This document shows, in pieces, positions 1 through 64,000 of a stretch of DNA of 64,000 nt. The stretch is from an uncultured virus (IMG/VR IMGVR_UViG_3300038314_001498). Taxonomy: Duplodnaviria; Heunggongvirae; Uroviricota; Caudoviricetes; Crassvirales. Positions within the stretch are counted from its first letter, which is position 1. Each line of letters starts with the position of its first letter. The position numbers were made by a program, and so were the translations under genes. The notes below the pieces were generated by a model. The model had not been told where the DNA came from. It was given only the letters and a program-made list of their open reading frames with translations, and searched no databases. The stretch lies in IMG/VR virus record IMGVR_UViG_3300038314_001498; one strand, 5' to 3'.

Positions 1-6
1 TGGTTT

Positions 7-213
7 TTAACCGTTTTCGTTTTCATAAAACCCAGATCCACTAATACACTTTTTGTAACCCATGGCAGTAGCTACACAATCTGTTCTACTAAACTCTGGG
101 TGTATCTCTTTGATGCCAAATGCCTTTTTGTAAACAATTAGCTGGTCGTCTGGATTCATTTCGTCAAAAATCTGCTCTATTTGGGTTGGTCCTAAGTATC
201 TCATAGTAATCAT
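7..213 (-). CDS. hypothetical phage protein
   Basis: 68 aa ORF overlapping 210..653 in a coupled minus-strand run. Confidence 0.55.
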   Translation of the reverse strand: MITMRYLGPTQIEQIFDEMNPDDQLIVYKKAFGIKEIHPEFSRTDCVATAMGYKKCISGSGFYENENG

Positions 214-653
214 TTCTGTAGCGTTAGTTCTTTTCCAGTGAGTGCGAAAATTAGATTCTGAAATTGATGCACATATTCTACGTGAGTATAAGTGTGCATA
301 ATTTTAAACCAAAACCCATTACTATCTGCCCAAAACTCTTTTCCATCGTATTCAAAAGACGCGTCTATTAAACTTTGTGATGTTTTTTTAAAGTGGTTGA
401 AGCAATCATCATACTCACCTTTTCCATGCTCAAAAATCGGGTCTTCGTTAGTCGGCATTTCCATACCAAAATCAACAAGCCATTGTTCGGTTAGAGGGAT
501 TGGTTTATATTCCCAATCTTCACTTCCTTGATACAAGTCTTTTAAATGATGTATATTACAATCTTCAACTGTCCAGTCTCTAGCTTCCGGTACTATACTC
601 TCAGTATTTCTAACAAGTATTTTATTCCCTATTCTTAATTCGCTCGGACTCAT
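210..653 (-). CDS. conserved flavobacterial phage hypothetical protein
   Basis: ELRIGN...PIPLTEQWL...YVHQFQNLIFALTGKEL pattern, recalled as typical of a Bacteroidota phage family. Confidence 0.7.
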   Translation of the reverse strand: MSPSELRIGNKILVRNTESIVPEARDWTVEDCNIHHLKDLYQGSEDWEYKPIPLTEQWLVDFGMEMPTNEDPIFEHGKGEYDDCFNHFKKTSQSLIDASFEYDGKEFWADSNGFWFKIMHTYTHVEYVHQFQNLIFALTGKELTLQK

Positions 654-1018
654 TTCGCAAAGTATTTTTCTTCCATAGACTTAACAAAATCATCTAAATC
701 AAGAGGCTTATTAGATTCCATGTCATTAGAGTAATCTTGCCACAACCTATTCCATCGCCTTACTTCTAATACAATTTCTTTAACCACACCTTCCTTAAAA
801 TCTAGTTTTGGTATTGGGATTTTATCTTCAGTATCTAAAACCAGTTTTATTTTATGATTTGAACCAAATCCAAATGGTTTATCTACATTAGTATTTACAC
901 TAATTTTTGTTCTCGAATAGTCGGAATCAATCGCATTTATTACATCTTCCTCAAATGTGTTTTCCGGTGTAAGTTCGATGGTAGATTTCCCATCGTTTAC
1001 TATTACAGTAGTTTTCAT
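650..1018 (-). CDS. hypothetical phage protein
   Basis: 122 aa ORF coupled to the next gene. Confidence 0.6.
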   Translation of the reverse strand: MKTTVIVNDGKSTIELTPENTFEEDVINAIDSDYSRTKISVNTNVDKPFGFGSNHKIKLVLDTEDKIPIPKLDFKEGVVKEIVLEVRRWNRLWQDYSNDMESNKPLDLDDFVKSMEEKYFAK

Positions 1019-1713
1019 CCGTTCTTATTTTTAATAATAGTTTTGTTCCCACTTCAAATGTAAACTATTTATACTTAACATACAAACTATTTTTTTCGCC
1101 GCGCCATCTTTTGACCCTATCATTACTTTTCACGCCTTTGGCGTTCGCGCGATTTTTTTTCCAACATATCTCATCAATACACCTCAAAAACACCCTTATT
1201 TTTACCATGAAAACACCTTAAATCATAAAATTATTATATCACGCACTAGTAACAAACATCATTTTATTATTATATTTACAACATTATGATTTGGATTATT
1301 CAAAATATCTGGACTAACGAAATAAAAGCTTTTAAATCTCTTACAGATGCCGCTTTTTACATGTCTGCTAACCATAATAGCATCCGTAATAAGTTTTCTA
1401 AAAATGCCTGTAATAAAGTAATAGTAAAGGATTGGGCTGTTTATCATAAAGAACTCGAATAGTTTTTTTATAGTCTATACGATGAGCTTTGGAAGAGAAT
1501 ACATAATAAACAGCATGGCCCGCATTTAGGAAACTGTTTTGTATTTGGGGGTGGGGTCTCTTTTTTCGTCTGGATCTTTAAACTTTTAGCTTTTTTCTGC
1601 TGGTCCTGAAGCAACTTATTTTAAACAACTCGCTTTTATCTGGTCGTGTTACGATTCAATATTTATTTACTATTTGCTTGTTATTCAGAAACTTACATTT
1701 TAAAACGTGGTTA

Positions 1714-1735
1714 TTTGTCAAACCATTGTCAAACA
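1714..1735 (+). repeat. tandem TTGTCAAAC pair (integrase arm-site-like)
   Basis: TTTGTCAAACC-ATTGTCAAACA; same motif as the pairs at 7486 and 7691. Confidence 0.6.
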
Positions 1736-2764
1736 TCTACAATAAAATAAGTAAACTCAATAGTTCAGAGCGTTTTAATTGTATTGTTTTCCTGGTTCTA
1801 GTGTTGGTATGCTTTAATTATTAAAGTTACAGATTGTAACAACTCAAAAACCGTTGAAAGTGTTGATTTTATTGTGCGTGCGTGCGTTGTTCAACTGAAC
1901 AGCAACACAAAAAAATTAAAGGTCAAGCGGTTAAATACTTTAAAATCTAAAGCAAAAGGTGTGTTTTACTTTAAAAATTAAAGTTGCAAAAAATACAAAA
2001 AGAAATAAAGTCTTTTTTTTGTTTTGTTTATTGTCTTGTATGTTGTTAGTCTCTTCTTTGGTGTTTGTTGGGCTCTGAGGTGGTCCGAGCGACTTAAGAT
2101 CTAAAATATTTTATTCTTTTTATTAACTATGTAGGCGCCAGAAAGTCACTATTTACGGTAGGTATAAATTTTATCTATAATAACAGTTATTCGTATTAAT
2201 AATAAGTATTAATATGATGCTAATTATTTATATTAAATATGTTACTTTTGACATATCTAATAATAATTAAAACAGCGACAAATGAAAACAATCGAACAAT
2301 TAACAGGTACAAAGGACATTAAGACAAATTTAATATGCTTCGTTCTTTTAAGCTTTGCAATAGTAGTATTATTTGCTTTTACGGTTTTAGCGTTTAGCAA
2401 TGGTTTAAAATCGTTTTAAGGCTATGTTACATTATTACATTATAGATGCGTTTCTTTTATTAGGTTGTTTGGTTGGGCTTCTCTTTTTGGTCCGAGCGAT
2501 TAACGAAGTAATAAAGAACGCCAAGGAATTAAAACGAATCAAAAACCAGTAAATTATAATATTATGAGCACATCAAAAATGAGTGAAAATTTTCACGAGT
2601 GGTTAAGCGAATGCCCTGTACAATGGTTCAGAGGCAGCGAAGAGAACGGATATATAAATTATTCGTTTGCAATCGATGAAGAAGAGTAAAACAAAAACGC
2701 CCAGCAACAGCGACGAAACCAGGCATTTAAATCAAAATTAATAAATCATTTAAAAATTAAGATC

Positions 2765-3199
2765 ATGACAAATTTAACAAAAACAAACGAAGAACTAAAA
2801 TCTTACAATGATTATTGTATAGAATTTATTAAAGACCATTTAGAAAATCACGAAGGACAACTTGTTTACGCTTGTGATTTAGGCAACGAACTAACCCAAG
2901 GAATAAATATTGACGGTTCAGCAACTTATTCTACTTACAAAGCAAAGGAATATTTAAAATTTTGGTGGGATGATGCCGCAAACTACTTTCAGTATGAAAA
3001 AGATAATTTTGGTCAAAACTTGCATAATCCTTTTGAAAGTCCAGAAGCTTATCATGTATGTATGATAATTGAAGGGGTTAACTCTTTATTATCTCAAGTT
3101 TCTTATATAGATAAGAAATGGAATGATAAAATTGAATTAACAGAAAAGAGAATCAAAAAAATAATTAAAGAAGTAGAAAATTTAGAAATATCTCTTTAA
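2765..3199 (+). CDS. acidic early protein, possible Ocr-like anti-restriction DNA mimic
   Basis: 144 aa acidic/aromatic protein with a DL..EL...YSTYKAKEYL pattern; first large gene of the early cluster. Confidence 0.45.
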   Translation: MTNLTKTNEELKSYNDYCIEFIKDHLENHEGQLVYACDLGNELTQGINIDGSATYSTYKAKEYLKFWWDDAANYFQYEKDNFGQNLHNPFESPEAYHVCMIIEGVNSLLSQVSYIDKKWNDKIELTEKRIKKIIKEVENLEISL

Positions 3200-3259
3200 T
3201 CAACCAACCTAAGCAAGTTATAAAAAGGCTTAATTTTTTAAACAGTAAAGCAAAATAAG

Positions 3260-3460
3260 ATGAATAAACAATTATCAAAAAACAAGTATTACAAGCAAGC
3301 ATACAACAACCCAGGACAGTATTATTTTAACGAGTTAGTAACAAAGTTAGAGACTGAAGAGGATCAAAAAACCGTAACAATGCTTTTAAACCTTTCAATA
3401 GGTGTTAAGGACGCCAAGAAAGACAAGCAAAACGGAACTTATAAATTCATAACAAACTAA
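3260..3460 (+). CDS. hypothetical early protein
   Basis: ORF in + strand early cluster. Confidence 0.55.
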   Translation: MNKQLSKNKYYKQAYNNPGQYYFNELVTKLETEEDQKTVTMLLNLSIGVKDAKKDKQNGTYKFITN

Positions 3461-3464
3461 AACC

Positions 3465-3674
3465 ATGGAAACATTACATAGAAGATTTAAAATACTCTAC
3501 TTCTTAATGCAAGAAGCAGGATTTTTAGGAGGCGAAAAAGAACAACAAATCGAAGAACTTGCAAACCGTATCGACGACCAGGATCCACAAGCTGAAGAAG
3601 CTTTAACCTTTTACGAGGACCAAGTAATTAAAGCCCTTGAAGTAGACGACCAAGGAGAAACTTTTGAAGACTAA
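3465..3674 (+). CDS. acidic hypothetical early protein
   Basis: 69 aa D/E-rich ORF. Confidence 0.55.
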   Translation: METLHRRFKILYFLMQEAGFLGGEKEQQIEELANRIDDQDPQAEEALTFYEDQVIKALEVDDQGETFED

Positions 3675-4293
3675 AACCAAACAGCCTTATTCTATTTTAA
3701 TGATAGTACGCAGCGAAGCAAATAAGGCAACTAATATTAATTAAATACAAACAAAATCTTCAAAACGTCACAACATTTTTAAGACACTCAGAAGACCGTA
3801 TTGAAGTTAAAAATGGCGAAACTGTAAATATTGATATTTACCAAAACGGAAATCTTATTTTTTCAGGTGACAAATATAAGTTATTTGAAAAACTAATAGA
3901 CAACACAGAAACCGAAGAAGATTTATCTAGCTTCATGTATGGAGTAGATAATAACTAATAAAAAGTAAAGCCATGCAAAAAATAGATCAAGACTTAAACA
4001 CCATAAGCCAGATATTTAAACTTGGCAAGGTTACATCATGGGAATCAAAACCATGCGACAAAGAAGGTTTTGACGTTGTTCATTTCAACACCGAGAAAAA
4101 ACATCATTTAAAGTATTACTACAAACCAAAGCAAACAGCTTAGCAAAATGAAAACAAAAGTAACAATAGAACGCCCAGGAGGCTTATGGTTAATAAACGG
4201 TAAGCGCTATAAAGAATGTAACTTCAGCGAGAAGATGTATTTTAACCTTTACATAAGCAGCCACAGAAATAACGAGATACTAAAGCCAGCGTC

Positions 4294-4524
4294 ATGATTA
4301 GTACAGAAACCAAAACAATAAACCAACGCATACAAGAATTTGTTGTAGAAAAACGAACAGCGTTAGGTATGAGCCAAACAGATCTAGCAGTAGCTATATT
4401 TCAAGACAAAAACCGCCAGGACTTCATAAGCAAGTTAGAAAGCGGAAAGAGAGATATAAACCTAAGAACACTAGGTAAAATATTAAAAGCCCTTAAAGCA
4501 GATATTACAATTGTCGAGTTTTAA
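4294..4524 (+). CDS. XRE-family HTH regulator
   Basis: RTALGMSQTDLA...ISKLESGKRDINLRTLGKILKAL is an HTH_3 signature. Confidence 0.9.
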   Translation: MISTETKTINQRIQEFVVEKRTALGMSQTDLAVAIFQDKNRQDFISKLESGKRDINLRTLGKILKALKADITIVEF

Positions 4525-4535
4525 ATTTAACACAC

Positions 4536-4721
4536 ATGAACGCAATAGACGAAGAATTAAGATATAGAGAAGTTATATCAAAATCAATCAAATCATTAAG
4601 TAAAGTAAAGCCAAAGTTTGAACGCAAAATAACAGTTTTATATGGTGGAAATCCTTACAAGGTAGAAACCAACCTAAGTGATGAAGAACTAAAAGAATAT
4701 AACATGGTGCCAATCCACTAA
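4536..4721 (+). CDS. hypothetical protein
   Basis: ORF followed by a terminator-like hairpin. Confidence 0.5.
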   Translation: MNAIDEELRYREVISKSIKSLSKVKPKFERKITVLYGGNPYKVETNLSDEELKEYNMVPIH

Positions 4722-4727
4722 AAAACA

Positions 4728-4755
4728 AAATCCCTGCAATTAGTAGGGATTTTTT
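4728..4755 (+). terminator. intrinsic terminator
   Basis: AAATCCCTGC-AATTA-GTAGGGATTT hairpin plus T run. Confidence 0.6.
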
Positions 4756-4787
4756 ATATTAGCGTATTAACTAAGCTAATAAACACC

Positions 4788-4994
4788 ATGAAAGCACCAA
4801 CAGTAGAGCAAATTATTATCGTTATACTCATTGCATTACTTTACTTCTCTTACAACTCAGATAAGGGCTATAGGTACCAAGCGATTGACACTTTTAAAGT
4901 CTTTGATAAAAAAACAGGCATCTATTACGACATGGACGGCAAACTCGACTTAATAAATAACACGTACACCAAGCAACCAGTAAAGCAAAATTAA
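4788..4994 (+). CDS. small membrane-anchored protein
   Basis: N-terminal hydrophobic helix. Confidence 0.55.
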   Translation: MKAPTVEQIIIVILIALLYFSYNSDKGYRYQAIDTFKVFDKKTGIYYDMDGKLDLINNTYTKQPVKQN

Positions 4995-5362
4995 AGCCTA
5001 TCCTGCTTTAAATGATCCAAAACCTCACTAAGTAAGTCTTTTATATCTTTTAGAGTTTGAGGCACGTCGTTATACGTTGGTCCTTTTGTATTAAGGAAAT
5101 TCGCTTGGCCTACCGAAGTACCTCGGTCTAAAATAATAGGCTCTTGTCCTCTGGTTAAATACAAAAAGTTAAGCTGAGGGTAAACATCTACAGCCTTATT
5201 TGCCATTTCAGTACTAATACCATTCACACCATTTAATACGTGATAGATAGTTGCGCTGCTCTTATATTCAAGTTTCCGAGCAAACTTATTAGCACTAACA
5301 TCTAGTGCTTCAAGTACGTTTGCTAGAATTACATCGTCTGTTAGTTTGTTTTCTGTTCCCAT
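4991..5362 (-). CDS. HTH transcriptional regulator (repressor-like)
   Basis: SANKFARKLEY..ATIYHVLNG...LNFLYLTRG, a flavobacterial CI-like N-domain. Confidence 0.75.
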   Translation of the reverse strand: MGTENKLTDDVILANVLEALDVSANKFARKLEYKSSATIYHVLNGVNGISTEMANKAVDVYPQLNFLYLTRGQEPIILDRGTSVGQANFLNTKGPTYNDVPQTLKDIKDLLSEVLDHLKQDRL

Positions 5363-5373
5363 GGTTAATTTAG

Positions 5374-5577
5374 TTAGTTTTTATCTAATATTTTTAGTTG
5401 TTCTTCAGTTAAAGAAGAACCATATTTTTTTAATATCTCATCTTTGGTTAAATATTCTTCTGTTTTTAGATTCATTAAAAAATCTGTTACCGCGAAAGAA
5501 GTATTAAAACTAACTTCGCCTTTGTCACAAATATCACTATGAACTTGCTTTAATAATTTGATTGCTGTATTTTCCAT
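5374..5577 (-). CDS. hypothetical protein
   Basis: ORF directly downstream of the integrase. Confidence 0.5.
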   Translation of the reverse strand: MENTAIKLLKQVHSDICDKGEVSFNTSFAVTDFLMNLKTEEYLTKDEILKKYGSSLTEEQLKILDKN

Positions 5578-5579
5578 AA

Positions 5580-6851
5580 CTAACTATAAATTTTATCCCA
5601 ATACTGTTTTAATTCTACGGCATGCTGCCTGTTACTCTTCTTAATGTAATGAAGCATCATGTCCTCTTTGGTCCAACCGCAAACACCCATTATAACGCTG
5701 TTAGGTATTTTACCGTAGTGCATCGTTGCAAAACTTCTACGTCCTATATGGCTTGTTATAAGCTTCCATTTTGGGTACATTCCTATAACCTTGCGTTTTT
5801 TATCCTTGTCATAGATACCACCTTTCATAAGCTCATTAAACTTCAATTCCTTGCAAATATCCTTAATGTACTTGTTAAACTTCTGGTCGCTTATCTTCTC
5901 TGGTAGTTTACCCTTGCGATTTATCAATATACGCTTTACATGAGGATGCACAGGTATAACAACTTTCGTTTTGGTCTTCTGTGTAGTCACTTCTATAAAA
6001 TCATCTATAAAGTTACTAATATCCAACTGACCTAAAAAATCCGAAACCCTTAATCCAGTCCAACATGCAATAATAAGATTATCCCTTACGTTTTCCAACG
6101 TTTTGTTACCTTTTAGATCCGCATTAAAAATCTTCTCAAGCTCTTCCTCGTTAAAATAAGGCTCTTTTAATGGTTCTGCTTTAGGTACATATACTTTCTG
6201 TTTAAAAGCATTGTTAACACTCATGTTAAGCTCTTCTGCCCTAAATAAAAAGAACTTAAAACGGCTTATGTGTCTTTGTATGGTTTTACTAGCATAACTC
6301 TGCTCTGCTAAGTGTTTTACAAATTCAGTGATATGTCGAGCTGTAACATCCTTTATACGTAGCTTATTTCTACCCTCAAAGTCCTCAACCATACCAATAA
6401 ACGATAAGTATTTACCTTGTTCACGCTCATTCATGTAGCTACTAGCATTAACTAAATAATCTGGTGACTTCTCTTTTATCCACCACCGAGCAAAATCGGT
6501 ATAGTAAATCTTATGTTTAGGAATCTTACCTTTTTTCTCTTGCTTTGGTCGGCTAAAAAAGTTGTTACACGTATTAGATAACCAGGTAACATCTATAATT
6601 TCACCAGCCATAAAAGCTTTGTTAAATTCGTCTGGTATATGCAGTTTAAGATGCGCTAAATTTCTGTTAATCTCATCTCTATTGCGTACTTCAATAACAT
6701 TTCTAATCTTCTGGTTTTTGGCATCCCAAAACTTCGGATCAATACAAATAGGCAAAACGGTAGTAATATTGTAAGCTCTACCGTTAGAGAATCTAACATA
6801 CAAGTTAGCTGCATTGCTTTTGGATCTTAATAAGTAGTTTATTGTCGCCAT
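5580..6851 (-). CDS. int: phage tyrosine integrase (arm-binding, SAM-like and catalytic domains)
   Basis: TGLRVSD, KTK, SHIGRRSFAT, GW...HY catalytic residues; 423 aa Bacteroidota-type integrase next to attP. Confidence 0.95.
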   Translation of the reverse strand: MATINYLLRSKSNAANLYVRFSNGRAYNITTVLPICIDPKFWDAKNQKIRNVIEVRNRDEINRNLAHLKLHIPDEFNKAFMAGEIIDVTWLSNTCNNFFSRPKQEKKGKIPKHKIYYTDFARWWIKEKSPDYLVNASSYMNEREQGKYLSFIGMVEDFEGRNKLRIKDVTARHITEFVKHLAEQSYASKTIQRHISRFKFFLFRAEELNMSVNNAFKQKVYVPKAEPLKEPYFNEEELEKIFNADLKGNKTLENVRDNLIIACWTGLRVSDFLGQLDISNFIDDFIEVTTQKTKTKVVIPVHPHVKRILINRKGKLPEKISDQKFNKYIKDICKELKFNELMKGGIYDKDKKRKVIGMYPKWKLITSHIGRRSFATMHYGKIPNSVIMGVCGWTKEDMMLHYIKKSNRQHAVELKQYWDKIYS

Positions 6852-6967
6852 TTTTAAATTTTAATTAATACAGTTTTTTAGATGCAATTTTGTATAAACT
6901 CATGTCTTATGTATTGATTTTACTGGTATTATTGATATATAATAGTTGTATGCAATTTGTTTTTATG

Positions 6968-7111
6968 TCATTGCTTTAACCATTCTTTTGGTATTCTCAA
7001 ACAACTTTTACACATAGGTTTACTTCCGCAAGTAACACAAACAAACTGTTCACTTCGCTTACTTTTGTCTTTAAAATACATTGGTCTGTATCCATTAGGT
7101 TTATTTACCAT
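6968..7111 (-). CDS. 47 aa Cys-rich peptide (CxxC...CxxC) in the orphan cassette
   Basis: MVNKPNGYRP...CVTCGSKPMCKSCL, translated by eye. Confidence 0.45.
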   Translation of the reverse strand: MVNKPNGYRPMYFKDKSKRSEQFVCVTCGSKPMCKSCLRIPKEWLKQ

Positions 7112-7167
7112 AATTCAAAATTTATTTATTATTAATCGCTTCGTCATACAACAATGTATAACAAAAA

Positions 7168-7392
7168 TTAAAGTTTGTTTAATTCTTTATTTACGTCTTG
7201 GTAGTAATTAAATAATTCCAAACTTTTGTTGCTGTTTAATTGTATTAGTTCAACTTGTAGTATTTCTACACAAAGCAGAGCAGAAGTTAATGCTATTCTT
7301 TTTTTACCATATCCTTCAACTCTTGAAATCATAGTTTTACCATAAAAATCTCGGTACAACTGCTCTGCTTTTTCTTTCGGTTTTAATTCCAT
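7168..7392 (-). CDS. hypothetical phage protein inside an attC-like loop
   Basis: PKEKAEQLY...ALLCVE...YYQDVNKELNKL pattern; lies between the stem arms. Confidence 0.7.
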   Translation of the reverse strand: MELKPKEKAEQLYRDFYGKTMISRVEGYGKKRIALTSALLCVEILQVELIQLNSNKSLELFNYYQDVNKELNKL

Positions 7393-7485
7393 AATTATTG
7401 CTTATTTATCTTTAACTTTTGTTATACAAATCCGTTGTGAGTCATTGCACAAGTGACGTAAATCAGCCTTTTAAAATTTAGATGT

Positions 7486-7712
7486 TTTGTCAAACATTTG
7501 TCAAACATATATTATAGCAATATAAGTTTATTTCACTTCAAATATAGATAATTTACATCAAAAACAAACACTTAATTATATTTTTAACATAAATAGTCTT
7601 ATTTAAGATATAAAATTGAATCCTGTCGCGATCACTTTTTAAATCCGTAACACATATAAAACCAAAGTGTTACGGATTTTTTATTAGGTTTTTGTCAAAC
7701 ATTTGTCAAACA
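7486..7712 (+). other. attP: tRNA 3'-end core GAATCCTGTCGCGATCAC (7618-7635) flanked by TTTGTCAAACA x2 arm sites (7486-7507, 7691-7712)
   Basis: T-arm/acceptor-stem fragment, downstream hairpin 7641-7679, direct-repeat pairs on both sides, next to the integrase. Confidence 0.8.
7641..7682 (+). terminator. terminator-like hairpin after the tRNA fragment
   Basis: AAATCCGTAACAC...GTGTTACGGATTT followed by a T run. Confidence 0.65.
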
Positions 7713-7822
7713 TTAACAAGGGTTATTTAATCCTAAAAATGAAACATTTAGACATAAATAGCAATATTTAGTGTTAAAAAGTTTTTATATTTAAAAAAAA
7801 TATAACTACTTTGCCTTCCCCT

Positions 7823-8053
7823 TTAATTAATAGCCAATTTTATTATTTCAGCGTGAGTTGGAAAATATTTTGCAAGATCAATGTGTGGATATTCCTTTAA
7901 TAAACACAAAATAAAATCCTGCGAAATTTTGGCATCAGTTTTTAAGCCTTGCCATTTAGTAAATGTGTTTTTATTGTAGCCAGTAACTCTTACTAATTCC
8001 TTTGCGGTAAGTTTATTGTCTTTTAAAAATCTGTTAAAGCTAAATTCTTTCAT
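7823..8053 (-). CDS. small HTH regulator
   Basis: LTAKELVRVTGYNKNTFTKW is HTH-like. Confidence 0.6.
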   Translation of the reverse strand: MKEFSFNRFLKDNKLTAKELVRVTGYNKNTFTKWQGLKTDAKISQDFILCLLKEYPHIDLAKYFPTHAEIIKLAIN

Positions 8054-8075
8054 GCATCAAATTTAAAATAAAAAT

Positions 8076-8090
8076 TCCTATTAATTAGGA
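8076..8090. promoter_or_regulatory. palindromic operator TCCTAnTnAnTAGGA
   Basis: Also at 9511-9525; both copies are just upstream of HTH genes. Confidence 0.6.
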
Positions 8091-8211
8091 TTATAATTAA
8101 AAAATTTTATAAGTTTGTAAAGAAACAATCAGTTAACAACTATCAGACTATTAATATTATAGTAATCTATTAATCGTTAAATTTGTGTTATAACCTTAAA
8201 ACTTTAACACA

Positions 8212-8397
8212 ATGAAAAAGTTAATTTTACTATTTGCCATGTTAGGCTTAATTGTTAGTTGTGAGCCAGACAATTTAAACGAAAACTATGAAACAGCGAC
8301 AGATTTTATCGAACCAGAAGAAGAGTGCCCAGAGTGGGACCGATGCAACTGCAACGGACAAGTCGATTCAGAAGAATCACCAAACCCATGCGGTTAG
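8212..8397 (+). CDS. small acidic lipoprotein/secreted peptide
   Basis: MKKLILLFAMLGLIVSC lipobox with an acidic, Cys-rich mature part. Confidence 0.7.
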   Translation: MKKLILLFAMLGLIVSCEPDNLNENYETATDFIEPEEECPEWDRCNCNGQVDSEESPNPCG

Positions 8398-8956
8398 TAT
8401 CTATCTTGTAATACTATGCATAATTGCTTTTACAAGCCCTTTTTTGCATGTAGTATTAGATGTTAAAGGAATGGAAGGCTATCTTGGCTACAAGTATATG
8501 TCTTCCTTTCTTTTTGCTGCAGGAAACAGATTAAGCCTTATTTGTATAGGTATGTTATTCCTGTTTGCTTCTCAACAAGTTTTTAACGAATACCAAGCCA
8601 CTGTAAGATTTATAGCTTACAGCACATTATTTGTAGGCGCTTTTTTTGGTATTCAGATCCTTATACCAAAAGAAACTTTAGTAGAATGGTCTGGACAAAA
8701 GGACCTTCCAAAGCAGTTCTATTATGTAGGCATGATAATTGGAGGTATATTATCTGTTATTATATTAAAGTATTTTCAGTTTGCACTTCTACTAAGCGAA
8801 AAGAAATTACGTAAAATTATATACCTTTTAATGGATTCGTTGTATAACGGCCTTGAAGAAAAAAAACTTATCAACCCTTGGAAAGAAAAAGAATTTAAAA
8901 AACACCGTATTCATATTACGGACAAAATTGTAGAGTATGAGCAAGGAAAATTATAA
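8288..8956 (+). CDS. multi-pass membrane protein (true start may be downstream)
   Basis: About four hydrophobic helices. Confidence 0.7.
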   Translation: MKQRQILSNQKKSAQSGTDATATDKSIQKNHQTHAVSIYLVILCIIAFTSPFLHVVLDVKGMEGYLGYKYMSSFLFAAGNRLSLICIGMLFLFASQQVFNEYQATVRFIAYSTLFVGAFFGIQILIPKETLVEWSGQKDLPKQFYYVGMIIGGILSVIILKYFQFALLLSEKKLRKIIYLLMDSLYNGLEEKKLINPWKEKEFKKHRIHITDKIVEYEQGKL

Positions 8957-9131
8957 CGAAAAAGTAAAACGTTCTAGGCTCATCCCTAACAAATACAAAA
9001 AGAAATACAGTGACGATTACGAAGCGCTTAAAGAAGAATTAGAAGAATCTAAAACAGAACTAAATAACTGTATCACGAGATTATCTAAAAAACAAATACG
9101 AAAAATTAAAGCTTTTCTTTTAATAGCTTAA
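8937..9131 (+). CDS. hypothetical coiled-coil protein
   Basis: Overlaps the end of the membrane protein gene. Confidence 0.5.
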   Translation: MSKENYNEKVKRSRLIPNKYKKKYSDDYEALKEELEESKTELNNCITRLSKKQIRKIKAFLLIA

Positions 9132-9495
9132 GTGCAGCTACATTTACCATCTTATCAAACCAAAGGCCATAACTCTCATCCATTTCTAAAAGAGCGTTAT
9201 GGTTTTTATTTAGCACTACACCCAACTTACCTTCTTTAGCAAGATCCATTATACTACCATAACTTACATTAGGCTCGTTTACAATAGACGTATTACCCAT
9301 TAACCAATCATAAGTATAGTTTGGAAAGGCCTCATTAAGCTTTTTTGCCTGGCTAGGTTTTAAAGAAGTCTTATCACCATTTTTTATAGCGTAGTAAACC
9401 TTACTGGAAAAACCAGACTTATCATAGAATTCAGATAAGGACAAACCCTCATCAAAAATTATACGCTCTATACGTTTAAATAAATCCATATACAA
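9106..9495 (-). CDS. CI-like HTH repressor
   Basis: HTH N-domain ending YTYDWLMG plus VNEPNVSY linker; divergent from the lytic early operon. Confidence 0.7.
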   Translation of the reverse strand: MYMDLFKRIERIIFDEGLSLSEFYDKSGFSSKVYYAIKNGDKTSLKPSQAKKLNEAFPNYTYDWLMGNTSIVNEPNVSYGSIMDLAKEGKLGVVLNKNHNALLEMDESYGLWFDKMVNVAALKLLKEKL

Positions 9496-9510
9496 ACCTA
9501 CGTAATAAAA

Positions 9511-9525
9511 TCCTAATAAATAGGA
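9511..9525. promoter_or_regulatory. palindromic operator TCCTAATAAATAGGA
   Basis: Palindrome immediately upstream of the repressor gene. Confidence 0.6.
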
Positions 9526-9888
9526 TTAAAATGTTAAAATATTACTTTTGAATATAAAAAGTTACTATTTATGTCTTTTTGTGTCTAAAAATAACTTATA
9601 TTTGGCAATAGTTAGTTATATAAACAAATATAACGCTTTAATATTAAACTATGTCGCTTAAAAGTTATGATGTTAAATTTTGGATGTATTCAGGATCCAA
9701 AGATGATTACGATAACCATTCTGAAAAAGTCAAAGCAATATCTAACACTCAAGCTGTAAAAATAATTAAAAATCGTTACCCAAGAGCTAAGAACATCAAA
9801 GCATTAATAGCACAATGAGGTTAATAGCAAACCCTGTAATCAAAGGGTGTATATTTTAAACGTACACCCTTTTTTTAAACCTTAAAAA

Positions 9889-10155
9889 ATGGAAATAACA
9901 GTAAAACTTACAGACGAATCCATAACACAACTTGCACAAAAGATGTTGGAAATCAATAAAAACGCTGTAAAACAACCAGAAATTAAAGAAGTGTCTAAAG
10001 AATACTACACAACTAAAGAGGCTGCAGATCTTTTAAAAGTGAGTAAACAGACTATTCAAAATCATATCCTTAAAGGTTTACTAAAAGCTAGTAAACCAGG
10101 AAAATCTTATATCATATCAAAAAAACAATTAGAAGATTATGTCAATAATAATTAA
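9889..10155 (+). CDS. excisionase-like HTH_17 protein
   Basis: YYTTKEAADLLKVSKQTIQNHILKGLLKA.K.GKSYII. Confidence 0.85.
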   Translation: MEITVKLTDESITQLAQKMLEINKNAVKQPEIKEVSKEYYTTKEAADLLKVSKQTIQNHILKGLLKASKPGKSYIISKKQLEDYVNNN

Positions 10156-10342
10156 CACACAGATTATTACCGAAAACATTTTTACTCAAGGAGCTCATCT
10201 TTGCGCTAACGATGTATATACCGAGAAAAATCCAACCGATAACTACAAAAATTGCGATTGCATATTTGTAGATCACGACAAAAAAACTTTTTGGTTTACA
10301 ACAAAAGCACACGTACAACATACGCAACAACTAACACACTAA
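10139..10342 (+). CDS. hypothetical protein
   Basis: Coupled ORF. Confidence 0.5.
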   Translation: MSIIINTQIITENIFTQGAHLCANDVYTEKNPTDNYKNCDCIFVDHDKKTFWFTTKAHVQHTQQLTH

Positions 10343-10346
10343 GATT

Positions 10347-11039
10347 ATGGCAAAGCAGAATAAAGTAGCAATTGCACAAGAATTAAATGAAGTAGTATCT
10401 ACAGTAGTAGGACAACATCATATTAAAAACTTTGAAAAAGCATTTCTTATTGCAGATGCTACAAGTAAACTAAAAGGCCTTTTAAGTGCTGAATACATGA
10501 AACCTATAATGGAACTTCAAGGTAATCGATTAGGTTTTATGTCAGATAAAGTTTATCCGGAAGGTGTTGTAAGAGACTGTTTAATTGAAGCTGTTTTAAC
10601 TGGTCTTCAACCTGTAGGAAACCAATTTAACATCATAGCTGGTAACATGTACCCAACCAAAGAAGGTTTAGGCTACCTATTAGCAAACTTTAAAGGATTA
10701 TCGTATCAAATCATACCAGAGCTTCCAAGAGTTAAGGAAAGTAGTGCTGCAATTGTTATGAATGTAAAATGGTCTATTAATGGAGGTGAAAAGAACGAAG
10801 AAAAGCTAGACATACCTATTAAGGTTAACAAGTTTATGGGTACAGATGCTATAATCGGTAAGGCTACAAGAAAAGCAAGAGCTTGGTTGTATAGTACATT
10901 AACAGGTAGTGAAATATCTGAAGGTGATGCTACAGATCCAGAATCAGCAGTTTTAGTAACAAACGAGCCTAAAACTATTGAGCAAGTCCAAGAAGAAAAA
11001 AAGAACCTGTCACAACAAGGCAAAATGGATTTACCATAA
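10347..11039 (+). CDS. putative ssDNA-annealing/recombination protein
   Basis: Sits just before an exonuclease; RecT-like size and acidic tail (inference). Confidence 0.45.
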   Translation: MAKQNKVAIAQELNEVVSTVVGQHHIKNFEKAFLIADATSKLKGLLSAEYMKPIMELQGNRLGFMSDKVYPEGVVRDCLIEAVLTGLQPVGNQFNIIAGNMYPTKEGLGYLLANFKGLSYQIIPELPRVKESSAAIVMNVKWSINGGEKNEEKLDIPIKVNKFMGTDAIIGKATRKARAWLYSTLTGSEISEGDATDPESAVLVTNEPKTIEQVQEEKKNLSQQGKMDLP

Positions 11040-11235
11040 CAACACTAAGGGAAGGCACCTCTTTTTTTTATTTTGATTGTTTTATTAATTCGTTGTCATA
11101 AGTCCTTCCCTTTTTTAAAACAGCGATACCATGAAAAAAATTATCAAAAAACTACTCAAACGATTTTTTAAACCAACACCACAACAACCAGAGTATAAAG
11201 AATACCCTTGGTGGAATGGTGAAATATAATGTAAT

Positions 11236-13341
11236 ATGAGCCACCAATACAAAGGCCTCAACGCCGACCAATACGAAGCGCTATTTGCTAACTTCCTACT
11301 AGATAGTTGGTCCTACTCGCGTGTATCTCAGTTTGCTCGTAACGAAAAAGCGTTCGAGATGAACTACATTTACCGAGTAAAACAAAAACGCTCTGCTTCT
11401 ACCGTATCTGGCCAAGCGTATCACGAAGCTGTAGAATATTACTTTAACTGTAAACTAAAAAAATCACCTGCAGATATTATAGACCTAGAGCGTGAGGCCT
11501 TTAATTACATAGAAGACATCCCAGCCAACGAGTGGAAACTTCAAAAAACAACACCTACAATCGCTCAGGCAAAAGAGCAAGCCACTAAAATATGTAACGC
11601 ACTCATTAAAAACTTCCTAGCAGAAATTGAAGTCTACAACTGTAAAGAAATTATAGAAGTAGAACGCTATTACGATGAGTTTATAACCGTTAATGGTGTA
11701 GATGTGCCACTACCATGCCACGCCAAAGTAGATTTACTTATCAAAACCGAAGATGGTAAAAATGTAATAGTAGACCATAAATCCAAAAAAACATTTACCG
11801 ACGAAAAAGAAGTCGCGTTTAACGTCGGTAAACAAGCCATTACCTACGTCCACGTTGTAGAGAGCTTTCATAATATTACCGTGGACGAGGTATGGTTTAT
11901 AGAAAATAAGTACACCACTAACAGAGATAAGTCACCACAACTACAAAAATTTGTTATAGAAATAAATGAGGATAACCGTAGGCTGTTTGATGCTTTACTG
12001 TACGAGCCTTTAAAACGTATGATAGAAGCAATCCAAGATCCAGACTATGTGTACCTAATGAACGAAGCCGACAACTTTGTAGATAAAGCAGAACTAAACG
12101 CATTTTGGGCGCAAACTATGATGGCCGAAGTAGACGACTTTGATATACCAGAATCTAAAAAAGAACTCGTAGCCAAGCGACTTAAAAAAATACGAGATGC
12201 CTCAGTAGCAAGCGTATCACCAAACGTTATTAAAAAGTTTAGACAAAACGCATCACAATTCATTCATTATAACCTAAGCGACAAAGACATGACAACCGAA
12301 CAAAAAATAGAACACGTACTAAGGTCATTTAATATTATCGTAAATGTAGCGCATAAGTTTGAAGGCTATAGTAACAACACCTACCTACTGCAAACATCAG
12401 CAGGTATTAACCTTAGTAGTGTGCAAAAATATAAGCTAGATATTGCCAATGCTTTAAATGTAGCAAGCATACGTATTCAAAACCAATTATTTGTGTACAA
12501 AGGGCAATCGTACCTAGCAATAGAAGCACCAAAAAAACGTACTGCAGATTTATTTTGGGATGCAAAGTATTTGGTAGATAAAAAACTACCTCTAGGTTTA
12601 GATAACTTTCAACAACCTGTTGTTTGGGATCTCAACAACCACTCTACACCACACATGTTAGTTTGTGGTGCTACTGGAAGTGGAAAAAGTGTAAGTATTA
12701 TTTCCACCCTAGAGTACGCCATAAAAGCAGATGTAAAAGACATTGTAATATTCGACCCTAAGTTTGAGTTTACGCACTATACCAAAAACTCAAACATAGA
12801 AGTCTATAACGAAATAGACGACATAGAAACCATGATGGAGCTTATGGTAGAAGAAATGAATAACCGCATAAAATCTGGCACAACAACCAAAAAATTAGTC
12901 ATTTTTGATGAGTTTGCCGATGCACTTAGCCAATCCAAAAAAGGGAAAGAGCTAGATATATACGAAGAAGTCCAAGATGGCTTTTACCGTATGTCCGAAA
13001 AAGCAATGTTAGCAGGAGTAAAACCGCAACCAAAAATGAAACGCAAAAAAGTAGGTCGTAAAAACTCATTAGAAGAAAACCTAATGATGTTAGCACAAAA
13101 AGGACGTTCTAGCGGTTATAGAATTATAGCTGCAACACAACGTGCCTCAGCTAAGATAATCAAAGGAGATACAAAGGTAAATTTCCCTGTCCAAGTATGC
13201 TACAGAGTACCAAAAGAAATAGACTCTAAAGTAGTATTAGACGAAGGTGGCGCAGAAGCACTACAAGGACGTGGAGACGGACTTATTAGTTCACCAGAAT
13301 ATTTAGGCATAGTTAGATTTCAGTCATTTTATAAACCTTAA
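11236..13341 (+). CDS. PD-(D/E)XK nuclease fused to an FtsK/SpoIIIE-type ATPase
   Basis: N-terminal WSYS...G.AYH...KVDLL...IVDHKS; C-terminal PHMLVCGATGSGKS, IFDEFAD, AQKGRSSG..IIAATQR, GAEALQGRGDGL. Confidence 0.9.
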   Translation: MSHQYKGLNADQYEALFANFLLDSWSYSRVSQFARNEKAFEMNYIYRVKQKRSASTVSGQAYHEAVEYYFNCKLKKSPADIIDLEREAFNYIEDIPANEWKLQKTTPTIAQAKEQATKICNALIKNFLAEIEVYNCKEIIEVERYYDEFITVNGVDVPLPCHAKVDLLIKTEDGKNVIVDHKSKKTFTDEKEVAFNVGKQAITYVHVVESFHNITVDEVWFIENKYTTNRDKSPQLQKFVIEINEDNRRLFDALLYEPLKRMIEAIQDPDYVYLMNEADNFVDKAELNAFWAQTMMAEVDDFDIPESKKELVAKRLKKIRDASVASVSPNVIKKFRQNASQFIHYNLSDKDMTTEQKIEHVLRSFNIIVNVAHKFEGYSNNTYLLQTSAGINLSSVQKYKLDIANALNVASIRIQNQLFVYKGQSYLAIEAPKKRTADLFWDAKYLVDKKLPLGLDNFQQPVVWDLNNHSTPHMLVCGATGSGKSVSIISTLEYAIKADVKDIVIFDPKFEFTHYTKNSNIEVYNEIDDIETMMELMVEEMNNRIKSGTTTKKLVIFDEFADALSQSKKGKELDIYEEVQDGFYRMSEKAMLAGVKPQPKMKRKKVGRKNSLEENLMMLAQKGRSSGYRIIAATQRASAKIIKGDTKVNFPVQVCYRVPKEIDSKVVLDEGGAEALQGRGDGLISSPEYLGIVRFQSFYKP

Positions 13342-13344
13342 AGC

Positions 13345-13647
13345 ATGAACTTAGACTCACACAAAAACATAAAAGTAGAACACCGCATTGAAGCTGAGAA
13401 GAAACAAGAGTTTAAACTCATAGGCTCACAACGAAAAAGACGCGGCCAAAAACTATTTGCTTTAGATAGAGACAATTTAAAAGTTTACGAGGTAGAAATA
13501 CAACGTAAAGAAGTAGCTGAACTCAATAAGAAATTAAAAACTACACACAAGGCAGTTATTAACCCAAAACACCCTATGCTTTGGGCTATAAACCGTAAAA
13601 ATGCAATACGTAAGTTTAATAATTATGAAGGTTTAAACCTTAAATAA
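13345..13647 (+). CDS. basic hypothetical protein
   Basis: ORF in operon. Confidence 0.6.
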   Translation: MNLDSHKNIKVEHRIEAEKKQEFKLIGSQRKRRGQKLFALDRDNLKVYEVEIQRKEVAELNKKLKTTHKAVINPKHPMLWAINRKNAIRKFNNYEGLNLK

Positions 13648-13866
13648 ATGGGTTGTCACTACCATAAACATACAGATGGTAAAAAATACTTCATACCAGA
13701 TTGTTGGGGAAGTGTTATTTGGGGAAAAGACAGATGTACTTGCTATACGGTAAAAAGAAAAAAACTAAACCCTAGCGAATACATAAGCCACCTTGAAGAA
13801 GAAAACAAAAACTTAAAACAACAACTAAAACAGCGACAAAATGGAATTAAAAAAACAAGAAGTTAA
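13648..13866 (+). CDS. Cys/His-containing hypothetical protein
   Basis: ORF in operon. Confidence 0.55.
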   Translation: MGCHYHKHTDGKKYFIPDCWGSVIWGKDRCTCYTVKRKKLNPSEYISHLEEENKNLKQQLKQRQNGIKKTRS

Positions 13867-14506
13867 CGAACTACTACAATCCTACTGCTCTACAGAACCT
13901 TATAGAGAATGGATGACACAACCTTTTATTATTGATGATTTAGCAATCGCTACAGATGCTCATTTATTAATTACAATACCAAAAAAATATTGTTCAATAG
14001 AAGTAAATCTACCTAAAGAAAAACATCAGTCGGTATTAACTGTTATTCCAAAAGAAACATATCCTATTATCTCTATAGAAATAGATCTACTTAATGAAAT
14101 TATAGACGCCATTCCTATTGTAGATGAATACTTAAATGCAGAAACAAATAAAACTTGTAAAACTTGTGACGGAGACGGTAACGTAGAATGGGTTTTTGAA
14201 GGCTACGACAAAATAGATGAATGCCCTGTATGTGACGGAGAAGGCGTATTATCATCAGAAAAACTTGTTAAAACAGGATATAAAATAAAAGACTTTAGTG
14301 GTTTTTTTGATATAAAAGGTTGTAGAATACAATCAAAACATCTTTATAAAATAGTTTCTACAGCCAACCGTATAAACTGCAAAACAATACATCTGGTTTA
14401 TTTTGAAAACTACAACAAAGCAATACTATTAAAACTAGACGAAGTTAAAATATTAGTAATGCCAGTTACTAAAAATGACGAACAACATATAATTCATAAA
14501 TTTTAA
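13841..14506 (+). CDS. protein with DnaJ-type zinc-finger repeats
   Basis: CKTCDGDG and CPVCDGEG; ATDAH and ILVMP motifs resemble a clamp-like fold. Confidence 0.65.
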   Translation: MELKKQEVNELLQSYCSTEPYREWMTQPFIIDDLAIATDAHLLITIPKKYCSIEVNLPKEKHQSVLTVIPKETYPIISIEIDLLNEIIDAIPIVDEYLNAETNKTCKTCDGDGNVEWVFEGYDKIDECPVCDGEGVLSSEKLVKTGYKIKDFSGFFDIKGCRIQSKHLYKIVSTANRINCKTIHLVYFENYNKAILLKLDEVKILVMPVTKNDEQHIIHKF

Positions 14507-14686
14507 GGCTATGAACAGAAAAATTCAATACGGTGATTCTGTTACCGGAAACCTTCAAAAAAACACTTGGACCTTTCGTATGGAAGACGATTTATGGGTT
14601 AAAGCTGGTCGTTTTGCTATTATAGATGTAACAAAACTATCACTTACCGAGCTTCAAAAATTAGAAAACTTTATAACTCAGGAGCT

Positions 14687-14869
14687 ATGATAAAACAACT
14701 CGTCGTACAATCCCTTTACATGGGTACAGAATACTACCTTTTCAGACCAATAGGCAACAATCAATACCAAGAAATTACCTTTAAAATAGTTAAAGGTAAA
14801 ATCATAGAACCTACACTTCACAAACTAAGTCACGGCGAAAGAAATTATATATTAAGTAATATTATATAA
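14687..14869 (+). CDS. hypothetical protein
   Basis: ORF track. Confidence 0.45.
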   Translation: MIKQLVVQSLYMGTEYYLFRPIGNNQYQEITFKIVKGKIIEPTLHKLSHGERNYILSNII

Positions 14870-14940
14870 CTTTTATTACCCTTTTGTGTCATTTTTAGTA
14901 TAATTTATTTATATTTGAAATGTAAAATTATCGTAAACCT

Positions 14941-15159
14941 ATGGTAGCAATCGAAAATATTAATGAAGAAGATTTAAAATCCTTTGTTAAAAACAGAGAA
15001 TTAGCCACAATTAGAGTTAAAAATTGGATAGGTCCACTTAGTAAAACTGAAATATCAGAAGCGCTAGAAATGTCTAGGCCAACTCTCAACGAAAGATTAA
15101 AAGCTCATTCATGGCGTCTAAGTGAGATTAAGTTAATACTACAAAATATGCCGTTTTAG
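14941..15159 (+). CDS. Cro-like HTH protein
   Basis: LSKTEISEALEMSRPTLNERL; TATATTTG promoter motif upstream. Confidence 0.75.
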   Translation: MVAIENINEEDLKSFVKNRELATIRVKNWIGPLSKTEISEALEMSRPTLNERLKAHSWRLSEIKLILQNMPF

Positions 15160-15161
15160 TT

Positions 15162-15866
15162 ATGGAAGAATTAGTACAGTATCAAGAAAAAATGTCTACT
15201 GTAGATATATCTAATATTACAGGAAAACGACACGACCATGTTTTAAGAGACGTAGAAAAGGTTTTAACAGAACTTAAAATAGATCTACCCACTTTTGGGG
15301 GAACCTATAAGGATAGTCAAAACAGAAACCAAAAATGCTATTATCTACCAAAAAGAGAATGTCTTATACTAGCTTCCGGATATAGTATTCTGTTACGTAC
15401 TAAAATTATAGACCGTTGGATAGAGCTTGAAAAAGCACAACCAAAACAATTATCTCGTAAGCAATTAGCATACATGGTTATTGAAGCTGAGGAAAAAGCA
15501 GAACGTCTACAGTTAGAAATAGATACCAAGCATAAACCACGCTCAGAATTTGTTGACAAGGTATTTAAGTCAGATGATCTTATTAGTATGAGTGTAGTAG
15601 CTAAAACTCTACAATTAGACTTTGGGCGTAATATTCTCTACAGAAAATTAAGGGAAAAAGGAATTCTATTTAAAAACACTAACGAGCCTAAACAATACTA
15701 CGTACAGCAAGGCTATTTTAAGTTAAAAGAAAAACTAATAACCTTAGACGATGGTAGACAAAAAGTAACGCTTCAAACCTTTGTTACTCAAAAAGGACTT
15801 GCGTATATAGCTAAAGTGTTTGGAGTTGTTAAAATTCCTTATAACCCAGTACAAATCTCAGCATAA
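15162..15866 (+). CDS. Rha-family regulator with KilA-C/ANT antirepressor domain
   Basis: MSTVDISNITGKRHDHVLRD...IIDRWIELE; C-terminal GRNILY..LRE...QTFVTQKG. Confidence 0.9.
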   Translation: MEELVQYQEKMSTVDISNITGKRHDHVLRDVEKVLTELKIDLPTFGGTYKDSQNRNQKCYYLPKRECLILASGYSILLRTKIIDRWIELEKAQPKQLSRKQLAYMVIEAEEKAERLQLEIDTKHKPRSEFVDKVFKSDDLISMSVVAKTLQLDFGRNILYRKLREKGILFKNTNEPKQYYVQQGYFKLKEKLITLDDGRQKVTLQTFVTQKGLAYIAKVFGVVKIPYNPVQISA

Positions 15867-15868
15867 CC

Positions 15869-16747
15869 ATGTCAAAAGATCCAGCATTTTTATTTTACTA
15901 CAAAGATTTTGAAAACGATACTGCAGATTGGGAAGCTGATGCTGTAGGATGGTATATTAGATTGCTATGCTTTCAAGCAGGTAACGGATATATCCCTTCA
16001 GAAATTGAAGAGCTTGCACAATTAGCAAGAGTAAAATTTTCAGAGTATAAAATTTTCTGCGAACGCTGGGCGACACGCTTAGCGTTAAAATTTAAACCAC
16101 TAAGCGATACGCAATTATATAACCCTAAGTTATCTAAAGTACAAGCCGAAAGAAAATCTGGCGCCATCAAAAAATCGGTATTAGCAGTATTAGGTAATTT
16201 CATTAAAACCTGCAATTTAACTGATGTTGAGAAGAAAAAACTTAAAGACTTATTTCATAAAGAAAAGAGCTTTTATAACATTTTAAATTCAGAAAAAAGA
16301 AAAGAAATTATAGAAGAATTTTTAGTAGGTAAATCTTTTTTAATTATAGAACAGCGTAACGCTAAGCGTAACGCAATAAAAGAGCGAACGCAACAGGAAG
16401 ATGAAAATGAAAATGAAATTAAAGATATAACTAAAGTTAAATCTAAAAAATACACAAAATCAGATTTCAAAAAAGCATTACTAGATCTTGGTGCACAAGA
16501 ACAACATGTAGACGACTGGTTTACCGTTCGTACACAAAAAAAAGCTGCGTTTACAAAAACAGCGTTTACTAAATTTTTTAACGAGTGTAACAACAATAAT
16601 TATCCTATAGCACAAGCGGTAAAAATTTGTGCCGAGCGTTCTTGGGTAGGATTTGAATATAAATGGCTTAAAAACATAGAAAATGAGCAACCAACAATTA
16701 ACCGTCAGACAGCAGCAACTTATGAGCAAAACGGAAGAGGCTGGTAA
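15869..16747 (+). CDS. replication initiator-like protein (YdaU/DUF1376-type N-terminus)
   Basis: KDPAFLFYYKDF...GWYIRLLC; C-terminal CAERSWVGF. Confidence 0.7.
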   Translation: MSKDPAFLFYYKDFENDTADWEADAVGWYIRLLCFQAGNGYIPSEIEELAQLARVKFSEYKIFCERWATRLALKFKPLSDTQLYNPKLSKVQAERKSGAIKKSVLAVLGNFIKTCNLTDVEKKKLKDLFHKEKSFYNILNSEKRKEIIEEFLVGKSFLIIEQRNAKRNAIKERTQQEDENENEIKDITKVKSKKYTKSDFKKALLDLGAQEQHVDDWFTVRTQKKAAFTKTAFTKFFNECNNNNYPIAQAVKICAERSWVGFEYKWLKNIENEQPTINRQTAATYEQNGRGW

Positions 16748-17495
16748 TTTAACACCTATTTCATTTGCTAAGTCGGTACCAACATACGATAAAATACGTT
16801 TCCTGGTAAAAGAAGACGTAGGGCCAGCGCTTGGGTTTATATTTCAAAACATCACCTTGTTACTTGGTATCAAAGAACCAATAGCAGATATAAACAAGCA
16901 AGATATTTCTAAGATGATAAGAGCACACTACAACAACTTATCCTTAGAAGAAATAGTCTATGCCTTTGAGTTAGAACGTTATGGTAAATTAGAACCAAAA
17001 ACAGAACATTTTCAGTTGGTAAATGCCGAGTATGTAGCAAAAGTGCTTAATAAATACAAAGACTGGTTACAGAAAGTAAGACGTGAAAACAATATTTCAC
17101 TAAGTAAACCACAAGAAGCTTTACCAGATATTTCAGAAAAAGAAAAAAACAACATTCTTATTCAAGGTTGCATACGTTGTTACAACGAGTTTAAAGAAAG
17201 CGGTTTGGTAAAAGAAGGAAACGCTCATATCTATGATTTTATGTTTGATGATCTTAAGATACATCAATTCACAGTAGATAAAAAAAACGCAGCTATAAGT
17301 GTCTCAAAACGACAATTACAAGAAGAATCAAAAACATTAGACCGTACTACTGCAAAAAACATTTTAAAGCAATTACAGAACGATAAAAGCACGGTTATAA
17401 TAAATAAATCCAAAAGATTGTTACTCACTAATTACTTCAACAATCTAGGAAAAAAAGATTTTGTAGAACTTATTAATCAATATTTAATACAATGA
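16683..17495 (+). CDS. putative replication accessory protein (helicase loader-like)
   Basis: Follows the initiator; LSLEEIVYAF motif. Confidence 0.45.
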   Translation: MSNQQLTVRQQQLMSKTEEAGNLTPISFAKSVPTYDKIRFLVKEDVGPALGFIFQNITLLLGIKEPIADINKQDISKMIRAHYNNLSLEEIVYAFELERYGKLEPKTEHFQLVNAEYVAKVLNKYKDWLQKVRRENNISLSKPQEALPDISEKEKNNILIQGCIRCYNEFKESGLVKEGNAHIYDFMFDDLKIHQFTVDKKNAAISVSKRQLQEESKTLDRTTAKNILKQLQNDKSTVIINKSKRLLLTNYFNNLGKKDFVELINQYLIQ

Positions 17496-17613
17496 CATAT
17501 CTCAGTTACAGTAAAAAAATAGCTAAAATTAATTTTAGATTAGGATTGCTTTTAGGTATAGCAATAGGATCTTGTTTAGCAACTATATTTTCTTTAATAG
17601 CAATTCTTTAACC

Positions 17614-17907
17614 ATGCCATTTTACTTTGCACCACAAATAGACGAGGTTAACTGTTATCAATTAAAAGATATAATTGATATGGCTAAATCCGATAACCTA
17701 ACAGAAATAGAGGTTATAAAAGCCAAAAGAGATACTGGACAAGGTTATTTCTTTTGTAAACACTTTGGATCAGTTGGTGAGGTTGGTCAAGGTTGTGGTA
17801 AATCTTGTGAAGCCTACAAACCTAGAAACGGTAAAAGTGGTAGATGTATTCATAGTGGGTATTGCTACACTTATACAGATGATAAAAAAACCATAAAAAT
17901 CATATAA
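17614..17907 (+). CDS. Cys-rich hypothetical protein
   Basis: FFCKHF...CGKSCEAYKPRNGKSGRC; ATG at 17614. Confidence 0.6.
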   Translation: MPFYFAPQIDEVNCYQLKDIIDMAKSDNLTEIEVIKAKRDTGQGYFFCKHFGSVGEVGQGCGKSCEAYKPRNGKSGRCIHSGYCYTYTDDKKTIKII

Positions 17908-18167
17908 ATGAAAAATTTTAGATTAAAACCAGAAGCAGTTCCTTTTTTTAAAGAAAAACATGCAACTCAAATAGCTTTTTATAGTTATTGGGAAGATATT
18001 GGTGTAGATATGAACGCACTAGAAGAAGTTGAAGAAGCGTTTGTAACCTTTGGGCATAAAGATTCTAAAAACACAACTTCATTAGGTGGTTGGAATGATG
18101 AAAATGGTAGTTTTTTTTATTTCACAATAAAATTCCCTAGCACTAAGTTTAGAGAACACGATAAATT
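17908..18167 (+). pseudogene. phage gene truncated by the IS1595 element
   Basis: The reading frame runs into the left TIR at 18168. Confidence 0.7.
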
Positions 18168-18439
18168 GGCATCTATATACAATTTACCACAAACAATCTA
18201 AGTAATTTTATGTTAGCGAGATTTCGCTTTTTTGAGAAGTACGCAATTCATTTAACCGTCTTACCATTGCCACTAATTCAGCAATTCGAGATTGAGCATC
18301 TTGCCGACCATTCAAGGTCTAATTAAACTATTGCAGTCAATGAACGTTGTCGTCCTTTCTTTTCCATTGCTTTTGGAACTCTGTTTCCTCTGCACCTAAT
18401 GGAAAAAGGACATGATACCAAAGGCAGTTAAGGTAGTAT

Positions 18440-18571
18440 CTAATTATCCTTATCGTCCTTGGTAGTTTTCTTTTCATCTTTTGGTATAGACACCTTTAGA
18501 ACGTCGTCTAATGTGCCCTTGATTTTTAAGCTACCGTTTTTGTTGGTAGGTTTTTTATTTTCTTTATTCAT
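18440..18571 (-). CDS. 43 aa basic peptide inside the IS
   Basis: MNKENKKP...LKIKGTLDDVLKVS, translated by eye. Confidence 0.45.
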   Translation of the reverse strand: MNKENKKPTNKNGSLKIKGTLDDVLKVSIPKDEKKTTKDDKDN

Positions 18572-18588
18572 ATATCAAATATAAAACA

Positions 18589-19221
18589 TTAAGCCCATTC
18601 TTGTGGCTTTTCAAGAGTTGTTCCATCAGATAAAATAATTGTATCATCAAATTGATTATCTACTAAATTTTTTCTACCTATTATAAAACTACCTTTTGCC
18701 ACCCTTTTTACATCCATATTTGCCCTTTTTGGTGGGAAAGCAACAAATACCCTCTTATCAGGAAATGACTTGTGGACAGCTTTAATGGGTGGGACTAAAT
18801 CGCTGTCTCCAGAAATCAACATAGCCGCATCATATCTGTCCTCCATGGCGTGAACTAGTAAATCTACCGAAATATTTACATCGGTCATTTTTTCTTCATG
18901 TGTATACCAATTAGCATTACAATTTCTACAAAATTTTGGTTTCTTCTTGTATTGTCCTAAAGTAATAATTGCACCAGAGTTTCTTACTGCATCAACGTAT
19001 TTAACCTGCCTTCTTGATTTAGGAGGATTATTTGAAATCATTGCTGTATAATACCTCACTTCAACTAATTCTTGAGTATCTTTTAATAAGTCATTTACTA
19101 GCGACACTAAATCTAACCATTTGATATTCTTATACTTAGAGGTCATGCCGAAATACATATTAAAGCCATCTATATAAGCTATTACCCTCTCTTTTTTAAC
19201 TTTTTTTTTAAATAAATCCAA
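18589..19221 (-). CDS. NYN/LabA-DUF88 (PIN-like) nuclease
   Basis: AYIDGFNMY, EEKMTDVNI, LISGDSDLVP. Confidence 0.9.
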   Translation of the reverse strand: MDLFKKKVKKERVIAYIDGFNMYFGMTSKYKNIKWLDLVSLVNDLLKDTQELVEVRYYTAMISNNPPKSRRQVKYVDAVRNSGAIITLGQYKKKPKFCRNCNANWYTHEEKMTDVNISVDLLVHAMEDRYDAAMLISGDSDLVPPIKAVHKSFPDKRVFVAFPPKRANMDVKRVAKGSFIIGRKNLVDNQFDDTIILSDGTTLEKPQEWA

Positions 19222-19351
19222 ATTTTTTTTGTATTTTTGCAGTACAAAACATCACTATGGATAGTATCCATAGTCCGACGCATCACGAAAGTGATGCGTT
19301 TCTCTTTATATGCCTATGTATCATGCGGTTGCATCTACAAACATACAATCT

Positions 19352-20290
19352 TTATTTGGTTTTTGTTAATCTTTTGTAACTCAAAGTACTTTCACTATCA
19401 ACTAGGAATTTTTCAAAACGTTCTTGGCTATCTAAAGAACGTGTATTAAATCTAGCTGAATACTCATCTAAATAACGTTCTAAGTGCTTATCACTTACTT
19501 GGTGGTAGATACCATAAAGACCACGTTTTAAAACAGACCAAAAGTTCTCAATTGTATTGGTATGTACTTGACCCTCTACATAGATGTTAAGTGCGTGTTT
19601 TACATTCTTATGAGTGTAGTACTTCTTTAACTGGTTGTATGCTGGTGCTTCGTCGGAATAGATAGTTGCATCATTAGGAACGTGAGTTCTGACAAAATCT
19701 ACCATATTGTTAGTAGTTTCCCCGCTTACGTACTTTAAAGCCACTTTTCCGTTACGCTCTATGATACCGATAACGACTTTCTTAGGCTTGTATGGTTTGC
19801 CCTCGTTAGTCAGTTCTCTATCCTCTAAAGAACGTCTTTTCTTTAAGTGCTTGTTTCTTTCCTTACCACCAATATAAGTAGCATCAGTTTCTACCATTTT
19901 ACTCTCGCCTAACATTTGCGGTGCTTTGTCCTTTAGCATTTCTCTAATTCTGTGTAATACGTGCCAAGCTGACTTCTGAGTAATACCTAAGTCTAAAGCC
20001 AATTGCACTGAACTAATACCTTTTTTGTGCGTTGTAGCTAAGAAGATCGCTGCAAACCAAATTCTTAAAGGAATATTAGAGTTATGAAAGATAGTTCCAG
20101 TAGTAACCGTAAAATCCTTTTTACAGTCCTTGTCGCTACATCTAAAACCTCTCTTTGTTCTATATACCTTAACGCATCCGCAATGAGGACACGCAACGTC
20201 ATTTCCCCAACGGATTTGCTCGTAGTACTCTTTACAAGTACTTTCTTCTTTGAAGTAATCTAAAAGTTGTGGTAATGACTTGAAATTCAT
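19352..20290 (-). CDS. IS1595-family (ISXO2-like) DDE transposase
   Basis: Zn ribbon CPHCG...CSDKDC, VETDATYIGG, YSDE, HTNTIENFWS, YLDEYSARFN. Confidence 0.95.
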   Translation of the reverse strand: MNFKSLPQLLDYFKEESTCKEYYEQIRWGNDVACPHCGCVKVYRTKRGFRCSDKDCKKDFTVTTGTIFHNSNIPLRIWFAAIFLATTHKKGISSVQLALDLGITQKSAWHVLHRIREMLKDKAPQMLGESKMVETDATYIGGKERNKHLKKRRSLEDRELTNEGKPYKPKKVVIGIIERNGKVALKYVSGETTNNMVDFVRTHVPNDATIYSDEAPAYNQLKKYYTHKNVKHALNIYVEGQVHTNTIENFWSVLKRGLYGIYHQVSDKHLERYLDEYSARFNTRSLDSQERFEKFLVDSESTLSYKRLTKTK

Positions 20291-20385
20291 GATTTATTAG
20301 TTTGATATATACAAATATATTCGATTATTTTTGCAATACCAAACAATTATACAAATATTTTCGAGATTTTTTGTAGCTTTGTAAC

Positions 20386-20592
20386 ATGACTACATACAAA
20401 GAACAGCAAGAGAACAAAATGTCCTACGTCCTTTTAAAGGATTGTGAGGTACTTGGTACATTTGGCAACCTTAGAAAGGTTTGTGACTTTATGGAAGATG
20501 AGGATTTTCCAAGTTATTGGACATTAATAAGAAAAAAAGAAAATCCTTTAGTAATTAACGATTACAAGGTTTTTAAAGTTAAGCATTATTGA
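20386..20592 (+). CDS. small hypothetical IS passenger
   Basis: Divergent from the transposase; TAGCTTTG promoter motif upstream. Confidence 0.55.
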   Translation: MTTYKEQQENKMSYVLLKDCEVLGTFGNLRKVCDFMEDEDFPSYWTLIRKKENPLVINDYKVFKVKHY

Positions 20593-21167
20593 GCAGGTAT
20601 GTCGTTGTCAAGCTCTTCTAAATCATCTAACAAACTTGTTTGGTCTGGATTTTTACGCAATAACTTAATTGATTGTCTAGCTTGTGCTTTTAACTCATCA
20701 ACATAATCAAGAGTGAAAATATCTATTTCGTGATTGGCAAATTTCTCAAAATCTTTTAGGTTATGTGAAAATATAGCGTCGCACCCACTTGAAATAGCTA
20801 CTGAACAAATATTATAATCATTTATCATTTGGCACTTAGGTATGCCATTGCTACTAGCATAGCTTTTCGCATTCTTCTTAGATAGTTCTAATCTTAATTT
20901 TATGTATTTTCTTGCTGAAACTATATCGTGTTGTGCAATTTCAAAATTTGCGGTTATATAATCAAAAAACTCTTCTCTTTTTTCTTCATCTTCAACATTA
21001 CCTAATAATTCTGCAACAACCAAGCTTGGTATAACAATTAATATTTCACTTCTCTCAAAGTAATCGAATAAATATTCTGCTTTCTCCAACATATCTTCTT
21101 GACCTTTTGTACATTCCTTTTTGATGTACCATATAAGTATGTTAGTATCTACGCAGACTTTCTTCAT
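20586..21167 (-). CDS. PIN-domain (VapC-like) ribonuclease
   Basis: VCVDTNILIW, VVAELL, NDYNI, SHNLKDF. Confidence 0.9.
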   Translation of the reverse strand: MKKVCVDTNILIWYIKKECTKGQEDMLEKAEYLFDYFERSEILIVIPSLVVAELLGNVEDEEKREEFFDYITANFEIAQHDIVSARKYIKLRLELSKKNAKSYASSNGIPKCQMINDYNICSVAISSGCDAIFSHNLKDFEKFANHEIDIFTLDYVDELKAQARQSIKLLRKNPDQTSLLDDLEELDNDIPAQ

Positions 21168-21171
21168 AAAA

Positions 21172-21930
21172 TTAACCTCTTAATGTTTTAATGTATTCGT
21201 CTGGATTATCAATGTTATTCCAGTACTTACTAAGTAGGTTGCTTAATCCTTTTAAGCGTTCTGTGAGAGGCAAATCTGATACAACAACGAAAGATTTAGC
21301 TGTTATTTCTTCTAATTCATCAGTTTCTTTTTTCCATTTTCCAATACCTTTTATTCCTATTCTACTATATAGGTTTGGAGAAAGTTCTTTTGCGTTTTTT
21401 CTTGAAGTTTTAACCGAAAGATATTTACCATTATCTGTTTTAATACGCACTTTAGGTTCAGAACCACCTATTCGAATTATTCTACCATAAACAGTGGTTT
21501 CACCTTTGTAATATAAGGATTCTGTAATCTTTATGTTACTGTTTTCGTCAATTTCAGCCGTTTCAACACCGTCAATCCCATTAAGTACAGCCTTGCATTT
21601 ATGTTTATTAACGAATGACTGAAAATTAGTCAAATTATCGATTGCGTCATATGGTAATCTGTTTATTTTCTTTTGCTTTATTGCTGTATTAATTTCGTTT
21701 GCTGCTTCTTTTACGTCTTTTGTATGAGGGTCAGCCTCAATAGTTAAACTTTCATTTTTTACTTCTACTACGCTTATAAAATCAATTCCTTGACGACCAG
21801 GGGCGTTTTTTTTGATAACAGCCAAAAGAGCATTTTCATAGGACGCAACAAGTTTAGCGAACTCGTTTGCGGTTACTTTAGACGGCTCTATATCATTGCC
21901 AGTAAATTTTATTTTAAGCCTTTCAGACAA
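21172..21930 (-). CDS. hypothetical protein upstream of PIN (putative partner/antitoxin)
   Basis: Probable TTG start at 21930; the longer ORF-track start crosses the TIR. Confidence 0.65.
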   Translation of the reverse strand: MSERLKIKFTGNDIEPSKVTANEFAKLVASYENALLAVIKKNAPGRQGIDFISVVEVKNESLTIEADPHTKDVKEAANEINTAIKQKKINRLPYDAIDNLTNFQSFVNKHKCKAVLNGIDGVETAEIDENSNIKITESLYYKGETTVYGRIIRIGGSEPKVRIKTDNGKYLSVKTSRKNAKELSPNLYSRIGIKGIGKWKKETDELEEITAKSFVVVSDLPLTERLKGLSNLLSKYWNNIDNPDEYIKTLRG

Positions 21931-22130
21931 AGTATTTTTCGTTGTTGGTATATTAAACAAATATAGATAAAAGTTAATAAGTTTGTTAATAACGGTATAT
22001 CTATATACAATATTTTTGGTAAAACAGATTTTCATATTAGTGTTTTTTTTGAATTTTGAGCTTGTGGTAAATTGTATATAGATGCCAATAATCATGTTTA
22101 ATTTCGTGATTATTGCTTTAGATATTAATA

Positions 22131-25100
22131 TTACTTACCTCTAGTGTATAAAAAGTAATTATACTCATCTACCTTTCTATTATAGTAAAAAGCCTTTTTA
22201 AGTACATCCTTTACCATAATATCCAACTTGTCTTCTTCGCCTTTCTTTAACCGAGCTTCTATAAGTTCTAGTTTTTTAGATATAGAGTTATCTTTAATTT
22301 TTATCATCTCTGGATATTGACCTTGCAATAACCTATTAATATCCTTCTCGCTATGACCACCAGCTTTTAACATTCTATAAACGTCATTAAATTTCATGTG
22401 GCCAAGCTCTTTCTTTATACGATCTAACAACTCATCATAATTCTGCTCATGTAGTGTTTTAAACTGATTAAAATTAGCATCCAAATCCTTTTGATCCGTT
22501 ACCTTTTTATCATTAGGTCTTAAAAACTGATTACGCTTTACACTCAATTCACTCTTTACATCTTTAGCGTAACTTTTAAACTGGTATTTCTCACCCAAAC
22601 CATACACCTGGTTATTTATACCCAACATACCTAATGCAGTTAACGCATAAGATAATTCCTTACCCTTTTCTGGGTTTTCTTTAATCACTTCCTGAATACC
22701 CTGCCAATAAATTGGGTACATCTTCTTTAATTCAGCTTCAATACTTACCTCATTACCATACTTATCGCGCTTTACACCATCAATTTCCTCACTAGCTCTT
22801 AAAAAACGAATTCCTGTAGCTACTGTTGGATTAGCTTTACCTACAGCAAAGTCAACCATTTTATCAAACTTAGTATCGTTATCACCCTCACCTAAATTAA
22901 CAGTTTTACCATTAGATTTTTTCATCTCACCACTAACCATACGAGATATTAAATTCACCCATGGCATGTGTCCACCCCAAGGATCAAATCGTATATTACC
23001 TATCTTTAACTTTCCAAAGTCAGAACTTGTAGGATTTGTTTCTATCTGCACAATGTTTTCACCTTCATCATCCTCACCACCTAATGCCTGAACTGCCAAT
23101 ATAAATGCTGTAGTTGTTGCTACATAAGTAATCATTTGACTTATTGCCATCTTTTGAGCAACAGAAGGTTTACCAGGGTTTTCACTATCTCTAAGAACTA
23201 CACCATACCAAAATGGATTTAACTTATTAAATGTAGACGTTGCAAAACGTACCGAGAAAAATAAAGCGTTTAATTCTGGACTAATACTATCAAAACGCCC
23301 TAAGCTCGCTCTACCTGTTAAAGTATTTATTGCATTAGATAAACGCTTATAATCTTCTTTATGGTCTATTGGGTTTTTACCTTCAGCTTCTAACTTACGT
23401 ACACCTTTAGCAAATAAATCCATTTTTATATGATTACCATAGGTACTTGTAAATCGTTCCATAGCTGCAAACGGATTCGCATTTTCTACTTGCTCACCAA
23501 TACTATAACGTTGTTTATCTTTAGTGCTTATACCTAATACCTTGGCTACAGTATCAAACAAGGTTAGTTTCTTTTTACCATCAAAATCTAAACTTTGACC
23601 AAGCAACTTAAATGCAGATGTAACCATATCACTCTGAAAAGCCTCTTCTTTTGCTTCCAATTTATAATTAGTTCTAGTCAACGCTAAACGCATTTCTACA
23701 GCTAAATCATAAAGGTCACTATTTTCCATCTTAGCATAATCTTGCTCGTATTTAGTGTTACTGTAAGATTTTACCGTTTTAGCAATAATATTAGCTAATT
23801 TAACAGGATTTCTTAAAGCCATGTTCACCGTTGGTACCGCATTTTGCAAAAACACAAAAGAAAATTCACCAGTTGCTAATAACACACGTTGTAATCCAAG
23901 TAAATTAACAAACTGCTTCCATAACTTTTTAGCTGGGTGCATATTACGCAACTCTTCTGCATACGCTTCTTTGTCATATAACTCTTTTTCCTTACGGTAT
24001 TGACGCTGTAATTCTCTTAATTCCGCATCTTCCGGTAAAGGCTTACGTTCTTTTTTAGAGTAGTCTTTATTTTTACGCTTTTCCTGTAATTGCTTTAATC
24101 GTTTTTCAACCGCTTTTTTACGACGCTCTATCTGCTGTTTTTCTAGCATACCAGATTCCTCTCGCATTTTTGAAAGCTCTTCTTTTAATGCTTTTTGTTT
24201 CGCTCTTAAAGCTTCTAATTTTGCAGAAGTAACAGATGTTTTTTCTTTAAATGCTAAATTATTTAGTCTTATCGACTCTTCTAATTTTTCAATAGAGCGT
24301 TCTACAGCACTCTCAGCTAGTTTTACTTTCTGCTCATAACTTAATTCTGGCGCACCTACTAAATTATCTAAAGTCTGCTTTAAAGCATCGCGTTCTGCAA
24401 TTAAATCTTTAGCCTCTTGGTCGTATTCTATAGGTTGTCGATCTGGTTTACGACGCTCTTTATTATCAATCTGTTCTTGTAGATCTCGTATTTGGTTTTT
24501 TAAACGCGATTTAATAGTGTCTAACTGAGTTTTCCATTTACTTTCTAAATCACTTTCATCCAAAGGTAGATCACGCATAGCTTCTTTTAACTCACGTTCT
24601 TTACGACGCTCTTCATCTGTTTTTTTACGACGTTGCAAACCGCTACGCTTAGGACGTTGCCCTTGCTTTACATCTTCCATACCAGATAATACACGTCCTA
24701 GATTTTTTAATCTTGAAATCTCTTGGCTTAATTCGTCTTGTGTTGGATTAATCGTCTTTCCATAACCTGTAATAGCATCACGGACTTCACGTAATGTAAC
24801 ATCTTCATCAGCTAAATACTCATCTATTATAGTCTGAGCTAATACATCTATATCATTAATGCCGTTGGCTACTAATTGTCGTATAACTTGTGCCGGAATT
24901 TTAATGGTACCATCCTCATCTATAAACACATCAACATCATCTTCAATAGATTCACTATTAACGATACCTTCTACATCTTCCCTAAACTTAGATTCTACTA
25001 TTTTTTTATTTTTAGGTTTTAAACCCTTGTACCAATCTGATTTTTTAATATGGTTAATTCCTTTTTTTATAGCTGTTTCAAGTGTAGCGCCAGCATCTAA

Positions 25101-28100
25101 AGCTGTGGCCATAATCTCTACAGCACCATCCCAAATACCTTTTATAACACCTGCAGGATCGTTTTGTAATTTAGATAGGTCGTTAATAGATTTTGTAAAC
25201 TTAGTCTTTCTTAAAGCTGTTGCTGCTCGTTTTAAAGAACTTCTACTTGGTTTTGGTTTTTGACGCTCATTATACTCTTGTATATTATCAATAGCTTGTT
25301 GTGCCTCTGCTTGTTCTAACTTAGTTTCAAGTTCTTTAATCTTAGCCTCAAACTCTTTTAATTTAGCATCACGTTCTTTAAACTTCGCTAAGGTTTCAGC
25401 ATCTATTTCACCACCATTACGTGCTTTATGAGCCTCTATTTGTTTGCTTAGATTGTATTTAAAATAAGATGAATCATATACCTTACGTAAAGCTGATAAG
25501 AAACGTCCAAATTCTCGCGCTTGATTGTCAAACTGAACAAAAATATCTTCTTGTAGTTTAGCGTAGTCTTGTTGTAGTTTTTCTTTTTGTTTTCCAGTAG
25601 CTTTATCGCTTTGGCTTTCCATCATATCTATAACAGTACTATAAATAAATGCGAGTTCTGCACCTGGTTTTATAGCACCACTTTTAAGCGCGTCTATAGC
25701 AGCATCTAAACCTATAGATTTTACAAAAGCTTCTGCGCGTTCTTTGGCTTGGTCTTGGTTTTCTACCTCATAGTCTAAACCATGTTTTTCTAATGTTTTT
25801 TGAAGTTCTGGTGACGCTTTACCTGTATAGACTCTATTAGCTAAAGATTTTTTACCAGGCTTACGCTTAAAGTTGTTTTTAGGTGATTTAGATTGAAGTT
25901 TCTTTTTTACCTCATTAATATCGACGTCAAAAGAAAATTTGGTCTTAAGGTAGTCTATTGTTTTTTGTATAGCCTCGTCAATTTCTATACCTGCATCAAT
26001 AGCTTGTTTAGCAATACTAGCAATAAGGTTTACAATATCAACACCATTTTTATTGATACCATCTACATCGTCAATTTTAATCTTTATTCCAAAGATAGAA
26101 TCAATACCATTGATAGCATCAACAATCTCATCAACTTTAGCCTTGGCTATTTCTTTTCGCTCTTGCTTTGTTGGTTTTGCTTCTTTTTCATTAGATACAT
26201 TCTCTTGGCTTTCTCTTCCTTTGGTATCTTGGCTAGTCGTTCTTGCATTGTTTTCATAATCCTCTAAAATTTCGTTTTGTGTAGTCTCATCTAAACCATT
26301 AAACCAAGTATCATATTCTTGGGCTAAAACCTCTTGGTTTTGGTTAATCTCTTCAAGTTCAGATACGGTTAATTCTGTTTCAGAATCCAATTGCTGTGTT
26401 AAAGGTACGGCAGTTCTTTGTATTTTACCACCAGATCCTTCAATAAATTCATATTCACCTTTTTCTTTAGCTTCTTTTAAGGCTTGTACTAATCGTTTTG
26501 CTGGTACAGTATTTGTTTTACCTGCTTTTAAATCTGCTTCACCCTTACGTATATCAGCTCGTGTTAAGCCTAAATCTACACGTGGTGATAATGGGTCACC
26601 ATTCCATAGTGTTACACCTTTATCTATTTCAGATAACGCATGGTCTATGTCTGATTGAGAAGATTCTGGCAATTGTTCTTTTAAAGCTATTTTACCAGCT
26701 TCTTTACCGTTATTATTAATAACTGAAAGCTTACCTTTTTTCTCACCTACTTTAAAACCTAAATCGTTTGAAAGCTCATTTACTGTTGTTAATAAGGATT
26801 GACCTTCTGGTGATTTCTTTTTAGCTTTACTTAGCTTGTTATATGCATTTCTAGCATCAACTAACTTGTTTTGTTTATCTTGGTTTTCTGTTAACCCTTT
26901 TGGCTCAACCTTTGTTTTACTTGCTGTAGACTCAACGGTGGGTTGTGTGTTATTATCTTGCCCTTGTTGTACACTTGGCTCAACTCTAGGTTGAAGGTTT
27001 CCATCAGTAACAGTATTTCCTTGCGCTTGTGTTTCATTTAAACCTCTTGATTTAACTGCATTAAGTTTTCTATTGATAACGTTCGCTGCATCTTGCTCTG
27101 AAAATCCGTCTTGTATAAATTCATTTTTTACAGAACTTAGTAACTCTTTAAACGTACCACCTTGCTCTATAAATACTCTTACAGATTCTCTTAGCTTTAA
27201 TCCGTCAGATAAGTAAGATTCTGGATTACCAAAGAAAGCATCTTTAAAATCTCTTTTAGCATCTTCCTTTGATACTTCGCTTTGATATTTTTTTACAACT
27301 GCCCTAGTGGAACGAATTTCACGCGGTTCAGCGAATGGACCAAATTCAACTTTACCTTCTGATACGTCTTTTTCTTGCTGCTCTAATTCATTTAAACGAT
27401 TTTCAATTTCACTTAAAGGTTTTCCTAGAACAGATTGCCATTCCGCATCTTCTTCTTGTTTCTCGGTGAGTTTACTATCTTCTGTCTTAAAGGTATTCTC
27501 TGGATTTAATTCTACTGTTGGTGAAGGTGTATCTTCTATACCTTCCGAAGTTTTTATTTCCTCTTGTGGCTGCTCTATATCTTTCTCAGATTTAACTTCG
27601 GTTTCAGGTGTTGTAGTTTCCACCGTAGGCTGCGTTTCTTCTTTGGCTTCTTGTGTGGTGTTTTCTTTCTCAACTTTAGACTTATTAATTATAGATTCTT
27701 TTTCAGACTCAATTTGGTTTAATCTACTATCTACAGCACTTACCATATCTTCATCTACCTTAGACTCAGATTTTAATTTTTCTTTAGTAATATTAAGACC
27801 TTGAATTTCTGTGTTTATAGATTTTATCTTTTCCTTTTCATCCTTACTAAGATTTTCCCAATCCTCATGGGTTTTGTTTATTATAGCATCATTCTCTAAA
27901 AATAATTCTTTTGCTTTTTGTTCAAAAGCATCTCTTGTAGATTGAGGTAAAGATGTATCGTTCACCTTTTCTAATAATTTTAAGGCTTTTATAGTATTAT
28001 CTGATACAGTTTTTCTTCTGTTTTTATCGCTTATAATACCTGCTGTATTTCCAAATACTTTAGTAGAACCAGATAGGTTTGCACCTACAGCAAAACCACC

Positions 28101-30170
28101 TACAAAATTATCTATTGAACCATCTGTAAAAGTTCTTTCATTACCGTTCTCATCTATCTTATCGTTAAAATAACCAATTTCAATGATATTTTTAAATGTT
28201 CCTGATCCTAATTCTTCAAACCCCTCACCTGTAGCATCTTTGGTAAAATCCCAAGTTTCTTTACCTATACTTCTAATGATATTCCTATCAGATAAAGTCT
28301 TTAATTCGCTTTTACCTACACTTTGAGCTACACGCTTGCCTTTATTAACTAAGCGTATTTTACCAACGTAGCCTAAAGCTACTTCTGCAGCCGCAAATGC
28401 AGATGAAGCCATAACAATATCAAACTCTGTAAGCTTTCGTTTGTTAAGTATATTGTTTTTTTGTTTCTCTAATTGAGATATTTGTAAAGCGTTTAATTTA
28501 GATAATGCAATATCATCACTTAACGTTTTATTAATCTCTTCAAGTCGCTTTTTATCGTCTAAAATACCTTGTCGTATCTCTAAGGATTCACTAGCTTGTT
28601 GTGTAACACCAAAAGAAACAACGCCTGCTCCACCTAAAGAAAATTGATGCAACGTAGGTATATTTTCTATTGTAGAAGATACCATAAACTCAGCAAAATC
28701 AGCTACATTTTCTATATCCTTGACTTGTAGTTTTGGCTCTAATAAATCACGCTGTCTATTTGTTTCTTTTTTAAACTCTAGTGCGTCATCTAAAATCTCT
28801 TGCTTATTTGCTTTTAAAGCGTCTTCATTACCACCAAAAATATTTTCACCATTTACCAGGTTGTTTTTAAAGTTTCTGGCTTGGTATACAGCAGAATTAG
28901 CTACATCTGCATAACCTAGTTTTAAAATTTGTTTCTGGTTATCTAACCATTGATAACTTCGTTTTAGTAAATCTAATTCGTCATCAAACGTACTTATGTC
29001 TTCAAAATTATTCTCTATGTTTTGATAAAGGTCTTCTGCTTCATTTTGTATGGTTGAAATATCTGACTGATACTGATTGAAAAGAGATTCATTTTTTCGA
29101 CCTTCATTAATTAATTGTTCTCTTATTTCTGGGTCTTTTTCGGTTTCTAATGCTTTTGTTATCGCTTTTTGATTGTCTTCTAATCTGTATATTTTTTCAA
29201 TTAAAGCATTAGCCTCTAAAGCCTTTTGTTGTATTAATAGCTCATTATCTTTTATTGATTGATTTGCTCTAAAGTTTTCTTTTAGCTTTATATCTGCTAC
29301 TTTTTTTCGTAACTCTGGGTTATCTATTTTATTTAGATAATCTATGCGTTTTTGACGCTTTTTTTCTTTAATTAAATCATCTCTTTTAGATACTTTTCTT
29401 GTATCTTCCATGTTAAGATGATTCATTTTAACATTGTTCCACCAATTACTTAATATACCGTAATTGCCTTTTTGCTCATTAGCTATTTGGGTGTCGATTT
29501 CTTGAAGCTCTTCTTCACTAAGATTGTCTAAGTTAGAAAACTCATTGTAAGCGTCAATAACCTCTTTAGGTTGATCTTTAAGGTAGTTTAAATTAAATTG
29601 AGCGCGTTGCTCTGCTTGTTCTAAAGCATTTTTGTTTTTATCCTCAAATTGATAAAGTTCATTAATTGCATTAATGTTTCTATCTATTTCATTTTTATTT
29701 TCAGAAACAGAATTTTTTATAGTAGCATCTATATCATAAACAGGACCTTCAACTTGTTGTGTAGGCTCGTCTTCTTTTACGGTAGTAATATCTGTGGCAG
29801 CGTAATTGGGTGTTTGAGGGTCTGTTTTATTCTCTGGTGTAGCCAAAGAACCATCCGTGTCTTGGGCTTCCGATACCACATTTGTGTCGCTTGTAGTAGA
29901 TTGCGATTCGCTTTTTTTTTTTGGAGTATAGTCTAAAACAAATTTATTATCATCTACCAGGCTTTTAAATTGGTCTTCACCATACTTATTTTTTAAAACT
30001 GATTCTTCAACAATTAATCCATTTGGTGTTTTGTAAGTAGGTTCAGTAACCTCAGTTAACTTTCCGGAATTCACTAATTCTGTAAATTTGTCACCGTACT
30101 TTTCTTGTAATACATCACTACTAACAATTTTATTGTTAGGTGTTTTATATTTTTTTACTGGGTCTGGCAT
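22131..30170 (-). CDS. giant virion internal/ejection protein
   Basis: 2679 aa, coiled-coil rich, last of three consecutive internal-protein-like genes. Confidence 0.7.
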   Translation of the reverse strand: MPDPVKKYKTPNNKIVSSDVLQEKYGDKFTELVNSGKLTEVTEPTYKTPNGLIVEESVLKNKYGEDQFKSLVDDNKFVLDYTPKKKSESQSTTSDTNVVSEAQDTDGSLATPENKTDPQTPNYAATDITTVKEDEPTQQVEGPVYDIDATIKNSVSENKNEIDRNINAINELYQFEDKNKNALEQAEQRAQFNLNYLKDQPKEVIDAYNEFSNLDNLSEEELQEIDTQIANEQKGNYGILSNWWNNVKMNHLNMEDTRKVSKRDDLIKEKKRQKRIDYLNKIDNPELRKKVADIKLKENFRANQSIKDNELLIQQKALEANALIEKIYRLEDNQKAITKALETEKDPEIREQLINEGRKNESLFNQYQSDISTIQNEAEDLYQNIENNFEDISTFDDELDLLKRSYQWLDNQKQILKLGYADVANSAVYQARNFKNNLVNGENIFGGNEDALKANKQEILDDALEFKKETNRQRDLLEPKLQVKDIENVADFAEFMVSSTIENIPTLHQFSLGGAGVVSFGVTQQASESLEIRQGILDDKKRLEEINKTLSDDIALSKLNALQISQLEKQKNNILNKRKLTEFDIVMASSAFAAAEVALGYVGKIRLVNKGKRVAQSVGKSELKTLSDRNIIRSIGKETWDFTKDATGEGFEELGSGTFKNIIEIGYFNDKIDENGNERTFTDGSIDNFVGGFAVGANLSGSTKVFGNTAGIISDKNRRKTVSDNTIKALKLLEKVNDTSLPQSTRDAFEQKAKELFLENDAIINKTHEDWENLSKDEKEKIKSINTEIQGLNITKEKLKSESKVDEDMVSAVDSRLNQIESEKESIINKSKVEKENTTQEAKEETQPTVETTTPETEVKSEKDIEQPQEEIKTSEGIEDTPSPTVELNPENTFKTEDSKLTEKQEEDAEWQSVLGKPLSEIENRLNELEQQEKDVSEGKVEFGPFAEPREIRSTRAVVKKYQSEVSKEDAKRDFKDAFFGNPESYLSDGLKLRESVRVFIEQGGTFKELLSSVKNEFIQDGFSEQDAANVINRKLNAVKSRGLNETQAQGNTVTDGNLQPRVEPSVQQGQDNNTQPTVESTASKTKVEPKGLTENQDKQNKLVDARNAYNKLSKAKKKSPEGQSLLTTVNELSNDLGFKVGEKKGKLSVINNNGKEAGKIALKEQLPESSQSDIDHALSEIDKGVTLWNGDPLSPRVDLGLTRADIRKGEADLKAGKTNTVPAKRLVQALKEAKEKGEYEFIEGSGGKIQRTAVPLTQQLDSETELTVSELEEINQNQEVLAQEYDTWFNGLDETTQNEILEDYENNARTTSQDTKGRESQENVSNEKEAKPTKQERKEIAKAKVDEIVDAINGIDSIFGIKIKIDDVDGINKNGVDIVNLIASIAKQAIDAGIEIDEAIQKTIDYLKTKFSFDVDINEVKKKLQSKSPKNNFKRKPGKKSLANRVYTGKASPELQKTLEKHGLDYEVENQDQAKERAEAFVKSIGLDAAIDALKSGAIKPGAELAFIYSTVIDMMESQSDKATGKQKEKLQQDYAKLQEDIFVQFDNQAREFGRFLSALRKVYDSSYFKYNLSKQIEAHKARNGGEIDAETLAKFKERDAKLKEFEAKIKELETKLEQAEAQQAIDNIQEYNERQKPKPSRSSLKRAATALRKTKFTKSINDLSKLQNDPAGVIKGIWDGAVEIMATALDAGATLETAIKKGINHIKKSDWYKGLKPKNKKIVESKFREDVEGIVNSESIEDDVDVFIDEDGTIKIPAQVIRQLVANGINDIDVLAQTIIDEYLADEDVTLREVRDAITGYGKTINPTQDELSQEISRLKNLGRVLSGMEDVKQGQRPKRSGLQRRKKTDEERRKERELKEAMRDLPLDESDLESKWKTQLDTIKSRLKNQIRDLQEQIDNKERRKPDRQPIEYDQEAKDLIAERDALKQTLDNLVGAPELSYEQKVKLAESAVERSIEKLEESIRLNNLAFKEKTSVTSAKLEALRAKQKALKEELSKMREESGMLEKQQIERRKKAVEKRLKQLQEKRKNKDYSKKERKPLPEDAELRELQRQYRKEKELYDKEAYAEELRNMHPAKKLWKQFVNLLGLQRVLLATGEFSFVFLQNAVPTVNMALRNPVKLANIIAKTVKSYSNTKYEQDYAKMENSDLYDLAVEMRLALTRTNYKLEAKEEAFQSDMVTSAFKLLGQSLDFDGKKKLTLFDTVAKVLGISTKDKQRYSIGEQVENANPFAAMERFTSTYGNHIKMDLFAKGVRKLEAEGKNPIDHKEDYKRLSNAINTLTGRASLGRFDSISPELNALFFSVRFATSTFNKLNPFWYGVVLRDSENPGKPSVAQKMAISQMITYVATTTAFILAVQALGGEDDEGENIVQIETNPTSSDFGKLKIGNIRFDPWGGHMPWVNLISRMVSGEMKKSNGKTVNLGEGDNDTKFDKMVDFAVGKANPTVATGIRFLRASEEIDGVKRDKYGNEVSIEAELKKMYPIYWQGIQEVIKENPEKGKELSYALTALGMLGINNQVYGLGEKYQFKSYAKDVKSELSVKRNQFLRPNDKKVTDQKDLDANFNQFKTLHEQNYDELLDRIKKELGHMKFNDVYRMLKAGGHSEKDINRLLQGQYPEMIKIKDNSISKKLELIEARLKKGEEDKLDIMVKDVLKKAFYYNRKVDEYNYFLYTRGK

Positions 30171-30172
30171 AA

Positions 30173-31645
30173 TTAATTGTTAATTGGTATTCCAAATTCG
30201 TCAACTTCTGTTTTTTCTTCCTCAGACTCTTTAGGTTTTAATTGTTGTACAATTGCATCGTAAGAATCCACACCCATTACTTTACCAAGTATTGCGGTAA
30301 CTTCTGCTTTGTCAGTTATAGTAACTGGTTTCCAATCACCTTCATTAGTGGTTTTAGATGTTTTAGTATTAGAACTTCCTTCTGATCTACTTTGGTTATA
30401 TTGCTCAATAGTCATGTTGGGATCTGTGATACTAAATCCAGAACTACCACTTGATTCTTTGTTAGTAGTTTTTCCAACATATTCTCTACCTGTTAAAACA
30501 ACTTTATTGCTATCTGTATCATAGCGTATCTCATAAAGTGTCTTTGGTCTGTCACTATTATTAGTACCTTTTACAACATAAGGTGTGTTAAATGAAAAAC
30601 GTCTTAAATGGGTTTTACCATCTTCATTTTGTACATTTTCAACAAACTTTATTCCTGTGGCACCTTGCTCATCGTTATATTTTCTATTAGCTAAAGCCGT
30701 ACCACCATCTACATTGGTTATCTTACCACGCTCTGTACGTAATAACAAGTCATTTTTATAATCCGACTCTATCTTATCTAAATTAGACTTTATATTAGGA
30801 TCTAAATTACGTTGTCTTGCAAAGGCCAACATAGCTTCGGTTGGTGTACCATCATCGTTATATAAAAAGCGTTGTACGCTACTATCAAAAAGGTTTTGTT
30901 CTACACCTGTAGTTTTCACAGAAGTTACACCATTATCTGTTTGGTTTACGGCAGAAACAAGCTTGTCTGCATGTTGTGTTAGAGCACCATCCCAACTAAC
31001 ATTACGTTGAAACTGTGGTCTTGCATGAACATCAAGAAGACTATCCATTGTTTCTACATCCAAAATACCATCACCATCCAAATCTTCGCCTGTACTTTTA
31101 AACAAGGTGACAGGCCTTAAGTTATCATCTAAAGAAACAGTAACACCTTTATAATCGTTCTCAAACTTCTTTTCAAAATCCTCGTTTCTAAATATCTGGT
31201 TAGCTGCTAATGCAGTTTCATAGTCTTGGTACTCTTGCATTACAGCACTGGTCATAATCTTAAGGTCATTAACTAAGCCACCTTCGTTAAGGTAGTTAAG
31301 TTTTAACTGCGCTTCGGTCTGTTCCTTTAAAGAATAACGGTCTGGATTATCCAATACCTCAAAAATCTTAGGATATTCTTGTTGTGCAATTTTTATAGTT
31401 TCTGCTAAAGTAGCATTAAGACTATCGGAGCCTGTATCAAATAAGCCTATATTTTTTACACGCCCTAAAGCCTTTTGTCTAGCCGCTTCCTTTGCTGCTT
31501 TAGCTCTATTACGCCTATCTTCTTCAATACGATCTTCAGCTCTGTGTTTAAATTCTTGGTCTTCGGCATTAAGTATGTCGCTAGCAATATCACCTTGTAA
31601 GGGTCTGTAACCTAAGCCTGTATATTTTCCTACTGATTTTGCCAT
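30173..31645 (-). CDS. virion internal/ejection protein
   Basis: 490 aa; position in the late module. Confidence 0.6.
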   Translation of the reverse strand: MAKSVGKYTGLGYRPLQGDIASDILNAEDQEFKHRAEDRIEEDRRNRAKAAKEAARQKALGRVKNIGLFDTGSDSLNATLAETIKIAQQEYPKIFEVLDNPDRYSLKEQTEAQLKLNYLNEGGLVNDLKIMTSAVMQEYQDYETALAANQIFRNEDFEKKFENDYKGVTVSLDDNLRPVTLFKSTGEDLDGDGILDVETMDSLLDVHARPQFQRNVSWDGALTQHADKLVSAVNQTDNGVTSVKTTGVEQNLFDSSVQRFLYNDDGTPTEAMLAFARQRNLDPNIKSNLDKIESDYKNDLLLRTERGKITNVDGGTALANRKYNDEQGATGIKFVENVQNEDGKTHLRRFSFNTPYVVKGTNNSDRPKTLYEIRYDTDSNKVVLTGREYVGKTTNKESSGSSGFSITDPNMTIEQYNQSRSEGSSNTKTSKTTNEGDWKPVTITDKAEVTAILGKVMGVDSYDAIVQQLKPKESEEEKTEVDEFGIPINN

Positions 31646-31648
31646 GGA

Positions 31649-32221
31649 TTACATATTCATAAAATTTGGCCATTGGAAATTATCAAAAAAAGAAGATTCT
31701 GAACTTGGTGTAGATTCCATATTCCTACCAGCATACATCATACTAGCACCTATACCGCGTATGCCAGACCAAATATCTTGTCTGTTAGTTTGTATCATAT
31801 TGTTAAGACCTTGTACATCACCCATGTAACGTGCTTCATCCATACCTTGTATGCGTTTTTCATCTTGTGCTATCGCATACTGTTTTTTATTTATCTGGTC
31901 GTCTAAGTAAACTCTAGCTTCTCGGTTAGCATTATTGTTTTGTGCCGCTATCATTGGTAGACTAGACATAACACTTCTTGTTCCGCCTGCTCTTGCTGCA
32001 TCTATAAGCATTGCACTAGTGCGTTGGTTTTCTTCTCGCATAAGATCACTTCCCTCGGTACTAATACTTATTTCTTCAAAAGCATTGGTAAGTTCTGGCA
32101 CTTCTAAGTTGTCTAAAGCTTTTTGCGCCTTGTTTTTTCCTATAATGCCACCAATGGTCTGTCCTATTCCCATTGCGCCACCTACACCTGCAGTTATTGC
32201 TGCTGTCGTTCCTATAGCCAA
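31649..32221 (-). CDS. small ejection protein
   Basis: Gly/Ala-rich hydrophobic N-terminus typical of podovirus DNA-injection proteins. Confidence 0.65.
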   Translation of the reverse strand: MAIGTTAAITAGVGGAMGIGQTIGGIIGKNKAQKALDNLEVPELTNAFEEISISTEGSDLMREENQRTSAMLIDAARAGGTRSVMSSLPMIAAQNNNANREARVYLDDQINKKQYAIAQDEKRIQGMDEARYMGDVQGLNNMIQTNRQDIWSGIRGIGASMMYAGRNMESTPSSESSFFDNFQWPNFMNM

Positions 32222-32365
32222 AATTATTACATTTAGTATTAAAAATATAGACTAAAAATAGAATTTATCTATCGTTTTTACAAATCTAATAAATAAAAAG
32301 TATTAATTAATTATACTTATACTATTAATTATTAATATTTTAGATGTAAATAAATAAGATTAACC

Positions 32366-32599
32366 ATGGGAATGACACAAATACGTATCTCAAAAGATAA
32401 GATTAAGTCCACCAATGCTTTTAGCAATCTTAGTCCTATACAGAAACAATTAACTGTTAAGCGTAATAACGTGCTACAAATAGAAAACGCTATTAATGTT
32501 ATAAGTAATAGAGGTTATGTGTATTGGCATAAGAACAGTAATTACTCTTATCATAACATTAGAATTATAGATGAGATTATTGATAATGATTTGCATTGA
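32366..32599 (+). CDS. hypothetical protein at the distal end of the array
   Basis: ORF track. Confidence 0.5.
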   Translation: MGMTQIRISKDKIKSTNAFSNLSPIQKQLTVKRNNVLQIENAINVISNRGYVYWHKNSNYSYHNIRIIDEIIDNDLH

Positions 32600-32631
32600 T
32601 TTCTGGATGCGTCCGCAGGCGATTAGCCTAC

Positions 32632-32821
32632 AACGTATTTGGCTATGATTAGTAGCGTGAAATAGTAAATAACCTTAATAAATAAACGATGAAAAAAACA
32701 GACGAATATTACCAAGCATTAGAAGTTTGTAATAATGCTAAAGATTACCATAATATGGATGTAATGGTTGCAAGAACCTACGTAAGAGCGTATGATGAAG
32801 CTATTAATTATAGCCATTGTT
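32632..32821 (+). repeat. attC-like site 1
   Basis: GGCTATGATTAGTAGC / GCTATTAATTATAGCC arms. Confidence 0.85.
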
Positions 32822-32997
32822 GTAAAAGCGATAGCGAGCAGTTGGTTTGCGATGTAGATTATCTAAACAACTTTACTAAAGACACAAAATACTTATGTAA
32901 GCCTGACGGTAATAAACACTTTGAAGTAGAAGATGACTTTGGGTGTTTGTATAAAGTACATAGGAAATGTTTTAAAAAAAACAGAGTAGCAAACTAA
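32689..32997 (+). CDS. fusion-type ORF crossing the GTT at 32819
   Basis: Junction peptide EAINYSHCCKS. Confidence 0.65.
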   Translation: MKKTDEYYQALEVCNNAKDYHNMDVMVARTYVRAYDEAINYSHCCKSDSEQLVCDVDYLNNFTKDTKYLCKPDGNKHFEVEDDFGCLYKVHRKCFKKNRVAN

Positions 32998-33005
32998 TTG
33001 TTTAC

Positions 33006-33062
33006 AACGTACTTGTATAACTTATCGTTGTGAGGTACGAGCAATGGAAGTTATACGGTGTT
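33006..33062 (+). repeat. attC-like site 2 (57 bp, canonical size)
   Basis: GTATAACTT / AAGTTATAC arms. Confidence 0.85.
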
Positions 33063-33134
33063 ATTTGGCGAGGTACGAGCGAACTGTTTAACCCTTAAAA
33101 AAGGCGTGGCTTTTCAAAAGCCAAATTATAGATT

Positions 33135-33713
33135 ATGAGTGAAAAAAAATATAAAATTATTTACGCAGATCCAGCTTGGTCTTATAGAGATGGTTCTTTA
33201 AGTCGTGGTGGTGCAAAAAGGCATTATGATACAATGACCGATGAAGAAATTAAACAGTTACCTATAAATGATATAGCAGACGATGACAGTATTTTATTTA
33301 TGTGGGCAACATTTCCTAAAATACAAGAAGGATTAGATGTTATAAAATCTTGGGGATTTGAGTATAAAACAATAGGATTTGTATGGATTAAAACCAATAA
33401 GCGATTTAATAAAAATCAAACATCATTTATGCCTTTAGAAAGTCTTGATGTTTTTTGGGGAATGGGAAGATGGACAAGAAGTAATACAGAAATATGTTTA
33501 ATAGGCGTAAAAGGTAAACCTTTAAGAGAAAATGCAGATGTGCATAGTGTTGTAGTTTCTGAAATACAAAAGCATAGCAAAAAGCCAGACGAAATAAGAG
33601 ATATGATAGTTAGATTATGTGGCGATTTACCAAGAGTTGAACTATTTGCAAGAAATGAAACTAAAGGTTGGGATGTTTGGGGAAATGAGGTTGAAACAAG
33701 TATAGCAATATAG
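33135..33713 (+). CDS. MT-A70 family adenine methyltransferase (cassette)
   Basis: IIYADPAW, LFMWAT, WGFEYKT, HSKKPD, VELFAR. Confidence 0.9.
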   Translation: MSEKKYKIIYADPAWSYRDGSLSRGGAKRHYDTMTDEEIKQLPINDIADDDSILFMWATFPKIQEGLDVIKSWGFEYKTIGFVWIKTNKRFNKNQTSFMPLESLDVFWGMGRWTRSNTEICLIGVKGKPLRENADVHSVVVSEIQKHSKKPDEIRDMIVRLCGDLPRVELFARNETKGWDVWGNEVETSIAI

Positions 33714-33866
33714 CCTAAATATGCATTATACATTTGTGTATGGTGCGTTTTTATGGCACGTATGAGTGGTCGCCAATTTTTTAATAATTATTGCAACGGC
33801 TTGTGTATGGTTTGAAAGCCAACGCACAAACTCTGATTAAATGAACTAATATTAACTTGGCTTTTT

Positions 33867-34350
33867 AACGTTGAGCGTATGAAACGTAGCGTTTAGAAAA
33901 ACAGAAACTTTGAATAAAATACAGAATTAATAATAAAATTTTAGCGATGGAAATTACGGAAATTAAAAACATTGTAAATAGTGACTTACCAGACCAATAT
34001 AAAGAAAGGGCTTTATTAAAGGTGTTGGCAAAAGATGATGATATTATACCAAATATGTTAGAAATCTTAAAAATTGAACGAGAGACGAAAAAAGACTTAC
34101 TAACTGATATTAATCTTGAATTATCAAGAGCGCATTTATACATTGAAAGAGCAGACGTTAAAAAAGATGACAAGCAATTTAGCAAATCTTTTGTGTTGGA
34201 TGAAATAGCCTCTTTCTATGTTAAATACAAAGGAAGAATAAGCCATTGTTTTAATAGATTTAACTGAGCGGAAAGGCAATTTTATTATGAGCAAATACAC
34301 ACTTACTAACGTTTTAAGCACTTACATAGCTATGTTTTATACGCATTGTT
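33867..34350 (+). repeat. attC-like site 3 (whole gene in loop)
   Basis: GCGTATGAAACGTAGC / GCTATGTTTTATACGC arms. Confidence 0.85.
33947..34267 (+). CDS. hypothetical protein in attC-like loop
   Basis: 106 aa ORF between the arms. Confidence 0.65.
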   Translation: MEITEIKNIVNSDLPDQYKERALLKVLAKDDDIIPNMLEILKIERETKKDLLTDINLELSRAHLYIERADVKKDDKQFSKSFVLDEIASFYVKYKGRISHCFNRFN

Positions 34351-34404
34351 ATGTACTGGCGCAACTAACCGTTTTGAGTGCGTACAGATATTGCGCTTGT
34401 ACAT

Positions 34405-34521
34405 AACGTTAAACGTGTATGGCAAGTTGCCTTCACGGAATTTAATAAATACTTAAACAACTTTAGAATTATGAATACAAATAACAAAAAAACAGAAAAG
34501 CAATTTGCTATACACGGTGTT
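34405..34521 (+). repeat. attC-like site 4
   Basis: CGTGTATGGCAAGTTGC / GCAATTTGCTATACACG arms. Confidence 0.85.
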
Positions 34522-34707
34522 ATAAGCCGTTTATCTATGCAAGAAGTATTGAATTATGAAATACACTCACATTGGTTAGCGAGTTGGATTGGATTTGAAT
34601 GGGGGCAAGATTTAATGGGTAAATACTTCGCTTGGAAAGTAAGAAGAAAATACAATAGATATTTAGTTTCATTGGAAGAACGTAAGCGTGTTTTAAATGG
34701 CTTATAA
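34471..34707 (+). CDS. fusion-type ORF crossing the GTT at 34519
   Basis: ATG in the loop; junction KQFAIHGVISR; stop inside TAAC. Confidence 0.65.
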   Translation: MNTNNKKTEKQFAIHGVISRLSMQEVLNYEIHSHWLASWIGFEWGQDLMGKYFAWKVRRKYNRYLVSLEERKRVLNGL

Positions 34708-34906
34708 CGTACTAGCATAAAATTTGAAACGGAAAAATGAAACAATACATATTAAAATACACTATAAAACTTTGGTATAGAATGACCTTTGAAAATAACA
34801 AATACGCTAAACAACTATTTGAATTAATTGAAGGATTCTATGAAGTTACAGAAAACTATATTTCTTTAATAATACACAAAAGTAGTTTTTGATTTTATGC
34901 ATTGTT
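34706..34906 (+). repeat. attC-like site 5
   Basis: GCATAAAAT / ATTTTATGC arms. Confidence 0.8.
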
Positions 34907-34964
34907 ATGTTTTAGTTGCGCTCTAAAGCGTAACACTTGCGTACTAATTGGCGCAATTAAACAT

Positions 34965-35252
34965 AACGGTCTGCGTGTATGGGATGTGATTTGCAAATAA
35001 TAAAATAACATTGAATTAATAACTAAAAAAGAGAGCGATATGGAATTTGAACTACAATATGAATTACAAGAATTTAGAGAAATACAAGACCAATATTTTG
35101 ACGAAGATGGCAAGTGCTACAACCGACATATTTTAAGCACCGACATTGCGGAAAAAATGCTGAACTTAATTAACAATCTTAGCGAACGTGTAAATGAACT
35201 CGAACCTGTGATTAAGCAACAAATTAAAAAATCATTGCCTATACACGATGTT
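34965..35252 (+). repeat. attC-like site 6
   Basis: CGTGTATGGGATGTGATTT / AAATCATTGCCTATACACG arms. Confidence 0.8.
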
Positions 35253-35420
35253 ACCCAATGTTTGCCCTAAGATAGCAGAGAGTTTAAAGAATGGCAAAGA
35301 AATATGGGAATTACTAGACAAGAAAATACCAACATTTATAACTGGAACGAATTTAAGTATGAACGAGCTTTTTTCCTAGAAAAATTTATGGAAGATAGAA
35401 ATAGGGCAAATTTTGGGTAA
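35040..35420 (+). pseudogene. fusion-type ORF with an in-frame TAA at 35268-35270
   Basis: The frame stays open for 49 more codons to the TAA in GGGTAAC. Confidence 0.55.
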
Positions 35421-35702
35421 CGAAAAGTTTATGAATAGTGCGTGAAATAATAACTAAAATTAGTAAAAATGGAAAATAAGAAATGGTGGATTAAATTTAA
35501 AAATAGTAAATGGCGATTAATTGCTTTATGTGTAGGCTCTTTAGTAGTTGGAACACAAATGTTTTTAATACCAAAAACGGTAAGTGAAATTGTAATAAGA
35601 GGCATTGGTGTTCTATGGATATTAGAAGGCATTTCTTATTCTTTTGACTTATGGATTAGACACTTAAATAAGCGAAAAGAAGCATTATTTATAAACGGTG
35701 TT
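35419..35702 (+). repeat. attC-like site 7
   Basis: GTTTATGAATAGTGC / GCATTATTTATAAAC arms. Confidence 0.85.
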
Positions 35703-35852
35703 GTAGGTAGTTATAAAAGTAAACCTTATGCCGACTTATGTAAGTTAAGAAAAGAAAAGATTGAGGATTTGAAACGACTTGAAAAAGTAATGAAAGACAT
35801 TTGTGCAGACGTTGGCAAATATACCGACACTGGTGGTAATTACAAACCCTAA
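35469..35852 (+). CDS. fusion-type ORF: two-TM N-module plus coiled C-module
   Basis: Junction EALFINGVVGSY at GTT 35700. Confidence 0.65.
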   Translation: MENKKWWIKFKNSKWRLIALCVGSLVVGTQMFLIPKTVSEIVIRGIGVLWILEGISYSFDLWIRHLNKRKEALFINGVVGSYKSKPYADLCKLRKEKIEDLKRLEKVMKDICADVGKYTDTGGNYKP

Positions 35853-35860
35853 TTACCTAC

Positions 35861-35983
35861 AACGCAGTTGTGTATGGTATGTTGTGTATAAACAGACATA
35901 AATTATCGAATTAAAAACTAAATAAATTAATAATAACAAGCCTTTGAAATAGCAGTAATTAGCAATAGACTATACACGTTGTT
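35861..35983 (+). repeat. attC-like site 8
   Basis: GTGTATGGTATGTTG / CAATAGACTATACAC arms. Confidence 0.8.
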
Positions 35984-36021
35984 AACTACTGTGCGACATT
36001 GGAAAAACAAAAACTTAATAA

Positions 36022-36441
36022 ATGAAAAACTTACTTTGGTTAGACGACATTAGAAACCCTTTTTTAAATGAAGAAGGAAAAGTACCAACAGATAAAAATG
36101 GTGAATACTATAATATAAACTGGGTTTTAAATTACGATCAGTTTGTAAAATGGATAGAACTTTTCGGATTGCCTGATGCAATTTCTTTTGACCACGATTT
36201 AGCCGATGAACATTATACACCTGAATATTTTTGGGATAACTATGAAGAAAGTAAAAAGTTTCAAGAATGGCGTGGGCAAAATTACCAAGAGAAAACAGGT
36301 ATGGATTGTGCTAAATGGTTAGTAGATTATTGTATGGGTAACGAAAAGAAATTGCCTGAAATATTCGTACACTCTGCAAACCCAGTTGGTGCTGATAATA
36401 TAAAAGGGTTGTTAGATAACTTCATTAAGCATTGTAGTTAA
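36022..36441 (+). CDS. cyclic-phosphate-processing receiver-like domain protein (cassette)
   Basis: LLWLDDIR, ISFDHDL, TGMDCAKWL, VHSANPVG. Confidence 0.8.
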   Translation: MKNLLWLDDIRNPFLNEEGKVPTDKNGEYYNINWVLNYDQFVKWIELFGLPDAISFDHDLADEHYTPEYFWDNYEESKKFQEWRGQNYQEKTGMDCAKWLVDYCMGNEKKLPEIFVHSANPVGADNIKGLLDNFIKHCS

Positions 36442-36655
36442 CGGAATTGTATAAGATTAGTTACGTGAAATAAGCACAAACCAAAATAAATAAACGATGA
36501 AAAAGCCAAAAAATTTAACATTAAAAAACTATTGGGAAGCAAACAGTTCTTGGGAAAGACAAGAGATTGTAGAAAATACCTTTAAATATTTAAATTTTTT
36601 AGAACAAAAACTTAATAAATTAACCAACACTAAGTAATTAATTTTATACGGTGTT
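36440..36655 (+). repeat. attC-like site 9 (46 aa ORF 36497-36637 in loop)
   Basis: GTATAAGATTAGTTAC / GTAATTAATTTTATAC arms. Confidence 0.85.
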
Positions 36656-36722
36656 GGTTGGCGAAGCGGACTGTAATTATTAAAAAATTGGCGTTGCTGA
36701 GGCACGAAGCAAAATTAAGAGT

Positions 36723-37544
36723 ATGAGTAAGAAAAAAATAATAGGTTGGGTAAGTTGCGGAATTACAAGCGCAGTAGCTTGTAAACAAGCAATTATGAAA
36801 TACGGTAAAGACAAAATTGAACTTTACTATATGAAGATTGACAGCGCACACCCAGACAATGACAGGTTTTTAAAAGACCTTGAAAAATGGTATGATTTAC
36901 CAATAACCACAATTAGAAGCGATAAATACAAAGACCAATTTGAAGTTATAGAACATACTGGTTATGTAAATGGTGCTGAAGGTGCAAGATGTACTTTAGA
37001 GTTAAAGAAGAAAGTACGTTGGGGAATTGAAGAAAATATTGATTTCTCTGCTCAAATATTTGGATTTGAATTTGTACCAAAAGAAGTGAATAGAGCATTA
37101 CGATTTAATGAACAATACCCAAAAGCAAAAGCAATATTTCCATTAATTGAAACTTATCTAACAAAGGAAAATTGCGCTGAAATATTACGATTTGCAAACA
37201 TAGAATTACCAACGATGTACAAACTTGGTTATCCAAATAATAATTGTATTGGATGCGTAAAAGGTGGAATGGGTTATTGGAATAAAATACGTGTTGATTT
37301 CCCAGAACACTTTGATAAAATGGCAAAAGCTGAACGAGTTGCAGGATTTAGTTGTTTGAAAACCGAAAAAGAGGGAAGAATATTTTTAGATGAATTAAAC
37401 CCAAAAAGAGGAAGAAAGATGAAAGTTGTAATGCCAGACTGTGGAACTTATTGCGAGGTTGAATTTGAAGGAATAGAACACCCTATGTTAAAGAAAATAT
37501 TAGATAAGGAAGTAAATATTGAGCAATTAAGATTGGTTATCTAA
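36723..37544 (+). CDS. PAPS-reductase-like (PP-loop) phage protein (cassette)
   Basis: SCGITSA, ARCTLELKK, NNNCIGCVKGG motifs. Confidence 0.75.
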   Translation: MSKKKIIGWVSCGITSAVACKQAIMKYGKDKIELYYMKIDSAHPDNDRFLKDLEKWYDLPITTIRSDKYKDQFEVIEHTGYVNGAEGARCTLELKKKVRWGIEENIDFSAQIFGFEFVPKEVNRALRFNEQYPKAKAIFPLIETYLTKENCAEILRFANIELPTMYKLGYPNNNCIGCVKGGMGYWNKIRVDFPEHFDKMAKAERVAGFSCLKTEKEGRIFLDELNPKRGRKMKVVMPDCGTYCEVEFEGIEHPMLKKILDKEVNIEQLRLVI

Positions 37545-37820
37545 AGCCTAAATATGCAATATATACAGCCGTATATGGTGCGTTTTTATGGCGCGTATGA
37601 GTGGTCGCCAATTTTTTAATAATTATTGCAACCAACGTTTGCGTACATGAATAGTAGCCCTTAAAAAGACTGAACTTTGGTTAAGCATTTATAAGCAACT
37701 ATTTATTTTTTGAGGGTTGGCAAATGGCGATAGCCAAATATTTATAATATTATTAAATAAAACTTGTATATATCATATATATAATGTATATTTGAATATT
37801 ATTAAATAAAACTTAAAATT

Positions 37821-38042
37821 ATGACTACTCAAATTAAAGAAAGAATCAATCTTATTAACGAACAAATAATTGAATTAGGACAAGCTAAAGTTGCTTCTGA
37901 TAGAGGTATATCTCAAGTTAAAAAAGAGCAATTAGTTAAGGATATTGAAATGTTACACAACCTTAAACAAACTTTAGTTAAACTTTCTAAAAAGATGGTG
38001 TTATCTACAAGTGAATTAGAATTTGTAAAAGAGATATTATAA
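37821..38042 (+). CDS. hypothetical protein in attC-like loop
   Basis: Preceded by a TTG...TATATTTG Bacteroidota promoter (37764-37794). Confidence 0.65.
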   Translation: MTTQIKERINLINEQIIELGQAKVASDRGISQVKKEQLVKDIEMLHNLKQTLVKLSKKMVLSTSELEFVKEIL

Positions 38043-38182
38043 TGAGAAAGCTTATAGACATACCAGAAGAAGATAATACTCTTGAAAATTTACAGATACT
38101 AGCTATTAAAGCAAAAAAGGATTTGAAAAATTATATCCAAGATGTTTTAATTGAACACGCTAAAAAGGGTGGGGAAAAATAA
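38042..38182 (+). CDS. 46 aa RHH-like DNA-binding protein
   Basis: MRKLIDIPEE...LQILAIKAKKDLKNYIQDVL, translated by eye; coupled to the previous stop. Confidence 0.55.
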   Translation: MRKLIDIPEEDNTLENLQILAIKAKKDLKNYIQDVLIEHAKKGGEK

Positions 38183-38309
38183 GTAGTTGCGTTGCTGATA
38201 AGACCGAACCATTGATAAAGCACTTACTTAGGCTATTATTTATGTACGGTGTTAGTAACTGGCGGTTTAATACCCGCCAGAGTGAGTTACCGTAAAACCG
38301 CTTGTTACT

Positions 38310-38503
38310 AACGTTAACGTGTAACAGTAGTAGTGTGAAATAATAACTTAAATTAACAAAAATGAAAAAACCAAAAATTACAGATTTTATTAAAGAAACA
38401 ATTGCCAACCCAAGTATTGAGTTGATGTACTTAAAAGACTATGTAAAAGAATTAGAAGCTTATGTAGATAAACAAGAAGAAGCTATTACTGTTACACATT
38501 GTT
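38310..38503 (+). repeat. attC-like site 11
   Basis: GTGTAACAGTAGTAG / CTATTACTGTTACAC arms. Confidence 0.85.
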
Positions 38504-38658
38504 GTGCACAGTTGCCGACTTTTGATGAAAGTAATTTAAATAAAAACGAATACGCTGATGATGTGCAAAAAACAATACACAATAACCTTTGTAAACCATC
38601 TTATAAGATTGGGTGGCAAAACTGCTATGCTTGGCTAAAACAAGAACTAAAGAAGTAA
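38362..38658 (+). CDS. fusion-type ORF crossing the GTT at 38501
   Basis: Junction EAITVTHCCAQL. Confidence 0.65.
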   Translation: MKKPKITDFIKETIANPSIELMYLKDYVKELEAYVDKQEEAITVTHCCAQLPTFDESNLNKNEYADDVQKTIHNNLCKPSYKIGWQNCYAWLKQELKK

Positions 38659-38671
38659 GGCAATTGTTTAC

Positions 38672-38876
38672 AACGGTATGCAGATATGAATAGATTTTTT
38701 AACGATTAAACACAAAACAAATGAACGAATTAGAACAGATTTTTACAGAAATGCTAAACCATATAGACGACCATAAGGAATCATACGATAAGTCACAATG
38801 GACAAATGAAGCTATTGTTAAGACTTGGATAAAGACTAACGAAAGTAAGTTGAAAAATTTATTTATATCTGGTGTT
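38672..38876 (+). repeat. attC-like site 12
   Basis: CAGATATGAATAGATTTTT / AAAAATTTATTTATATCTG arms. Confidence 0.85.
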
Positions 38877-39041
38877 ACAAACTGTGCGATTCTTGAAACT
38901 ATGCATCAGCAAGTATTCACAGAATTTCACAACCTTAGAAAGCAAAAAGGAAACGCAAGGTATATACAAATAGATGGCAAAGAAGCAAATGAGATTATTA
39001 GACTTGGTAAGTTAGCGACTAAAAAAGAGCATTGTTTGTAA
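38721..39041 (+). CDS. fusion-type ORF crossing the GTT at 38874
   Basis: Junction NLFISGVTNCA; stop inside TAAC. Confidence 0.65.
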   Translation: MNELEQIFTEMLNHIDDHKESYDKSQWTNEAIVKTWIKTNESKLKNLFISGVTNCAILETMHQQVFTEFHNLRKQKGNARYIQIDGKEANEIIRLGKLATKKEHCL

Positions 39042-39162
39042 CGGCTATTGTATGAGTAGTAGCCGATTAGAATCACAGAAGTATCGAATTAGAAATTAAC
39101 TTAATAAATAGTAATAGTTTTAAAACCAAGCACTGCAACGGCTATTACTTATACAAATTGTT
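39040..39162 (+). repeat. attC-like site 13
   Basis: TTGTATGAGTAGTAGCCG / CGGCTATTACTTATACAA arms. Confidence 0.85.
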
Positions 39163-39180
39163 GTAGTGCGTTATTTAGCG

Positions 39181-39555
39181 ATGGAAACAGCAGAAATTAA
39201 AAAAACCGTATTAGAAATAAGAAAAAAAGCAATTAATGTTGCTTGTGCTTTAAAAGGATTTAAAGAAGAAGATTGTTATGAAACGGTTTTTGAAGAAGAT
39301 GAGATTGAGGTAGTTTTTTCTTGGAATAGTGGGTGTAGTTGTTGTTCTGATGAGGAACAAAGAGTTTACGTGAAATACGAAGAATTAACGCAAGACATTG
39401 AGGCTCTTAAAAAAGAAAAAGAACAACAACGTATAGAAGAAAAAAGAAAGAAGGATGAGGCAGAAAAGTTAAGAAAGCAAAAAGAAGCTGATGCCAAGAA
39501 AAAACGGGAAGAAGCAGAATATTTAAGATTAAAGAAGAAGTTTGAAAGTGCGTAG
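39181..39555 (+). CDS. hypothetical coiled-coil protein (cassette)
   Basis: ATG at 39181, in frame with the GTT at 39160; ends EYLRLKKKFE. Confidence 0.65.
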   Translation: METAEIKKTVLEIRKKAINVACALKGFKEEDCYETVFEEDEIEVVFSWNSGCSCCSDEEQRVYVKYEELTQDIEALKKEKEQQRIEEKRKKDEAEKLRKQKEADAKKKREEAEYLRLKKKFESA

Positions 39556-39568
39556 GCTAATGCACTAC

Positions 39569-40050
39569 AACGGACAAGCATAAGAGCAGTGCGTGATTAA
39601 GCACAGAACTAAATTAATATTAACAAGCCTTTCCGCTTCTTTTTCTTTTGAGCGTGGGCAAAAAACCAAAATTATGGACTTAAAAATTAGAGAAGATGCC
39701 TACAAAATGGCAATTGAAAAATGGGGTGCAAAAGCACAATTGGAAATGGCACAAGAAGAAGCTACTGAACTTGCACTTGCCGTTAGAAAACACATTCGTA
39801 AAAATGATGAAACCAGCTTTAGCAACTTGGTTGAAGAAATTGCAGACGTTGAAATTATGATTGAGCAAATTGTAATGATGCATAATGATTTTGGTTTTAG
39901 GCAAATGGTAGATGCACAAAAAGCATTTAAGATTAGTAGACTACTTAAACGGATGAACGAGAACTCTTTTGAAGCGTTGGAAAAAGAAAAAGAAGCTACC
40001 GAGTAGTTTGCAAATAGACACGACACTAAGCATTGCTTTTATGCAGTGTT
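39569..40050 (+). repeat. attC-like site 14 (MazG-like gene in loop)
   Basis: GCATAAGAGCAGTGC / GCATTGCTTTTATGC arms. Confidence 0.85.
39674..40006 (+). CDS. MazG-like NTP pyrophosphohydrolase
   Basis: AQEEATELALA...LVEEIADVEIMIEQ. Confidence 0.8.
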   Translation: MDLKIREDAYKMAIEKWGAKAQLEMAQEEATELALAVRKHIRKNDETSFSNLVEEIADVEIMIEQIVMMHNDFGFRQMVDAQKAFKISRLLKRMNENSFEALEKEKEATE

Positions 40051-40073
40051 GTAGTGTCGTTTTAATGCACTAC

Positions 40074-40144
40074 AACGTAAAAGCATATGGTTTCGGTTGC
40101 CTTAACCGTACTAATGCTTCGGCAACTGAACTATATGCGGTGTT
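40074..40144 (+). repeat. attC-like site 15 (71 bp)
   Basis: GCATATGGTTTCGGTTGCC / GGCAACTGAACTATATGC arms. Confidence 0.85.
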
Positions 40145-40223
40145 GGTTGGCGCAGCGGACTGTAATTATTAAAAAATTGGCGTGCCTGACGTTAGGAAGG
40201 CAAATTACGTAATACTTTTAAAA

Positions 40224-40472
40224 ATGAAATCACTATTTAAAGAAATACAAGAAGAACATTTACCATCTGGTATTAAAGAAATGATGGCTTATGCACTTTA
40301 CGAAAACAAAAACAAACTTCAAGCTGTTTTAAATTATCTAAAAAAGGAAAATGCTAAAAATAAAAGTTCAAATATCAAAAACTCAATAGACCACTTAAAT
40401 TACATACTAAAAGAATATTATCACGATACAAAATCATTTAAAGATGGACAAAAAGAACATTTATCTAACTGA
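40224..40472 (+). CDS. hypothetical protein (cassette)
   Basis: ATG at 40224. Confidence 0.55.
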   Translation: MKSLFKEIQEEHLPSGIKEMMAYALYENKNKLQAVLNYLKKENAKNKSSNIKNSIDHLNYILKEYYHDTKSFKDGQKEHLSN

Positions 40473-40704
40473 AAGTTTAAGCGGATTAATGGCGGGTGAA
40501 AGGATTAAAGCTAATAGTTTTAAAGAAGCTGAAAATAAATGCCCTGATGGGTATAGAGTTATTGGTAAGTTTATATGTGAAATAAACGCTCCTGAATTTG
40601 ACAATATAAACTTGAATTAGCAAATATGATTTATATGCAGCCGTATATGAAGCGTTTTTGCTTGCGTTTGAGTGGTCGCCAATTTTTTAATAATTATTGC
40701 AACC

Positions 40705-40957
40705 AACGTATTTGTATAACCGTTGTTACGTGAATTAAAAACTTAAAATTATAAAAATGAACGAAAGACAAAACAAAATAGCAAAAAGAGCAGATAAACT
40801 GCAAGAAGATTTACAAAGTATAATTAATGTAGGGAAAAAAGTAAAAGGTAGTGAAGCTCATTACATTGATTTTGTAACTGCCTTTTTTATACACAGAATA
40901 GCTGCACTAGAAATTGAATTAGAAAACCTAAAAAAGTAATAACGGTTATACATTGTT
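40705..40957 (+). repeat. attC-like site 16
   Basis: GTATAACCGTTGTTAC / GTAATAACGGTTATAC arms. Confidence 0.85.
40757..40939 (+). CDS. hypothetical protein in attC-like loop
   Basis: Stop codon lies in the right arm. Confidence 0.6.
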   Translation: MNERQNKIAKRADKLQEDLQSIINVGKKVKGSEAHYIDFVTAFFIHRIAALEIELENLKK

Positions 40958-40983
40958 GTATGACGAAGTGAACAGTAAAAATT

Positions 40984-41163
40984 ATGGAATTAGAAACAAT
41001 AATAACAAAAGATAAAGAGCAATTTTTACAAAAAGAAAAACCTTGGTTTCATTGGCGAAGTTTTAAAGCATTTAGAAAATTTATGGAAGAAGATGCTGTT
41101 GAGTGTAAAAATTGTGGGACTTGGTATTGGGAAGGATGTAATAAGAGATGTGATTGCAAATAA
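40984..41163 (+). CDS. 59 aa Cys-rich protein (cassette)
   Basis: ...VECKNCGTWYWEGCNKRCDCK, translated by eye. Confidence 0.55.
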   Translation: MELETIITKDKEQFLQKEKPWFHWRSFKAFRKFMEEDAVECKNCGTWYWEGCNKRCDCK

Positions 41164-41177
41164 TTTTTATTGCATAC

Positions 41178-41305
41178 AACGTTTAGTATAAGAATAGTAG
41201 CCGAGCAAACAGGTAAAAAAATTGAGTTAAACAAATAATTAATAAGTAAGTAAGTAATAGCCTCTAAAAAGACCTATAACAAGGCTATTATTTTTATACA
41301 TTGTT
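41178..41305 (+). repeat. attC-like site 17
   Basis: GTATAAGAATAGTAGCC / GGCTATTATTTTTATAC arms. Confidence 0.85.
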
Positions 41306-41321
41306 ATAGGGCGTTTTTATT

Positions 41322-41537
41322 ATGAAGTACATAAATGTAAACAAAATAATTGCTGCCGATATTTTAGAACCTTATGAAAATAGCGGTGAAAGTTGGGATA
41401 TTGGAAGTACAAGAGGATGGCAAGTTTCATTTTTATTAGGATATAGAGAAGGCTATCCAGAATGGATTTTAGTAGATAAAGAAACTAAAGAAGATTGTAT
41501 AAAACTTATTGAATCGTTTGGGTTAAATGCCCTATAA
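41322..41537 (+). CDS. hypothetical protein (cassette)
   Basis: Fills GTTATAGGGCGTTT...AAATGCCCTATAAC; stop inside TAAC. Confidence 0.65.
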   Translation: MKYINVNKIIAADILEPYENSGESWDIGSTRGWQVSFLLGYREGYPEWILVDKETKEDCIKLIESFGLNAL

Positions 41538-41658
41538 CGGTTTTGTATAAGCGCAGTAGCGGATTTTATGCAACTGCTATTCGGTTAAAATGAAACTTAA
41601 ATATAAACAAAAACGGTTCAAGTTTGCACCTGAACCGCTATTGCGTTTATACCATGTT
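41536..41658 (+). repeat. attC-like site 18
   Basis: GTATAAGCGCAGTAGCGG / CCGCTATTGCGTTTATAC arms. Confidence 0.85.
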
Positions 41659-41866
41659 ATGCCATGTCATCTCTCTTCCATATTTTTTTAATTAATGGTT
41701 TCATAATATGAACATTTAAAATATAAGTTATGGGTGTACATATTACAATACCGATTAAATACCATATCAGATTATTTGCGGTACAACCGTGAATGATAAA
41801 TGTAAATAATAGAATAACACAAGTTTGGAAGAAGGCATTTTTCAGTTCTAACCACCTAATTCGCAT
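41657..41866 (-). CDS. small two-TM protein (possible immunity protein)
   Basis: Overlaps the end of the Gly-zipper gene; stop inside minus-strand TAAC. Confidence 0.55.
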   Translation of the reverse strand: MRIRWLELKNAFFQTCVILLFTFIIHGCTANNLIWYLIGIVICTPITYILNVHIMKPLIKKIWKRDDMA

Positions 41867-42618
41867 CGAACACCTTCTTCAACCGCGCCAACAACAGCAC
41901 CTCGTACCATGCCAACTATCATACCACCCATGCATCCGGCCGCAACAGACCCAGGGTTAAAACCTAAAAATGCACCAGTAATGCAGCCACGAACAAAACC
42001 TTGTGCTGCACCGAATAACGCTCCCCAAGCGGCACCTTTAACTGCTCTGTCGGCACAATTATCCTTTTGATAAACTCTAAGAGTATAATAGTCATAAATC
42101 CCATCAAAAGCAGCTATAACTGGCATAAATCTTTCTTCTAGTTGTTCATTTGAATTTGAAATAGCATTAAGAAAATTTTCTTTTTCTGTATCGAAATATA
42201 GCATAAAACCATCCAAATCGTCTCGGTTGTAATAATCAAGAGTTTTGGTTAAAAATTCTTTTTCAAGTTCTGAAATATTCATATTCTCAATCTCTTGTTC
42301 GCTGAGAAAAGTTACCATTTCTTGGTTATAAACTGTTGCTACTTCTGGTGATGATTCGTACAAAGAAGTTTCGAACAATTCGAAAACATCATTGGAAATT
42401 GCTTCATTTGTAGGTATAGATTTATAGTCTAAATTTTCGGAAGCAAGCAGGTTATTATACAAATTTGTTTTTATAACCTCATAAATATTGTTACTTTTAG
42501 TAAGATGACTTTGTTGGAATTTACTATTGTCATTTGCAATATCATCTTCACTACAACTATTAAATGTAAGTGCCATAAAGAACATTAAAAACGGCACGTA
42601 TTTCCCAAATTGTTTCAT
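41848..42618 (-). CDS. lipoprotein with a C-terminal glycine-zipper (bacteriocin-like) domain
   Basis: Signal peptide plus SCSEDD lipobox; GAAWGALFGAAQG...GGMIVGMVRGAVVGA. Confidence 0.7.
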   Translation of the reverse strand: MKQFGKYVPFLMFFMALTFNSCSEDDIANDNSKFQQSHLTKSNNIYEVIKTNLYNNLLASENLDYKSIPTNEAISNDVFELFETSLYESSPEVATVYNQEMVTFLSEQEIENMNISELEKEFLTKTLDYYNRDDLDGFMLYFDTEKENFLNAISNSNEQLEERFMPVIAAFDGIYDYYTLRVYQKDNCADRAVKGAAWGALFGAAQGFVRGCITGAFLGFNPGSVAAGCMGGMIVGMVRGAVVGAVEEGVRCELGG

Positions 42619-42879
42619 TTTAAATAAGATTTATGTCGCTTTATCCTAACTTTTAAGCGACTATTTTAATTATGTTTCTTAACTCACTTCGCAGTGCAAT
42701 CAAACTGTTGTTTTGAAGCTCGGCTACTCGATTATTTTAAATGGTTTTTCGCTTTCACATACTCCATTTTGGATTTGGATTGTCAGCCCCATAATAACTT
42801 TGTTTTATTTGTTATCAAAATTAAAAATGACGTTCTAAAAAACTATTTAAAGGTTTGCTAAAATGCTGTTAATGATATG

Positions 42880-42923
42880 GCATAACTAAAGAATAACTAC
42901 ACCAAACAAAAAACTTAATAATA
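42880..42923 (-). other. putative attI-like site
   Basis: The last AAC has no attC stem; minus strand reads GTAGTTATTCTTTA-GTTATGC; lies just upstream of the recombinase. Confidence 0.55.
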
Positions 42924-43724
42924 ATGTGCAATTCAAAAAACATAAGTGTTGTTTTAAAAGAGTTTGAACAATTACTACAGCTAAAATACTCTGGTAGAAC
43001 ACCTGCAAACTATCTTTATCATGTAAAACTATTTTTAAACTATTCTGATAACGTTCCGTTAAGAGTAAATAATGAGGATATACTTAATTACAATATATCA
43101 ATAAGAAATAAAAGCAATAGTTTTAGAAACGTGGCTATAAATGCTATAAAGTCTTATTTTAAGTTGTACCTTAGAAAGCAAGTTAAAGGTTTTAGTTCCA
43201 TTAGACCACCAAAAGAATACAAAAAGCCAAAAGTATATGATTGTTATATTTTAAGTGAAAAGATACAAAATATAGAAAACAAAAAACACAAGGCAATACT
43301 AGCTTTATCTCTTTGCTGTTGGCTCAGAAAATCCGAACTTTTAAATATAAAAATATCGGATATTAATGGTAGCTTAATGACGTTGAAAATAAACCAATCA
43401 AAAGGCTGTAAAGATAGAGTTGTTATTATAAGTGAAAACACAATTAATATTTTAAGAGAATATCATAAAGAATACAAACCAAAAGAATATTTATTTGAAG
43501 GGTTAAATGGTGGTAAATATAGCTCTACGAGTGTAGATAAAATAACTAAGAAGTATCTTTATAAAGACATGAGATTTCATTCATTAAGGGCTTCAGGTGC
43601 TACATTTGCATTAAGTAACGGAACAGATCTAAAAACAGTTTCTAAAATACTAGGTCACAAACACATTCAAACAACGGAATATTACATTCCTATACTTTAT
43701 AAAACTATTAAACAAGCGATATGA
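42924..43724 (+). CDS. compact tyrosine recombinase (integron-integrase/XerD-like)
   Basis: YS.RT..NY N-domain; LRKSE, SKGCKDR, FHSLRAS, LGHK, TTEYY catalytic set; no arm-binding domain. Confidence 0.9.
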   Translation: MCNSKNISVVLKEFEQLLQLKYSGRTPANYLYHVKLFLNYSDNVPLRVNNEDILNYNISIRNKSNSFRNVAINAIKSYFKLYLRKQVKGFSSIRPPKEYKKPKVYDCYILSEKIQNIENKKHKAILALSLCCWLRKSELLNIKISDINGSLMTLKINQSKGCKDRVVIISENTINILREYHKEYKPKEYLFEGLNGGKYSSTSVDKITKKYLYKDMRFHSLRASGATFALSNGTDLKTVSKILGHKHIQTTEYYIPILYKTIKQAI

Positions 43725-44137
43725 GTTTTAATGTCCGACTTACAACTATAAATGATTACCCAGAACTTATAACCTGGTGGAAATGGCATCGTTGGTCCAA
43801 CCCACCTTCAATAGAGCTATTAGATAATCTTAAGTTTGGTATTATGGTTAGCCAAGGATATGAAAATATTTGTGCTGGATTCATTTACTTTACAAATGCA
43901 CGAGCCTTCGGACTATTAGAATATGTCATATCTAATCACAAAGTAAAAAACAAAGCCGTTAGGAAAGAAGCTTTAAAACTACTTGTAGCATCGTTAATAG
44001 ATATAGCTAAAAAAAAAGGAATGAATACTATTATTACTTTTGTAAAACAGCCTAACTTAATAAATACATTATCAGAGTGTGGTTTTATAAAATCTGCAGA
44101 AGGATATAGTAGTATGGTATTTAAACATAACTCTTAA
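43721..44137 (+). CDS. GNAT-like phage protein
   Basis: VRLTTINDYPELITWW...ICAGFIY...CGF fold pattern. Confidence 0.6.
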   Translation: MSFNVRLTTINDYPELITWWKWHRWSNPPSIELLDNLKFGIMVSQGYENICAGFIYFTNARAFGLLEYVISNHKVKNKAVRKEALKLLVASLIDIAKKKGMNTIITFVKQPNLINTLSECGFIKSAEGYSSMVFKHNS

Positions 44138-47100
44138 CCAAATTCATACTAACAGCAAACAATTCGTTTTGTAATCCACCACTACTACTTAATTCAGCTT
44201 CTAAATAATAACCTCTAATTTCAGCACCTTCTATACGAGCATTTTTTAATGCATATACAAAATTATTAACTATAGGTGTGTTTGCCAACGCATCTACAGT
44301 TATAATCCCTGTACTTCTGTCAATAGCGGTAATAGTGCCTAATTCTTCTTGTAAACCACCATTAATCTGATATAAATCATCACCTATACTTACAGAGTCA
44401 TTTATCCTTGAAAAAGTAATTTGCAAAGTGTCTAAAGCTGTTATATTTCCTATACCAAAACTTCTGCGATTAATATCTGATGAACTTTCATTTTGCCTTA
44501 AATAAGCAAACCATCGACTTTCTTTTTGGTTAAATTCTGAACTAGATATACTTCCTTGACTTAGATTATTTTCAAAATCCACTGACCAAGCTCGATCAGA
44601 TTCTAATACGCAGGCTTTATAAATCTTGTCTATTTGATGTGATTCGTTAAAAATAGTAGTAACCTTGGCCTCATAAGAAATATTATAAAAAATACATGTC
44701 GTAGATCCTGTATGATGTTGCCAAAGCTCACCATCTTTTATTGTATAAAACGTATTGTTTAGCTTAACTATCCAATCTGGCAAATAACTATAAAATGAAG
44801 TCCATCCTTTTACTTTTTCATCAAAACTAAGTGTATTACCATCTAGGCTTACAACGTATTGTCCTGTATGGTTATCGTAACCACCTAAGATTAAATCTAA
44901 GGTATCAGATTTAAATACGTCTCTAAACCAATCACGCATACCAAAATTGCTAATAATTTCAATACCACTTCTACCTTTTCTTAACATTACCCCTCTTCTA
45001 GCGTCAGCCCAATACGTATAATTACCATACACAGCTAAACTTTCTGGATGCGTACTTATACCAAACTCACCAGCATAAGGTCTTATGTTCTTTAAAATAT
45101 CTTCAGACTTAACAAGGTTTTCATTATTAGATTGGTCATATAAAACAGAACTGTCATAAAATACTTGGGTTACTTTATCTTCTTGGTACACATCTAAATC
45201 TGTATTCCATGACACCATACGCTGTATAGAACCATAAGCATCATCCAGGTCTTTAAAGTTTTTTAAAGATAAATTAAACTCATTTAAAGCGTTATAATTT
45301 GTGGTCTGTTCAAACACACCTCCCCAAGTATAAGATGCGATACGCTTATTCTGTCTATAATCCTCAATAGGTGTGCTGCTACGACTATCCATTTTCATGG
45401 TTCGCGCATTAAACTCATCACGTATTTTATAACTCTCAAAACCATTACCCCAGCTTATACAATTAAAAATTGGTAATATAAATTCACCACTCACACCATC
45501 CTCTTGGTCGGTATCATTTTCGTCAAAACCTAAATGATAACCTTCTTCATCAATAACATAAGTTCTTCCAATTTCAAAAAACTGATCTAAGTCTAAATCT
45601 GCTGATTCTATTTCTTTTTCAAAAATAGGCAACTGCTCTAAAGAACGAACTTCGATATAACTATCACTATATACGTCTCTACTAGAATTTCTACTATCTC
45701 GTCTCGATTTTATAAGCAAAATATCATATTCACCAGACGAATTGATTTCAATATTATGTGTAATTCTACCAAAATAGTTTACTTCAGTTAAATTTGCTTT
45801 TCTAAACCAGAATTTATCTAATGTCTGGTCAAAATCAGATTCAGCAGCGATTTGTGTATAGATTTCATCGCCATAGTACCACTCTTCTAAACTTTCATAA
45901 TCTGCACTACTTATAAAGTCTAAAGTAAAACGATCTATGTCATCACTGTTCTCTTTTTTTGAGTAGTATTTTAAGGTTATAATACTTCCTATTGTTATAG
46001 TATCGTTATATCCATACAACGCGTAAGAGTGGTTATCTTCATCAGCAGAAAACCCTAGATTAACTTTTACTAACCAATTGTCATTTGGCCCATGACCTGT
46101 AGTAGCTGCAAACGTAATATCGACATCTGCATCTAAAGCTTGTGATGCACCTGTAATAGCATATCCTTCACCAGTATTATCATCCCAACTACTATATGTA
46201 CCGTCAGTCTGCTGGGTACGCCATCTAAAAGTGTCTGTAGCACCTGTGCTAAATATCTCTATTTCATATCGTAAATCAGCACTACCACTATATAAAGAGT
46301 TGGCTGTAATATCATTTAAAGTGTCTCCTTTAAAAACAACAGAAACATGATCCAATCCTTCATTTGTCATACGGTCACTGTTCTCACTCTTGTCATAATC
46401 TAATAGTTCAAAAAAACTATAAGAATCCTCATCAAAACGTACATCTTCATTCAGTATAGATGTTTTTATATAAAAACCTTCTGGCTGACCACCATTATCC
46501 TCGCTTATAAAATCTTTATCCTTACGATCTACCTCTAACACTTTTAACTTAACAATGTTAGACTTTATCTCTTCAGTATCAGCTTTTACAATTAGAAAAT
46601 CATTTTCCTTTACCTTATCTACATCACTAGCTTGGATATAAAAATAGATGTAATTTGTTTCCGTAAAGAATAAAGTAGGTACAATTGTCTCGTACTCTTG
46701 CTTACTCTCTTTTATAAAAAAGCGACAATATTTTGCAAAACACGGTGCTTTATTAGGAATAATAACTTTTATACGGTTCTGCAATATGGATTCATCATTA
46801 TCAAAACGTATGGTATTGGTATCACTTGTTAACGGTGTAGTCATACGTCCAAACCCATCCAAATAGACTCTGGCAATCTCGTAATCTCTATTAGTTTTTA
46901 AACTTTGTGTAGCAGTACCTTCTCCAATAGCATCCTGTACTTTTTCTAATGTAAAGTCTGTAGAAAAAGGTGAGTCGTCACACTCTATAAGGTTATAGTT
47001 TTCAGTATAGTTTCCAAAAACAATTGTATTGTTTATTACAGCAATACTCTTTGCTAATAAAGGTACATTGTCGTAAAGTCTAAATAGTTCATCTGGTGGT

Positions 47101-48005
47101 AATAATTTATACTTTTTATTATTGGTAAATTCAAACGTTTCGGTACTATCATCTGCCCAACCATTTTCAGTCTTATTAAACGACTCAATAATATATACGT
47201 TGTTAGAGCCACTTTCTTTATACACTAACTCTATATCTGTAACCTCTGCACTTCCGGTATTAAATCCTATAGTAATACTATTATAAGCATTTACCATACT
47301 CTCATTAGATCCTGTGGCAAAACGATAAGAAAACGGTAAGCCATTAAACGCATGTTCACTTTGCGGAGACAAAGCACTGTACATACCATCTAAATACTTA
47401 TAGCGGTAACTAATAGTGATAAAGCGTTCTTTAATGTGGTTTTCTTTATTACCTGTATCATTTAAGCTTAATGTTGGTGCATATAAAGGTGGTTTTTTGA
47501 TTAATAATAATTGCTCTTCTGTAAAACCATCTAAGCCATAGGTTTTGGCACGCTCTATATTTATAAGCTTTGGTTGTGTATAATTGTCGGTCCATCCTAA
47601 ATATCTGTTACCGTTATCGCTATCCACAATCAATACCATTTGCAACCTATGGTCTTCCGAAAAATCAAGTTCTGGTATTGCGCGCTCGTCTTGTAATACA
47701 TAAGTCGCTGTACTACTGTCTACATCATATTCAATAACATAATTACCATTAGCACCTTTTACAGCCCAATAGATTTTATCTTCAAACGTATCAGATAGTG
47801 AGCCTAGTGTAACTGGGTCTGCCCCAAAATCTAAACTCGTTAATGCAGCGTTAGACAATACTTTTTCAATTGCACCAACGTCACTACCTTCACTATTAGC
47901 TACACGAATATTAGTTGCTGTGCGATATTGACCTTTTGGTAAAAGCCTGGCATCGGCATCCATGTTCATTTTTCCACCTACAAAAGTATTTCTTTCGGTT
48001 ATCAT
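44121..48005 (-). CDS. tail nozzle/stabilisation (muzzle-like) protein
   Basis: 1294 aa; F.GGKMNMD.D.RLLP.GQYR.A.N N-terminus and GWTSFYSY.P. Confidence 0.75.
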   Translation of the reverse strand: MITERNTFVGGKMNMDADARLLPKGQYRTATNIRVANSEGSDVGAIEKVLSNAALTSLDFGADPVTLGSLSDTFEDKIYWAVKGANGNYVIEYDVDSSTATYVLQDERAIPELDFSEDHRLQMVLIVDSDNGNRYLGWTDNYTQPKLINIERAKTYGLDGFTEEQLLLIKKPPLYAPTLSLNDTGNKENHIKERFITISYRYKYLDGMYSALSPQSEHAFNGLPFSYRFATGSNESMVNAYNSITIGFNTGSAEVTDIELVYKESGSNNVYIIESFNKTENGWADDSTETFEFTNNKKYKLLPPDELFRLYDNVPLLAKSIAVINNTIVFGNYTENYNLIECDDSPFSTDFTLEKVQDAIGEGTATQSLKTNRDYEIARVYLDGFGRMTTPLTSDTNTIRFDNDESILQNRIKVIIPNKAPCFAKYCRFFIKESKQEYETIVPTLFFTETNYIYFYIQASDVDKVKENDFLIVKADTEEIKSNIVKLKVLEVDRKDKDFISEDNGGQPEGFYIKTSILNEDVRFDEDSYSFFELLDYDKSENSDRMTNEGLDHVSVVFKGDTLNDITANSLYSGSADLRYEIEIFSTGATDTFRWRTQQTDGTYSSWDDNTGEGYAITGASQALDADVDITFAATTGHGPNDNWLVKVNLGFSADEDNHSYALYGYNDTITIGSIITLKYYSKKENSDDIDRFTLDFISSADYESLEEWYYGDEIYTQIAAESDFDQTLDKFWFRKANLTEVNYFGRITHNIEINSSGEYDILLIKSRRDSRNSSRDVYSDSYIEVRSLEQLPIFEKEIESADLDLDQFFEIGRTYVIDEEGYHLGFDENDTDQEDGVSGEFILPIFNCISWGNGFESYKIRDEFNARTMKMDSRSSTPIEDYRQNKRIASYTWGGVFEQTTNYNALNEFNLSLKNFKDLDDAYGSIQRMVSWNTDLDVYQEDKVTQVFYDSSVLYDQSNNENLVKSEDILKNIRPYAGEFGISTHPESLAVYGNYTYWADARRGVMLRKGRSGIEIISNFGMRDWFRDVFKSDTLDLILGGYDNHTGQYVVSLDGNTLSFDEKVKGWTSFYSYLPDWIVKLNNTFYTIKDGELWQHHTGSTTCIFYNISYEAKVTTIFNESHQIDKIYKACVLESDRAWSVDFENNLSQGSISSSEFNQKESRWFAYLRQNESSSDINRRSFGIGNITALDTLQITFSRINDSVSIGDDLYQINGGLQEELGTITAIDRSTGIITVDALANTPIVNNFVYALKNARIEGAEIRGYYLEAELSSSGGLQNELFAVSMNLVKSYV

Positions 48006-48021
48006 TTGTTGTTTATATATA

Positions 48022-48789
48022 CTAATAACTTGTTAAAGTCGTTCCGCTTTCAACGTTTTTAATAATACTATTTCTTACATATATATCAGCATTAGTACTT
48101 CTTATTTCTGCACCAAAAGAATCATCTGTTTTAGTAGCGCAACCATCTAACCACATTTGAGTTGCATCTGTTGAAGTACCACAAGCAAAATCCGATTTGT
48201 TACCAGCAATTGTAGAAGTTGAGTTATACGCTATACAATCTATATTTAAAGACTTTGCATTATTAACATCGTGAACATTTGGACCCTCATTAGAATGATA
48301 TATACCATTTATTCTTAATACAATAGCATCAGAATGCGCTGTGCTACCATTGTTAATTCCTGTAGATGCACCATAGCCATTTTCAAAAGCTACACAATTA
48401 ACCTCAATAGCAATAGTATCGCTATCATAATCAAACCCATCATCAAGATTTCTATATGCAGTGCAATTTTCTAAATAAACTTCTTTACCCGATTTATCGA
48501 ATAGAATACCATTAATGTCTGAATAAATAAAATCGCAATTATAAAATGAATCTGTAGAGTCGTTGCCGCTTAGAAAACTAAAGCCACCTAAAATAGTAAC
48601 GTTATCTAAATTAAACCAAGAAGAAATGGAATCAAATTTAAACTCCCTAGAATTTGATCTACCTGTTATTTTAGAAAGTGAAAAATGGTCTAACCACTCT
48701 TCAAACTCAGAATTGTTTTTTGGAAAATGGTGAATACCCTTTTCATCTTCGACAACTACATAATTGTCTTGAACATAAACTTTATTCAT
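48022..48789 (-). CDS. short tail appendage with a beta-helix-like C-terminus
   Basis: N-terminus paralogous to 48792..50831; NC.AY.N..DGF repeats. Confidence 0.6.
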   Translation of the reverse strand: MNKVYVQDNYVVVEDEKGIHHFPKNNSEFEEWLDHFSLSKITGRSNSREFKFDSISSWFNLDNVTILGGFSFLSGNDSTDSFYNCDFIYSDINGILFDKSGKEVYLENCTAYRNLDDGFDYDSDTIAIEVNCVAFENGYGASTGINNGSTAHSDAIVLRINGIYHSNEGPNVHDVNNAKSLNIDCIAYNSTSTIAGNKSDFACGTSTDATQMWLDGCATKTDDSFGAEIRSTNADIYVRNSIIKNVESGTTLTSY

Positions 48790-48791
48790 TT

Positions 48792-50831
48792 TTATATTGT
48801 ATTTTGATAATAGACTTCTATCAAATTAACTGGAGAAGTTGTCCCATTACAAATTATTTTCTTATCCGCTTGATACCAAATTTGATTAATAGACAATGAG
48901 TATGGACTTGAATCTGAAACAGAAATAAAATCTAACTTTACACCATCAACATAAATGTCCAAAAATCTTGATGAAAGGTTGAAGCTTATTGTTTTTTCAC
49001 TTAACCCAAAATCAGAACCAACATCAAGTGTAGCTGCAACTTCGACTCCATTTATAAATAGTCTATATCTATTTGAAAAATCTTCAAACTGAACCCTTAC
49101 ATTTCCATTATTTACAAAATCAATACCAATTGAAACTCCATTGTCTGCTGGCAATATAGTTTGTTTTACAACACAAGACAAGATAAAAGGTGTTCTAAGA
49201 TCTAGGTTTGAGCTTATATAACCAGACCCTTGCGGCATATAAACACCGGCTGGAGAATCTTCGGGTATAAAACCTTGTCCAGAACCATTATCAAAACCAT
49301 TAATGTGGGCACCGTTAAAAACAGTACCCCCCAACAAAGAAAATGGTCTCAAACCTTCCTCTGAATATTGATTTTTAAATGACCTTTTTAGCTGATTGAA
49401 AGACCTTGTTAGAGATCCATCAGAGCTAATTAAACCAAAAGAATCTTGAAAGAAATTTGGATCTGAATTTTCATTAATATGTTGAAATAAAGACCAACAC
49501 ATTGCACCAGCCGCTTCATTTTGCTCTGAGTAAAATACACCCTCCTTTATCCCTCTTTCTTGAGAGTAACTAGTATGGGGTGTTAGTGGCCTTGAACCCT
49601 GAGGTCTATCAAACTGGCCATTTTCTGGAACAAAACTCTCTTCACCTGGTGATTGGTTTTCGTAATTAGAAGGAAAACCAAACTCAGTCATCATAATAGG
49701 CTTATTGTCAAAGTTATTTGCAACCATAAAATCCCACTGTCTTTTGTAAGTAACAAACTCAAAAGAACCATTATCGGCCCAGTAGTAACTATTAAAAACG
49801 GCCCAATCTGAAATTTCATATATCGACTGCATTCCTTCTGGCAATTCTGGAAACCTTAAGTTAAAATTAACGTGGTCAACAGCATTTATCAAATAAGGAA
49901 TGTTTGGTGCAGACTGTACAAATCTTTGCTTTGTTTTATACAAAAACCTTAAGACAGTGTTTACAGAGTCAGGATTTGACCAAGTTCCAAAACCATCAGG
50001 CTCATTGAAGGTTTTATGTAATATAATTGTATCACTAAAAGAATTAATTAAACCACACATCCAATCTATATGATCGTTAAATCTCCTGCTGTCAATGGAA
50101 TTATCATCATTTGAATCTACATAATTTTGCATTTCAGCAAGATTTAATGAACTAAGCTGTCCTTCATATCCAAAATTAGTTTGAGTAAATACTTTTATTC
50201 CCTTAGATTGGCATAAAGAAAGAAATTGGATTATAACATTATTTTTATCTTGATCAACAATGAAATTTGAATTAACTAACGGCTGAGTTCCAAAAGTAGT
50301 TAAGTTATATTGAATAACTATTCTTACTGTGTTTATATTGTTAGCAACCAAAAGATCTAAATCCTTTTCAACATCTAGCATTGTTAAACGCTGTGTTTCC
50401 GGTATATCTGTTCTTAAAAGTTCTGAAACCCAATCTGGATTTATTGCTTTTCTAGGATAATAAAAACCTCCAATTATTTTAAAATCTATTGGATTTGAAT
50501 TTAATATTCCTAAAGAATCTCTTTCCAATGTAACTTGGCTTGAGGAATCACCCCCTGCGTCGCTACCTCCCGACGCCGAACTAAAACCCGTGTTTTGTCT
50601 AAAAAAGTTATTTAAAACTGTTTCACTAGCAAAAGCACTTTCGCCACTATCTACTAAGTCATCAAACTTATATTTCTTAAAAAATGAAGAGTCTGATTTT
50701 AAACGTATTTTAACATAACCGTCTTGAACCTGACCTCTAATCTGCTCGCTTGGTTCAGATAGGTCTATTCTACCTGTTATAGCGTCTTCTACCACTAAGT
50801 AGTTATTCTGTATATAAATTTTTTGTGCCAT
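48792..50831 (-). CDS. tailspike with a clan GH-A (GH5-like) glycoside hydrolase domain
   Basis: INTVRI, FNEPD acid/base and MMTEFG nucleophile motifs after a virion anchor domain. Confidence 0.75.
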   Translation of the reverse strand: MAQKIYIQNNYLVVEDAITGRIDLSEPSEQIRGQVQDGYVKIRLKSDSSFFKKYKFDDLVDSGESAFASETVLNNFFRQNTGFSSASGGSDAGGDSSSQVTLERDSLGILNSNPIDFKIIGGFYYPRKAINPDWVSELLRTDIPETQRLTMLDVEKDLDLLVANNINTVRIVIQYNLTTFGTQPLVNSNFIVDQDKNNVIIQFLSLCQSKGIKVFTQTNFGYEGQLSSLNLAEMQNYVDSNDDNSIDSRRFNDHIDWMCGLINSFSDTIILHKTFNEPDGFGTWSNPDSVNTVLRFLYKTKQRFVQSAPNIPYLINAVDHVNFNLRFPELPEGMQSIYEISDWAVFNSYYWADNGSFEFVTYKRQWDFMVANNFDNKPIMMTEFGFPSNYENQSPGEESFVPENGQFDRPQGSRPLTPHTSYSQERGIKEGVFYSEQNEAAGAMCWSLFQHINENSDPNFFQDSFGLISSDGSLTRSFNQLKRSFKNQYSEEGLRPFSLLGGTVFNGAHINGFDNGSGQGFIPEDSPAGVYMPQGSGYISSNLDLRTPFILSCVVKQTILPADNGVSIGIDFVNNGNVRVQFEDFSNRYRLFINGVEVAATLDVGSDFGLSEKTISFNLSSRFLDIYVDGVKLDFISVSDSSPYSLSINQIWYQADKKIICNGTTSPVNLIEVYYQNTI

Positions 50832-50835
50832 GATA

Positions 50836-51687
50836 TTATATATTTCTAGATTTTAATCGCATTGTTCTTTCCACTTGTACCAAGTCAAAACTTAATCGGT
50901 CTAACTTAGCTTCGTGTTCTACAGTTTTCCAACGTCGTCTTGCTGACTCTACAACCCCTTGTGGAATATGACGTTTATCTCTTAAGCAGTGATAATTTAT
51001 GTATTCCTTTAGTGCTGTTGCACCTTGCTTATGCACTTTTATAACACCTTCGTTATACGTGTCCGGACTCAAACCATCACTAACATATTCTAAAACAATT
51101 TCTTGGTCTGCTAAATCCGAACTAAAAGCAATCTTACCATTTTGTCGGTCTATTGTGAATTCACCGTACTTACTTAATCTGCTTGTGTCTAAATTAGGAT
51201 TGCCATGGCAACTTTCTGTAAAACTGTATTTCTTATAAGGTTTGTTGTACACATTAGTAGCATCAGCTAATAAGATATATCCATCTTCATCAAAAAGAAT
51301 GTCGTAATTATGGTCTTGCAAATACCCATCTGCTATATTAATATTGGTATTAACGTTTAATGGTTGTAATCGGTAACTATTGGTTGCACTATCTTCTACA
51401 ACACGACTTACACGTACATAGTCTACATAATCGTGTGGTAAGGCAAAATATAAGGTTTCCGGTACCGTAATTTCAATAGCAAAGACATTATTAAAGACCT
51501 TTTTATTATAGTCTCTAATACCTTGTTTGGCGTAATTTAATATTGTAGAGCGTCTCGTGTTTTTAAGCCAGCTATCTGCATCAATCGTTCTTACCATAAA
51601 GTTGTCAATAATCTCTTTTAAAGTGAGATATTGGTAACTGCCGTGTAACGTCTCATCATCATGGTATTCAAAAGGTGTTAAGCTCAT
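50836..51687 (-). CDS. head-tail/tail ring structural protein
   Basis: LPHDYVDYVRVS, IVLEYVSDG; position in the module. Confidence 0.7.
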   Translation of the reverse strand: MSLTPFEYHDDETLHGSYQYLTLKEIIDNFMVRTIDADSWLKNTRRSTILNYAKQGIRDYNKKVFNNVFAIEITVPETLYFALPHDYVDYVRVSRVVEDSATNSYRLQPLNVNTNINIADGYLQDHNYDILFDEDGYILLADATNVYNKPYKKYSFTESCHGNPNLDTSRLSKYGEFTIDRQNGKIAFSSDLADQEIVLEYVSDGLSPDTYNEGVIKVHKQGATALKEYINYHCLRDKRHIPQGVVESARRRWKTVEHEAKLDRLSFDLVQVERTMRLKSRNI

Positions 51688-52376
51688 TATACAGCGTTAT
51701 TTTCGTTAAACTCTTGGTTCTCTATAGATTGGCTAATGGCCACAATATCTTGTTCTTTAAGGTTTATTCCAAAGCCTTTTAATACCGCTATAGTAATAAC
51801 AGCCTCTTCACTAGCATGTATATCTACATCTGAAAAATCGTTGGCACTTGGATTAAATTGTTCAACACCACTAACATCAACATAAGTCCATTTAGCACGT
51901 ATAGGATTTCTTAAATACGTTACAGTAACATTACCGGTAATACTGCTTGGTAGTATTTTTATAGTGTTACCTACTTTTAAACCTACTGGGTAAGTTTCAG
52001 TAGGGTTTTGGGTTTTTAAGATATTGTATTCTCTATTATTTCTACATAATTCAATAGCCTCACCATCGTACAACACAGTATCAAAATACCTTAAATCGCT
52101 TGGTAAATCAAAAACACCACCATTATAAGTTAATGTTGTGTCAGGCATAAGGTAATGTTGTATTTTTTGTTCCAGGTGATCTGCAGTATTAGTAACACCT
52201 ACATCTACTAAACCTCTATTTTGTCGGTTAAGCATACGATTAAACTCAAAAAACAAATCCTCATAACGTTCCATAACCTTGCTGTGTAGCATCGTGTCAA
52301 ACTTTTCTGGTGTAAAGTTTCCAATGTTATCCGTGTTTAGATACGTCTCTACGGTTTGTTTAATGCGGTCTATCAT
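51687..52376 (-). CDS. head-tail adaptor/ring structural protein
   Basis: FDLPSDL, VTYLRNP motifs; position in the module. Confidence 0.65.
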   Translation of the reverse strand: MIDRIKQTVETYLNTDNIGNFTPEKFDTMLHSKVMERYEDLFFEFNRMLNRQNRGLVDVGVTNTADHLEQKIQHYLMPDTTLTYNGGVFDLPSDLRYFDTVLYDGEAIELCRNNREYNILKTQNPTETYPVGLKVGNTIKILPSSITGNVTVTYLRNPIRAKWTYVDVSGVEQFNPSANDFSDVDIHASEEAVITIAVLKGFGINLKEQDIVAISQSIENQEFNENNAV

Positions 52377-52526
52377 AATTATTTACATAGATAAAAACTA
52401 TCACTTCAACAAATTTAATAAAAATAATCTATTGTAAATGATATATTTAAAATAAAAAAACCCTACCAATCAAGGAGGGCTTTTCGTTGCATGGGATTGC
52501 AAAACTACTCAAACGAATTTGGAGTA

Positions 52527-53477
52527 TCATTCCTCGCTTAGTCGGTTCTGTAACCAAACGAGATTGTTTTTCATGTTATTAGGCACGTCTTTTTTAAACT
52601 TTGCCTTGTAGGCGTCTCTGGCTTCTTGCAGTTCACTAAGTTCCTCACCATTATCAGTTTCATTTTTTAAGGCTGCTAATTGTGCTTGTAACTCAGCTAT
52701 CTTAGCATCCTTATCATCTTCTTGCTTTTGGGTTTCTGTAACTAAGCTTTCTACGCGATCACCAATAGATTGTAATACCTCTTGGCTTTCTTCGGTATTC
52801 TTGCTCAAGAAACGTCCAAGCTCTTCAATACCGTTTTCACCTTTGGCAAGTTTTATAATTACACCTTGACTGTCTTCCCAAATAACGGCTGTACGCTTAG
52901 TGTTTTCTCTTACTACACCTTTTACAAAGGCTAAACCAGCTAATAATTTAGCTTGGTAGTTACCTTGGTTAATAACATCTTTTATACGTGCAGGATTTGT
53001 GTCTGCCTCTTCTCTAAGTTGTAACTCACACTTAGTATCTTTCCAAGAAATAGCTTGTGGTCCAAATACTGCTAAGGCAATAGATTTTATATTATCCATA
53101 TCAGCATCATCAATTAACTTTCTTGCTTCTGATTTTGCACGTTGTACAGCTAATCGTTGTTCGTTTTCTAAGTCTTCTGACCACAACTTATAACGAGATC
53201 CGTACCAAGGGTGTTTTTGTAGGATCTCATTTTTTAACTTATCGTCCTTTCGTACCATAAGTTCACCTTTGCTAAACCAAATAGATTCTGGTTTAAGATC
53301 TCCTTTAATATCTTCAGCAAAAATAGTGTCAGTTCCAGGTACGTATTTTATACGTCTAAAACCTAAATCTTTCTTTTGTCCGTTTTCTTCAACAAACTTT
53401 TTTACAAAAGTCTCTTTTAACGGTAATTGCCAGCTTATTGGCTTTAAATTGTTTAATCTGTAAATATTGTATTCCAT
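52527..53477 (-). CDS. conserved protein downstream of the capsid gene
   Basis: 316 aa; position in the module. Confidence 0.55.
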   Translation of the reverse strand: MEYNIYRLNNLKPISWQLPLKETFVKKFVEENGQKKDLGFRRIKYVPGTDTIFAEDIKGDLKPESIWFSKGELMVRKDDKLKNEILQKHPWYGSRYKLWSEDLENEQRLAVQRAKSEARKLIDDADMDNIKSIALAVFGPQAISWKDTKCELQLREEADTNPARIKDVINQGNYQAKLLAGLAFVKGVVRENTKRTAVIWEDSQGVIIKLAKGENGIEELGRFLSKNTEESQEVLQSIGDRVESLVTETQKQEDDKDAKIAELQAQLAALKNETDNGEELSELQEARDAYKAKFKKDVPNNMKNNLVWLQNRLSEE

Positions 53478-53490
53478 TTTCGTTTTATTA

Positions 53491-53520
53491 AAAAAGGCGT
53501 AGCATTATACCACGCCTTTT
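53491..53520 (-). terminator. intrinsic terminator after the major capsid gene
   Basis: AAAAGGCGT...ACGCCTTTT hairpin. Confidence 0.7.
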
Positions 53521-53535
53521 GTGAGTAAATTATGA

Positions 53536-54909
53536 TTAGTCTCCAGTATAAATACCAGCTCCGCGTCTAAACACAAACCATTTGTTTGCACCAATAACTT
53601 GATTAGTCATTTCTGTTTTAACGTGCATTTCAAATGTGTCTTTTTTGTGATCTGTACCGTAAACACCACCAAAGAACTTAGTTTTCTTGTAACGATTAAT
53701 GCCACCCATTTGACGGTATCTAATAGTTAAATATGGTCTACTGTACTGATTTCCTTGCTCTAAAACGTTAGCTTCACCGTTAGGTATCATTAAACTTTGA
53801 ATTGAAGTATTCTTAAGGTTTTCTGCACCTAATAATTGTGGGTTATCTAAAGTTTTAAGCTCTGAAGTATGGAAAGTAATTCCATCAATATATACAGATT
53901 TAAAACCTAAACTTAATGCCATTTCTGGTTTGTTTTGGAATGTTCCATAAAAAGAACCGGTAGCATAATGAGCGTTAACACCACTTAGCATATTTCTAAA
54001 TGCAGCTAATTGTGTATGGTCAGTCCACCAGTTGTATTCCATAGCACCACCTTGTTGCTTAATTCTAAAAGCAATATCAGATAGTTCCTCAATATCAGTA
54101 ATAGTTTCAGTACCAATATTACCACGTTCTTCAACTTGTTGTACAATACCTTTCATACCTCTTTGGTATCCAGCAGCTACAGCATCAGAAGATGAACCTG
54201 CTCGTCTGTGTAACAAGTGTGTTAATTCAATAAGGTTGTCATAAGCATCCTCAGTTCTGGCAAGTTCAATATTAAACCAACCTTCACCACCTGGATATTG
54301 AGGTGCTTTAACCCATACATGGTGAGCCATATCAGATTCATTCTCAGAATAGAAATCTTTTATGATTTGTGGATAGTTAGAAATAAATTCTGGGTTATCC
54401 TCTCTACCTTGTGTAAAATTTTCTTCACCTTTACCCCAAATGTTACCAGTTTTAATAAAGCTTAAACCTGTTGTGCCTACTGTGTAACCTGCATCTTCAG
54501 CAGATAAAGCCACAAATACAGTGGAAGATGTAATTTCATCAACAATAGCTATATTTTCAATAGTACCGTTAGAAATTAAAATTTCTTCACCAACTCTAAG
54601 GTTATGATTACTTGCTGTTGTAAATGAGTTTGTTGCTCTGGCAACACCAGTAAATGCTTCATGTAAATCACCAAGTTCTGCATGTCTTACTTCATCTGAA
54701 GCAAAAGGTAATAAGCTTCCTGTAATAGAACAGAATGGTAATAATTTACCCTTACCTTTTTGCAAATGGACTTCACCAAGTAAGTCTGGCTCATATTGCA
54801 TAGCGTAAGTGTACGGATCGATATAATTGGCTGCTGTAGCCAACTGTCCGCTAGGCGAGGTTAATGACCCTGTGCCTAGGATATTGTTGTCTTTTAATGT
54901 AAAAGCCAT
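53536..54909 (-). CDS. major capsid protein
   Basis: 457 aa after the scaffold, followed by a terminator; N.PQIIKD and GMKGI..VEERGN patterns. Confidence 0.8.
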   Translation of the reverse strand: MAFTLKDNNILGTGSLTSPSGQLATAANYIDPYTYAMQYEPDLLGEVHLQKGKGKLLPFCSITGSLLPFASDEVRHAELGDLHEAFTGVARATNSFTTASNHNLRVGEEILISNGTIENIAIVDEITSSTVFVALSAEDAGYTVGTTGLSFIKTGNIWGKGEENFTQGREDNPEFISNYPQIIKDFYSENESDMAHHVWVKAPQYPGGEGWFNIELARTEDAYDNLIELTHLLHRRAGSSSDAVAAGYQRGMKGIVQQVEERGNIGTETITDIEELSDIAFRIKQQGGAMEYNWWTDHTQLAAFRNMLSGVNAHYATGSFYGTFQNKPEMALSLGFKSVYIDGITFHTSELKTLDNPQLLGAENLKNTSIQSLMIPNGEANVLEQGNQYSRPYLTIRYRQMGGINRYKKTKFFGGVYGTDHKKDTFEMHVKTEMTNQVIGANKWFVFRRGAGIYTGD

Positions 54910-54927
54910 GTTAGTTTGTTTTTAAGA

Positions 54928-56139
54928 TTAAATATTAACTTTAACCCCAAAACTCTTTTGTTGTCCTGCAACTATCCCATCGGTAATTGTTCCATAACCT
55001 TCTTCATTTTTAGGCGTTCTAACTGGTGGTGTGCGTCTAAAATTCTCATTGTTATCCGCAGCAGATAATTCGGCAATAACCTCGGCTCTTGCTTGTTGCA
55101 TTGCTGCAGAAATTACCTTTTTTTGGTTAGCTTCATCACCCCACCACAACCCTTTAACTAATCGGCTATGGTCAAAACCATCTTCGGTTTTATAACGTCT
55201 CTCTAACATGGCATCAATATCCGATCCGTCTGATAACATACTATGCTTATCTTGCTCAGAATAATCATACTTAAAGTTAGTGGTACGTTTTTCACCATTA
55301 TCGTTAAACTCAATTACAAACTCAGAAGGTGCAGCACTGCTCGCACCTTGCTTAATAGCGTTTAAATAATCGGTCTTAACTTGCGTAAGTTCTTGTTGGT
55401 AAGCTTCTTTAGTTAACTGTCTACCGTCTGGTAAGGTTAACAAATTAGCATTACCTTGTTGCTTTGCACGCGCTTCATCGCTCAATGGCTTCATGTATTC
55501 TTCTTGCTGTGCAAATAGTTGATCCTTAAATGGCTTAACAAAACCATTCAATTCTATTTTATCTGGACCAGATAATTCGTCGTCACTAAAATCTATTCCC
55601 AGTTTCTTTTCTAAATACTCTTGCGCCTCTTTGGTGCTTAAAGTTGCCATACCTGTGTCTTGTCGTACACGTTGTACAGCTAAGTCCATAGCAGACAAAC
55701 TATTAATGTCTTGTTGTACAAAATCCCATTCCTTACGTCCTAATCCTGTATCGCGTTTAAACTTAAAATACGCTTCTTCGGACTCATCAATAACATCTTC
55801 ATAAGGATTAACAACTTTTTCAACTTCCTTAATAGTTGGTTCAGGTGTTTTTAAAAATGCATCTAAGCCATTAAACTCTTTATCTTGAAAGTACTTACTT
55901 TTTAAATAAGCTTCTACTTGTGCATCGTCAAGCTCAATTGGCTTTGGTGCGTCAGTAGCTTTTGGTTGCTCTGGCTTTGGATTTTGTGGTTTCGGTTGTT
56001 CTACAGGTGGTGTTGGCGGTGTTTCAACTTTTGGTTGTTCTGTTGGTTTAGCCGTCTCTTTTACCTCTGGTTGTTGTACTGGAGATAAACTTTCTTCTTG
56101 ACCTGCTTTACTAAAATCTGCTTTAATCCCGAATGCCAT
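54928..56139 (-). CDS. capsid scaffolding protein
   Basis: Acidic, Pro/Glu-rich N-terminus; lies between portal and capsid. Confidence 0.7.
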   Translation of the reverse strand: MAFGIKADFSKAGQEESLSPVQQPEVKETAKPTEQPKVETPPTPPVEQPKPQNPKPEQPKATDAPKPIELDDAQVEAYLKSKYFQDKEFNGLDAFLKTPEPTIKEVEKVVNPYEDVIDESEEAYFKFKRDTGLGRKEWDFVQQDINSLSAMDLAVQRVRQDTGMATLSTKEAQEYLEKKLGIDFSDDELSGPDKIELNGFVKPFKDQLFAQQEEYMKPLSDEARAKQQGNANLLTLPDGRQLTKEAYQQELTQVKTDYLNAIKQGASSAAPSEFVIEFNDNGEKRTTNFKYDYSEQDKHSMLSDGSDIDAMLERRYKTEDGFDHSRLVKGLWWGDEANQKKVISAAMQQARAEVIAELSAADNNENFRRTPPVRTPKNEEGYGTITDGIVAGQQKSFGVKVNI

Positions 56140-56474
56140 TATTTAAAATATTAATAGTTTTTACCAAAAGTATAGATAAAAACTATTAATAACAAAATAT
56201 TTATACTAAAAATATGATTTAGTAGGATTTTTAATAGGTGTAATACTCTATAAAGTGCATTAAAACGCACCTTATATCATGTTGTAACCCATTTAGCAGT
56301 ACGTGGGAAGTGGAAAGAAAAAGCAAGAGGGTGGAAAGAATATTATTAGTGGATGACTAATGACCGCCAAGGTAGTTTTAGTCGGTGTAATGAGCAGTGC
56401 TATTATGCCCTTGATGAAACTAATAATACTCTGAAATCCTCTTGCTTAATATGTAAAGAACTAAATAAAAATGT

Positions 56475-56819
56475 ATGACAAATAAAGAACTTTTAGATAA
56501 TAGTGAATTAAAGACCAATTATAAAGTATTAAAGTCAAATGCAAGAACTTTAATTTTATTCCCAATAGTTAGTTTAAATAAAAAACTAATGGCTATTAGC
56601 ATTTTTAATGACGGACCGAAAAGAACTGAATATGAGTTGTCAGAAAACAACAATGGCGAATTAATATTCACTAATCTTTTGACTTCTCAGGTAAATGTTT
56701 TTGACATAACTGAATTAAATCTCGGTAAAATTCATTTTCGTTATGAAAATGGTCTTTGTGAGACATTTGAAGTGAAAGACCTAAAACAGTCAAGTGATTT
56801 GCAACAGTACTTGGTTTAA
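56475..56819 (+). CDS. hypothetical protein in the orphan cassette
   Basis: 114 aa ORF overlapping an antisense ORF. Confidence 0.45.
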   Translation: MTNKELLDNSELKTNYKVLKSNARTLILFPIVSLNKKLMAISIFNDGPKRTEYELSENNNGELIFTNLLTSQVNVFDITELNLGKIHFRYENGLCETFEVKDLKQSSDLQQYLV

Positions 56820-56970
56820 TAACCTCACCTTTTTCTTTAAGATTATTAAAAACATCTATTGAGGATTGAAATATCTCTTGAGGAGTGAAAAAAACATCCG
56901 AAATTAAATCAGAATTAATATCTTTAACATCTGACATAAAAAACGTGTTACAACAACGGCTATAAAGCAT
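56671..56970 (-). CDS. hypothetical protein in the orphan cassette, in frame across the crossover
   Basis: MLYSRCCNTFFMSD...; TGT-TGT junction frame as in the array. Confidence 0.45.
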   Translation of the reverse strand: MLYSRCCNTFFMSDVKDINSDLISDVFFTPQEIFQSSIDVFNNLKEKGEVIKPSTVANHLTVLGLSLQMSHKDHFHNENEFYRDLIQLCQKHLPEKSKD

Positions 56971-57120
56971 TGCTAGTTAATTACTGTTTGCAATATTTTA
57001 CCTTAACCATTGTATGTCGTTGACCAAAATTTTAATCCCTAGCTACGCAACGACTTCATAGCCAAAAACGTTACACCAAAAATAATACTTTTTTATACTA
57101 ATTCCTAATAAATATGATTT

Positions 57121-59535
57121 TTAATTACCAAATATCCCTCTAAACAAATCCTCTTGCTCAAAATTTATAGGACCAGTATCATAATTACGTTGGGTAATCA
57201 TCTTGCTTTGCTGTGTACTCTGCTTATCTACACGTTGGTCTTTACGGTCTTCTAAATACTTTTTACCATCCATTTCCGCAATGCTTTTTAATTGTTCTAA
57301 AAAGACTTTTTCTTTAAACTCTCGTTCTTTTTCTGGTGCTTCTATTTGTTGCATGGCTTGTTTTTCTGCCAAGCGCAATTGTATAATCTTAGATTCTTTA
57401 TCTACTTCAATCTGCGCTTCTACCATAGCCGACTGTGTTTTGGCTTGGGTGGCTGCAATATTAGACTTACGATCTTCCTCTGCTTTTTGTTTAGCCAACT
57501 TCATTTGCTCTTCCATACGTCTTTGATTTATTTTCTTAGCCATATAGAATAAGTATTGTGTTGCTAGCTTGGTATTGGTCTTAGCAATCTGTTGTGCTTC
57601 GTTTTTAACTGCAATAGACTCTATATCATTACCATTGGTTTGTATGAATAATGATAGGTCTTCTCTAAATTCTTTGAGCTCTTGCTGTGTTGGTAGCATA
57701 TTTACGGTAAAACCAAAGTCGTGTAAGTGTCTGTCTTTCATCACTTCTAACACATCAATATTATGTTTACCTACGGCACGCTCATACATTTGCACAAGGT
57801 CTTTTGCACCTTCTTGTTTACTGCTAAATATTTGATGTAATCTTGTACTAATCAATTCAGCATGGGTTTTATTAAATGAAACACTGGTATCTACAATATG
57901 CTTGGTTGCTGTGTTACTCGCTAATTGTGCCATTTGGTTAACGCCTAACAACGCATCGTGTGGTAAACTACCATCTCGTGCCGGATTAATACCTGTGGTT
58001 TCTCTAATGAGTTCATAGTATTTAACCCATTGATTTAATAATGCGGCTAATGCAGAACCTTGTTGACTTCCAGATGGTCTTGCTGCTTGTACACGTTGTG
58101 TACCCATTTCACCTATATCAATGGTTTTCTCTATAATAACACCTTTAACGTTTAATAGGTTTAAGGTTTCTTGCCACATTTGTTGTTTTTTACCACTACC
58201 AGATAAATCGGCTAAAGCGTCTTCATTAATAATGGTAAGGTCTGGCTTCAATTCAGCAGTTAAATGTTGCATTTTTAAGTGGATATACTGCAACTCTTGG
58301 TTTGGCACTTTAATATCATCCAAGAAACTATGCAATATATTCTTCTGAATATCGGTAGCCTTTACATTAAATGGTGCTAAGGCTTCATTGCGCTCATCTC
58401 TTATAATATTTTCACATTCTTTATAGTTATACACAAAATCACTGTCAATAATATAAGTGCCTTCCATCCAAGTGTCTTTTACATCTTGTACTTTACCGTA
58501 GTCACTGCGTTCTGGTGGATTGTAGTTTTCGTCTTTTTCAACAACTTTATAAAAAGTACCTTTCTTTTTGTAAGCTTTATAAACTCTGGTTTTAGTGGTT
58601 TTAAATGCAAAACGTAGCACATGGACTTTATGACCTAATAAATCTCTAAAATCGCAACTGTCATAATACACGTTTTTCGCTTTATTGAGATTAGCATAAG
58701 CCTTGGCAATCTCACGTAACTTTTTGTCATCAAAGTTACTTTCACGTTTTAGGTCGTCAATAGTAATAGTATCTACATAGCCATAGTAATATACATCACT
58801 AAAATCGTTTCTACTCGTATAACTGTGTACAAGGTATTCCGGATCTACATATTCAAAACTCACACCATTGTAAGGGTCGGTCCATACACGTTCTGCAGAA
58901 ATACCTATTTCTACCAAATCCTTATTCTTCTTTGCTTCGAGATAATCCTTTTTGTTAGTTTTGTCAATGTAGTCAATCATCAATTCCTCAGCAATCTCTA
59001 TTTTAGGACGGTCTTTTATTTCACTGTATAAGCGTAGTTCTTCTTCATCTTGTGGAATAAAGCCTTGCGGAATAAGATTAATACCTAACTGTTCCTTAAC
59101 TTTTTTAAGTAATGGCATAGAACGCATCGTGTTTCTGCGGTCTTCCATTTTCTTTTTCTTATTCATTAAAGATATACGGTCATTGGCTCTGATATCTAAA
59201 GCATAATTTTCATCACTAATACCATTATATACAATACGACAAAACTTACCTGGTATGTTAACAGGTTTCCACGTAAGGTTTAGATAATCTAAATCACCTG
59301 TTTGTCTGGCCATGTGTTTTTTATAGTCATCGGTATTTTGCATACCTCTAACTAATAAGCGGTTGTCTATGATGTATTGCGAACGACTGGCATACTCACA
59401 ATTAGCAGAATTAATCATACCACCATTAAACCATTCTTTGGCAATAATGTGCTTGGCATAACTGGTGCCGTATTCAATAGATTGCTTCTCTTTCCAAGAA
59501 GCTAATGGATCTGGGTAAATGTTTTTCTGTGTCAT
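57121..59535 (-). CDS. portal protein
   Basis: 804 aa directly after the terminase; coiled C-terminus. Confidence 0.85.
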   Translation of the reverse strand: MTQKNIYPDPLASWKEKQSIEYGTSYAKHIIAKEWFNGGMINSANCEYASRSQYIIDNRLLVRGMQNTDDYKKHMARQTGDLDYLNLTWKPVNIPGKFCRIVYNGISDENYALDIRANDRISLMNKKKKMEDRRNTMRSMPLLKKVKEQLGINLIPQGFIPQDEEELRLYSEIKDRPKIEIAEELMIDYIDKTNKKDYLEAKKNKDLVEIGISAERVWTDPYNGVSFEYVDPEYLVHSYTSRNDFSDVYYYGYVDTITIDDLKRESNFDDKKLREIAKAYANLNKAKNVYYDSCDFRDLLGHKVHVLRFAFKTTKTRVYKAYKKKGTFYKVVEKDENYNPPERSDYGKVQDVKDTWMEGTYIIDSDFVYNYKECENIIRDERNEALAPFNVKATDIQKNILHSFLDDIKVPNQELQYIHLKMQHLTAELKPDLTIINEDALADLSGSGKKQQMWQETLNLLNVKGVIIEKTIDIGEMGTQRVQAARPSGSQQGSALAALLNQWVKYYELIRETTGINPARDGSLPHDALLGVNQMAQLASNTATKHIVDTSVSFNKTHAELISTRLHQIFSSKQEGAKDLVQMYERAVGKHNIDVLEVMKDRHLHDFGFTVNMLPTQQELKEFREDLSLFIQTNGNDIESIAVKNEAQQIAKTNTKLATQYLFYMAKKINQRRMEEQMKLAKQKAEEDRKSNIAATQAKTQSAMVEAQIEVDKESKIIQLRLAEKQAMQQIEAPEKEREFKEKVFLEQLKSIAEMDGKKYLEDRKDQRVDKQSTQQSKMITQRNYDTGPINFEQEDLFRGIFGN

Positions 59536-59537
59536 GG

Positions 59538-61745
59538 CTATACGGCTTTACTATAATTACCACTATTGTCATAGGTAGTAAATGGGTTTCTTTTTTTCTT
59601 GGTTTCGTTATTTTGTTTAATGACGCGTTTTTGATTGCCTAAAGCAGCTAAACTACTAGAGATATAAGCATCATATTTTGTTCTGTCGTTAAGGTCTACA
59701 TCTTTCCACTGACGTAATGTTCTGTTAAACACCATACTTCCCATAGTACCAATAGGACGTTTACGATTGTCTTTACTCACACCTACATGGTCGTCTATAT
59801 AAGCTTCAATAGCATAAAACTGTTGGTCGGCTATTTTACTGTTTTGTGGCGGTGCACCACCTAATTTCTTTTCGGTTGGGTTTAAGTCTTTATAAGGTTT
59901 AAATGGATTGTTCAAACTAAAATGCCTGTAACCTCTATCTCTTATGTATTGTAAAAACGCTTCGTTGGATAGCTCGGCAAGTACTGGAATAGAGTAGTAC
60001 ACCATTACCATAATCATTTCCTCAAAGAAATGTTTTACCTTACTTGGTCTGTCTATATACTCTAAAATATATTCCTCATTTGGTAAATCTGAGGTGTTAT
60101 ATTTGGTCTGTAAATGTATAGCACCTTTAGAACCTCTGCCATCAGCACCTACATCACGGTTATAAGGGTCAGCACCAAAACAACCAATATGATCTGCAAT
60201 TGGTGCCCAAGCTCTGATACCATACTGAAACTTCATTTCTTTTTTATTACGGTACTCTAATGGTGGATGACAACCTTTCTTAATCCAAAAACGTCCTTTT
60301 GGATCTGGCGACCAAATCACTTCAGTGTCTTGTACACCATCTTTCCATCTAAAGTTACCGCGTTCTATTTCTTTACTACCATATTTGTCGTGTTCCAGCT
60401 CTTCCTCGTTATGGTCTATTTGCTCTATTAACTTCGGTAGGTTAAAAGCACAATCATCACTTTCATCCCTAAAAGCTTCTTTTGGTGTACGTGGGAATTG
60501 GCGTAATTGCTCGTTATAATCTTCTGGCTCGTCTTTTAAGGATTCTAATTCTACATTAAGATAAGTACGTGATCCTGTTTTTACATAACGACCTTCATCA
60601 GTCATGATTGGTTTTTCTGGGTCTTCTACAATACTAAATCCATAAGTATCATATCGACCTTCTAATCCATATTCTGCAGATATAAATAACGAATATAACC
60701 CACTTGCGGTTTGCCCATTGGCATTGCGTTCTGTTGGATCAGATTGGTAAAATACCGTTTTAAATTCATCACCACCTTTTTTAAGTGAGTTTACTGTACT
60801 ACCAACCATAGCTTTACCAACAATACGTGTTCCTTGTCGGTGTGAGGTTCTAATAATACGCCAATACTTAGCAAATGGTACTTGCTTAGGAAACTTACCA
60901 CTTTCGTCCACAGCACTTCTAAACACCTTTTTACCACCATCCATAGAGTTGATTGCAGTTGTATAGTATCTAATGTAAGTATCTAACCCTTCATCTATAT
61001 CATCTCTGGATTTGTTGGTTTCTTTCATTATGATTCTACTCAAGGTCTTATCATCCCAACTTGGCTGAAAGAATGGTGGTAGTTTCTTAAACATAGAAAA
61101 TGCAATGTCAAACATCTCTTTTGCATCATCATTGGTTTTAGAAACAATACCTAGCTTTTTATCTTTGTGTGTTGTGCCAGAATAAATCAACTCAGCATCA
61201 CAGATACTAGACCAACCAAAACGTCTGTTCTTTACATAGCAAACACCGTAACATCGATAATCAGCTTTACAAGCTTCCCAATAGATCATTAACTCGTTTT
61301 GTATAATCCTAAAATTTGGATAGCCTTCGTCTAAGTGGCACCATTGGTAGAAATAATACGATAAACCAGTCATGTAAACCAATTCACCTTTTATAAAAAT
61401 CCAAACACCTTCTCGTCTACGTCGTATCTCTTCTTTGATATATTCTCGATACTCAGCATCGTATTGTGTTTTTGCAGTAAGGCCTTTTGGCAATTCGGCA
61501 CGTTTCCATCGTTGGTTCTTTTCGGTCTTATCCCAATTCAGAATATCTTTACGGTCTTCTGGTGGTTCTGGTAAACCAATATTGATACCATTAACATTAA
61601 ATATAGGGCCTAACGTACCATATTTAGAAATAATGATAGTATCGTATTCCTCGCAGTAACCATATTTCCAAGCTTTTTGTTGGTTTCTGTTTTTGCGAAT
61701 CTTATCATCAACGCGATCATCACTATGTCCTAAATAAAATATCAT
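59538..61745 (-). CDS. terL: terminase large subunit
   Basis: KNRRFGWS Walker A variant, VDESGK Walker B, GADPY and YDAYISS nuclease motifs. Confidence 0.9.
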   Translation of the reverse strand: MIFYLGHSDDRVDDKIRKNRNQQKAWKYGYCEEYDTIIISKYGTLGPIFNVNGINIGLPEPPEDRKDILNWDKTEKNQRWKRAELPKGLTAKTQYDAEYREYIKEEIRRRREGVWIFIKGELVYMTGLSYYFYQWCHLDEGYPNFRIIQNELMIYWEACKADYRCYGVCYVKNRRFGWSSICDAELIYSGTTHKDKKLGIVSKTNDDAKEMFDIAFSMFKKLPPFFQPSWDDKTLSRIIMKETNKSRDDIDEGLDTYIRYYTTAINSMDGGKKVFRSAVDESGKFPKQVPFAKYWRIIRTSHRQGTRIVGKAMVGSTVNSLKKGGDEFKTVFYQSDPTERNANGQTASGLYSLFISAEYGLEGRYDTYGFSIVEDPEKPIMTDEGRYVKTGSRTYLNVELESLKDEPEDYNEQLRQFPRTPKEAFRDESDDCAFNLPKLIEQIDHNEEELEHDKYGSKEIERGNFRWKDGVQDTEVIWSPDPKGRFWIKKGCHPPLEYRNKKEMKFQYGIRAWAPIADHIGCFGADPYNRDVGADGRGSKGAIHLQTKYNTSDLPNEEYILEYIDRPSKVKHFFEEMIMVMVYYSIPVLAELSNEAFLQYIRDRGYRHFSLNNPFKPYKDLNPTEKKLGGAPPQNSKIADQQFYAIEAYIDDHVGVSKDNRKRPIGTMGSMVFNRTLRQWKDVDLNDRTKYDAYISSSLAALGNQKRVIKQNNETKKKRNPFTTYDNSGNYSKAV

Positions 61746-62353
61746 CCTTCTGCGGCAAGTACAGCCCAGCTTTTTTGTTTATTGGTTTCTAAATCTTCGT
61801 TATTTAATTTGGCTTCTAACTGGTCTATAACACCCAATACCCATTGGTTGTCTTCAACGGCTTTTTCTCGTGCCTTAATGACGTTAGCATATTTATCTTC
61901 GCTTAAACCATCTGCTGGACCTAATTTTTTTAGAATACGCTTAGTAACATCTTTTCCAAACATTTGTTCTAGGTCTGGTTTTATAGTGTCTCTAAGGTTA
62001 TCGTCCAAGTCTTCTTCATCTACATCTATATCTACCACCTTAAGGTTAATGTCAAACATCTGCTTAAGATGCTCAATAAGCACTGGTAAGTTTTGGTTAA
62101 AGTAACTCTCATCACTTTCTATCTTTAGTTCTTGTTCTATCTTATCAATAGAATTCATACTATTAATAGCTAACTCAGCAGCCATACGTCTACCTTTAAG
62201 TACATTAAAAAACTTATCGCTACTCAAATCACGCTCTACGTCCTTGTTAACGATTTCTAGGTTTTTCTTTACCTGACTTTTTAGACTTGCTATTAAGTCT
62301 GGAAGACGTTGTTTGCTATATGTTAGTTTTTTAGTCATACTGCTTTTGCCCAA
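61742..62353 (-). CDS. putative terminase small subunit
   Basis: Helical protein directly upstream of terL, with an internal duplicated motif (LSSDKF.NV.K.R / LSEDKY.NV.K.R). Confidence 0.5.
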   Translation of the reverse strand: MGKSSMTKKLTYSKQRLPDLIASLKSQVKKNLEIVNKDVERDLSSDKFFNVLKGRRMAAELAINSMNSIDKIEQELKIESDESYFNQNLPVLIEHLKQMFDINLKVVDIDVDEEDLDDNLRDTIKPDLEQMFGKDVTKRILKKLGPADGLSEDKYANVIKAREKAVEDNQWVLGVIDQLEAKLNNEDLETNKQKSWAVLAAEG

Positions 62354-62937
62354 ATATCCTTAGTTCTCAACCATCTATACTCTTTACCATCAATCCAAAA
62401 CTTTACACCATCTAAGGTTGGGTCTTTTATAACCGCATCACCTTTAGTTACACCAAGTGCTTCGATGTCTTTGTTTGGATATAATAATCGTACACGTTCC
62501 TTTTCGTATTTAGGGCCTTGTGCGTTTTCTGGAATTATCAAACCACTAATAACTGGTGTGGTTTTGGTTTCAACCGGTTCTACTAATAAATTCTGTCCAA
62601 AGCCTTTCCACTCATCATCTTCATCTTTACGATACAACACAATCATATTTGGTGTAATACGAAACAACTTCTGAGACTTGTCTATGTAATGCGTATAGTC
62701 TTGCTTTACACCTTGGTAAATCTGTTTATAGAGTATGGTAGGTTCAAACATCACTTCATAACCTTCCTCAATTGGGCAATCCATAAATAATGGTACTGAT
62801 TTTACCTTGGCAACTCTATTGCTTAATCGGTCTACACTAAAATCTTGGTGTGCAAAAAGTTCTGTGCCGTTTTCGGTTTTAAAAGTCTCGTTTAAGGGTT
62901 TTGGCAACTCTATAATAAAATCGTGTAAGCTTTGCAT
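62335..62937 (-). CDS. GroES-like (co-chaperonin-like) phage protein
   Basis: LLVEP, SGLIIP, GDAV, IDGKEYRWLRTKDI. Confidence 0.6.
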   Translation of the reverse strand: MQSLHDFIIELPKPLNETFKTENGTELFAHQDFSVDRLSNRVAKVKSVPLFMDCPIEEGYEVMFEPTILYKQIYQGVKQDYTHYIDKSQKLFRITPNMIVLYRKDEDDEWKGFGQNLLVEPVETKTTPVISGLIIPENAQGPKYEKERVRLLYPNKDIEALGVTKGDAVIKDPTLDGVKFWIDGKEYRWLRTKDIWAKAV

Positions 62938-63016
62938 GTATAGATAAAATTTATTATTAAAACAAATTTAATAAATAAAATCTATAATAAAAGGCAATAC
63001 TTTAATTTTGAATATT

Positions 63017-63382
63017 TTAGTTAGATATTACTATACCAAGAACCAGACCTCCAACAACACCAAGACTGGTAGGTAATATCCAGTTGCTTTTCTTTTTACG
63101 AAGTGCTTTTACAGAGTCATCCAATTGTATTTGTAGTTTTTCGCGTTGTTGTTCAGATGTTTGCATACGCTTAAAATACTCTAAATTACTAATGATTAAA
63201 TCATTTAGAGATTTAAGTTGTAAATCATAAGCTACACGCAAACTATCGCACTTACGGCTTTCTTTTGCCATAGATTTTAACGCTTTTTTAGATATTGTAA
63301 TACTATCTGTTGCCTTCGTGTTTTGAGATGAAAGCGTTAAGCTCATCATCATTAGGATTAGAGTTATCAATAATTGCTTCAT
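63017..63382 (-). CDS. spanin-like lysis accessory protein
   Basis: Signal peptide, coiled coil and C-terminal TM; overlaps the upstream gene. Confidence 0.5.
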   Translation of the reverse strand: MKQLLITLILMMMSLTLSSQNTKATDSITISKKALKSMAKESRKCDSLRVAYDLQLKSLNDLIISNLEYFKRMQTSEQQREKLQIQLDDSVKALRKKKSNWILPTSLGVVGGLVLGIVISN

Positions 63383-63659
63383 CTTGCTTTAGTTTATCAT
63401 TTATGGCTTTAGATTGTTTTTTGGTACTGGTTGTTTTGGTTTGCTGTTTTTGGGTCAAGTCTTTAATACGTAAATTAAGAGCGTCTAAACTATCTTTTGC
63501 TACGTTGTATTGCTGCTCTACTTCTTTAAAGTACTTGTATTTATACACACCTTTTTGAATTGTAACTACTGAGCCATACACTAAAGCTACTGCAATAATC
63601 ACCAGGAATAGTTTTTCTAGTGTGGTGCGTTGTTTCCAAAAGAATAATAGTGTGCTCAT
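63303..63659 (-). CDS. i-spanin-like membrane protein
   Basis: N-terminal TM plus coiled coil, after the endolysin. Confidence 0.5.
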   Translation of the reverse strand: MSTLLFFWKQRTTLEKLFLVIIAVALVYGSVVTIQKGVYKYKYFKEVEQQYNVAKDSLDALNLRIKDLTQKQQTKTTSTKKQSKAINDKLKQDEAIIDNSNPNDDELNAFISKHEGNR

Positions 63660-63661
63660 TA

Positions 63662-64000
63662 TTATCGTTTTCTTTGAAAGTGTAGCACATCTACAAAGCC
63701 ATCCTTTATATCATTTTTATTCCAGTCACCACCCCAAACATTATCTGGATGCAAACTTTCCCAATAATCACCAAGCGGTTTTATAAGGTCAAAATCATAA
63801 GTAAGTTTTCCGTCTATAAAAAAATTAAAATCTATAGCTAAACGATCACCATGACTAGATAAAAGTGTATTGCTTAACTTTCTAGATTTTACTAATTTTA
63901 AGCCAAGGATTCCACCTTTTTTAACCTCATAACCAAAATAATTAAGCAACATCTGAGAGTTAGTTCTATGCGCTTCACCAAGCGTCAACTCAATGTTTAA
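63662..64000 (-). CDS. M15-family peptidase endolysin (5' end probably outside the window)
   Basis: SSH..RLAID, WGGDW, D..HF. Confidence 0.85.
   Translation of the reverse strand, partial: LNIELTLGEAHRTNSQMLLNYFGYEVKKGGILGLKLVKSRKLSNTLLSSHGDRLAIDFNFFIDGKLTYDFDLIKPLGDYWESLHPDNVWGGDWNKNDIKDGFVDVLHFQRKR

Follow-up and report, generated by a model that had tools for sequence, protein, structure and literature searches.

A probable relic of a second small-ORF array between attP and the integrase gene of an uncultured virus

How does cassette DNA come to lie beside a phage attachment site, about 25 kb or more from the array whose recombination sites it shares? This question is raised by a 64,000-nt stretch of marine phage DNA from an uncultured virus (IMG/VR IMGVR_UViG_3300038314_001498), referred to here as the window. 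A first-pass annotation, made from the sequence alone, described an orphan cassette unit on the minus strand from 7436 to 6945, and proposed that cassettes are mobilised from a main array to secondary sites in the phage backbone. All the elements that it listed could be confirmed in the sequence at their minus-strand coordinates, and the unit does lie between the phage integrase gene (int423, 423 aa, 5580..6851, minus strand) and attP (core at 7618-7638). Its origin is better explained in another way, for which the organization of the main array and the DNA on either side of the unit are both informative.

The main array and its recombinase

The main array (32258-42923) consists of about 22 small plus-strand ORFs, with 17 left and 12 right four-box junctions, and its cargo includes a methyltransferase-like 192-aa ORF and a 273-aa ORF. 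In the left junctions, an R'' box with AAC at its end precedes G, a spacer of approximately 5 nt, and a GTATAAG-type L'' box, which often has TAGTAGCGTGAAATAA after it; in the right junctions, a TTATAC-type L' box is separated by 2-3 nt and a T from an R' box that begins with GTT. R' pairs with R'' across an ORF or a short hairpin, and L'' pairs with L' across a short loop or an ORF. This four-box AAC/GTT layout is found in the 12 right and 17 left junctions, as well as in the unit near attP. One main-array cassette (40945..41180, plus strand) has the same R' and R'' boxes as the part of the unit that surrounds ORF B (see below), with a 59-aa ORF in its place. The array terminates in TGGCATAAC (42878-42886), and the terminal AAC (42884-42886) is 37 nt upstream of the ATG (42924) of a recombinase gene at the array end.

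This gene (42924..43724, plus strand) encodes a 266-aa Xer-like recombinase (PF00589, E=1.2e-23), referred to as int266. Its best NCBIfam match is an archaeal XerA-type model, at 129.5 bits and thus under the cutoff of 220. It fails the integron-integrase model TIGR02249 (82.9 bits vs. a cutoff of 265, over profile positions 7-180 of 315), and scores 45.4 bits on NF011946 (cutoff 435). Relatives of int266 are present in Cellulophaga phage Ingeline (67% identity) and Polaribacter phage Freya (45%). As far as the sequence goes, int266 is a candidate enzyme for the sites of both the array and the unit. Folding of five array sites as DNA gave z-scores of -0.24 to -2.87, not convincingly better than shuffles, and six sites folded as single-strand DNA gave no clear signal. 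Across the window, neither an Rfam match (gathering thresholds) nor a tRNA (ARAGORN) was found, and inverted GTT...AAC pairs of 9-mers with one mismatch (571 in total) were spread over its whole length and were uninformative. Loose motif scans with one substitution were too permissive for both right junctions (152 matches vs. 139 expected) and left junctions (72 vs. 50.7 expected), and were superseded by site profiles.

Several other features of the arrays are recorded here as separate observations. The main array contains empty-hairpin R units, e.g., around 34348-34407 and 40048-40076. Its last unit (41656-42886, bounded by GTTATGCCA...TGGCATAAC) contains two minus-strand ORFs, one of 69 aa and one of 256 aa with a signal-peptide or lipoprotein-like start, which are oriented opposite to all other cassettes. 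A family of 52-nt AT-rich repeats (ATAGATAAAA...ACAAATTTAATAAA), located at 32258-32309, 52387-52438, 56172-56223, and 62940-62991, stands at the starts of gene blocks and may represent phage promoters. Among the IMG/VR contigs L003-L006, three with a 57%-identical small recombinase begin 150-170 nt upstream of that gene, and in contigs of the sample that yielded the window, breaks lie at position 12762 and, by estimate, near 37.7 kb; assembly breaks at arrays suggest population heterogeneity.

The extent of a single cassette can be defined from isolates of phage Freya. Three circular records (Freya_1, Freya_2, and Freya_5), with 100, 100, and 99% identity over the flanks compared, are set apart by two insertions, of 842 and 887 nt, immediately before the small integrase gene. 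Both insertions start with G-spacer-L'' right after an R'' AAC and end in their own R'' AAC before the conserved leader. The repeat common to the junctions of the first is 11 nt (TTGTTTACAAC) and that of the second only CAAC, as read from the junction sequences. The insertion site therefore adjoins the recombinase gene in these relatives, an arrangement observed in them and not in the window. In all 10 cultured Freya isolates, the position of the small integrase in the record shifts as the genome rises from 43,978 to 48,920 nt. In the three compared here, whole cassettes make up the differences, which looks like natural cassette capture. The Freya_5 insertion matches window 38032-38160 (76.5% over 132 nt, with a protein match of 80% over 41 aa) and also 37741-37838. 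The cassette common to window 37741-38182 and Freya_5, a phage of another host genus, comprises a palindromic promoter-like AT-rich stretch, a 73-aa ORF, and a 46-aa ORF (MRKLIDIPEED...). Ingeline_1, a Cellulophaga phage, has two integrases, one large and one small, like the window, and a few small ORFs with similar junctions, together with a conserved ACACCCACATAAC-type leader, stand ahead of its small integrase.

The unit between attP and int423

On the minus strand, the unit (7436..6945) reads AAC, G, 5 nt, GTATAACAAAA, a 74-aa ORF, TTTTGTTATAC, ATT, and GTTGTATG...47-aa ORF...CATACAAC. The boundary AAC (7436-7434) is followed by G (7433), the spacer GATTT (7432-7428), and the L'' arm GTATAACAAAA (7427-7417). 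The 74-aa ORF (ORF A, 7168..7392) lies within the L''-L' loop, which is closed by the L' arm TTTTGTTATAC (7166-7156) and followed by the spacer ATT (7155-7153). Next come the R' box GTTGTATGACGAAG (7139..7152), a 47-aa ORF with a CxxC...CxxC motif that was absent from the first-pass annotation (ORF B, 6968..7111), and the R'' box ATTGCATACAAC (6945..6956), with which the cassette and, in the reading preferred below, a relic array terminate. According to the definition from Freya, in which a cassette extends from the G after one AAC to the AAC of its own R'', G 7433 through AAC 6945 make up precisely one whole cassette, organized as G-spacer-L''...L'-spacer-R'...R'' with one ORF per loop (A in L and B in R).

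The L' arm and R' box form a 24-nt junction that had been noted as identical to 40945-40968, and the identity is exact: the junction has two copies in the window, at 7139-7162 (minus strand) and 40945-40968 (plus strand), with a chance expectation of 0 in 100 dinucleotide-preserving shuffles. The 12 nt of the terminal R'' are likewise identical to main-array positions 41169-41180, and likeness to the main array ends at the AAC. An inverted repeat of 19 nt with 95% complementarity surrounds ORF A (7155-7173 and 7410-7428), and one of 11 nt with 91% surrounds ORF B (6942-6952 and 7145-7155); the latter taken alone is background, since the same 681 AT-rich bases contain 20 inverted pairs of at least 8 nt. 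Site profiles derived solely from main-array junctions (12 right and 17 left) were run on the window and 12 loci. All matches with E<0.1 in the window fell inside 32.6-41.7 kb on the plus strand, except for the two sites of the unit (7164-7139 and 7445-7415, minus strand, E=0.034 each), and the next-best match outside the array (47192) had E=0.57. As the only out-of-array matches at this threshold, the two sites assign the unit to the site family of the main array. Both the profiles and the 24-nt junction thus confirm that the unit, although outside the main array, consists of genuine array-type cassette DNA.

Pieces of the unit also occur in other contexts, in short assembled contigs of at least 80% likeness from other metagenomes (X12, X15, X16, and X19), in which the content between segments is open at four joints; for X12 and X15, only the covered parts of 5000-9500 are informative. 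In X12, the cassette start (7436-7413) is joined to 7170-7044 without ORF A, and other DNA lies past 7436; the loop at the 7413/7170 joint may hold something else between the joined segments. X15 contains 7139-7168 exactly but with different flanks, in an 841-nt contig with a depth of 717, and also contains ORF A (7144-7414) with zero differences. Between the window and X12, X15, and X19, the same sites border different ORFs. Together with X16, these contigs show the sites to be modular and 7436 and 6945 to be genuine boundaries, so the limits drawn by the first-pass annotation at AAC 7436 and AAC 6945 are retained as true cassette boundaries. An exact scan of viral contigs for a 20-nt junction returned only contigs of the window's own phage.

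ORF A belongs to a PHROG of unknown function (PHROG 21441, E=2e-8) and has seven metagenomic homologs, with Atlas neighbors that are all viral hypothetical proteins; a 46%-identical relative is cassette cargo in viral contig L079. ORF A is therefore a widespread small phage protein, with no match among cultured phages by tblastn. Site-profile matches (E<1) were absent from 27 of the 28 viral loci with ORF A relatives, indicating that the family is not confined to arrays of this site type. ORF B had no match in Pfam or PHROGs, and no homology to the main-array 59-aa ORF with identical R boxes (E=10). Pfam, PHROGs, and Atlas assigned no function to either ORF. Neither has a copy in the main array, where the sole match is a 40-nt site region. 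The alignment of the ORF A family is mosaic, with only the C-terminal half in common for P0003 and only the N-terminal half for P0004 and P0005, which suggests recombination inside the gene.

Flanks of the unit and the slot in which it lies

Upstream of the unit on the minus strand, 7437..7483 is the 3' tail of a truncated cassette without ORF and R' site. Within this tail, 41 nt (window 7440-7480) match Tenacibaculum phage JQ at 95% identity; in JQ, they come just after the stop of a 43-aa ORF in a cassette of that phage's own array. The truncated cassette has an R'' box (AATGACTCACAAC, 7434..7446, minus strand) that ends in the boundary AAC, fits the left-junction table, and, in 12 of 13 positions, is complementary to R' of the JQ cassette. 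As this flank is a JQ-type cassette tail lacking ORF and R', what precedes the unit is a truncated cassette and not phage backbone.

Downstream, the terminal AAC (6947-6945) is followed on the minus strand by a 41-nt array-end leader in an attI-like position (6904..6944), which extends from the AAC to a small-integrase start codon, and by a small tyrosine-recombinase stub (6865..6903) whose translation gives 12 codons (MSLYKIASKKLY) plus a stop, the latter 13 nt before the int423 ATG. The homology that supports leader and stub is short: in a search of 401 Flavobacteriaceae genomes, window 6957-6851 matched contig C2 of genome G188 at 83% over 108 nt (E=1.5e-24). There, the terminal R'' of an array, with which 6945-6956 aligns, ends in AAC and is followed by the matching leader and then by ATG AGT TTA TAC AAA ATT, the start of a 204-aa ORF with 41% identity to int266 (E=3e-39). 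The small recombinase of G188 (L111, 773-1554, minus strand) is split into this 204-aa ORF and a 49-aa ORF with the catalytic end, by either a frameshift or an assembly error.

In X16 and X19, 6886-6947 is found in other contexts, with different DNA past the GTT of 6945-6947. The recombinase frame continues in the 30 letters of X16 before 6886 (TERKLYHLKY, as translated here). These contigs show 6886-6947 in what appears to be its normal setting, an array end facing its recombinase gene, and as that gene goes on in them their leaders are probably ordinary array ends. The leader belongs to another small-integrase lineage than that of the main array (MSLYKI... vs. MCNSKNIS... for int266, 41% identity), and 6944-6904 agrees with the leader of the main array in its first two bases and differs from there on. 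A scan of viral contigs with a 22-nt leader piece found one contig of the window's phage and a 25-nt match in a large unrelated ORF (L077), which was taken as chance.

It had been noted that the terminal AAC has no stem and lies upstream of an integrase gene, as at 42884. Both observations stand: no stem follows the AAC, with 6880-6960 folding no better than shuffles (z=0.14), and the AAC is 93 nt upstream of the int423 ATG (6851), compared with 37 nt for int266. The likeness to 42884 reflects that each is the end of an array next to a small-integrase gene, which at the unit has been lost.

The attP site itself consists of a core resembling a tRNA 3' end (7618..7638) with arm-type direct repeats on both sides, i.e., ATGTTTGACAA units on the P side (7675..7713) and repeats of the same families (D5/D8) on the P' side (7481..7508), all on the minus strand; int423 presumably binds these repeats. 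The core was placed from a Winogradskyella MAG (G003), in which window 7700-7618 is found on contig C125 (96%) and 7638-7484 on contig C52 (88%), so that the 21 nt of 7618-7638 are present at both prophage ends. As a separate observation, direct repeats of the TTTGTCAAAC type flank the core at 7481-7516 and 7675-7721 and occur once more at 1709-1744; they are probably arm-type integrase sites, and their GTTT...AAAC ends loosely resemble empty R units.

The prophage in this MAG (L040) is integrated beside tRNA-Pro, and its integrase has 95% amino acid identity to int423 over residues 1-202. The conserved DNA on the P' side stops at AAC 7486-7484: in L040, 7638-7484 (88%) and 6853-6244 (91%) are conserved, and 7483-6854 is replaced by 761 nt with one unrelated 257-aa ORF. 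In a collinear contig of X19, 6782 and 7486 are separated by 770 letters unlike those of the window, and likeness to X16 ends at 6785 and 7486. The content of this slot, bounded by the attP arm and int423, therefore varies among otherwise collinear relatives (L040 and X19), and the breakpoints, from 7484/7486 to 6853/6782-6785, make the variable block larger than the unit. A search for close relatives of int423 returned the same phage (L001 and L013) and the one at 95% (L040), the others having at most 49% identity. Among the runs listed, 11 of 23 hold 0.97-1.00 of sampled words of 6400-8000, indicating that the block is invariant among near-identical copies of the phage.

For its proposal of mobilisation to a secondary GTT site, the first-pass annotation had pointed to relatives with an empty site joining about 6945 to 7436, and to whether the breakpoints of relatives lacking the unit are related to GTT/AAC. 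No such empty site was found in the 2 viral, 26 metagenomic, and 28 genomic loci identified with int423, and the three relatives without the unit differ over the larger block. The outcome for the breakpoints is mixed, as 7486-7484 and the X16/X19 breakpoint at 6785-6783 fall on AAC triplets but 6853 in L040 does not. The array-derived DNA on both flanks likewise argues against a cassette that had jumped to a new site.

Origin of the block and comparison with known systems

We consider the 630 nt from 7483 to 6854 (minus strand) to be probably what remains, without an integrase, of a second array's integrase-proximal end. From 5' to 3', the relic would consist of the truncated cassette tail with its R'', the complete cassette (7433-6945), the 41-nt leader, and the 12-codon stub. 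Its source would be an array served by the second small-recombinase lineage, of the kind seen in G188, X16, and X19 and carried by Flavobacteriaceae phages beside a small Xer-like tyrosine recombinase, and it would have come to lie in the slot that separates the attP P' arm from int423, where relatives carry other cargo. Both ends of the relic cut functional units (a cassette and a recombinase gene, respectively), which points to non-site-specific recombination or deletion as the process that placed or trimmed the block, whether by deletion in place or by import of a fragment. Promoters in the block may now drive ORF A, ORF B, and int423. The AAC/GTT breakpoints described above could hint at site-specific events at pseudo-sites, which would speak against the relic. 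No relative with a full second array at the position between attP and int423 was found.

Alternatively, the block may be a live satellite platform, on whose array-end site int266 would act in trans, so that cassettes shuttle between the main array and the prophage edge. Such activity would be consistent with the exact identity of L'-spacer-R' over 24 nt and of R'' over 12 nt to the main array, with the intactness of both ORF A and ORF B, and with the presence of three different sequences past the GTT of the same leader in X16, X19, and the window. However, X16 and X19 have a recombinase frame that reads on, so these are probably ordinary array ends; the leader stems from a different small-integrase lineage and diverges from that of the main array almost at once; and the 11 near-complete runs among the 23 listed give no sign of alternative content. 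We therefore regard a live platform as unlikely.

The origin first proposed, in which a main-array cassette (or pair) left as a circle and was inserted by the array recombinase at a secondary GTT/AAC site in the backbone about 25 kb away, appears quite improbable. It would account for the AAC at both ends of the unit, its full array-type sites, the junction common to unit and main array, the X12 contig with the same cassette start, a different neighbor and a break exactly at 7436, and the AAC at the outer breakpoint of the block (7486-7484). It is at odds with the DNA outside 7436 and 6945, which is cassette tail and leader/stub rather than backbone; with the relatives, which differ from 7484/7486 to 6853/6782 and not from 7436 to 6945; and with ORF A and ORF B, of which the main array has only the 40-nt site region and no copy. 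Finally, that the repeats are not mobile at all, but regulatory hairpins (terminators or processing sites) of small early genes with array likeness from common regulation or gene conversion, is scarcely credible, since whole units are inserted exactly at AAC beside the recombinase in Freya isolates, the same sites border different ORFs in the window, X12, X15, and X19, and the inverted repeats span ORFs rather than lying between them, even though left junctions carry a conserved TAGTAGCGTGAAATAA-like motif leading into each ORF and the cassette leaders are common to several phages, both compatible with expression signals within the sites.

As an integrase-less relic, the block resembles CALINs (clusters of attC sites lacking an integron integrase) in having cassette ORFs bounded by paired inverted-repeat AAC/GTT sites with no working recombinase gene adjacent. 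It retains a left junction (7445-7415), a right junction (7164-7139), a terminal R'' (6956-6945), and a recombinase gene cut to 12 codons, i.e., at least two cassette sites without an intact cognate recombinase beside them, and is CALIN-like by analogy, its sites not being classical attC. Their inner two boxes may be oriented differently from those of the classical attC consensus. Unlike in CALINs, the recombinase of the present system (266 aa, Xer-like) does not reach the cutoff of the integron-integrase model, the crossover is beside AAC on the 5' side of the site in ORF direction, the ORFs point to the recombinase gene, and the L''-L' loop of a site can itself contain an ORF. A total of 17 CALINs have been reported in phages, including one with methyltransferase cassettes in a virulent Polaribacter (Flavobacteriaceae) phage (PMC9892861, 2023), and the main array of the window too has a methyltransferase-like ORF. 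The same report mentions a chromosomal CALIN beside a truncated integron-integrase gene (PMC9892861).

Integrons are similar in that new cassettes are located at the recombinase-proximal end, few bases are common at the junctions, and cassettes are common to unrelated replicons. In a survey of tyrosine recombinases, an IntI-specific insertion is described as essential for integron function (PMC8138268). The present system does not belong to the integrons proper, as the features that define IntI are lacking in int266, and the folding of array sites gave no support for a folded single-strand substrate (z-scores of -0.24 to -2.87). Morons and other cargo between attP and int in temperate phages share with the block a variable slot among collinear relatives, at the prophage edge after integration, but the cargo here is a piece of a recombination platform (sites, leader, and recombinase stub) rather than a plain gene with its own promoter. 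In the PeSL-type mobile regulatory cassettes found in hyperplastic regions of T4-type phages, shuffling proceeds by homologous recombination between repeats and is not known to involve a dedicated recombinase. PeSL cassettes likewise form arrays of small phage ORFs parted by repeated stem-loop and promoter modules that promote shuffling, whereas the arrays described here have a tyrosine recombinase gene at the end and junctions with as little as 4 nt in common.

Our full-text searches of the literature returned no description of such cassette capture, giving only the CALIN report (PMC9892861) in the text that they covered. The Freya/Ingeline paper (PMC8776804) mentions integrases, and the words "cassette," "hypervariable," and "indel" do not appear in its main text as searched.

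The system to which the unit belongs, i.e., small-ORF arrays in Flavobacteriaceae phages that have four-box AAC/GTT sites and end at the gene of a 260-270-aa Xer-like recombinase, is under-described, and the unit provides an independent and internally consistent definition of its cassette. Should the block be a live docking point after all, cassettes could be stored at the prophage edge, expressed along with the integrase gene in lysogeny, and returned to the main array, so that a temperate flavobacterial phage would handle its cassettes at two locations in an integron-like economy driven by a non-IntI recombinase. As a probable relic, the block would mean that pieces of the platform, and not only single cassettes, move between phages into the cargo slot between attP and int, and that two small-recombinase lineages circulate among close relatives. 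Together with the Freya isolates, it offers a testable case for integron-like cassette capture without an integron integrase.

Follow-up and report, generated by a model that had tools for sequence, protein, structure and literature searches.

Hairpin-bounded cassettes and two-part reading frames among the early genes of a marine flavobacterial phage, a possibly integron-like array

In a 64,000-nt stretch of DNA from an uncultured virus (IMG/VR record IMGVR_UViG_3300038314_001498; here, the window), several open reading frames (ORFs) start inside the loop of a hairpin and run out through its right arm into the DNA beyond. The locus raises the question of whether these hairpins are recombination sites at which parts of proteins are joined. 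The region belongs to the early genes of a marine flavobacterial phage. At 32.6 to 41.7 kb, on the plus strand, 18 co-oriented hairpins alternate with 17 intervening segments. Each hairpin consists of AACG, a gap of 5 to 6 nt, a stem, the loop, the returning stem, a gap of 2 to 3 nt, and TGTT, and all 18 carry the AAC (left) and GTT (right) triplets of an attC site on an imperfect palindrome. They are 54 to 617 nt long, and 11 of the 18 exceed 141 nt. Stop codons are located in the left triplet or directly before it; at half of the sites (9 of 18) the triplet reads TAAC and is itself a stop. The hairpins far exceed chance: a strict scan of the window found 16 on the plus strand (15 inside 32632 to 41656) and 3 on the minus strand, while shuffled windows gave 1.65 with both strands summed.

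The loops differ in what they carry. Some hold a translation start and the front of an ORF that continues past the hairpin, namely, hairpin 1 (32632 to 32821, from AAC to GTT; a start and the 43-codon front half of ORF A), hairpin 4 (34405 to 34521; a start and the 16-codon front of ORF B), hairpin 6 (34965 to 35252; 70 of the 76 codons of ORF C), hairpin 7 (35419 to 35702; the first 77 codons of ORF D, a membrane-like front), and hairpins 11 (38310 to 38503) and 12 (38672 to 38876), with the fronts of ORFs E and F. Whole genes are also carried by the array, in loops as well as between hairpins. Hairpin 3 (33867 to 34350; score 29) surrounds the entire ORF 33947 to 34267, hairpin 10 (37634 to 38253; score 33) surrounds two entire ORFs, and hairpin 14 (39569 to 40050) surrounds an NTP pyrophosphohydrolase gene. 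ORFs of 51 and 60 amino acids lie inside the loops of hairpins 5 (34706 to 34906) and 16 (40705 to 40957), and the 46-amino-acid loop ORF of hairpin 9 (36440 to 36655) stops just 5' of the right arm. No ORF is present in hairpins 2 (33006 to 33062; short, 54 nt), 8 (35861 to 35983), 13 (39040 to 39162), 15 (40074 to 40144; short), and 17 (41178 to 41305). Hairpin 18 (41536 to 41658), which was found by the strict scan, is the final one. A solitary hairpin of the same kind lies outside the array on the minus strand (7150 to 7436), with a 74-amino-acid ORF in its loop.

The same hairpin sites are present in unrelated siphoviruses, and in every phage examined their orientation is that of the genes. 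The 21-nt loop of hairpin 2 is identical to that of a hairpin in Polaribacter phage P12002L, in which the same AACG...TGTT hairpins lie beside methylase genes and belong to the same hairpin family. Phages JQ and Danklef_1 share hairpin 8 at about 71% conservation, which stops at AACG and CGTTGTT.

Six ORFs had been described, in an earlier note made from the sequence alone, as beginning in hairpin loops and traversing the right arm with its GTT. This holds for all six, all on the plus strand, and so do the junction peptides quoted there, with GTT read as Val in four and TGT-TGT read as Cys-Cys in two: ORF A (32689 to 32997; 102 aa; junction ..YSHCC/KS), ORF B (34471 to 34707; 78 aa; ..IHGV/IS), ORF C (35040 to 35270; 76 aa; ..IHDV/TQ, with just 6 codons beyond GTT), ORF D (35469 to 35852; 127 aa; ..INGV/VG), ORF E (38362 to 38658; 98 aa; ..VTHCC/AQ), and ORF F (38721 to 39041; 106 aa; ..ISGV/TN). 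Likewise, the frame of the ORF at 39181, which follows hairpin 13, is open back to 39124, across the GTT at 39160. That junctions use only two frames is true of these ORFs, but with six ORFs the pattern is weak evidence [(2/3)^6 = 0.09]; no more than three codons from the junction, the third frame is already closed at 6 of the 18 sites, and the two frames in use at 2 and 3 sites.

Such read-through frames might be spurious, open by accident in AT-rich DNA, and neither Pfam nor PHROG has a family that matches the two-part ORFs. We regard this as very improbable. The back halves are open for 50 to 62 codons from the junction to the next AAC, a length reached by only 14 to 53 of 5,000 shuffles per segment; front and back halves are both conserved as protein across many metagenomes; and equivalent read-through genes were annotated by the depositors of phi12:1, JQ, P12002L, Freya, and Danklef. 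The back halves of ORFs A and E lack Met altogether. Structure prediction gave a poor model for ORF E (pLDDT 57.8) and a moderate one for ORF F (pLDDT 70.6), in which a helical front and a helical back are separated by a nonhelical stretch around the junction (residues 47 to 54).

The note had further proposed that N and C halves are re-paired at the junction, and searches with the separate halves bear this out in all four ORFs tested (A, D, E, and F). Database relatives retain one half, often at 80 to 98% identity, fused to unrelated partners, and homology stops at the junction. ORF A has 16 matches, of which 12 share the N half only, 4 the C half only, and none both; for ORF E the corresponding counts among 10 matches are 4, 4, and 2. 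All 20 matches of ORF F have its N half and only 2 have its C half, the others carrying about 14 different back halves (counted by eye). ORF D has 42 matches (31 N only, 8 C only, 1 both, and 2 other). Across ORFs A, E, and F, 34 of 38 front-sharing relatives have a different back half and 4 have the same one. In one relative (P0023), a junction of the ORF A type is fused to the back half of ORF E, although no more than about 9 bases are identical between the two right arms. N and C stay together in the close relatives P0018, P0019, P0028, and P0029. Neither a tblastn search with ORF F nor a megablast search with the structural genes gave a match among phages.

At the DNA level, too, hairpins and segments are shared separately. 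The hairpin 1 unit is 93% identical in three metagenome loci (L014, L015, and L016), and the hairpin 12 unit is 86% identical in another (L021), in each case between unrelated flanks. Hairpin 9 is 92.8 to 95.8% identical to a hairpin of Cellulophaga phage phi12:1, where the hairpin 9-type front reads on into an 86-amino-acid back half (gp5). Altogether, in four of four independent comparisons of hairpins at 86 to 96% identity, both flanks are unrelated. Conversely, the segment that follows the solitary hairpin (6945 to 7160, minus strand) is shared alone with L021 (positions 334 to 550) at 90% identity, and the homology stops exactly at AAC. Because hairpins alone and a segment alone are shared, it is the single interval, and not a hairpin-segment pair, that behaves as the exchange unit. 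Exchange boundaries are observed at AAC as well as at GTT, and at these triplets the partners have only about 3 to 10 bases in common. That GTT is the crossover point, as the earlier note had presented it, is thus not supported, and neither is the note's contrast with simple gene capture, since whole genes occupy the same array. The nearest virus record (G001) has nothing useful in common with the array. Scans of viral contigs gave no match with alignment A6, and with A8 and A9 only L020, a copy of the same phage, plus L021 for A9.

The hairpin arms remain paired between relatives through compensatory changes. In the 15 sites examined, the inner stems contain 206 Watson-Crick pairs, 22 G.T pairs, and 2 C.A pairs, and AACG stands opposite TGTT in every one. 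The G of the G.T pairs is always on the 5' arm, and their positions are fixed: beside the triplet, then about 7 and about 12 pairs into the stem. The stems pair without gaps or bulges, and in place of the extrahelical bases that set strand choice in attC sites they have these fixed G.T pairs. An outer stem is formed by each cassette pairing with its own other end, and an unpaired spacer separates outer and inner stems, as in attC sites. Of the 17 segments, 16 have ends complementary to each other over 5 bp or more; the score of a segment's own ends averages 16.0, whereas 289 mismatched pairs and the same-hairpin context each average 2.9. Outer stems contain 11 G.T pairs and no A.C pair. With RNA parameters the sense arms are the more stable in all 18 hairpins, and with DNA parameters in 17 of them.

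Integron cassettes are usually seen as entire genes that lack a promoter and have a short recombination site behind them; attC sites are roughly 57 to 141 bp long, and the canonical chemistry cuts at one hairpin end only. The phage array resembles integrons and CALINs in being a co-oriented cassette array separated by imperfect palindromes, in the invariant AAC and GTT, the unpaired gap between outer and inner stems and the variable loop, in a structure that is kept while the sequence varies, and in having DNA methylases among its cargo. It differs from them in its long loops (54 to 617 nt), which bear gene starts or entire genes, in gaps of 5 to 6 versus 2 to 3 nt without bulged bases, in exchange at both hairpin ends, and in site orientation, the polarity with respect to the genes being reversed. 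On the sense strand, four attC sites from class 1 integrons, which represent two sequence types, read AAC-A/C ... C-GTT, with 5/6-nt gaps; it is their bottom strand that shows AACG (4 of 4), TGTT (3 of 4), and a longer 5' gap, features that the phage has on its coding strand. Such a polarity would put the canonical cut at the left AAC and thus outside the ORFs. In integrons, the bottom strand is about 1,000 times more recombinogenic (PMC8946536). Clusters of attC sites have been reported in P12002L, and IntI1 recombined one of the two sites tested (Qi et al. 2023, PMC9892861); within the parts of that article covered by a term search, ORFs crossing the sites are not mentioned. Our literature searches found CALINs in phages and nothing on ORF starts in site loops or on the exchange of half proteins. 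By these searches, attC clusters in a related Polaribacter phage are already published and the in-frame re-pairing of halves is not.

A candidate enzyme, a Xer-like tyrosine recombinase of 266 aa, is encoded just 3' of the array (42924 to 43724, plus strand), 1.3 kb past the last hairpin and in the orientation of the cassettes. The catalytic motifs are present in its alignment. It scores under the cut-off of both integron-integrase models (for TIGR02249, 82.9 bits versus 265, in two stretches). Against VchIntIA (2a3v) it aligns only at residues 15 to 181 and 213 to 258, with 31 residues between the blocks instead of 79, so that about 48 are missing at the insert specific to integron integrases. 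The closest matches are archaeal XerA/XerC-like proteins, and an orthologue (46%) occupies the same array end in the unrelated Polaribacter phage Freya_10. Relatives in viral contigs (L005 to L008) had no usable upstream DNA and no array context. Unlike a complete integron, therefore, the phage has a Xer-like recombinase that lacks the integrase insert and lies 3' of the array; judged by its position and strand, it is no divergent intI at the 5' array end, nor was an attI or a common promoter seen. The clustered sites agree with a CALIN, as does the lack of an intI nearby, and Rfam gives no match.

We consider it somewhat probable that this plus-strand region (32.6 to 41.7 kb) represents a cassette array of integron-like type, of a kind found in Flavobacteriia phages, whose units are exchanged at the triplets to build two-part proteins. 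The AAC and GTT triplets would then be connectors between hairpins and segments. Hairpins have their own inner stem and segments their own terminal inverted repeat, and each interval between triplets is therefore self-contained; over evolutionary time, both kinds would be exchanged between phages at the triplets. The AAC connector often reads TAAC, and reading frames consequently end there. The GTT connector is open to read-through, and where a loop supplies a start and a front and the next segment a start-less back, a new two-part protein would result. The reaction may be a site-specific recombination in which a tyrosine recombinase acts on folded single strands; the enzyme would be either the Xer-like one at 42924 to 43724 or one acting in trans from another phage or the host, with either strand or either hairpin end usable. 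The products may be small early proteins that serve to take over the host or to counter its defences. The specific version in which two connectors guide assembly, every AAC-GTT interval being independently mobile, GTT kept in frame, and the exchange driven by the Xer-like recombinase on single strands folded into hairpins, at one end or the other, we put forward only tentatively. Several facts tell against an integron-like explanation. The recombinase, which lacks residues at the integrase insert, sits at the 3' array end, and among five related phages it is absent from three (P12002L, JQ, and phi12:1) and a broken remnant in Danklef_1; loops of up to 617 nt far exceed attC sizes, and bulges are absent; and the pairing bias of the sense strand is equally compatible with a function in mRNA. 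Moreover, a chemistry that cuts one hairpin end leaves exchange at both ends unexplained, and the site polarity would assign its cut to AAC and not to GTT.

The polarity of the sites invites a reading closer to ordinary integrons, in which the coding strand recombines, with the cut AA/C in the left arm, and the cassette is a hairpin plus the following segment. A two-part ORF would then lie within one cassette and never span the crossover, and new N/C pairings would arise by a slower process that couples the attC type of a lineage to new cargo; the near-identical repeats of chromosomal integrons offer a parallel. The bottom-strand features on the phage coding strand and the far greater recombinogenicity of that strand in integrons agree with this, as do the stop codons at the left triplet and the four close relatives that retain N with C. 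We nevertheless think it unlikely, as front and back travel together in just 4 of 38 front-sharing matches, highly similar hairpins have unrelated DNA on both sides, and one segment is shared by itself. Shufflons (R64 Rci/PilV) use a tyrosine recombinase and short repeats to offer alternative C-terminal segments to one front; they work by inversion at one locus with a single constant N part, whereas the phage arrays trade many fronts and backs from genome to genome and showed no inversion. Polymorphic toxins and similar proteins join a conserved N part to swappable, unrelated C-terminal modules. Their swaps occur by homologous recombination in a conserved coding region, without a hairpin site at the junction or separate exchange of the front half, unlike in the phage array.

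Alternatively, the hairpins could be stems for RNA processing, RNA stability, or translation control in polycistronic early transcripts, enclosing each cistron or start region, with module exchange a by-product of general or relaxed single-strand-annealing recombination from one short conserved element to another. They would then resemble the PeSLs, mobile promoter-stem-loop cassettes of T4-type phages (PMC2839356 and PMC4122927), a published precedent in which short conserved stem-loops amid small nonessential early genes mediate modular shuffling. The excess of G.T over C.A and A.C pairs on the sense strand and the co-orientation of every site with the genes suit an RNA role, Freya and Danklef encode RecT, and some arrays have no recombinase gene at all. 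A 1,082-nt contig from an RNA library (38325 to 39406) bridges hairpins 12 and 13, which is no proof of transcription because such a library can contain DNA. We judge an RNA role somewhat unlikely. The G.T pairs occupy fixed positions, where tolerated drift would have spread them out; the few bases shared at the boundaries are short for homologous recombination; an integron integrase recombined a site of the same family (Qi et al. 2023); and an Rfam search returned no family, just two sub-threshold chance matches. PeSLs, as described in those papers, consist of a promoter and a terminator, lie between whole genes, and are exchanged by homology, unlike the phage hairpins, which enclose gene starts and have conserved triplets, a fixed asymmetric gap, and an in-frame protein split. 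Nor are strong early promoters or terminator stem-loops enriched in the array: a scan for sigma-70-type promoters, which excludes Bacteroidota-type ones, found 41 where 50 were expected, and a terminator scan found 6 where 4.5 were expected. Two further ideas were dropped. Hairpin promoters for a virion RNA polymerase do not fit the same sites in unrelated siphoviruses or the early transcripts of phi14:2, for which a preprint reports no common motif, and an invertible promoter does not fit arms that differ in gap length, with no inverted variants seen.

If the two-connector version is true, the array would be a natural machine for shuffling protein parts. Because a site holds the translation start and the first 16 to 77 codons, with its connector in frame, the exchange unit is half a protein. 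The different back halves in 34 of 38 relatives, from three front-half families, suggest that phage early proteins diversify rapidly and combinatorially, and these proteins are plausibly directed against host defences. The array would also offer a tractable model of how integron-type sites gain new cargo, which bears on the open question of how recombination sites become attached to it in integrons. Cultured, genetically accessible phage-host pairs exist for Cellulophaga, Polaribacter, and Tenacibaculum.

Contigs of four public runs yielded no informative joints when compared with the array; since they are contigs, the lack of variants among them proves nothing. One of them skips 82 nt within the loop of hairpin 17, with one side of 23 nt, and contig ends from the public runs coincide with repeats of the array.

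Our analysis centers on an array of AACG...TGTT hairpins, all co-oriented on the plus strand at 32.6-41.7 kb (hairpins 1 to 18, numbered 5' to 3') and separated by 17 segments. According to the earlier note, six ORFs begin in hairpin loops and cross the right arm into the next segment, and all six do so: ORFs A (32689..32997), B (34471..34707), C (35040..35270), D (35469..35852), E (38362..38658), and F (38721..39041). Both junction frames that had been described are found as well, with GTT read as valine in four ORFs and TGT-TGT in the other two, and the frame of the 39181 ORF, said to be open back to its own GTT, is open as far as 39124. ORF C extends past its GTT by six codons only. The back halves stay open from the junction nearly to the next AAC (50 to 62 codons), a length reached by only 14 to 53 of the 5000 shuffles made of each segment. 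Within the array, AAC triplets are never crossed by an ORF; the left triplet is TAAC in 9 of the 18 sites, supplying a stop codon. The right arm of hairpin 6 reads ..GATGTT.., so that an ATG overlapping GTT begins a 43-aa ORF that lies in the following segment (35248-35379) and is a junction-encoded start codon.

When the loop-encoded front halves and the back halves were compared separately with other proteins, as had been proposed, homology ended at the junction residues in every alignment (ORFs A, D, E, and F). Among the 16 non-self matches of ORF A, 12 share only the front, 4 only the back, and none both. The 12 front-sharing matches, mostly at more than 90% identity, carry differing back halves of at least nine kinds by eye, and the 4 back-sharing matches have four unrelated front halves. 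ORF E has 10 matches (both halves in 2, front only in 4, back only in 4), and one of the back-only matches is preceded by an ORF A-type junction. The front half of ORF F is present in all 20 of its matches and the back half in 2, the other 18 representing about 14 further back halves by eye. Taken over ORFs A, E, and F, front and back are kept together in 4 of 38 front-sharing matches. For ORF D, counted as 42 representatives at the 50% clustering level, 31 share the front only, mostly as stand-alone proteins of 59 to 78 aa; 8 share the back only, at the C terminus of other proteins; 1 shares both; and 2 are other cases. The signature expected of modular re-pairing is strong, and the observation in the earlier note is real.

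The hairpins were counted with a structure-aware scan whose strict pattern was AACG, a 5- to 6-nt gap, a stem of at least 8 pairs, the complementary stem 30 to 320 nt on, a 2- to 3-nt gap, and GTT. It found 16 plus-strand sites (15 within 32632-41656) and 3 minus-strand sites, compared with 1.65 sites, both strands summed, in shuffled windows. Permitting longer spans added three sites, each around whole genes (33867/34348, 37634/38251, and 39569/40048; scores of 27 to 33), giving 18 hairpins in the array; at a low score cutoff, this wider scan yields 2 to 10 hits in shuffles too, and only high scorers were counted. Six of the 18 loops are empty, six hold a whole small ORF or gene, and six hold the start and front half of an ORF. 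The segments contain whole genes (including those for an MT-A70 methylase, a cREC_REC protein, and a PAPS reductase), start-less back halves, or a small hairpin only.

As DNA, hairpin 1 (32632-32824) recurs with 93% identity in three metagenome loci, of which two are alike; its flanks there are unrelated on both sides, and its arms show a compensating two-base change between relatives. Hairpin 12 is 86% identical in another locus, L021, where its flanks are unrelated. The loop of hairpin 9 is 92.8 to 95.8% identical in Cellulophaga phage phi12:1, in which a hairpin 9-type front half without a stop reads into an 86-aa back half to form gp5. Conversely, a segment outside the array (7160-6945, minus strand) is 90% identical to L021 334-550, and homology ends exactly after AAC. 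Because hairpins and segments are each matched alone, exchange takes place at both triplets, and its unit is the single interval. The segment (6945-7160) adjoins a solitary hairpin of the same family (7150-7436, minus strand), whose loop contains a 74-aa ORF; the segment itself ends in ..CAAC, and no hairpin follows it. A weaker site of the same pattern, with a 10-pair stem, lies between structural genes (56954-57072, minus strand).

The inner stems of the 15 sites examined comprise 206 Watson-Crick pairs and 26 others, namely, 22 G.T pairs with G on the 5' arm, at fixed positions, 1 T.G, 2 C.A, and 1 A.G. G directly follows AAC and T directly precedes GTT in 15 of 15 sites. Under RNA parameters the coding-strand arms are the more stable in all 18 hairpins, and under DNA parameters they are so in 17 of 18. 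The two ends of each segment are linked by further stems, in that bases just 3' of each GTT pair with bases just 5' of the next AAC: at least 5 contiguous pairs abut the triplets in 16 of 17 segments, and the mean score is 16.0, whereas 289 mismatched combinations and the two flanks of a single hairpin each average 2.9. Eleven G.T pairs and no A.C pairs occur in these segment-end stems. Thus, a stem of its own closes each triplet-to-triplet interval, be it loop or segment. In a circle formed by a hairpin and a neighboring segment, the two stems would stack to give a single long structure resembling attC. Three whole-gene segments end in a 71-nt repeat (33727-33797, 37562-37632, and 40633-40703) that resembles a terminator with ..TTGCAAC behind it. 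A stretch of about 20 nt in the repeat is complementary to a conserved leader right after GTT in two of these three segments (36640-36700 and 40129-40189), which by eye would form a long-range stem around gene cassettes of 0.6 to 1 kb.

Site polarity was compared with that of four class 1 integron attC sites (two sequence types). Read along their sense strand, these have A or C after AAC, C before GTT, and gaps of 5 and 6 nt; AACG (4/4), TGTT (3/4), and the longer 5' gap are thus bottom-strand features. The bottom strand is recombined about 1000 times better by integron integrases (PMC8946536). The phage sites carry AACG, TGTT, and the longer 5' gap on the coding strand. In integrons, the folded strand is cleaved in its 5' arm. 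Given the phage polarity, a cut by integron-type chemistry would thus be expected at the left AAC, beyond the preceding stop codon, rather than at the in-frame GTT. The earlier note had ORFs reading through the crossover; the read-through of GTT stands, and GTT as the mechanistic crossover is weakened, since polarity points to the left AAC. Re-pairing at GTT would then not be accounted for by canonical chemistry; it would require that both strands be used, that another enzyme act, or that cargo be coupled by a process of its own.

The system fits best among integron-like cassette arrays, as a phage variant that differs from integrons in its long coding loops, its flipped polarity, exchange at both hairpin ends, and a candidate enzyme that is Xer-like rather than an integron integrase. 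Clusters of attC sites without an integrase have been described in phages, among them two sites of Polaribacter phage P12002L, one of which was recombined by IntI1 (Qi et al. 2023, PMC9892861, in the part available to us). That part, supplement aside, makes no mention of ORFs crossing sites, and nothing on half-protein exchange at such sites was found in the literature searched. In P12002L, hairpins of the window type adjoin methylase genes; the 21-nt loop of one is the same as that of hairpin 2, and in one an annotated ORF reads through GTT.

The candidate enzyme is a 266-aa tyrosine recombinase (42924..43724, plus strand) 1.3 kb beyond the last hairpin. It is Xer-like, best matching an archaeal XerA model (with a score below the model's cutoff) and PDB 4a8e, and it aligns with VchIntIA only on either side of the integron-specific insert region, where it is about 48 residues shorter. 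In Polaribacter phage Freya_10, the small-gene array is followed by a 46% orthologue; Danklef_1 retains a broken remnant, and no recombinase gene was found in P12002L, JQ, or phi12:1. Viral contigs L006, L007, and L008, with 57%-identical recombinases, all end about 150 to 170 nt upstream of the gene; these assemblies may break at a repeat-rich array. Between array and recombinase lies a 256-aa ORF (41848-42618, minus strand) without a family match, whose N terminus is lipoprotein-like and whose C terminus is glycine-rich and zipper-like.

The window is AT-rich (GC content, about 32%) and comes from a metagenome contig of 74.6 kb; locus L013 is an identical stretch of that contig. Among named DNAs, the window is matched most closely by phages of Cellulophaga, Polaribacter, Tenacibaculum, and Nonlabens. 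The hairpins and their ORFs sit among small plus-strand genes (32.3-41.7 kb) on DNA that encodes a crAss-type muzzle protein, a 2679-aa protein, and further large minus-strand genes. The 2679-aa protein (22131-30170, minus strand) has zero Pfam matches and is encoded at the position that giant virion proteins occupy in crAss-like phages. Minus-strand genes in the window's left third encode a second integrase-like protein (423 aa; 5580-6851), an IS1595-family transposase (19352-20290), and NYN and PIN nucleases (18589-19221 and 20586-21167), and Rha/antirepressor and HTH genes are present as well; the set resembles a module for lysogeny or of a mobile element, carried on a crAss-like backbone.

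Follow-up and report, generated by a model that had tools for sequence, protein, structure and literature searches.

In this marine crAss-like phage, small gene cassettes form an array of about 10 kb beside a small Xer-like recombinase gene, which raises the question of whether a phage can carry a cassette platform that works like an integron with an enzyme and a site class of its own. We consider it probable that the locus is such a platform. Within the window, which is the whole 64-kb stretch of DNA analysed, a sequence-only reading had described an integron-like array of structure-defined sites in one polarity, with an armless end site beside a non-IntI recombinase, and this description is supported by breakpoints in related phages and by the association of the sites with the recombinase family. 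The features are listed below (the arrow in AAC↓ marks the cassette boundary).

32632..42886, + strand: whole cassette array, about 19 AAC↓-to-AAC↓ units of one polarity
32632..32821, + strand: site 1 (AAC..GTT); start of ORF 32689-32997 in interior, the ORF reading through the GTT
33006..33062, + strand: site 2, compact, 57 nt; loop resembles sites that precede methylase genes in phi12:1 and P12002L
33135..33713, + strand: MT-A70 DNA methyltransferase, cassette gene
33795..33797, + strand: extra AAC ending the MT-A70 segment, absent from the sequence-only reading
33798-33866: orphan piece, 69 nt, left arm only
33867..34350, + strand: site 3; entire ORF 33947-34267 in interior
34405..34521, + strand: site 4
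34706..34906, + strand: site 5, 9-bp arms; ORF 34737-34892 in interior
34965..35252, + strand: site 6
35419..35702, + strand: site 7
35861..35983, + strand: site 8, 123 nt
36022..36441, + strand: cassette gene with cREC_REC (PF20274) domain; its TAA stop overlaps AAC 36440
36440..36655, + strand: site 9; interior 36451-36639 has 96% identity to Cellulophaga siphovirus phi12:1
36723..37544, + strand: PAPS-reductase-like cassette gene (phrog_424)
37634..38253, + strand: site 10; ORFs 37821-38042 and 38042-38182 in interior, the latter with ~76% DNA identity to a Freya cassette gene
38310..38503, + strand: site 11
38672..38876, + strand: site 12
39040..39162, + strand: site 13, 123 nt; ~73% identity to a site in phage phi19:3
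39569..40050, + strand: site 14; MazG-like NTP pyrophosphohydrolase gene in interior (ORF 39593-40006)
40074..40144, + strand: site 15, compact, 71 nt
40705..40957, + strand: site 16
41178..41305, + strand: site 17, 128 nt
41536..41658, + strand: site 18, 123 nt
41656..42886, + strand: last GTT..AAC segment, ends GTTATGCCAT / ATGGCATAAC; two - strand ORFs, 41657-41866 and 41848-42618
42884..42903, + strand: armless attI-like site, AAC↓TAAAGA-ATAAC-T-ACACC
42924..43724, + strand: 266-aa Xer/XerA-like tyrosine recombinase (PF00589 and PF13495)

The cargo comprises DNA methylases, the MazG-like enzyme, the PAPS-reductase-like protein and many ORFans, and the cassette ORFs lie on the + strand in all units except the last.

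Examination of the sequence confirmed that the original observation is real. The listed triplets are correct at 19/19 AAC and 18/18 GTT coordinates, and the arms of all 18 AAC..GTT pairs are complementary over 9-23 nt, starting 5-6 nt after AAC and ending 2-3 nt before GTT. Recurrent "mismatches" in the arms always place a G in the 5' arm opposite a T in the 3' arm, and are thus G·T wobbles. A strict scan (AAC, 4-7 nt, a 14-bp stem free of interruptions and with 12 or more Watson-Crick pairs, 2-4 nt, GTT) of the whole window returned 13 pairs on the + strand, 13/13 inside the array and all among those already listed; the five remaining sites have shorter or interrupted stems. Two matches on the - strand, at 7150-7434 and 48434-48978, fall outside the array and look like chance. 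Within 32001-44000, strict sites number 13 on the + strand and 0 on the -, in keeping with the proposed single polarity, and 100 dinucleotide shuffles of this interval yielded a mean of 0.02 and a maximum of 1. The self-complementary ends ascribed to the segments between each GTT and the next AAC were also recovered, the best local alignment being anchored at the extreme ends in 14/18 (GTT.../...AAC, 8-20 nt). Two further segments, 36653/37634 and 40142/40705, have GTTGGTTG/CAACCAAC ends in common, together with a perfect 20-nt internal inverted repeat. The MT-A70 segment, previously set apart as an exception, is partly accounted for: its conserved right end CGCCAATTTTTTAATAATTATTGCAAC stops at the unlisted AAC 33795-33797, after which the orphan piece extends to AAC 33867. 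The last AAC (42884) does lack arms, and lies 40 nt ahead of the recombinase start codon.

Each site is composed of a 5-bp helix (T-AAC-G / T-GTT-A), an asymmetric loop and a covarying 18-bp helix that contains two to four fixed G·T wobbles. All four Watson-Crick pairs occur at every stem position among 171 distinct sites from the window and 80 viral loci, so that a constant structure is indeed maintained by differing arms. At two fixed stem positions in this set, G(5')·T(3') is found in 34% and 70% of sites and T·G is nearly absent, and positions 15-20, which are outside the selection criteria, are paired in 77% of cases, compared with 39% with shuffled partners. RNAalifold, run independently on 37 sites, gave a consensus of 23 pairs that includes T-AAC-G / T-GTT-A, 16 of them with compensatory changes. 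The + strand folds better in 121/129 sites, by a mean of 1.9 kcal/mol, an advantage partly built into the G·T-permitting scan. The structure is thus conserved and covarying, with strand polarity. Flanks match within a cassette and not within a site, as 9/9 flank positions pair in 30/109 cassette pairings, against 2/171 site pairings and 27/2000 random pairings.

Residues R135, K160, H219, R222, H245 and Y254 of the recombinase are invariant in its family, with the catalytic RKHRHY kept in 36/36 sequences, and the fold matches XerA and IntI4; on these grounds the predicted enzyme looks active. It does not have the IntI-specific segment and scores 83 bits against TIGR02249 (cut-off, 265 bits), consistent with the non-IntI identity assigned to it. 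The gene does adjoin the last AAC as described, but it points in the same direction as the cassette ORFs, and the geometry needed correction. On the bottom strand of a classical integron, the cassettes are followed by the AAC of attI and then by intI in sense. This is the order in the window, and an integron-like geometry appears if the + strand is taken as the counterpart of an integron's bottom strand. The motif AAC↓N6-ATAWC-N-MCACC recurs ahead of the homologous gene in Freya, Ingeline and metagenomic loci, and AAC↓N6-ATAWC is conserved before recombinase genes that are only 42-67% identical.

Cassette order varies among relatives, with whole-cassette breakpoints exactly at AAC↓ in Freya, Danklef and three metagenomic lineages. 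In seven Polaribacter phage Freya genomes (99.8-100% identical in shared parts), the arrays comprise 1-842; 1-1684; 1-2586; 1-2586 plus a unique 472-bp unit; 1-1684 plus 2587-5784; 1-5477; and 1-5784, i.e., they nest within one another apart from a single internal loss and one cassette that is unique. At all junctions the sequence is ...AAC↓ACCCCTATAAC or AAC↓ followed by the next site, AAC alone being in common, and the breakpoints adjoin the armless AAC↓N6-ATAAC target that precedes the homologous recombinase gene. Danklef_1/5 and Danklef_3 are distinguished by a single methylase unit whose junction is TAAC↓ (Danklef_2/4 were assigned from equal coverage), and Danklef_1 and Freya_10 have exactly one 1169-bp AAC-to-AAC unit in common, at 99.6% identity within unrelated flanks. 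Three metagenomic groups (L029/31/32/33, L037/38 and L050/57), within which the recombinase genes are 98.7-100% identical, diverge at (A)TAAC↓. The crossover is therefore positioned at AAC, and whole cassettes are gained, lost and transferred. The mobile unit is not the GTT-to-AAC segment originally supposed; it is the AAC↓-to-AAC↓ unit, consisting of a site interior and the next GTT..AAC segment, under which definition each ORF falls within one cassette. Contigs from four runs were identical to the window, with no joint at any AAC, and no array variant was found in relatives G001 and G003. The block common to site 9 and phi12:1 (36451-36639) ends inside the site, at neither AAC nor GTT. The Danklef recombinase gene is without its first ~117 codons, yet cassette polymorphism is present, suggesting that action in cis is not required, or else that the events date from earlier or took place in trans.

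The sites are associated with the recombinase family. The 80 viral loci with homologues contain 154 strict sites upstream of the gene on its own strand (470 kb), 11 downstream (680 kb) and 19 on the other strand (1.15 Mb), and 45/54 loci with at least 2 kb upstream contain one. Close homologues are almost confined to viral contigs, with >37% identity in only 1/75 bacterial loci, where site density is low (33 + and 10 - matches in 844 kb).

These observations suggest a model in which a cassette, read on the + strand, would run from one AAC↓ to the next and open with a structured site ordered as AAC-G, a 4-5-nt spacer, the 18-bp helix, 2 nt and T-GTT, whose helix loop may contain a 5' UTR, a start codon or whole ORFs. 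The remainder would be a segment with complementary ends (GTT-x ... x'-AAC), and in the excised circle x and x' would lengthen the short AAC/GTT helix to a full site. The Xer-like recombinase encoded just downstream would bind the folded + strand, made the better hairpin by the fixed G·T wobbles, and cut at the 5' AAC; strand exchange with another site would result in excision, and exchange with the armless AAC↓N6-ATAAC site ahead of its own gene in insertion. A store of small accessory genes could be built and reshuffled in this way. We infer that folded single-stranded DNA is the substrate, that the window's recombinase is the catalyst and that one strand only is exchanged.

Alternatively, the same platform and enzyme could act on duplex or cruciform sites by ordinary two-strand exchange as in Xer/dif, with no single strands and with the hairpin potential merely creating a pseudo-palindromic core. 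The enzyme is Xer/XerA-like and has no I2 helix, a feature regarded in integron research as essential for recombining single-strand hairpins, the sites contain no extrahelical (bulged) bases, and Xer enzymes normally use duplex sites (PMC7790495). Nonetheless, we think two-strand exchange unlikely: the arm sequences vary freely while pairing is kept (four pair types per position, compensatory changes in 16/23 pairs), which points to selection for folding and not for a sequence bound as duplex; the one-way orientation of the G·T wobbles renders the strands unequal; and the AAC held in common at junctions is far below the 6-8-bp overlap identity of classical exchange.

It is decidedly doubtful that the hairpins are mainly RNA-level elements of the coding strand (processing, stability or translation), shuffled by homologous or illegitimate recombination as has been suggested for T4-type promoter-stem-loop modules, with the recombinase serving simply in its annotated role of lysogeny integrase. 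On the mRNA strand the wobbles would be allowed as G·U pairs, the loops include 5' UTRs and start codons, sites are present in phi12:1 and P12002L without a close homologue of the window's recombinase, and Bartlau et al. regard the integrases of Freya and Ingeline as indicating a temperate lifestyle (PMC8776804). However, the breakpoints coincide with AAC↓, which lies 8 nt beyond the stem, and have 3-4 nt of sequence in common; the armless AAC target is conserved ahead of the recombinase gene; the excess of upstream over downstream sites ties them to that gene; Ingeline has a second, larger integrase (398 aa) for lysogeny; and no Rfam family matched the sites above threshold. An RNA role may exist alongside recombination. 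Ordinary integron parts, i.e., an integrase-less attC cluster (CALIN) derived from bacterial integrons and served by bacterial IntI, are highly improbable: Qi et al. 2023 so interpret two sites of Polaribacter phage P12002L, found by HattCI/Infernal, one of which was recombined by IntI1 at G↓TTAGGC (PMC9892861) and overlaps a cassette-end AAC of the window's kind, but the architecture-typical site (attC1) was without verified IntI1 recombinants, close recombinase homologues are nearly all viral and bacterial loci site-poor, and the arrays adjoin a dedicated gene that is not IntI and has its own target site.

The platform we favor resembles integrons in its one-polarity arrays of mostly single-gene cassettes, in sites that are defined by structure and not by sequence, conserve the AAC/GTT triplets, leave an asymmetric spacer unpaired and vary in their loop, in flanks past AAC/GTT that match within a cassette, in an armless target directly ahead of the recombinase gene, and in variants that resemble insertion or loss at that target and internal excision. 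The crossover at the AAC of the hairpin 5' end is equivalent to G↓TT in the complementary strand (Qi et al., PMC9892861). It differs in its 266-aa XerA/Xer-like enzyme without the IntI-specific segment, in G·T wobbles in place of extrahelical bases, in loops that can contain ORFs (sites reach 620 nt in the window), in cassette ORFs that lie on the hairpin strand and point to the recombinase gene, and in its carriers, phages of marine Bacteroidota. The earlier view that integrons are not well described in such phages needs qualification, as the two P12002L sites were already published as a 2-site CALIN, although we found no description of a complete system of this kind in the literature searched. 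These sites belong to the same family: attC1 is one compact site of the window's architecture, and our scan gives at least six gene-strand sites flanking methylase and Mom-like genes, whereas Qi et al. give two, with no phage recombinase, attI or cassette dynamics; Cellulophaga, Freya and Ingeline are absent from their main text and supplement file 1 (PMC9892861).

Elements that exploit XerCD/dif also rely on a simple two-domain Xer-type recombinase, and the site of CTX phage is likewise a folded hairpin of single-stranded DNA (PMC7790495). There, one whole genome enters chromosomal dif via host enzymes; in the present case, the enzyme is encoded by the phage and tied to many-site arrays and cassette-sized units. 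In the hyperplastic regions of T4-type phages, small accessory genes are likewise flanked by repeated stem-loops and shuffled as promoter-stem-loop modules, which are thought to recombine via sequence homology; we know of no dedicated site-specific recombinase or defined 3-nt crossover in that case, in contrast to the locus described here. Among related phages, whole cassettes are gained, lost and swapped exactly at AAC points, much in the manner of bacterial integrons, although the probable enzyme is another one.

A strict structural scan of the window, requiring an uninterrupted 14-bp stem with at least 12 Watson-Crick pairs at fixed distances to AAC and GTT, returned 13 pairs on the + strand, all of them inside the array and all among the 18 sites proposed in the sequence-only reading, and two hits on the – strand, away from the array, that probably arose by chance. 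Every AAC and GTT coordinate of that reading is correct, and the arms are complementary in 18 of 18 pairs, from 5–6 nt past AAC to 2–3 nt short of GTT. The single polarity claimed for the sites holds (13 on the + and 0 on the – strand, strict scan of 32001–44000), and composition does not account for their number: 100 dinucleotide shuffles gave a mean of 0.02 and a maximum of 1 site against the 13 observed in this interval. The array is real and statistically overwhelming.

The apparent mismatches in the stems are regular, always a 5'-arm G opposite a 3'-arm T at two positions five base pairs apart, so that the helix is continuous with two G·T wobbles. Site structure was assessed with RNAalifold and our own structural scan in place of a covariance model. 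Taken over the window and 80 viral loci, 171 distinct strict sites have a helix of 18–19 bp. Each of the four Watson-Crick pair types is seen at almost all positions; G(5')·T(3') makes up 34% and 70% at the two wobble positions, and T·G is almost absent. Structural selection is directly visible at stem positions 15–20, which had no role in site selection and are paired in 77% of cases versus 39% with shuffled partners. Site lengths peak at 85–88 and 122–125 nt, with a tail to 1.4 kb where the loop holds ORFs. An independent RNAalifold run on 37 sites of the 123-nt class yielded 23 pairs, 16 with compensatory changes, and added a 5-bp basal helix (T-AAC-G/T-GTT-A) that includes one further G·T. 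No Rfam family scored above threshold in a search of the sites; the best match, MIR397 (29 bits versus 55, site 18), is attributable to chance.

The segments between GTT and the next AAC had been described as self-complementary at their ends, with the MT-A70 cassette as the exception. Best local alignment anchors the complementarity at the ends in 14 of 18 segments and does not do so in the remainder, two of which have common GTTGGTTG/CAACCAAC ends and a perfect 20-nt internal inverted repeat. As in the stems, a G·T wobble recurs in the segment termini, roughly 11 nt from the end. The MT-A70 segment proves to be less of an exception, as it does end at an AAC (33795–33797) absent from the original list, after which a 69-nt orphan piece follows. 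Flanks past AAC and GTT pair 9/9 in 30 of 109 within-cassette comparisons, against 2 of 171 within-site and 27 of 2000 random ones. The unit runs from AAC| to AAC|, where the bar marks the crossover, and consists of a hairpin site, GTT-x, a gene, and x'-AAC, with x and x' the complementary segment ends. With this definition every ORF falls in a single cassette. Site and coding sequence overlap, since six ORFs start in the loop and run through the 3' arm and GTT (32689, 34471, 35040, 35469, 38362, and 38721). In four of the 18 units the TAA stop of an ORF is made by the conserved T and the AA of AAC:

34705–34707: TAA stop on the crossover triplet
36439–36441: TAA stop on the crossover triplet
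39039–39041: TAA stop on the crossover triplet
41535–41537: TAA stop on the crossover triplet

The MT-A70, PAPS-reductase-like, and two-ORF cassettes have a conserved right end of about 75 nt in common (33722–33797, 37556–37636, and 40628–40707), and two of the three also share a left end of about 40 nt (36653–36693 and 40142–40182) that forms a perfect 20-nt inverted repeat (TAATTATTAAAAAATTGGCG). These look like a sub-family of cassette termini, with the left end of the MT-A70 cassette appearing to carry a deletion. Hairpin-only, 'empty' GTT..AAC segments of 29–64 nt are present at 34348–34407, 34904–34967, 38251–38312, and 40048–40076, and in another of the loci compared (L002, 3732–3793); some contain an internal motif, gagtgagtt or cacttgcgtac, in common with Freya equivalents. 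They may represent cassettes that no longer have a gene, or else a further type of structured element.

At about 32% G+C the window is AT-rich; it derives from a crAss-like phage, and its nearest cultured DNA matches are Cellulophaga phages. The array occupies a + strand island (about 32.3–44.1 kb) with – strand gene blocks on both sides, and it breaks up a – strand run of large genes, among them the muzzle protein gene and, upstream, an ORF of 2679 aa without a Pfam match:

22131–30170, – strand: large gene
30173–31645, – strand: large gene
42924–43724: tyrosine recombinase gene
43721–44137: 138-aa ORF, phrog_17252, function unknown, overlapping the recombinase stop codon
44121–48005, – strand: large gene, match to crassvirus muzzle protein (PF25731, PF25729)

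The recombinase combines a SAM-like N domain with a catalytic domain (PF13495 and PF00589), the two-domain architecture of simple Xer-type tyrosine recombinases, and R135, K160, H219, R222, H245, and Y254 (RKHRHY) are invariant in 36 of 36 family sequences. Its best NCBIfam match is archaeal XerA (XerA_Arch, 129.5 bits, below the 220-bit equivalog cut-off), followed by XerC and XerD; PDB sequence and fold searches likewise place XerA (4a8e, 5hxy) first and IntI4 (2a3v) next. The enzyme had been called a non-IntI recombinase, and this is upheld: scored with the integron integrase model TIGR02249 it reaches 82.9 bits (cut-off 265 bits), the best stretch pairing residues 15–184 with model positions 7–180 only, and with NF011946 it reaches 45 bits (cut-off 435). 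In phmmer, IntI4 aligned over residues 15–181 only, and the 62% identical homologue at bacterial locus L097 leaves TIGR02249 positions 179–258 unmatched, which we take to be the location of the IntI-specific domain. Family members measure 265–286 aa (n = 36) versus 320 aa for IntI4. Together the domain, profile, PDB, and catalytic-residue results indicate a simple Xer-type recombinase that, judged from its sequence, is probably active; it is not an IntI, and the array falls outside integrons sensu stricto, which have an IntI with an I2 domain. Phage context and association with the array argue for a role other than dif-site chromosome dimer resolution. Among cultured phages, the closest homologues are encoded by Cellulophaga phage Ingeline (67% identity), Polaribacter phages Freya_1–10 (45%), and Leef, and Danklef has a truncated copy. 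Ingeline_1 encodes two tyrosine recombinases (L020, 1–926 and 9704–10495), a 398-aa integrase and the small Xer-like enzyme, the latter preceded by an AAC|ACCCACATAAC site and some two cassettes, which suggests a division of lysogeny and cassette handling between the two.

The sequence-only reading also placed a stemless AAC beside the recombinase gene, and an armless AAC|N6-ATAAC indeed lies 40–56 nt ahead of the start codon, next to the recombinase gene as attI is in integrons. The form AAC|N6-ATAWC-N-MCACC is conserved in the window, Freya, Ingeline, and loci L017–19. The attI-proximal variants of Freya and of the metagenomic lineages all break at this armless target, from which we infer that it is the cassette insertion site. 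At window position 42893, one contig of public run X9 (depth about 8) has T for A at the first base of ATAAC.

Sites are tightly associated with the gene. Across the 80 viral loci with recombinase homologues (32–67% identity), 154 strict sites lie upstream on the gene strand (470 kb). Downstream there are 11 in 680 kb, and the opposite strand has 19 in 1.15 Mb. Where the upstream sequence extends for 2 kb or more, 45 of 54 loci carry a site and 34 carry at least two. Contig ends near the gene are expected if populations are heterogeneous there, and 11 of 79 viral contigs end no more than 400 nt upstream of it, the assemblies probably having been broken at the target site by population heterogeneity:

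Contigs ending within 400 nt upstream of the recombinase gene
Viral: L017–19, L034, L039, L050, L056, L057, L071, L080, L095
Bacterial MAG: L097

The only close homologue in bacterial genome contigs is that of L097, from a Flavobacteriaceae MAG, where the contig starts 41 nt before the gene. Distant Xer-like bacterial loci have few sites (33 on the + and 10 on the – strand in 844 kb). Two of the bacterial loci, L131 and L137 (Chitinophagaceae MAG, Arenibacter latericius), have 3–4 strict + strand hits and may carry the system in a chromosomal or prophage form. Some observations speak against the platform reading: sites without a recombinase homologue were found in phages phi12:1 and P12002L, and the block common to the window and phi12:1 stops inside a site, not at AAC or GTT. 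Cellulophaga phage phi19:3 (L173, 1641–3349 and 3641–4897) carries at least three sites of the array class, and its last unit ends in ...GCACTCTAAC|. Some 290 nt further on lies the gene of another tyrosine recombinase, gp036 (418 aa), which a search at E 1e-5 did not pick up as homologous to the window enzyme.

The array had been read as a cassette-shuffling system, and gene order is indeed not fixed among the Freya genomes, where the breakpoints fall at AAC|. Seven of the ten records (43,978 to 48,920 bp, recombinase gene start at record position 47 to 4144) were compared, each read across its circular origin; Freya_3 and Freya_4, equal in length to Freya_2, and Freya_7, equal in length to Freya_6, were left out.

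Composition of the Freya arrays in Freya_10 array coordinates
Freya_1: 1–842
Freya_2: 1–1684
Freya_5: 1–2586
Freya_6: 1–2586 plus a unique 472-bp unit
Freya_8: 1–1684 plus 2587–5784
Freya_9: 1–5477
Freya_10: 1–5784

The common parts are 99.8–100% identical, and every junction reads ...AAC| and continues into either the next site or ACCCCTATAACAACAATAAG, which lies 45 nt ahead of the recombinase start. Crossover position and unit mobility can be read directly from these arrays, which have the composition that would be expected from stepwise insertion or loss at the gene-adjacent target plus one internal excision. AAC is the sole sequence that the junction partners have in common. Homologous recombination would not give such a pattern. 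Shufflon-type inversion is ruled out by the single site polarity of the array (13 +, 0 –), because invertible segments need inverted sites. That the system is active in nature is evident from the near-identical isolates of a single bloom.

Crossover-bounded mobility of units, a mark of integrons, was found in Freya, in Danklef, and in metagenomic lineages. A single methylase unit, with TAAC| at its junction (4-nt overlap), sets Danklef_1 and Danklef_5 apart from Danklef_3; for Danklef_2 and Danklef_4, coverage equal to that of Danklef_3 points to the same state as in Danklef_3. Danklef_1 and Freya_10 have exactly one unit in common (1169 bp, 99.6% identity), with AAC on both sides and unrelated flanks. 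In three metagenomic groups with recombinase genes 98.7–100% identical (L029/31/32/33, L037/38, and L050/57), the upstream sequences part at (A)TAAC| beside AAC|TATCATATATCAACACC, and one cassette that lies next to the target in L033 has another site after it in L031.

The Danklef_1 recombinase copy (L185/L187, record positions about 40970–41491) lacks the first ~117 codons; similarity to Freya begins at Freya_1 nt 400, and in place of the lost codons stands a – strand ORF with another AAC site ahead of it, as if a unit had inserted into the recombinase gene or its target site. Danklef does not serve as a natural knock-out control: the gene is 5'-truncated, yet Danklef_1/5 and Danklef_2/3/4 are one cassette apart. 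Older events or action in trans could account for this variation, which weakens a simple claim of action in cis.

Neither excised circles nor enzyme dependence was observed. For the window array, the contigs of public runs and two relatives of this phage showed no other form of the array. Contigs of runs X8–X11 covering 31000–45000 are identical to the window and fragmented at repeated cassette ends, and none has a joint at AAC; the joints listed in these runs have 21–34-nt sides and probably stem from other organisms, so that these runs carry no information on array changes. Relative G003 (L016) is 100% identical to the window over 37741–44200, where its contig ends, and relative G001 lies outside the array. 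No variant of the window phage's own array was found among the run contigs, G001 (array not covered), and G003 (37741–44200).

Integrons are the textbook device for gene capture and reshuffling and are defined by one enzyme, IntI. Their attC sites are imperfect inverted repeats (R''-L''...L'-R') in which AAC/GTT is conserved and which fold into a hairpin with an unpaired spacer, extrahelical bases, and a variable loop, and on the integron bottom strand attI is followed by intI in sense orientation. The array sites resemble attC in part: AAC and GTT triplets, a variable loop, and an L helix that covaries are there, as is an asymmetric spacer; extrahelical bases are absent, with G·T wobbles in their place. 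Read on the bottom strand, an integron cassette has the same topology as the array unit, the attC hairpin starting at the cleaved AAC; IntI cleavage at G|TT on the top strand, as described by Qi et al. (2023; PMC9892861), corresponds to AAC on the bottom strand. Our platform is outside the integron family as defined by IntI, yet works like one.

According to PMC7790495, the I2 helix is unique to IntI and is held to make hairpin recombination possible; the window enzyme lacks it, which counts against hairpin recombination as the field there understands it. Qi et al. (2023; PMC9892861) applied IntegronFinder and HattCI to 10,705 phage genomes and reported 17 integrase-less attC clusters, among them two attC sites in Polaribacter phage P12002L, one of which was recombined by IntI1; Cellulophaga, Freya, and Ingeline go unmentioned in the main text and in supplement file 1. 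Our structural scan finds at least six sites of the array class in P12002L. IntI1 activity there does not support the site class, as the active attC2 is atypical, overlapping a cassette-end AAC, and attC1, a typical member of the class, gave no verified IntI1 recombinants. Bartlau et al. (PMC8776804) read the Freya and Ingeline integrases as signs of temperate potential, and the words cassette, hairpin, and indel are absent from their text. In the full-text literature searched, with most subscription journals outside it, no published description of this dedicated recombinase, of its target site, or of the dynamics of the cassettes was found.

The best explanation for the array is an integron-like cassette platform that has a site class and an Xer-type recombinase of its own and is widespread in marine Bacteroidota phages. 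Under the proposed mechanism, x and x' would extend the basal helix in the excised circle, and the recombinase would recognise the folded + strand, cut at the 5' AAC, and exchange it with another site or the armless target. A single-stranded substrate, catalysis by this enzyme, and exchange of one strand are inferred; clues on strand use are the strand-asymmetric G·T wobbles and the better fold of the + strand in 121 of 129 compact sites (DNA energy parameters), a bias partly built into a scan that permits G·T. That a widespread I2-less Xer-like phage family performs integron-type recombination of folded single-stranded sites, with G·T wobbles and not bulged bases as strand markers, is an idea that we put forward tentatively and with some doubt.

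The layout of an integron, with structured AAC/GTT sites, cassettes, an armless target ahead of the recombinase gene, and crossover-bounded variants, occurs in marine Bacteroidota phages with a smaller Xer-like enzyme that has no I2 helix, and provides an independent system for asking what hairpin recombination requires. It offers virulent and temperate phages a mechanism for fast turnover of small accessory genes, anti-defence genes probably included, and for their exchange among unrelated phage families with common hosts. It also gives a reason for the breaks of metagenomic assemblies at such regions, and suggests that an 'integrase' in these phages should not be taken as evidence of lysogeny. 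If the I2-less hairpin reading were true, hairpin cassette capture would need no IntI innovation and would either have been invented twice or be kept by phages in a relative of the integron ancestor; the latter would lend weight to the viral origin that has been speculated for integrons.

Follow-up and report, generated by a model that had tools for sequence, protein, structure and literature searches.

Integrons (IntI/attI/attC), especially the sedentary chromosomal ones, hold a one-directional row of mostly single-gene cassettes. Their imperfect hairpin sites combine an invariant pair of triplets, AAC...GTT, with a central spacer that stays unpaired and a second helix; crossover takes place at the triplet, and a docking site lies beside the tyrosine recombinase gene. 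The phage locus described here has a likeness to each of these features. In Acinetobacter plasmids, pdif (XerC/XerD) gene modules lie between Xer-type sites of alternating orientation and carry their inner half-sites along. PeSL (promoter-early stem-loop) cassettes of T4-type phages contain promoter and terminator motifs and are thought to act by homologous recombination; as in our locus, repeated structured motifs flank small phage genes in hyperplastic regions, and the genes are shuffled among phages, but PeSL cassettes are not known to have AAC/GTT triplets, a recombinase or gene-spanning complementary arms.

Phages with attC-like sites have been described. Qi, Rajabal, Ghaly, Tetu and Gillings (2023, Front Microbiol, PMC9892861) reported 17 CALINs in phage genomes, each with at least 2 predicted attC sites; virulent phages with attC-like sites included a Polaribacter phage with methyltransferase cassettes, and IntI1 recombined one such site, in Polaribacter phage P12002L. 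In the available text of that article, neither Cellulophaga nor crAss-like phages nor gene-bearing loops come up ("Cellulophaga," "crAss" and "Bacteroid" each occur 0 times). Bacteroidales rAID-1 clusters are chromosomal, have the recombinase at the 5' end and carry immunity genes, and hairpin pairs flanking genes are not described in the available part of that report (Ross et al., bioRxiv 10.1101/471110).

Layout of the array and its cargo

The window, a stretch of 64,000 nucleotides from a marine crAss-like phage, contains small gene cassettes in an integron-like row at 32632-42886. We consider that this region is probably part of a phage-borne integron-like cassette array in which a small XerA-like tyrosine recombinase acts on two-compartment dumbbell cassettes, with crossover at AAC. 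A cassette would extend between successive AAC half-sites and comprise compartment 1 (AAC...GTT) and compartment 2 (GTT...next AAC). We mapped 18 paired AAC...GTT units, 57-620 nt long, in which AAC and GTT half-sites, 18 each, alternate strictly from 32632 to 41658; the exceptions are an orphan AAC at 33795 and an attI-like AAC at 42884. Half-site mapping of the array found no GTT partner for the orphan, and the interval 33795-33867, one of the 19 in the array, is a 72-nt remnant that lacks a GTT half-site. The 18 paired units and the resident Xer-like recombinase set this array apart from the phage CALINs so far as these are described in the available text, with which it shares attC-like sites. 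The features are as follows.

32632..42886, +: complete array; 20 AAC half-sites with 19 intervals between them
32632..32821, +: AAC...GTT unit, 190 nt; 5' part of ORF 32689-32997, which crosses the GTT half-site
33006..33062, +: AAC...GTT unit, 57 nt, classical size; non-coding
33795..33797, +: orphan AAC half-site, 3' of the first X repeat copy
33867..34350, +: AAC...GTT unit, 484 nt; loop with whole ORF 33947-34267 (106 aa)
34348..34407, +: minimal GTT...AAC compartment, gene-free hairpin of 60 nt
34405..34521, +: AAC...GTT unit, 117 nt; 5' part of ORF 34471-34707
34706..34906, +: AAC...GTT unit, 201 nt; whole ORF 34737-34892 (51 aa); long-range stem absent from predicted MFE
34904..34967, +: minimal GTT...AAC compartment, 64-nt hairpin; 91% identity to a hairpin in record G003
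34965..35252, +: AAC...GTT unit, 288 nt; ORF 35040-35270 (76 aa), stop 18 nt beyond GTT; long-range stem absent from predicted MFE
35419..35702, +: AAC...GTT unit, 284 nt; 5' part of ORF 35469-35852
35861..35983, +: AAC...GTT unit, 123 nt; non-coding
36440..36655, +: AAC...GTT unit, 216 nt; ORF 36497-36637 (46 aa); loop 36450-36638 has 96% identity to Cellulophaga phage phi12:1
36674..37625, +: long GTT...AAC compartment with PAPS-reductase-like gene 36723-37544; its ends are 20-nt perfect inverted repeats (36674-36693 / 37606-37625)
37634..38253, +: AAC...GTT unit, 620 nt; loop with ORFs 37821-38042 and 38042-38182
38251..38312, +: minimal GTT...AAC compartment, 62-nt hairpin
38310..38503, +: AAC...GTT unit, 194 nt; 5' part of ORF 38362-38658
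38672..38876, +: AAC...GTT unit, 205 nt; 5' part of ORF 38721-39041
39040..39162, +: AAC...GTT unit, 123 nt; non-coding; 73% identity to a site in Cellulophaga phage phi19:3
39569..40050, +: AAC...GTT unit, 482 nt; loop with MazG-family gene 39674-40006; arm covariation versus the G003 homologue
40048..40076, +: minimal GTT...AAC compartment, 29 nt
40074..40144, +: AAC...GTT unit, 71 nt; non-coding
40705..40957, +: AAC...GTT unit, 253 nt; loop with whole ORF 40757-40939 (60 aa)
41178..41305, +: AAC...GTT unit, 128 nt; non-coding
41536..41658, +: AAC...GTT unit, 123 nt, the final paired unit; non-coding
42874..42900, +: attI-like last AAC half-site (AAC 42884-42886), 39 nt upstream of the recombinase ATG
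42924..43724, +: tyrosine recombinase, 266 aa, XerA/Xer-like

A preliminary description of this DNA had given lengths of 57 nt (AAC 33006 to GTT 33062) and 620 nt (AAC 37634 to GTT 38253); these are exact, as is every coordinate in it, and what it had observed at those positions was seen again. It had also placed complete ORFs inside giant loops, which held at all coordinates named, except that "37821..38182" is actually two ORFs. Counting complete ORFs with an ATG start and at least 40 aa that lie entirely within an AAC...GTT unit, we found 7 in 6 loops (33947-34267, 34737-34892, 36497-36637, 37821-38042, 38042-38182, 39674-40006, and 40757-40939), while 5 further loops contain only the start of an ORF. 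The sole loop ORF with a family match is 39674-40006 (PHROG 2245, nucleoside triphosphate pyrophosphohydrolase, E 7e-27). ORF 38042-38182 (46 aa) has a homologue, 80% identical, in Polaribacter phage Freya, and ORF 36497-36637 matches codons 1-44 of a phi12:1 gene (132 aa); the remaining loop ORFs, including 33947-34267, had no match in family and homologue searches. As most small loop ORFs lack a homologue, some may not be genes.

That cargo can ride in either compartment, as previously proposed, is borne out by homologous genes placed differently. The window and a related record (G003) have the MazG gene inside an AAC...GTT loop, but in another contig (L025) it is placed between two short sites, and the 46-aa gene lies in a loop in the window but in a GTT...AAC compartment in the phages Freya and Danklef.

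The recombinase was rejected as an IntI, with scores below every IntI cut-off; it also differs from that of integrons in that its gene follows the cassettes downstream and shares their direction. The flank upstream of the attI-like AAC is complementary to the flank 3' of GTT 41658, and a similar motif is found in the same place beside the recombinase gene in Freya and G003. Adjacency is the sole tie between recombinase and half-sites.

Pairing of the arms

In an all-against-all duplex test, the best of 18 GTT partners was the arm's own next GTT for 17 of the 18 AAC arms and the own GTT ranked second for the remaining arm; it ranked first in all 11 units of at least 190 nt. Duplex energies averaged -13.7 kcal/mol for true pairs versus -5.4 (sd 1.8) for other pairs. 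When 30-45 kb was scanned blind, 14 of the 18 units were found again, 13 of them with 16-22 paired bases and one with 14; five other hits had 12-14 paired bases, not counting duplicate calls of known units at adjacent AAC or GTT triplets.

Compartment 2 has its own complementarity. GTT-ext/ext-AAC repeats of at least 9 nt number 19 in the 10.3-kb array versus 13 in the remaining 53.7 kb, and the mean after shuffling was 1.57 (200 shuffles). The 16 nt at a given GTT agree with the reverse complement at the next AAC in 8-14 positions (other pairs: mean 6.8, sd 1.7). Unlike attC R boxes, the flanks of a site's own AAC and GTT are not complementary, their 4-10 matches being at background; instead, and in contrast to integrons, the GTT flank pairs with the next AAC flank over 8-30 nt.

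The stems are strand-biased. Wobbles of the form G(5' arm)·T(3' arm) occur in 17/18 stems, 30 against 6 in the reverse sense, and among the 17 scored compartment-2 stems, 13 contain a single G·T in this sense and no reverse one. The + strand gives the more stable form of all 18 stems (sums of -252.0 vs -205.6 kcal/mol). In predicted ssDNA folds the long-range stem was retained in 14/18 units on the + strand versus 8/18 on the - strand, the 484-, 620-, 482- and 253-nt units among the former; it was missing from the predicted fold for the gene-bearing loops of 201, 288 and 216 nt and for one loop of 128 nt. For attC, one strand folds better by 2.12 kcal/mol on average, according to the portion of Nivina et al. 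(2016, PMC5027507) available, compared with about 2.6 kcal/mol per phage stem. Integrons thus have a strand preference in common with this array, but the favoured strand in the array is the gene-sense strand, and G·T wobbles occur where attC has extrahelical bases.

Could the half-sites instead be ordinary double-stranded Xer-type sites with modules lying between alternately oriented copies, as in pdif, and with no folding or long-range pairing? The inverted repeats would then be merely half-sites travelling with each module. A XerA/Xer-like recombinase, alternating site orientation and one consensus (AAC-(G/A)-spacer-GTATAA) common to AAC and reverse-complemented GTT half-sites all fit this explanation, as does the independent assortment of compartments described below, which a pdif-like module with its own inner half-sites would allow. 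We nonetheless think it unlikely. The cassette-specific complementarity of 13-23 bp, rising to 20-30 bp in long compartment-2 stems, exceeds any 11-bp arm, and a bias of wobbles and stability towards one strand is meaningless in duplex DNA. Unlike pdif, the array half-sites showed no conserved 11-6-11 core; their spacers are unequal by site type (6-8 vs 3-4 nt) and vary in sequence between partners, yet all junctions switch exactly past AAC.

Sense-strand stems with G·U-compatible wobbles, bracketing nearly every gene in the array, might also act in RNA, as long-range 5'/3' pairing that provides processing or stability signals in a polycistronic early transcript, with DNA exchange at AAC secondary. 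We give this little credence: the cassette borders of relatives arise from events in DNA, precisely at AAC, stems also fall within coding sequence in 5 ORFs, the final stem pair (41658 / 42884) encloses a minus-strand gene, and no RNA family matched, the 2 weak hits both being far under gathering scores.

Cassette exchange among relatives

Six isolates of Freya, whose recombinase is 45% identical to that of the window, differ only in cassettes just 5' of the recombinase gene, and 5/5 junctions read AAC followed by a new spacer. Between Freya_6 and Freya_5, a 465-nt cassette is present or absent as an exact unit; its 293-nt loop holds a whole ORF. Danklef_1 and Freya_10 share a 1,169-nt cassette with 5 mismatches, AAC borders and unrelated flanks, the loop of which spans 1,109 nt and contains two genes. 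On this comparative sequence evidence, cassettes with gene-bearing loops have moved intact in related phages, with crossover at the AAC half-site. No cassette polymorphism was seen in the window's own phage, the array being the same in contigs of 4 runs.

The MazG unit of the window is 92.5% identical to that of G003 over 428 nt from AAC onward, with unrelated flanks. Covariation in the arms of homologous loops had been proposed as a check, and in this 482-nt unit the stem differs by 4 double-sided compensatory changes and by no single-sided one, and it retains both G·T pairs. Behind this loop, compartment 2 is 29 nt in the window and 182 nt and gene-bearing in G003; conversely, the 64-nt hairpin at about 34904-34967 is common to both, behind a different loop in each. 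Between phages, then, the two compartments assort independently, which crossover at AAC only does not explain.

These comparisons bear on whether the long units are dead relics, in which genes were inserted into once-short hairpin loops, arm complementarity persists by descent only, and live recombination uses an AAC half-site and a nearby short hairpin. Such a hairpin of at most 128 nt lies directly beside 9/17 internal AAC half-sites, but at the other 8/17 both sides exceed 160 nt. Arm motifs of long-loop units do match short non-coding sites (e.g., 37634 with 39040 and 41178), and attC recombination from duplex DNA falls as the VTS gets longer, as stated in the available part of Nivina et al. 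(2016, PMC5027507). The compensatory, never single-sided, changes in the MazG arms and the presence of cassettes with 1,109- and 293-nt loops as exact units in differing contexts make relics improbable.

A proposed dumbbell cassette model

In the integron-like array that we favour, compartment 1 closes with the cassette-specific stem of 13-23 bp, from 4-8 nt past AAC to 2-4 nt short of GTT, and compartment 2 with a second stem beginning at GTT and AAC themselves. Folded as ssDNA, the gene-sense strand would form a dumbbell with the two compartments as end loops, and its central rod would resemble attC in its conserved pair of triplets (AAC/GTT), its unequal and unpaired spacer and its second helix. 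The folded single strand would be the substrate and the adjacent recombinase the enzyme, crossover would occur at AAC, and the long-range stem would be required for the reaction. Either loop can hold cargo, and cargo can also span both. A gene in compartment 2 gives a classical-looking cassette, and one in compartment 1 an attC-like site with a giant loop, often with a bare 29-64-nt hairpin as compartment 2.

Against the attC range of 57-141 bp given in the published material available, 11/18 phage sites are longer, with coding sequence inside. The earlier suggestion that the recombinase tolerates very long loops gains support from the comparative evidence, namely the exact cassette units of relatives (293- and 1,109-nt loops) and the MazG arm covariation. 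Relative to similar phage arrays, what is new is the genes carried in loops.

Layout of the cassette array and the adjacent recombinase

The window is the genome of a crAss-like phage. ORF 44121-48005 on its minus strand matched crassvirus muzzle protein families; the window also contains a 2,679-aa ORF at 22131-30170 and matched Cellulophaga and Polaribacter phages at both the DNA and the protein level. At 32.3-42.9 kb, a block of small plus-strand ORFs is flanked by large minus-strand blocks. Alignment of the repeats in 32500-41500 gave two recurring half-sites, AAC-G-(5-7 nt)-GTATRR and YATAC-(3-4 nt)-GTT. Eighteen AAC and 18 GTT half-sites lie between 32632 and 41658, alternating strictly except for an orphan AAC at 33795. 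We refer to each AAC...GTT site with its loop (compartment 1) as a unit and to the interval from GTT to the next AAC as compartment 2. Both triplets were present in all 18 units, and partner-specific arms in 17.

Lengths from AAC to GTT (nt), in order along the array
Units 1-10: 190, 57, 484, 117, 201, 288, 284, 123, 216, 620
Units 11-18: 194, 205, 123, 482, 71, 253, 128, 123

The preliminary description had proposed that whole genes are carried inside attC-like loops, with AAC-to-GTT lengths running from 57 nt (33006-33062) to 620 nt (37634-38253). Both extremes proved exact, and the gene-bearing loops were confirmed: seven complete ORFs lie wholly within six AAC...GTT units. An eighth loop ORF, 35040-35270, stops 18 nt beyond its GTT, five more begin inside a unit and extend through the GTT half-site up to the next AAC, and the GTT...AAC intervals wholly enclose eight ORFs. 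Eleven of the 18 units are 190-620 nt long and hold whole ORFs or ORF starts; the remaining seven (57-128 nt) were counted as non-coding, among them the 117-nt unit 34405-34521, which holds the start of ORF 34471-34707.

The array ends with an AAC (42884-42886) whose preceding flank is complementary to the flank following the last GTT (41658). This AAC sits 39 nt upstream of the recombinase ATG; a half-site AAC occupies the equivalent place before the recombinase gene in the Polaribacter phages Freya and in G003, another IMG/VR record, and the motif that follows it is common to the window and G003. From these sequence features, we read it as a putative docking (attI-like) site. The last compartment, 1.2 kb from GTT 41658 to AAC 42884, contains minus-strand ORFs (41657-42618) of 256 and 69 aa with no family match, which are the array's only reverse-oriented cargo. 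Beyond it lies the recombinase gene:

42924-43724: tyrosine recombinase, 266 aa

This gene is downstream of the cassettes and in the same direction, with the attI-like site lying ahead of the cassette genes in their direction of reading. The best model for its product was archaeal XerA (129.5 bits against a cut-off of 220); the IntI subfamily model TIGR02249 gave 82.9 bits against a cut-off of 265, split into two stretches, and PRK15417 gave 45.4 against 435. Among solved structures, XerA 4a8e and 5hxy were closest, and IntI4 2a3v aligned over residues 15-181 only. By these comparisons, the predicted enzyme is Xer-like and not IntI. The Freya recombinase is 45% identical to it, and three further relatives (57% identical) are on contigs that begin ~150-170 nt before the gene, too close to it for an array to be read; contig L043 is the same phage. 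In the Polaribacter phages Danklef_1 (L041 5861-5992) and Danklef_5 (L042 6852-6983), which have identical gene order by their gene tables, the annotation shows the recombinase gene as a remnant of 132 nt, and the cassette array is retained.

Arm pairing, strand bias, and predicted folding

Every AAC arm was scored against every GTT arm (18 × 18) using DNA energies. For 17 of 18 AAC arms, the true neighbor outranked every other partner, and for the remaining arm it came second; mean duplex energy was -13.7 kcal/mol for true pairs vs. -5.4 (sd 1.8) for other pairs, and all 11 units of at least 190 nt ranked their own GTT first. When 30-45 kb was scanned blindly for the architecture, 14 of the 18 units were recovered (thirteen had 16-22 paired bases and the fourteenth had 14), and four units with bulged stems were missed; after setting aside duplicate calls of the units at adjacent AAC/GTT triplets, five other matches of 12-14 remained. 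For compartment 2, the 16 nt from GTT(k) were compared with the reverse-complemented 16 nt up to and including AAC(k+1), which gave 8-14 matches, against a mean of 6.8 (sd 1.7) in unrelated pairs; the AAC and GTT flanks of the same site had only 4-10 of 16, equal to background. The 10.3-kb array contains 19 GTT...AAC-type repeats of at least 9 nt vs. 13 in the other 53.7 kb, and 200 shuffles gave a mean of 1.57. Because of these arm and flank pairing tests, we conclude that each segment of the array has an inverted repeat of its own closing it, irrespective of length and coding content, and that the conserved triplets AAC and GTT lie at the joints between these segments.

G·T wobbles with G on the 5' arm occur in 17 of 18 AAC...GTT stems (30 such pairs vs. 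6 reversed), usually two per stem and 5 nt apart, and the plus strand is more stable in all 18 (summing to -252.0 vs. -205.6 kcal/mol). Among the GTT...AAC stems, 13 of the 17 scored (the last pair left out) have one G·T and none reversed. In predicted single-stranded DNA MFE folds of the plus strand, the long-range stem was kept in 14 of 18 units, including those of 484, 620, 482, 284, and 253 nt, and lost in the 201-, 288-, 216-, and 128-nt units; on the minus strand it was kept in 8 of 18. Ahead of the stem, the unpaired spacer is ~6-8 nt after AAC and ~3-4 nt before GTT.

Alternatively, these sites could serve the virion RNA polymerase of crAss-like phages, as early promoters or as hairpins. 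We rejected this idea because the same sites occur in unrelated Cellulophaga and Polaribacter phage families; the early transcripts of phi14:2, which lack a common upstream motif in the available text of one report (10.1101/2020.03.07.982082), also count against it. An Rfam search of 32000-43000 with E up to 1 gave two weak matches, at 41546-41662 and far under gathering scores.

Movement and cargo of cassettes in related phages

Cellulophaga phage phi12:1 has one 65-nt site of the same kind as those of the window, and its methylase gene is flanked by complementary GTT/AAC sequences. The loop 36450-36638 is common to the window and phi12:1 at 96% identity, with differing neighbors. ORF 36497-36637 (46 aa) corresponds to the first 44 codons of phi12:1 gp5 (132 aa; L004 2548-2946), whose frame runs on through the GTT half-site; this relation suggests that a gene was truncated, or a chimeric one formed, at that half-site. 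Paired units also occur in phi19:3 (at least three), one of them homologous to the non-coding unit 39040-39162.

Six Freya isolates, compared with reading across the start of the circular record, differ in length by up to 4.9 kb, and all differences are confined between one conserved gene and the recombinase gene. At all five of five junctions, an AAC is followed directly by another site's spacer. Freya_9 is without one unit whose 188-nt loop holds an ORF start, and Freya_6 has, compared with Freya_5, one extra 465-nt cassette, located at the attI-like AAC, whose 293-nt loop holds a whole 71-aa ORF. Freya_10 carries a unit with a 1,109-nt two-gene loop followed by a 60-nt hairpin; these 1,169 nt recur in Danklef_1 with five mismatches and unrelated neighbors, the homology running from the A of one AAC to the next AAC. 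Since the relatives' junctions all fall at AAC, the mobile unit extends from AAC to AAC and comprises an AAC...GTT unit and the GTT...AAC compartment that follows. Judging from these alignments, units with very long gene-bearing loops have evidently moved in the relatives.

The MazG unit (39569-40050, 482 nt, with the gene at 39674-40006 in the loop) is 92.5% identical to G003 over 428 nt from the AAC, and both flanks are unrelated. Covariation between arms, which the preliminary description had suggested as a check, was found here: of the 17 stem positions, four changed on both sides and are still paired in G003, none changed on a single side, and both G·T pairs are retained.

For the window's own array, contigs of four marine metagenome runs (X7, X8, X10, and X11) contained no variant and no AAC-to-AAC joints; they have the same array, broken at three X repeats. 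A ~95-nt repeat is present in three copies (33700-33797, 37545-37636, and 40620-40707) that close the three largest GTT...AAC compartments, with 20 perfectly paired nt between each copy and the beginning of the compartment it closes (pairing partners lie at 36655-36695 and 40144-40184), and the contigs of the four runs and the IMG/VR record G002 break at or near these repeats. One low-depth X11 contig (depth 2.2, shorter side 23 nt) skips 82 nt, 41201-41284, in the non-coding loop 41178-41305, and this may be a short-loop variant or an assembly artifact. The nearest record, G001, is without the array; G002, 100% identical, comes from the same phage and stops within the array, at 37741.

That cargo can ride in either compartment, as had also been proposed, is borne out by two genes, each with homologues in both placements. 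The MazG gene lies in a loop in the window and G003 and between two short sites in contig L025; the 46-aa gene 38042-38182 (80% identical to Freya gp3) lies in a loop in the window, and Freya and Danklef carry it in the opposite compartment. Seven window cassettes (six loops plus 34965-35252) carry a complete or almost complete ORF in the loop; four of these have a bare hairpin of 29-64 nt as their other compartment, a layout that repeats in Freya, Danklef, and G003. The gene-in-loop cassettes are mirror images of the classical layout, with its short hairpin and gene outside.

Six of the seven complete loop ORFs had no PHROGs or Pfam match; no relative of ORF 33947-34267 was found in viral contigs, and a viral contig search with ORF 37821-38042 matched the same phage only. 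Outside the loops, the cargo includes the following:

33135-33713: MT-A70 methyltransferase
36022-36441: cREC receiver domain protein
36723-37544: PAPS-reductase-like protein

Along with MazG, these look like plausible host-takeover or counter-defense genes.

The cassettes also contain recurring short sequences. The window, phi12:1, and Freya all contain the motif TGAGG(T/C)ACGA, in loops and where GTT...AAC compartments start:

33030-33040: window
33068-33078: window
36700-36712: window
L004, about 1620: phi12:1
L008, about 925: Freya

An 18-nt stretch ending in TATATTTG lies upstream of loop genes (37770-37797) and of Freya gp1 (L008 225-250). TATATTTG fits the Bacteroidota -7 promoter box, TAnnTTTG, so that a host-type promoter may be part of some cassettes. 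Within the 10-25 nt that follow the 5' arms at 32655, 35445, 36465, 38335, and 40730, in units with an ORF start in the loop, there is a conserved CGTGAAATAA-like stretch ~20-25 nt before the ATG; it may be an expression signal. ORFs that cross a GTT translate the half-site in one of two frames, as I-x-G/D-V or H-C-C, and the DNA signal is embedded within the coding sequence at these places:

32810-32825: GTT-crossing ORF
34510-34525: GTT-crossing ORF
35240-35255: GTT-crossing ORF
35690-35705: GTT-crossing ORF
38490-38505: GTT-crossing ORF
38862-38878: GTT-crossing ORF

Comparison with integrons and a possible mechanism

Like integron sites, the window units have an imperfect inverted repeat with conserved 5'-AAC...GTT-3' triplets and an unpaired central spacer between two helices; gain and loss of cassettes by triplet crossover, with insertion beside the recombinase gene, are seen in the relatives only. 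The differences are several. The enzyme scores below the cut-offs for IntI, the integrase defined by an IntI-specific additional domain. The own-site complementarity of RYYYAAC/GTTRRRY (R''/R') is absent, and GTT(k) instead pairs with AAC(k+1). Integrons have a divergent integrase and genes reading away from attI, whereas here the two are co-directional and the genes read towards the attI-like site. Where attC has extrahelical bases that mark the recombined strand, the stems are mostly bulge-free and have two conserved one-strand G·T wobbles 5 nt apart, which may play that part. The available text of one report gives attC lengths of 57-141 bp and states that a longer terminal structure lowers attC recombination from duplex DNA (PMC5027507); 11 of the 18 window units depart from this length and from a non-coding variable terminal structure. 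With respect to CALINs, IntI is absent from the window, and no Rfam family matched. Of the traits of pdif modules (28-bp sites with two 11-bp arms and a 6-bp spacer), the array shows sites in alternating orientation with a common half-site consensus; no 11-6-11 core is conserved, and the spacer lengths are unequal.

Phages are already known to contain clusters of attC sites, and IntI1 recombined one such site from a Polaribacter phage (PMC9892861); Xer-family recombinases are known beside integron-like arrays in Bacteroidales (10.1101/471110). The titles and abstracts searched yielded no description of genes inside attC loops. By comparison rather than assay, the initial reading is supported, with the array as a putative variant of the integron kind.

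We propose that a cassette, as a single-stranded circle, would fold into a dumbbell. Its central rod would be the attC-like part, in which the AAC/GTT pair and the helix beside it are separated from a second helix by an unequal, unpaired spacer, and its end loops would be the two compartments; the classical cassette would be a special case with one tiny loop. Indirect signs of a folded single-stranded substrate that uses one strand are the strand-biased wobbles and the fold predictions. Because junctions switch exactly after AAC despite unrelated partner spacers, we infer a one-strand exchange, which would be resolved by replication, as has reportedly been published for integrons. Because the favored strand is the gene-sense strand and the recombinase is downstream, the genes would, relative to integrons, be turned towards the docking site.

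Between phages, the two compartments occur in different combinations, and near-isogenic breakpoints are all at AAC. This reassortment could be explained by rare crossovers at GTT half-sites or by ordinary homologous exchange; the GTT half-site, reverse-complemented, has nearly the AAC half-site consensus. A joint reading, which we offer tentatively and consider rather unlikely to hold in full, is that cassettes are single-stranded dumbbells with both end loops as cargo bays, that the XerA-like enzyme reads the central rod, that the two G·T wobbles are strand markers replacing attC extrahelical bases, and that both half-sites cross over, AAC often and GTT rarely. Were it true, each bay would be a separately exchangeable module, GTT-crossing ORFs could recombine into chimeric proteins (as phi12:1 gp5 and ORF 36497-36637 suggest), and the array would be a two-level shuffling system whose site arms need not be close.

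Integron biology takes the site to be a compact hairpin, about 60-140 bp long and placed at the gene's end, with longer loops less active. Here, sites of that kind enclose whole genes, reaching 620 nt in the window and 1.1 kb in a relative. Programs that search for integrons with a ceiling on attC length would probably overlook most of them. If this is confirmed, a folded recombination site would not require neighboring arms, a cassette could originate as a gene caught between two half-sites, and integron-type gene shuffling would reach virulent marine phages and a Xer-like enzyme other than IntI.
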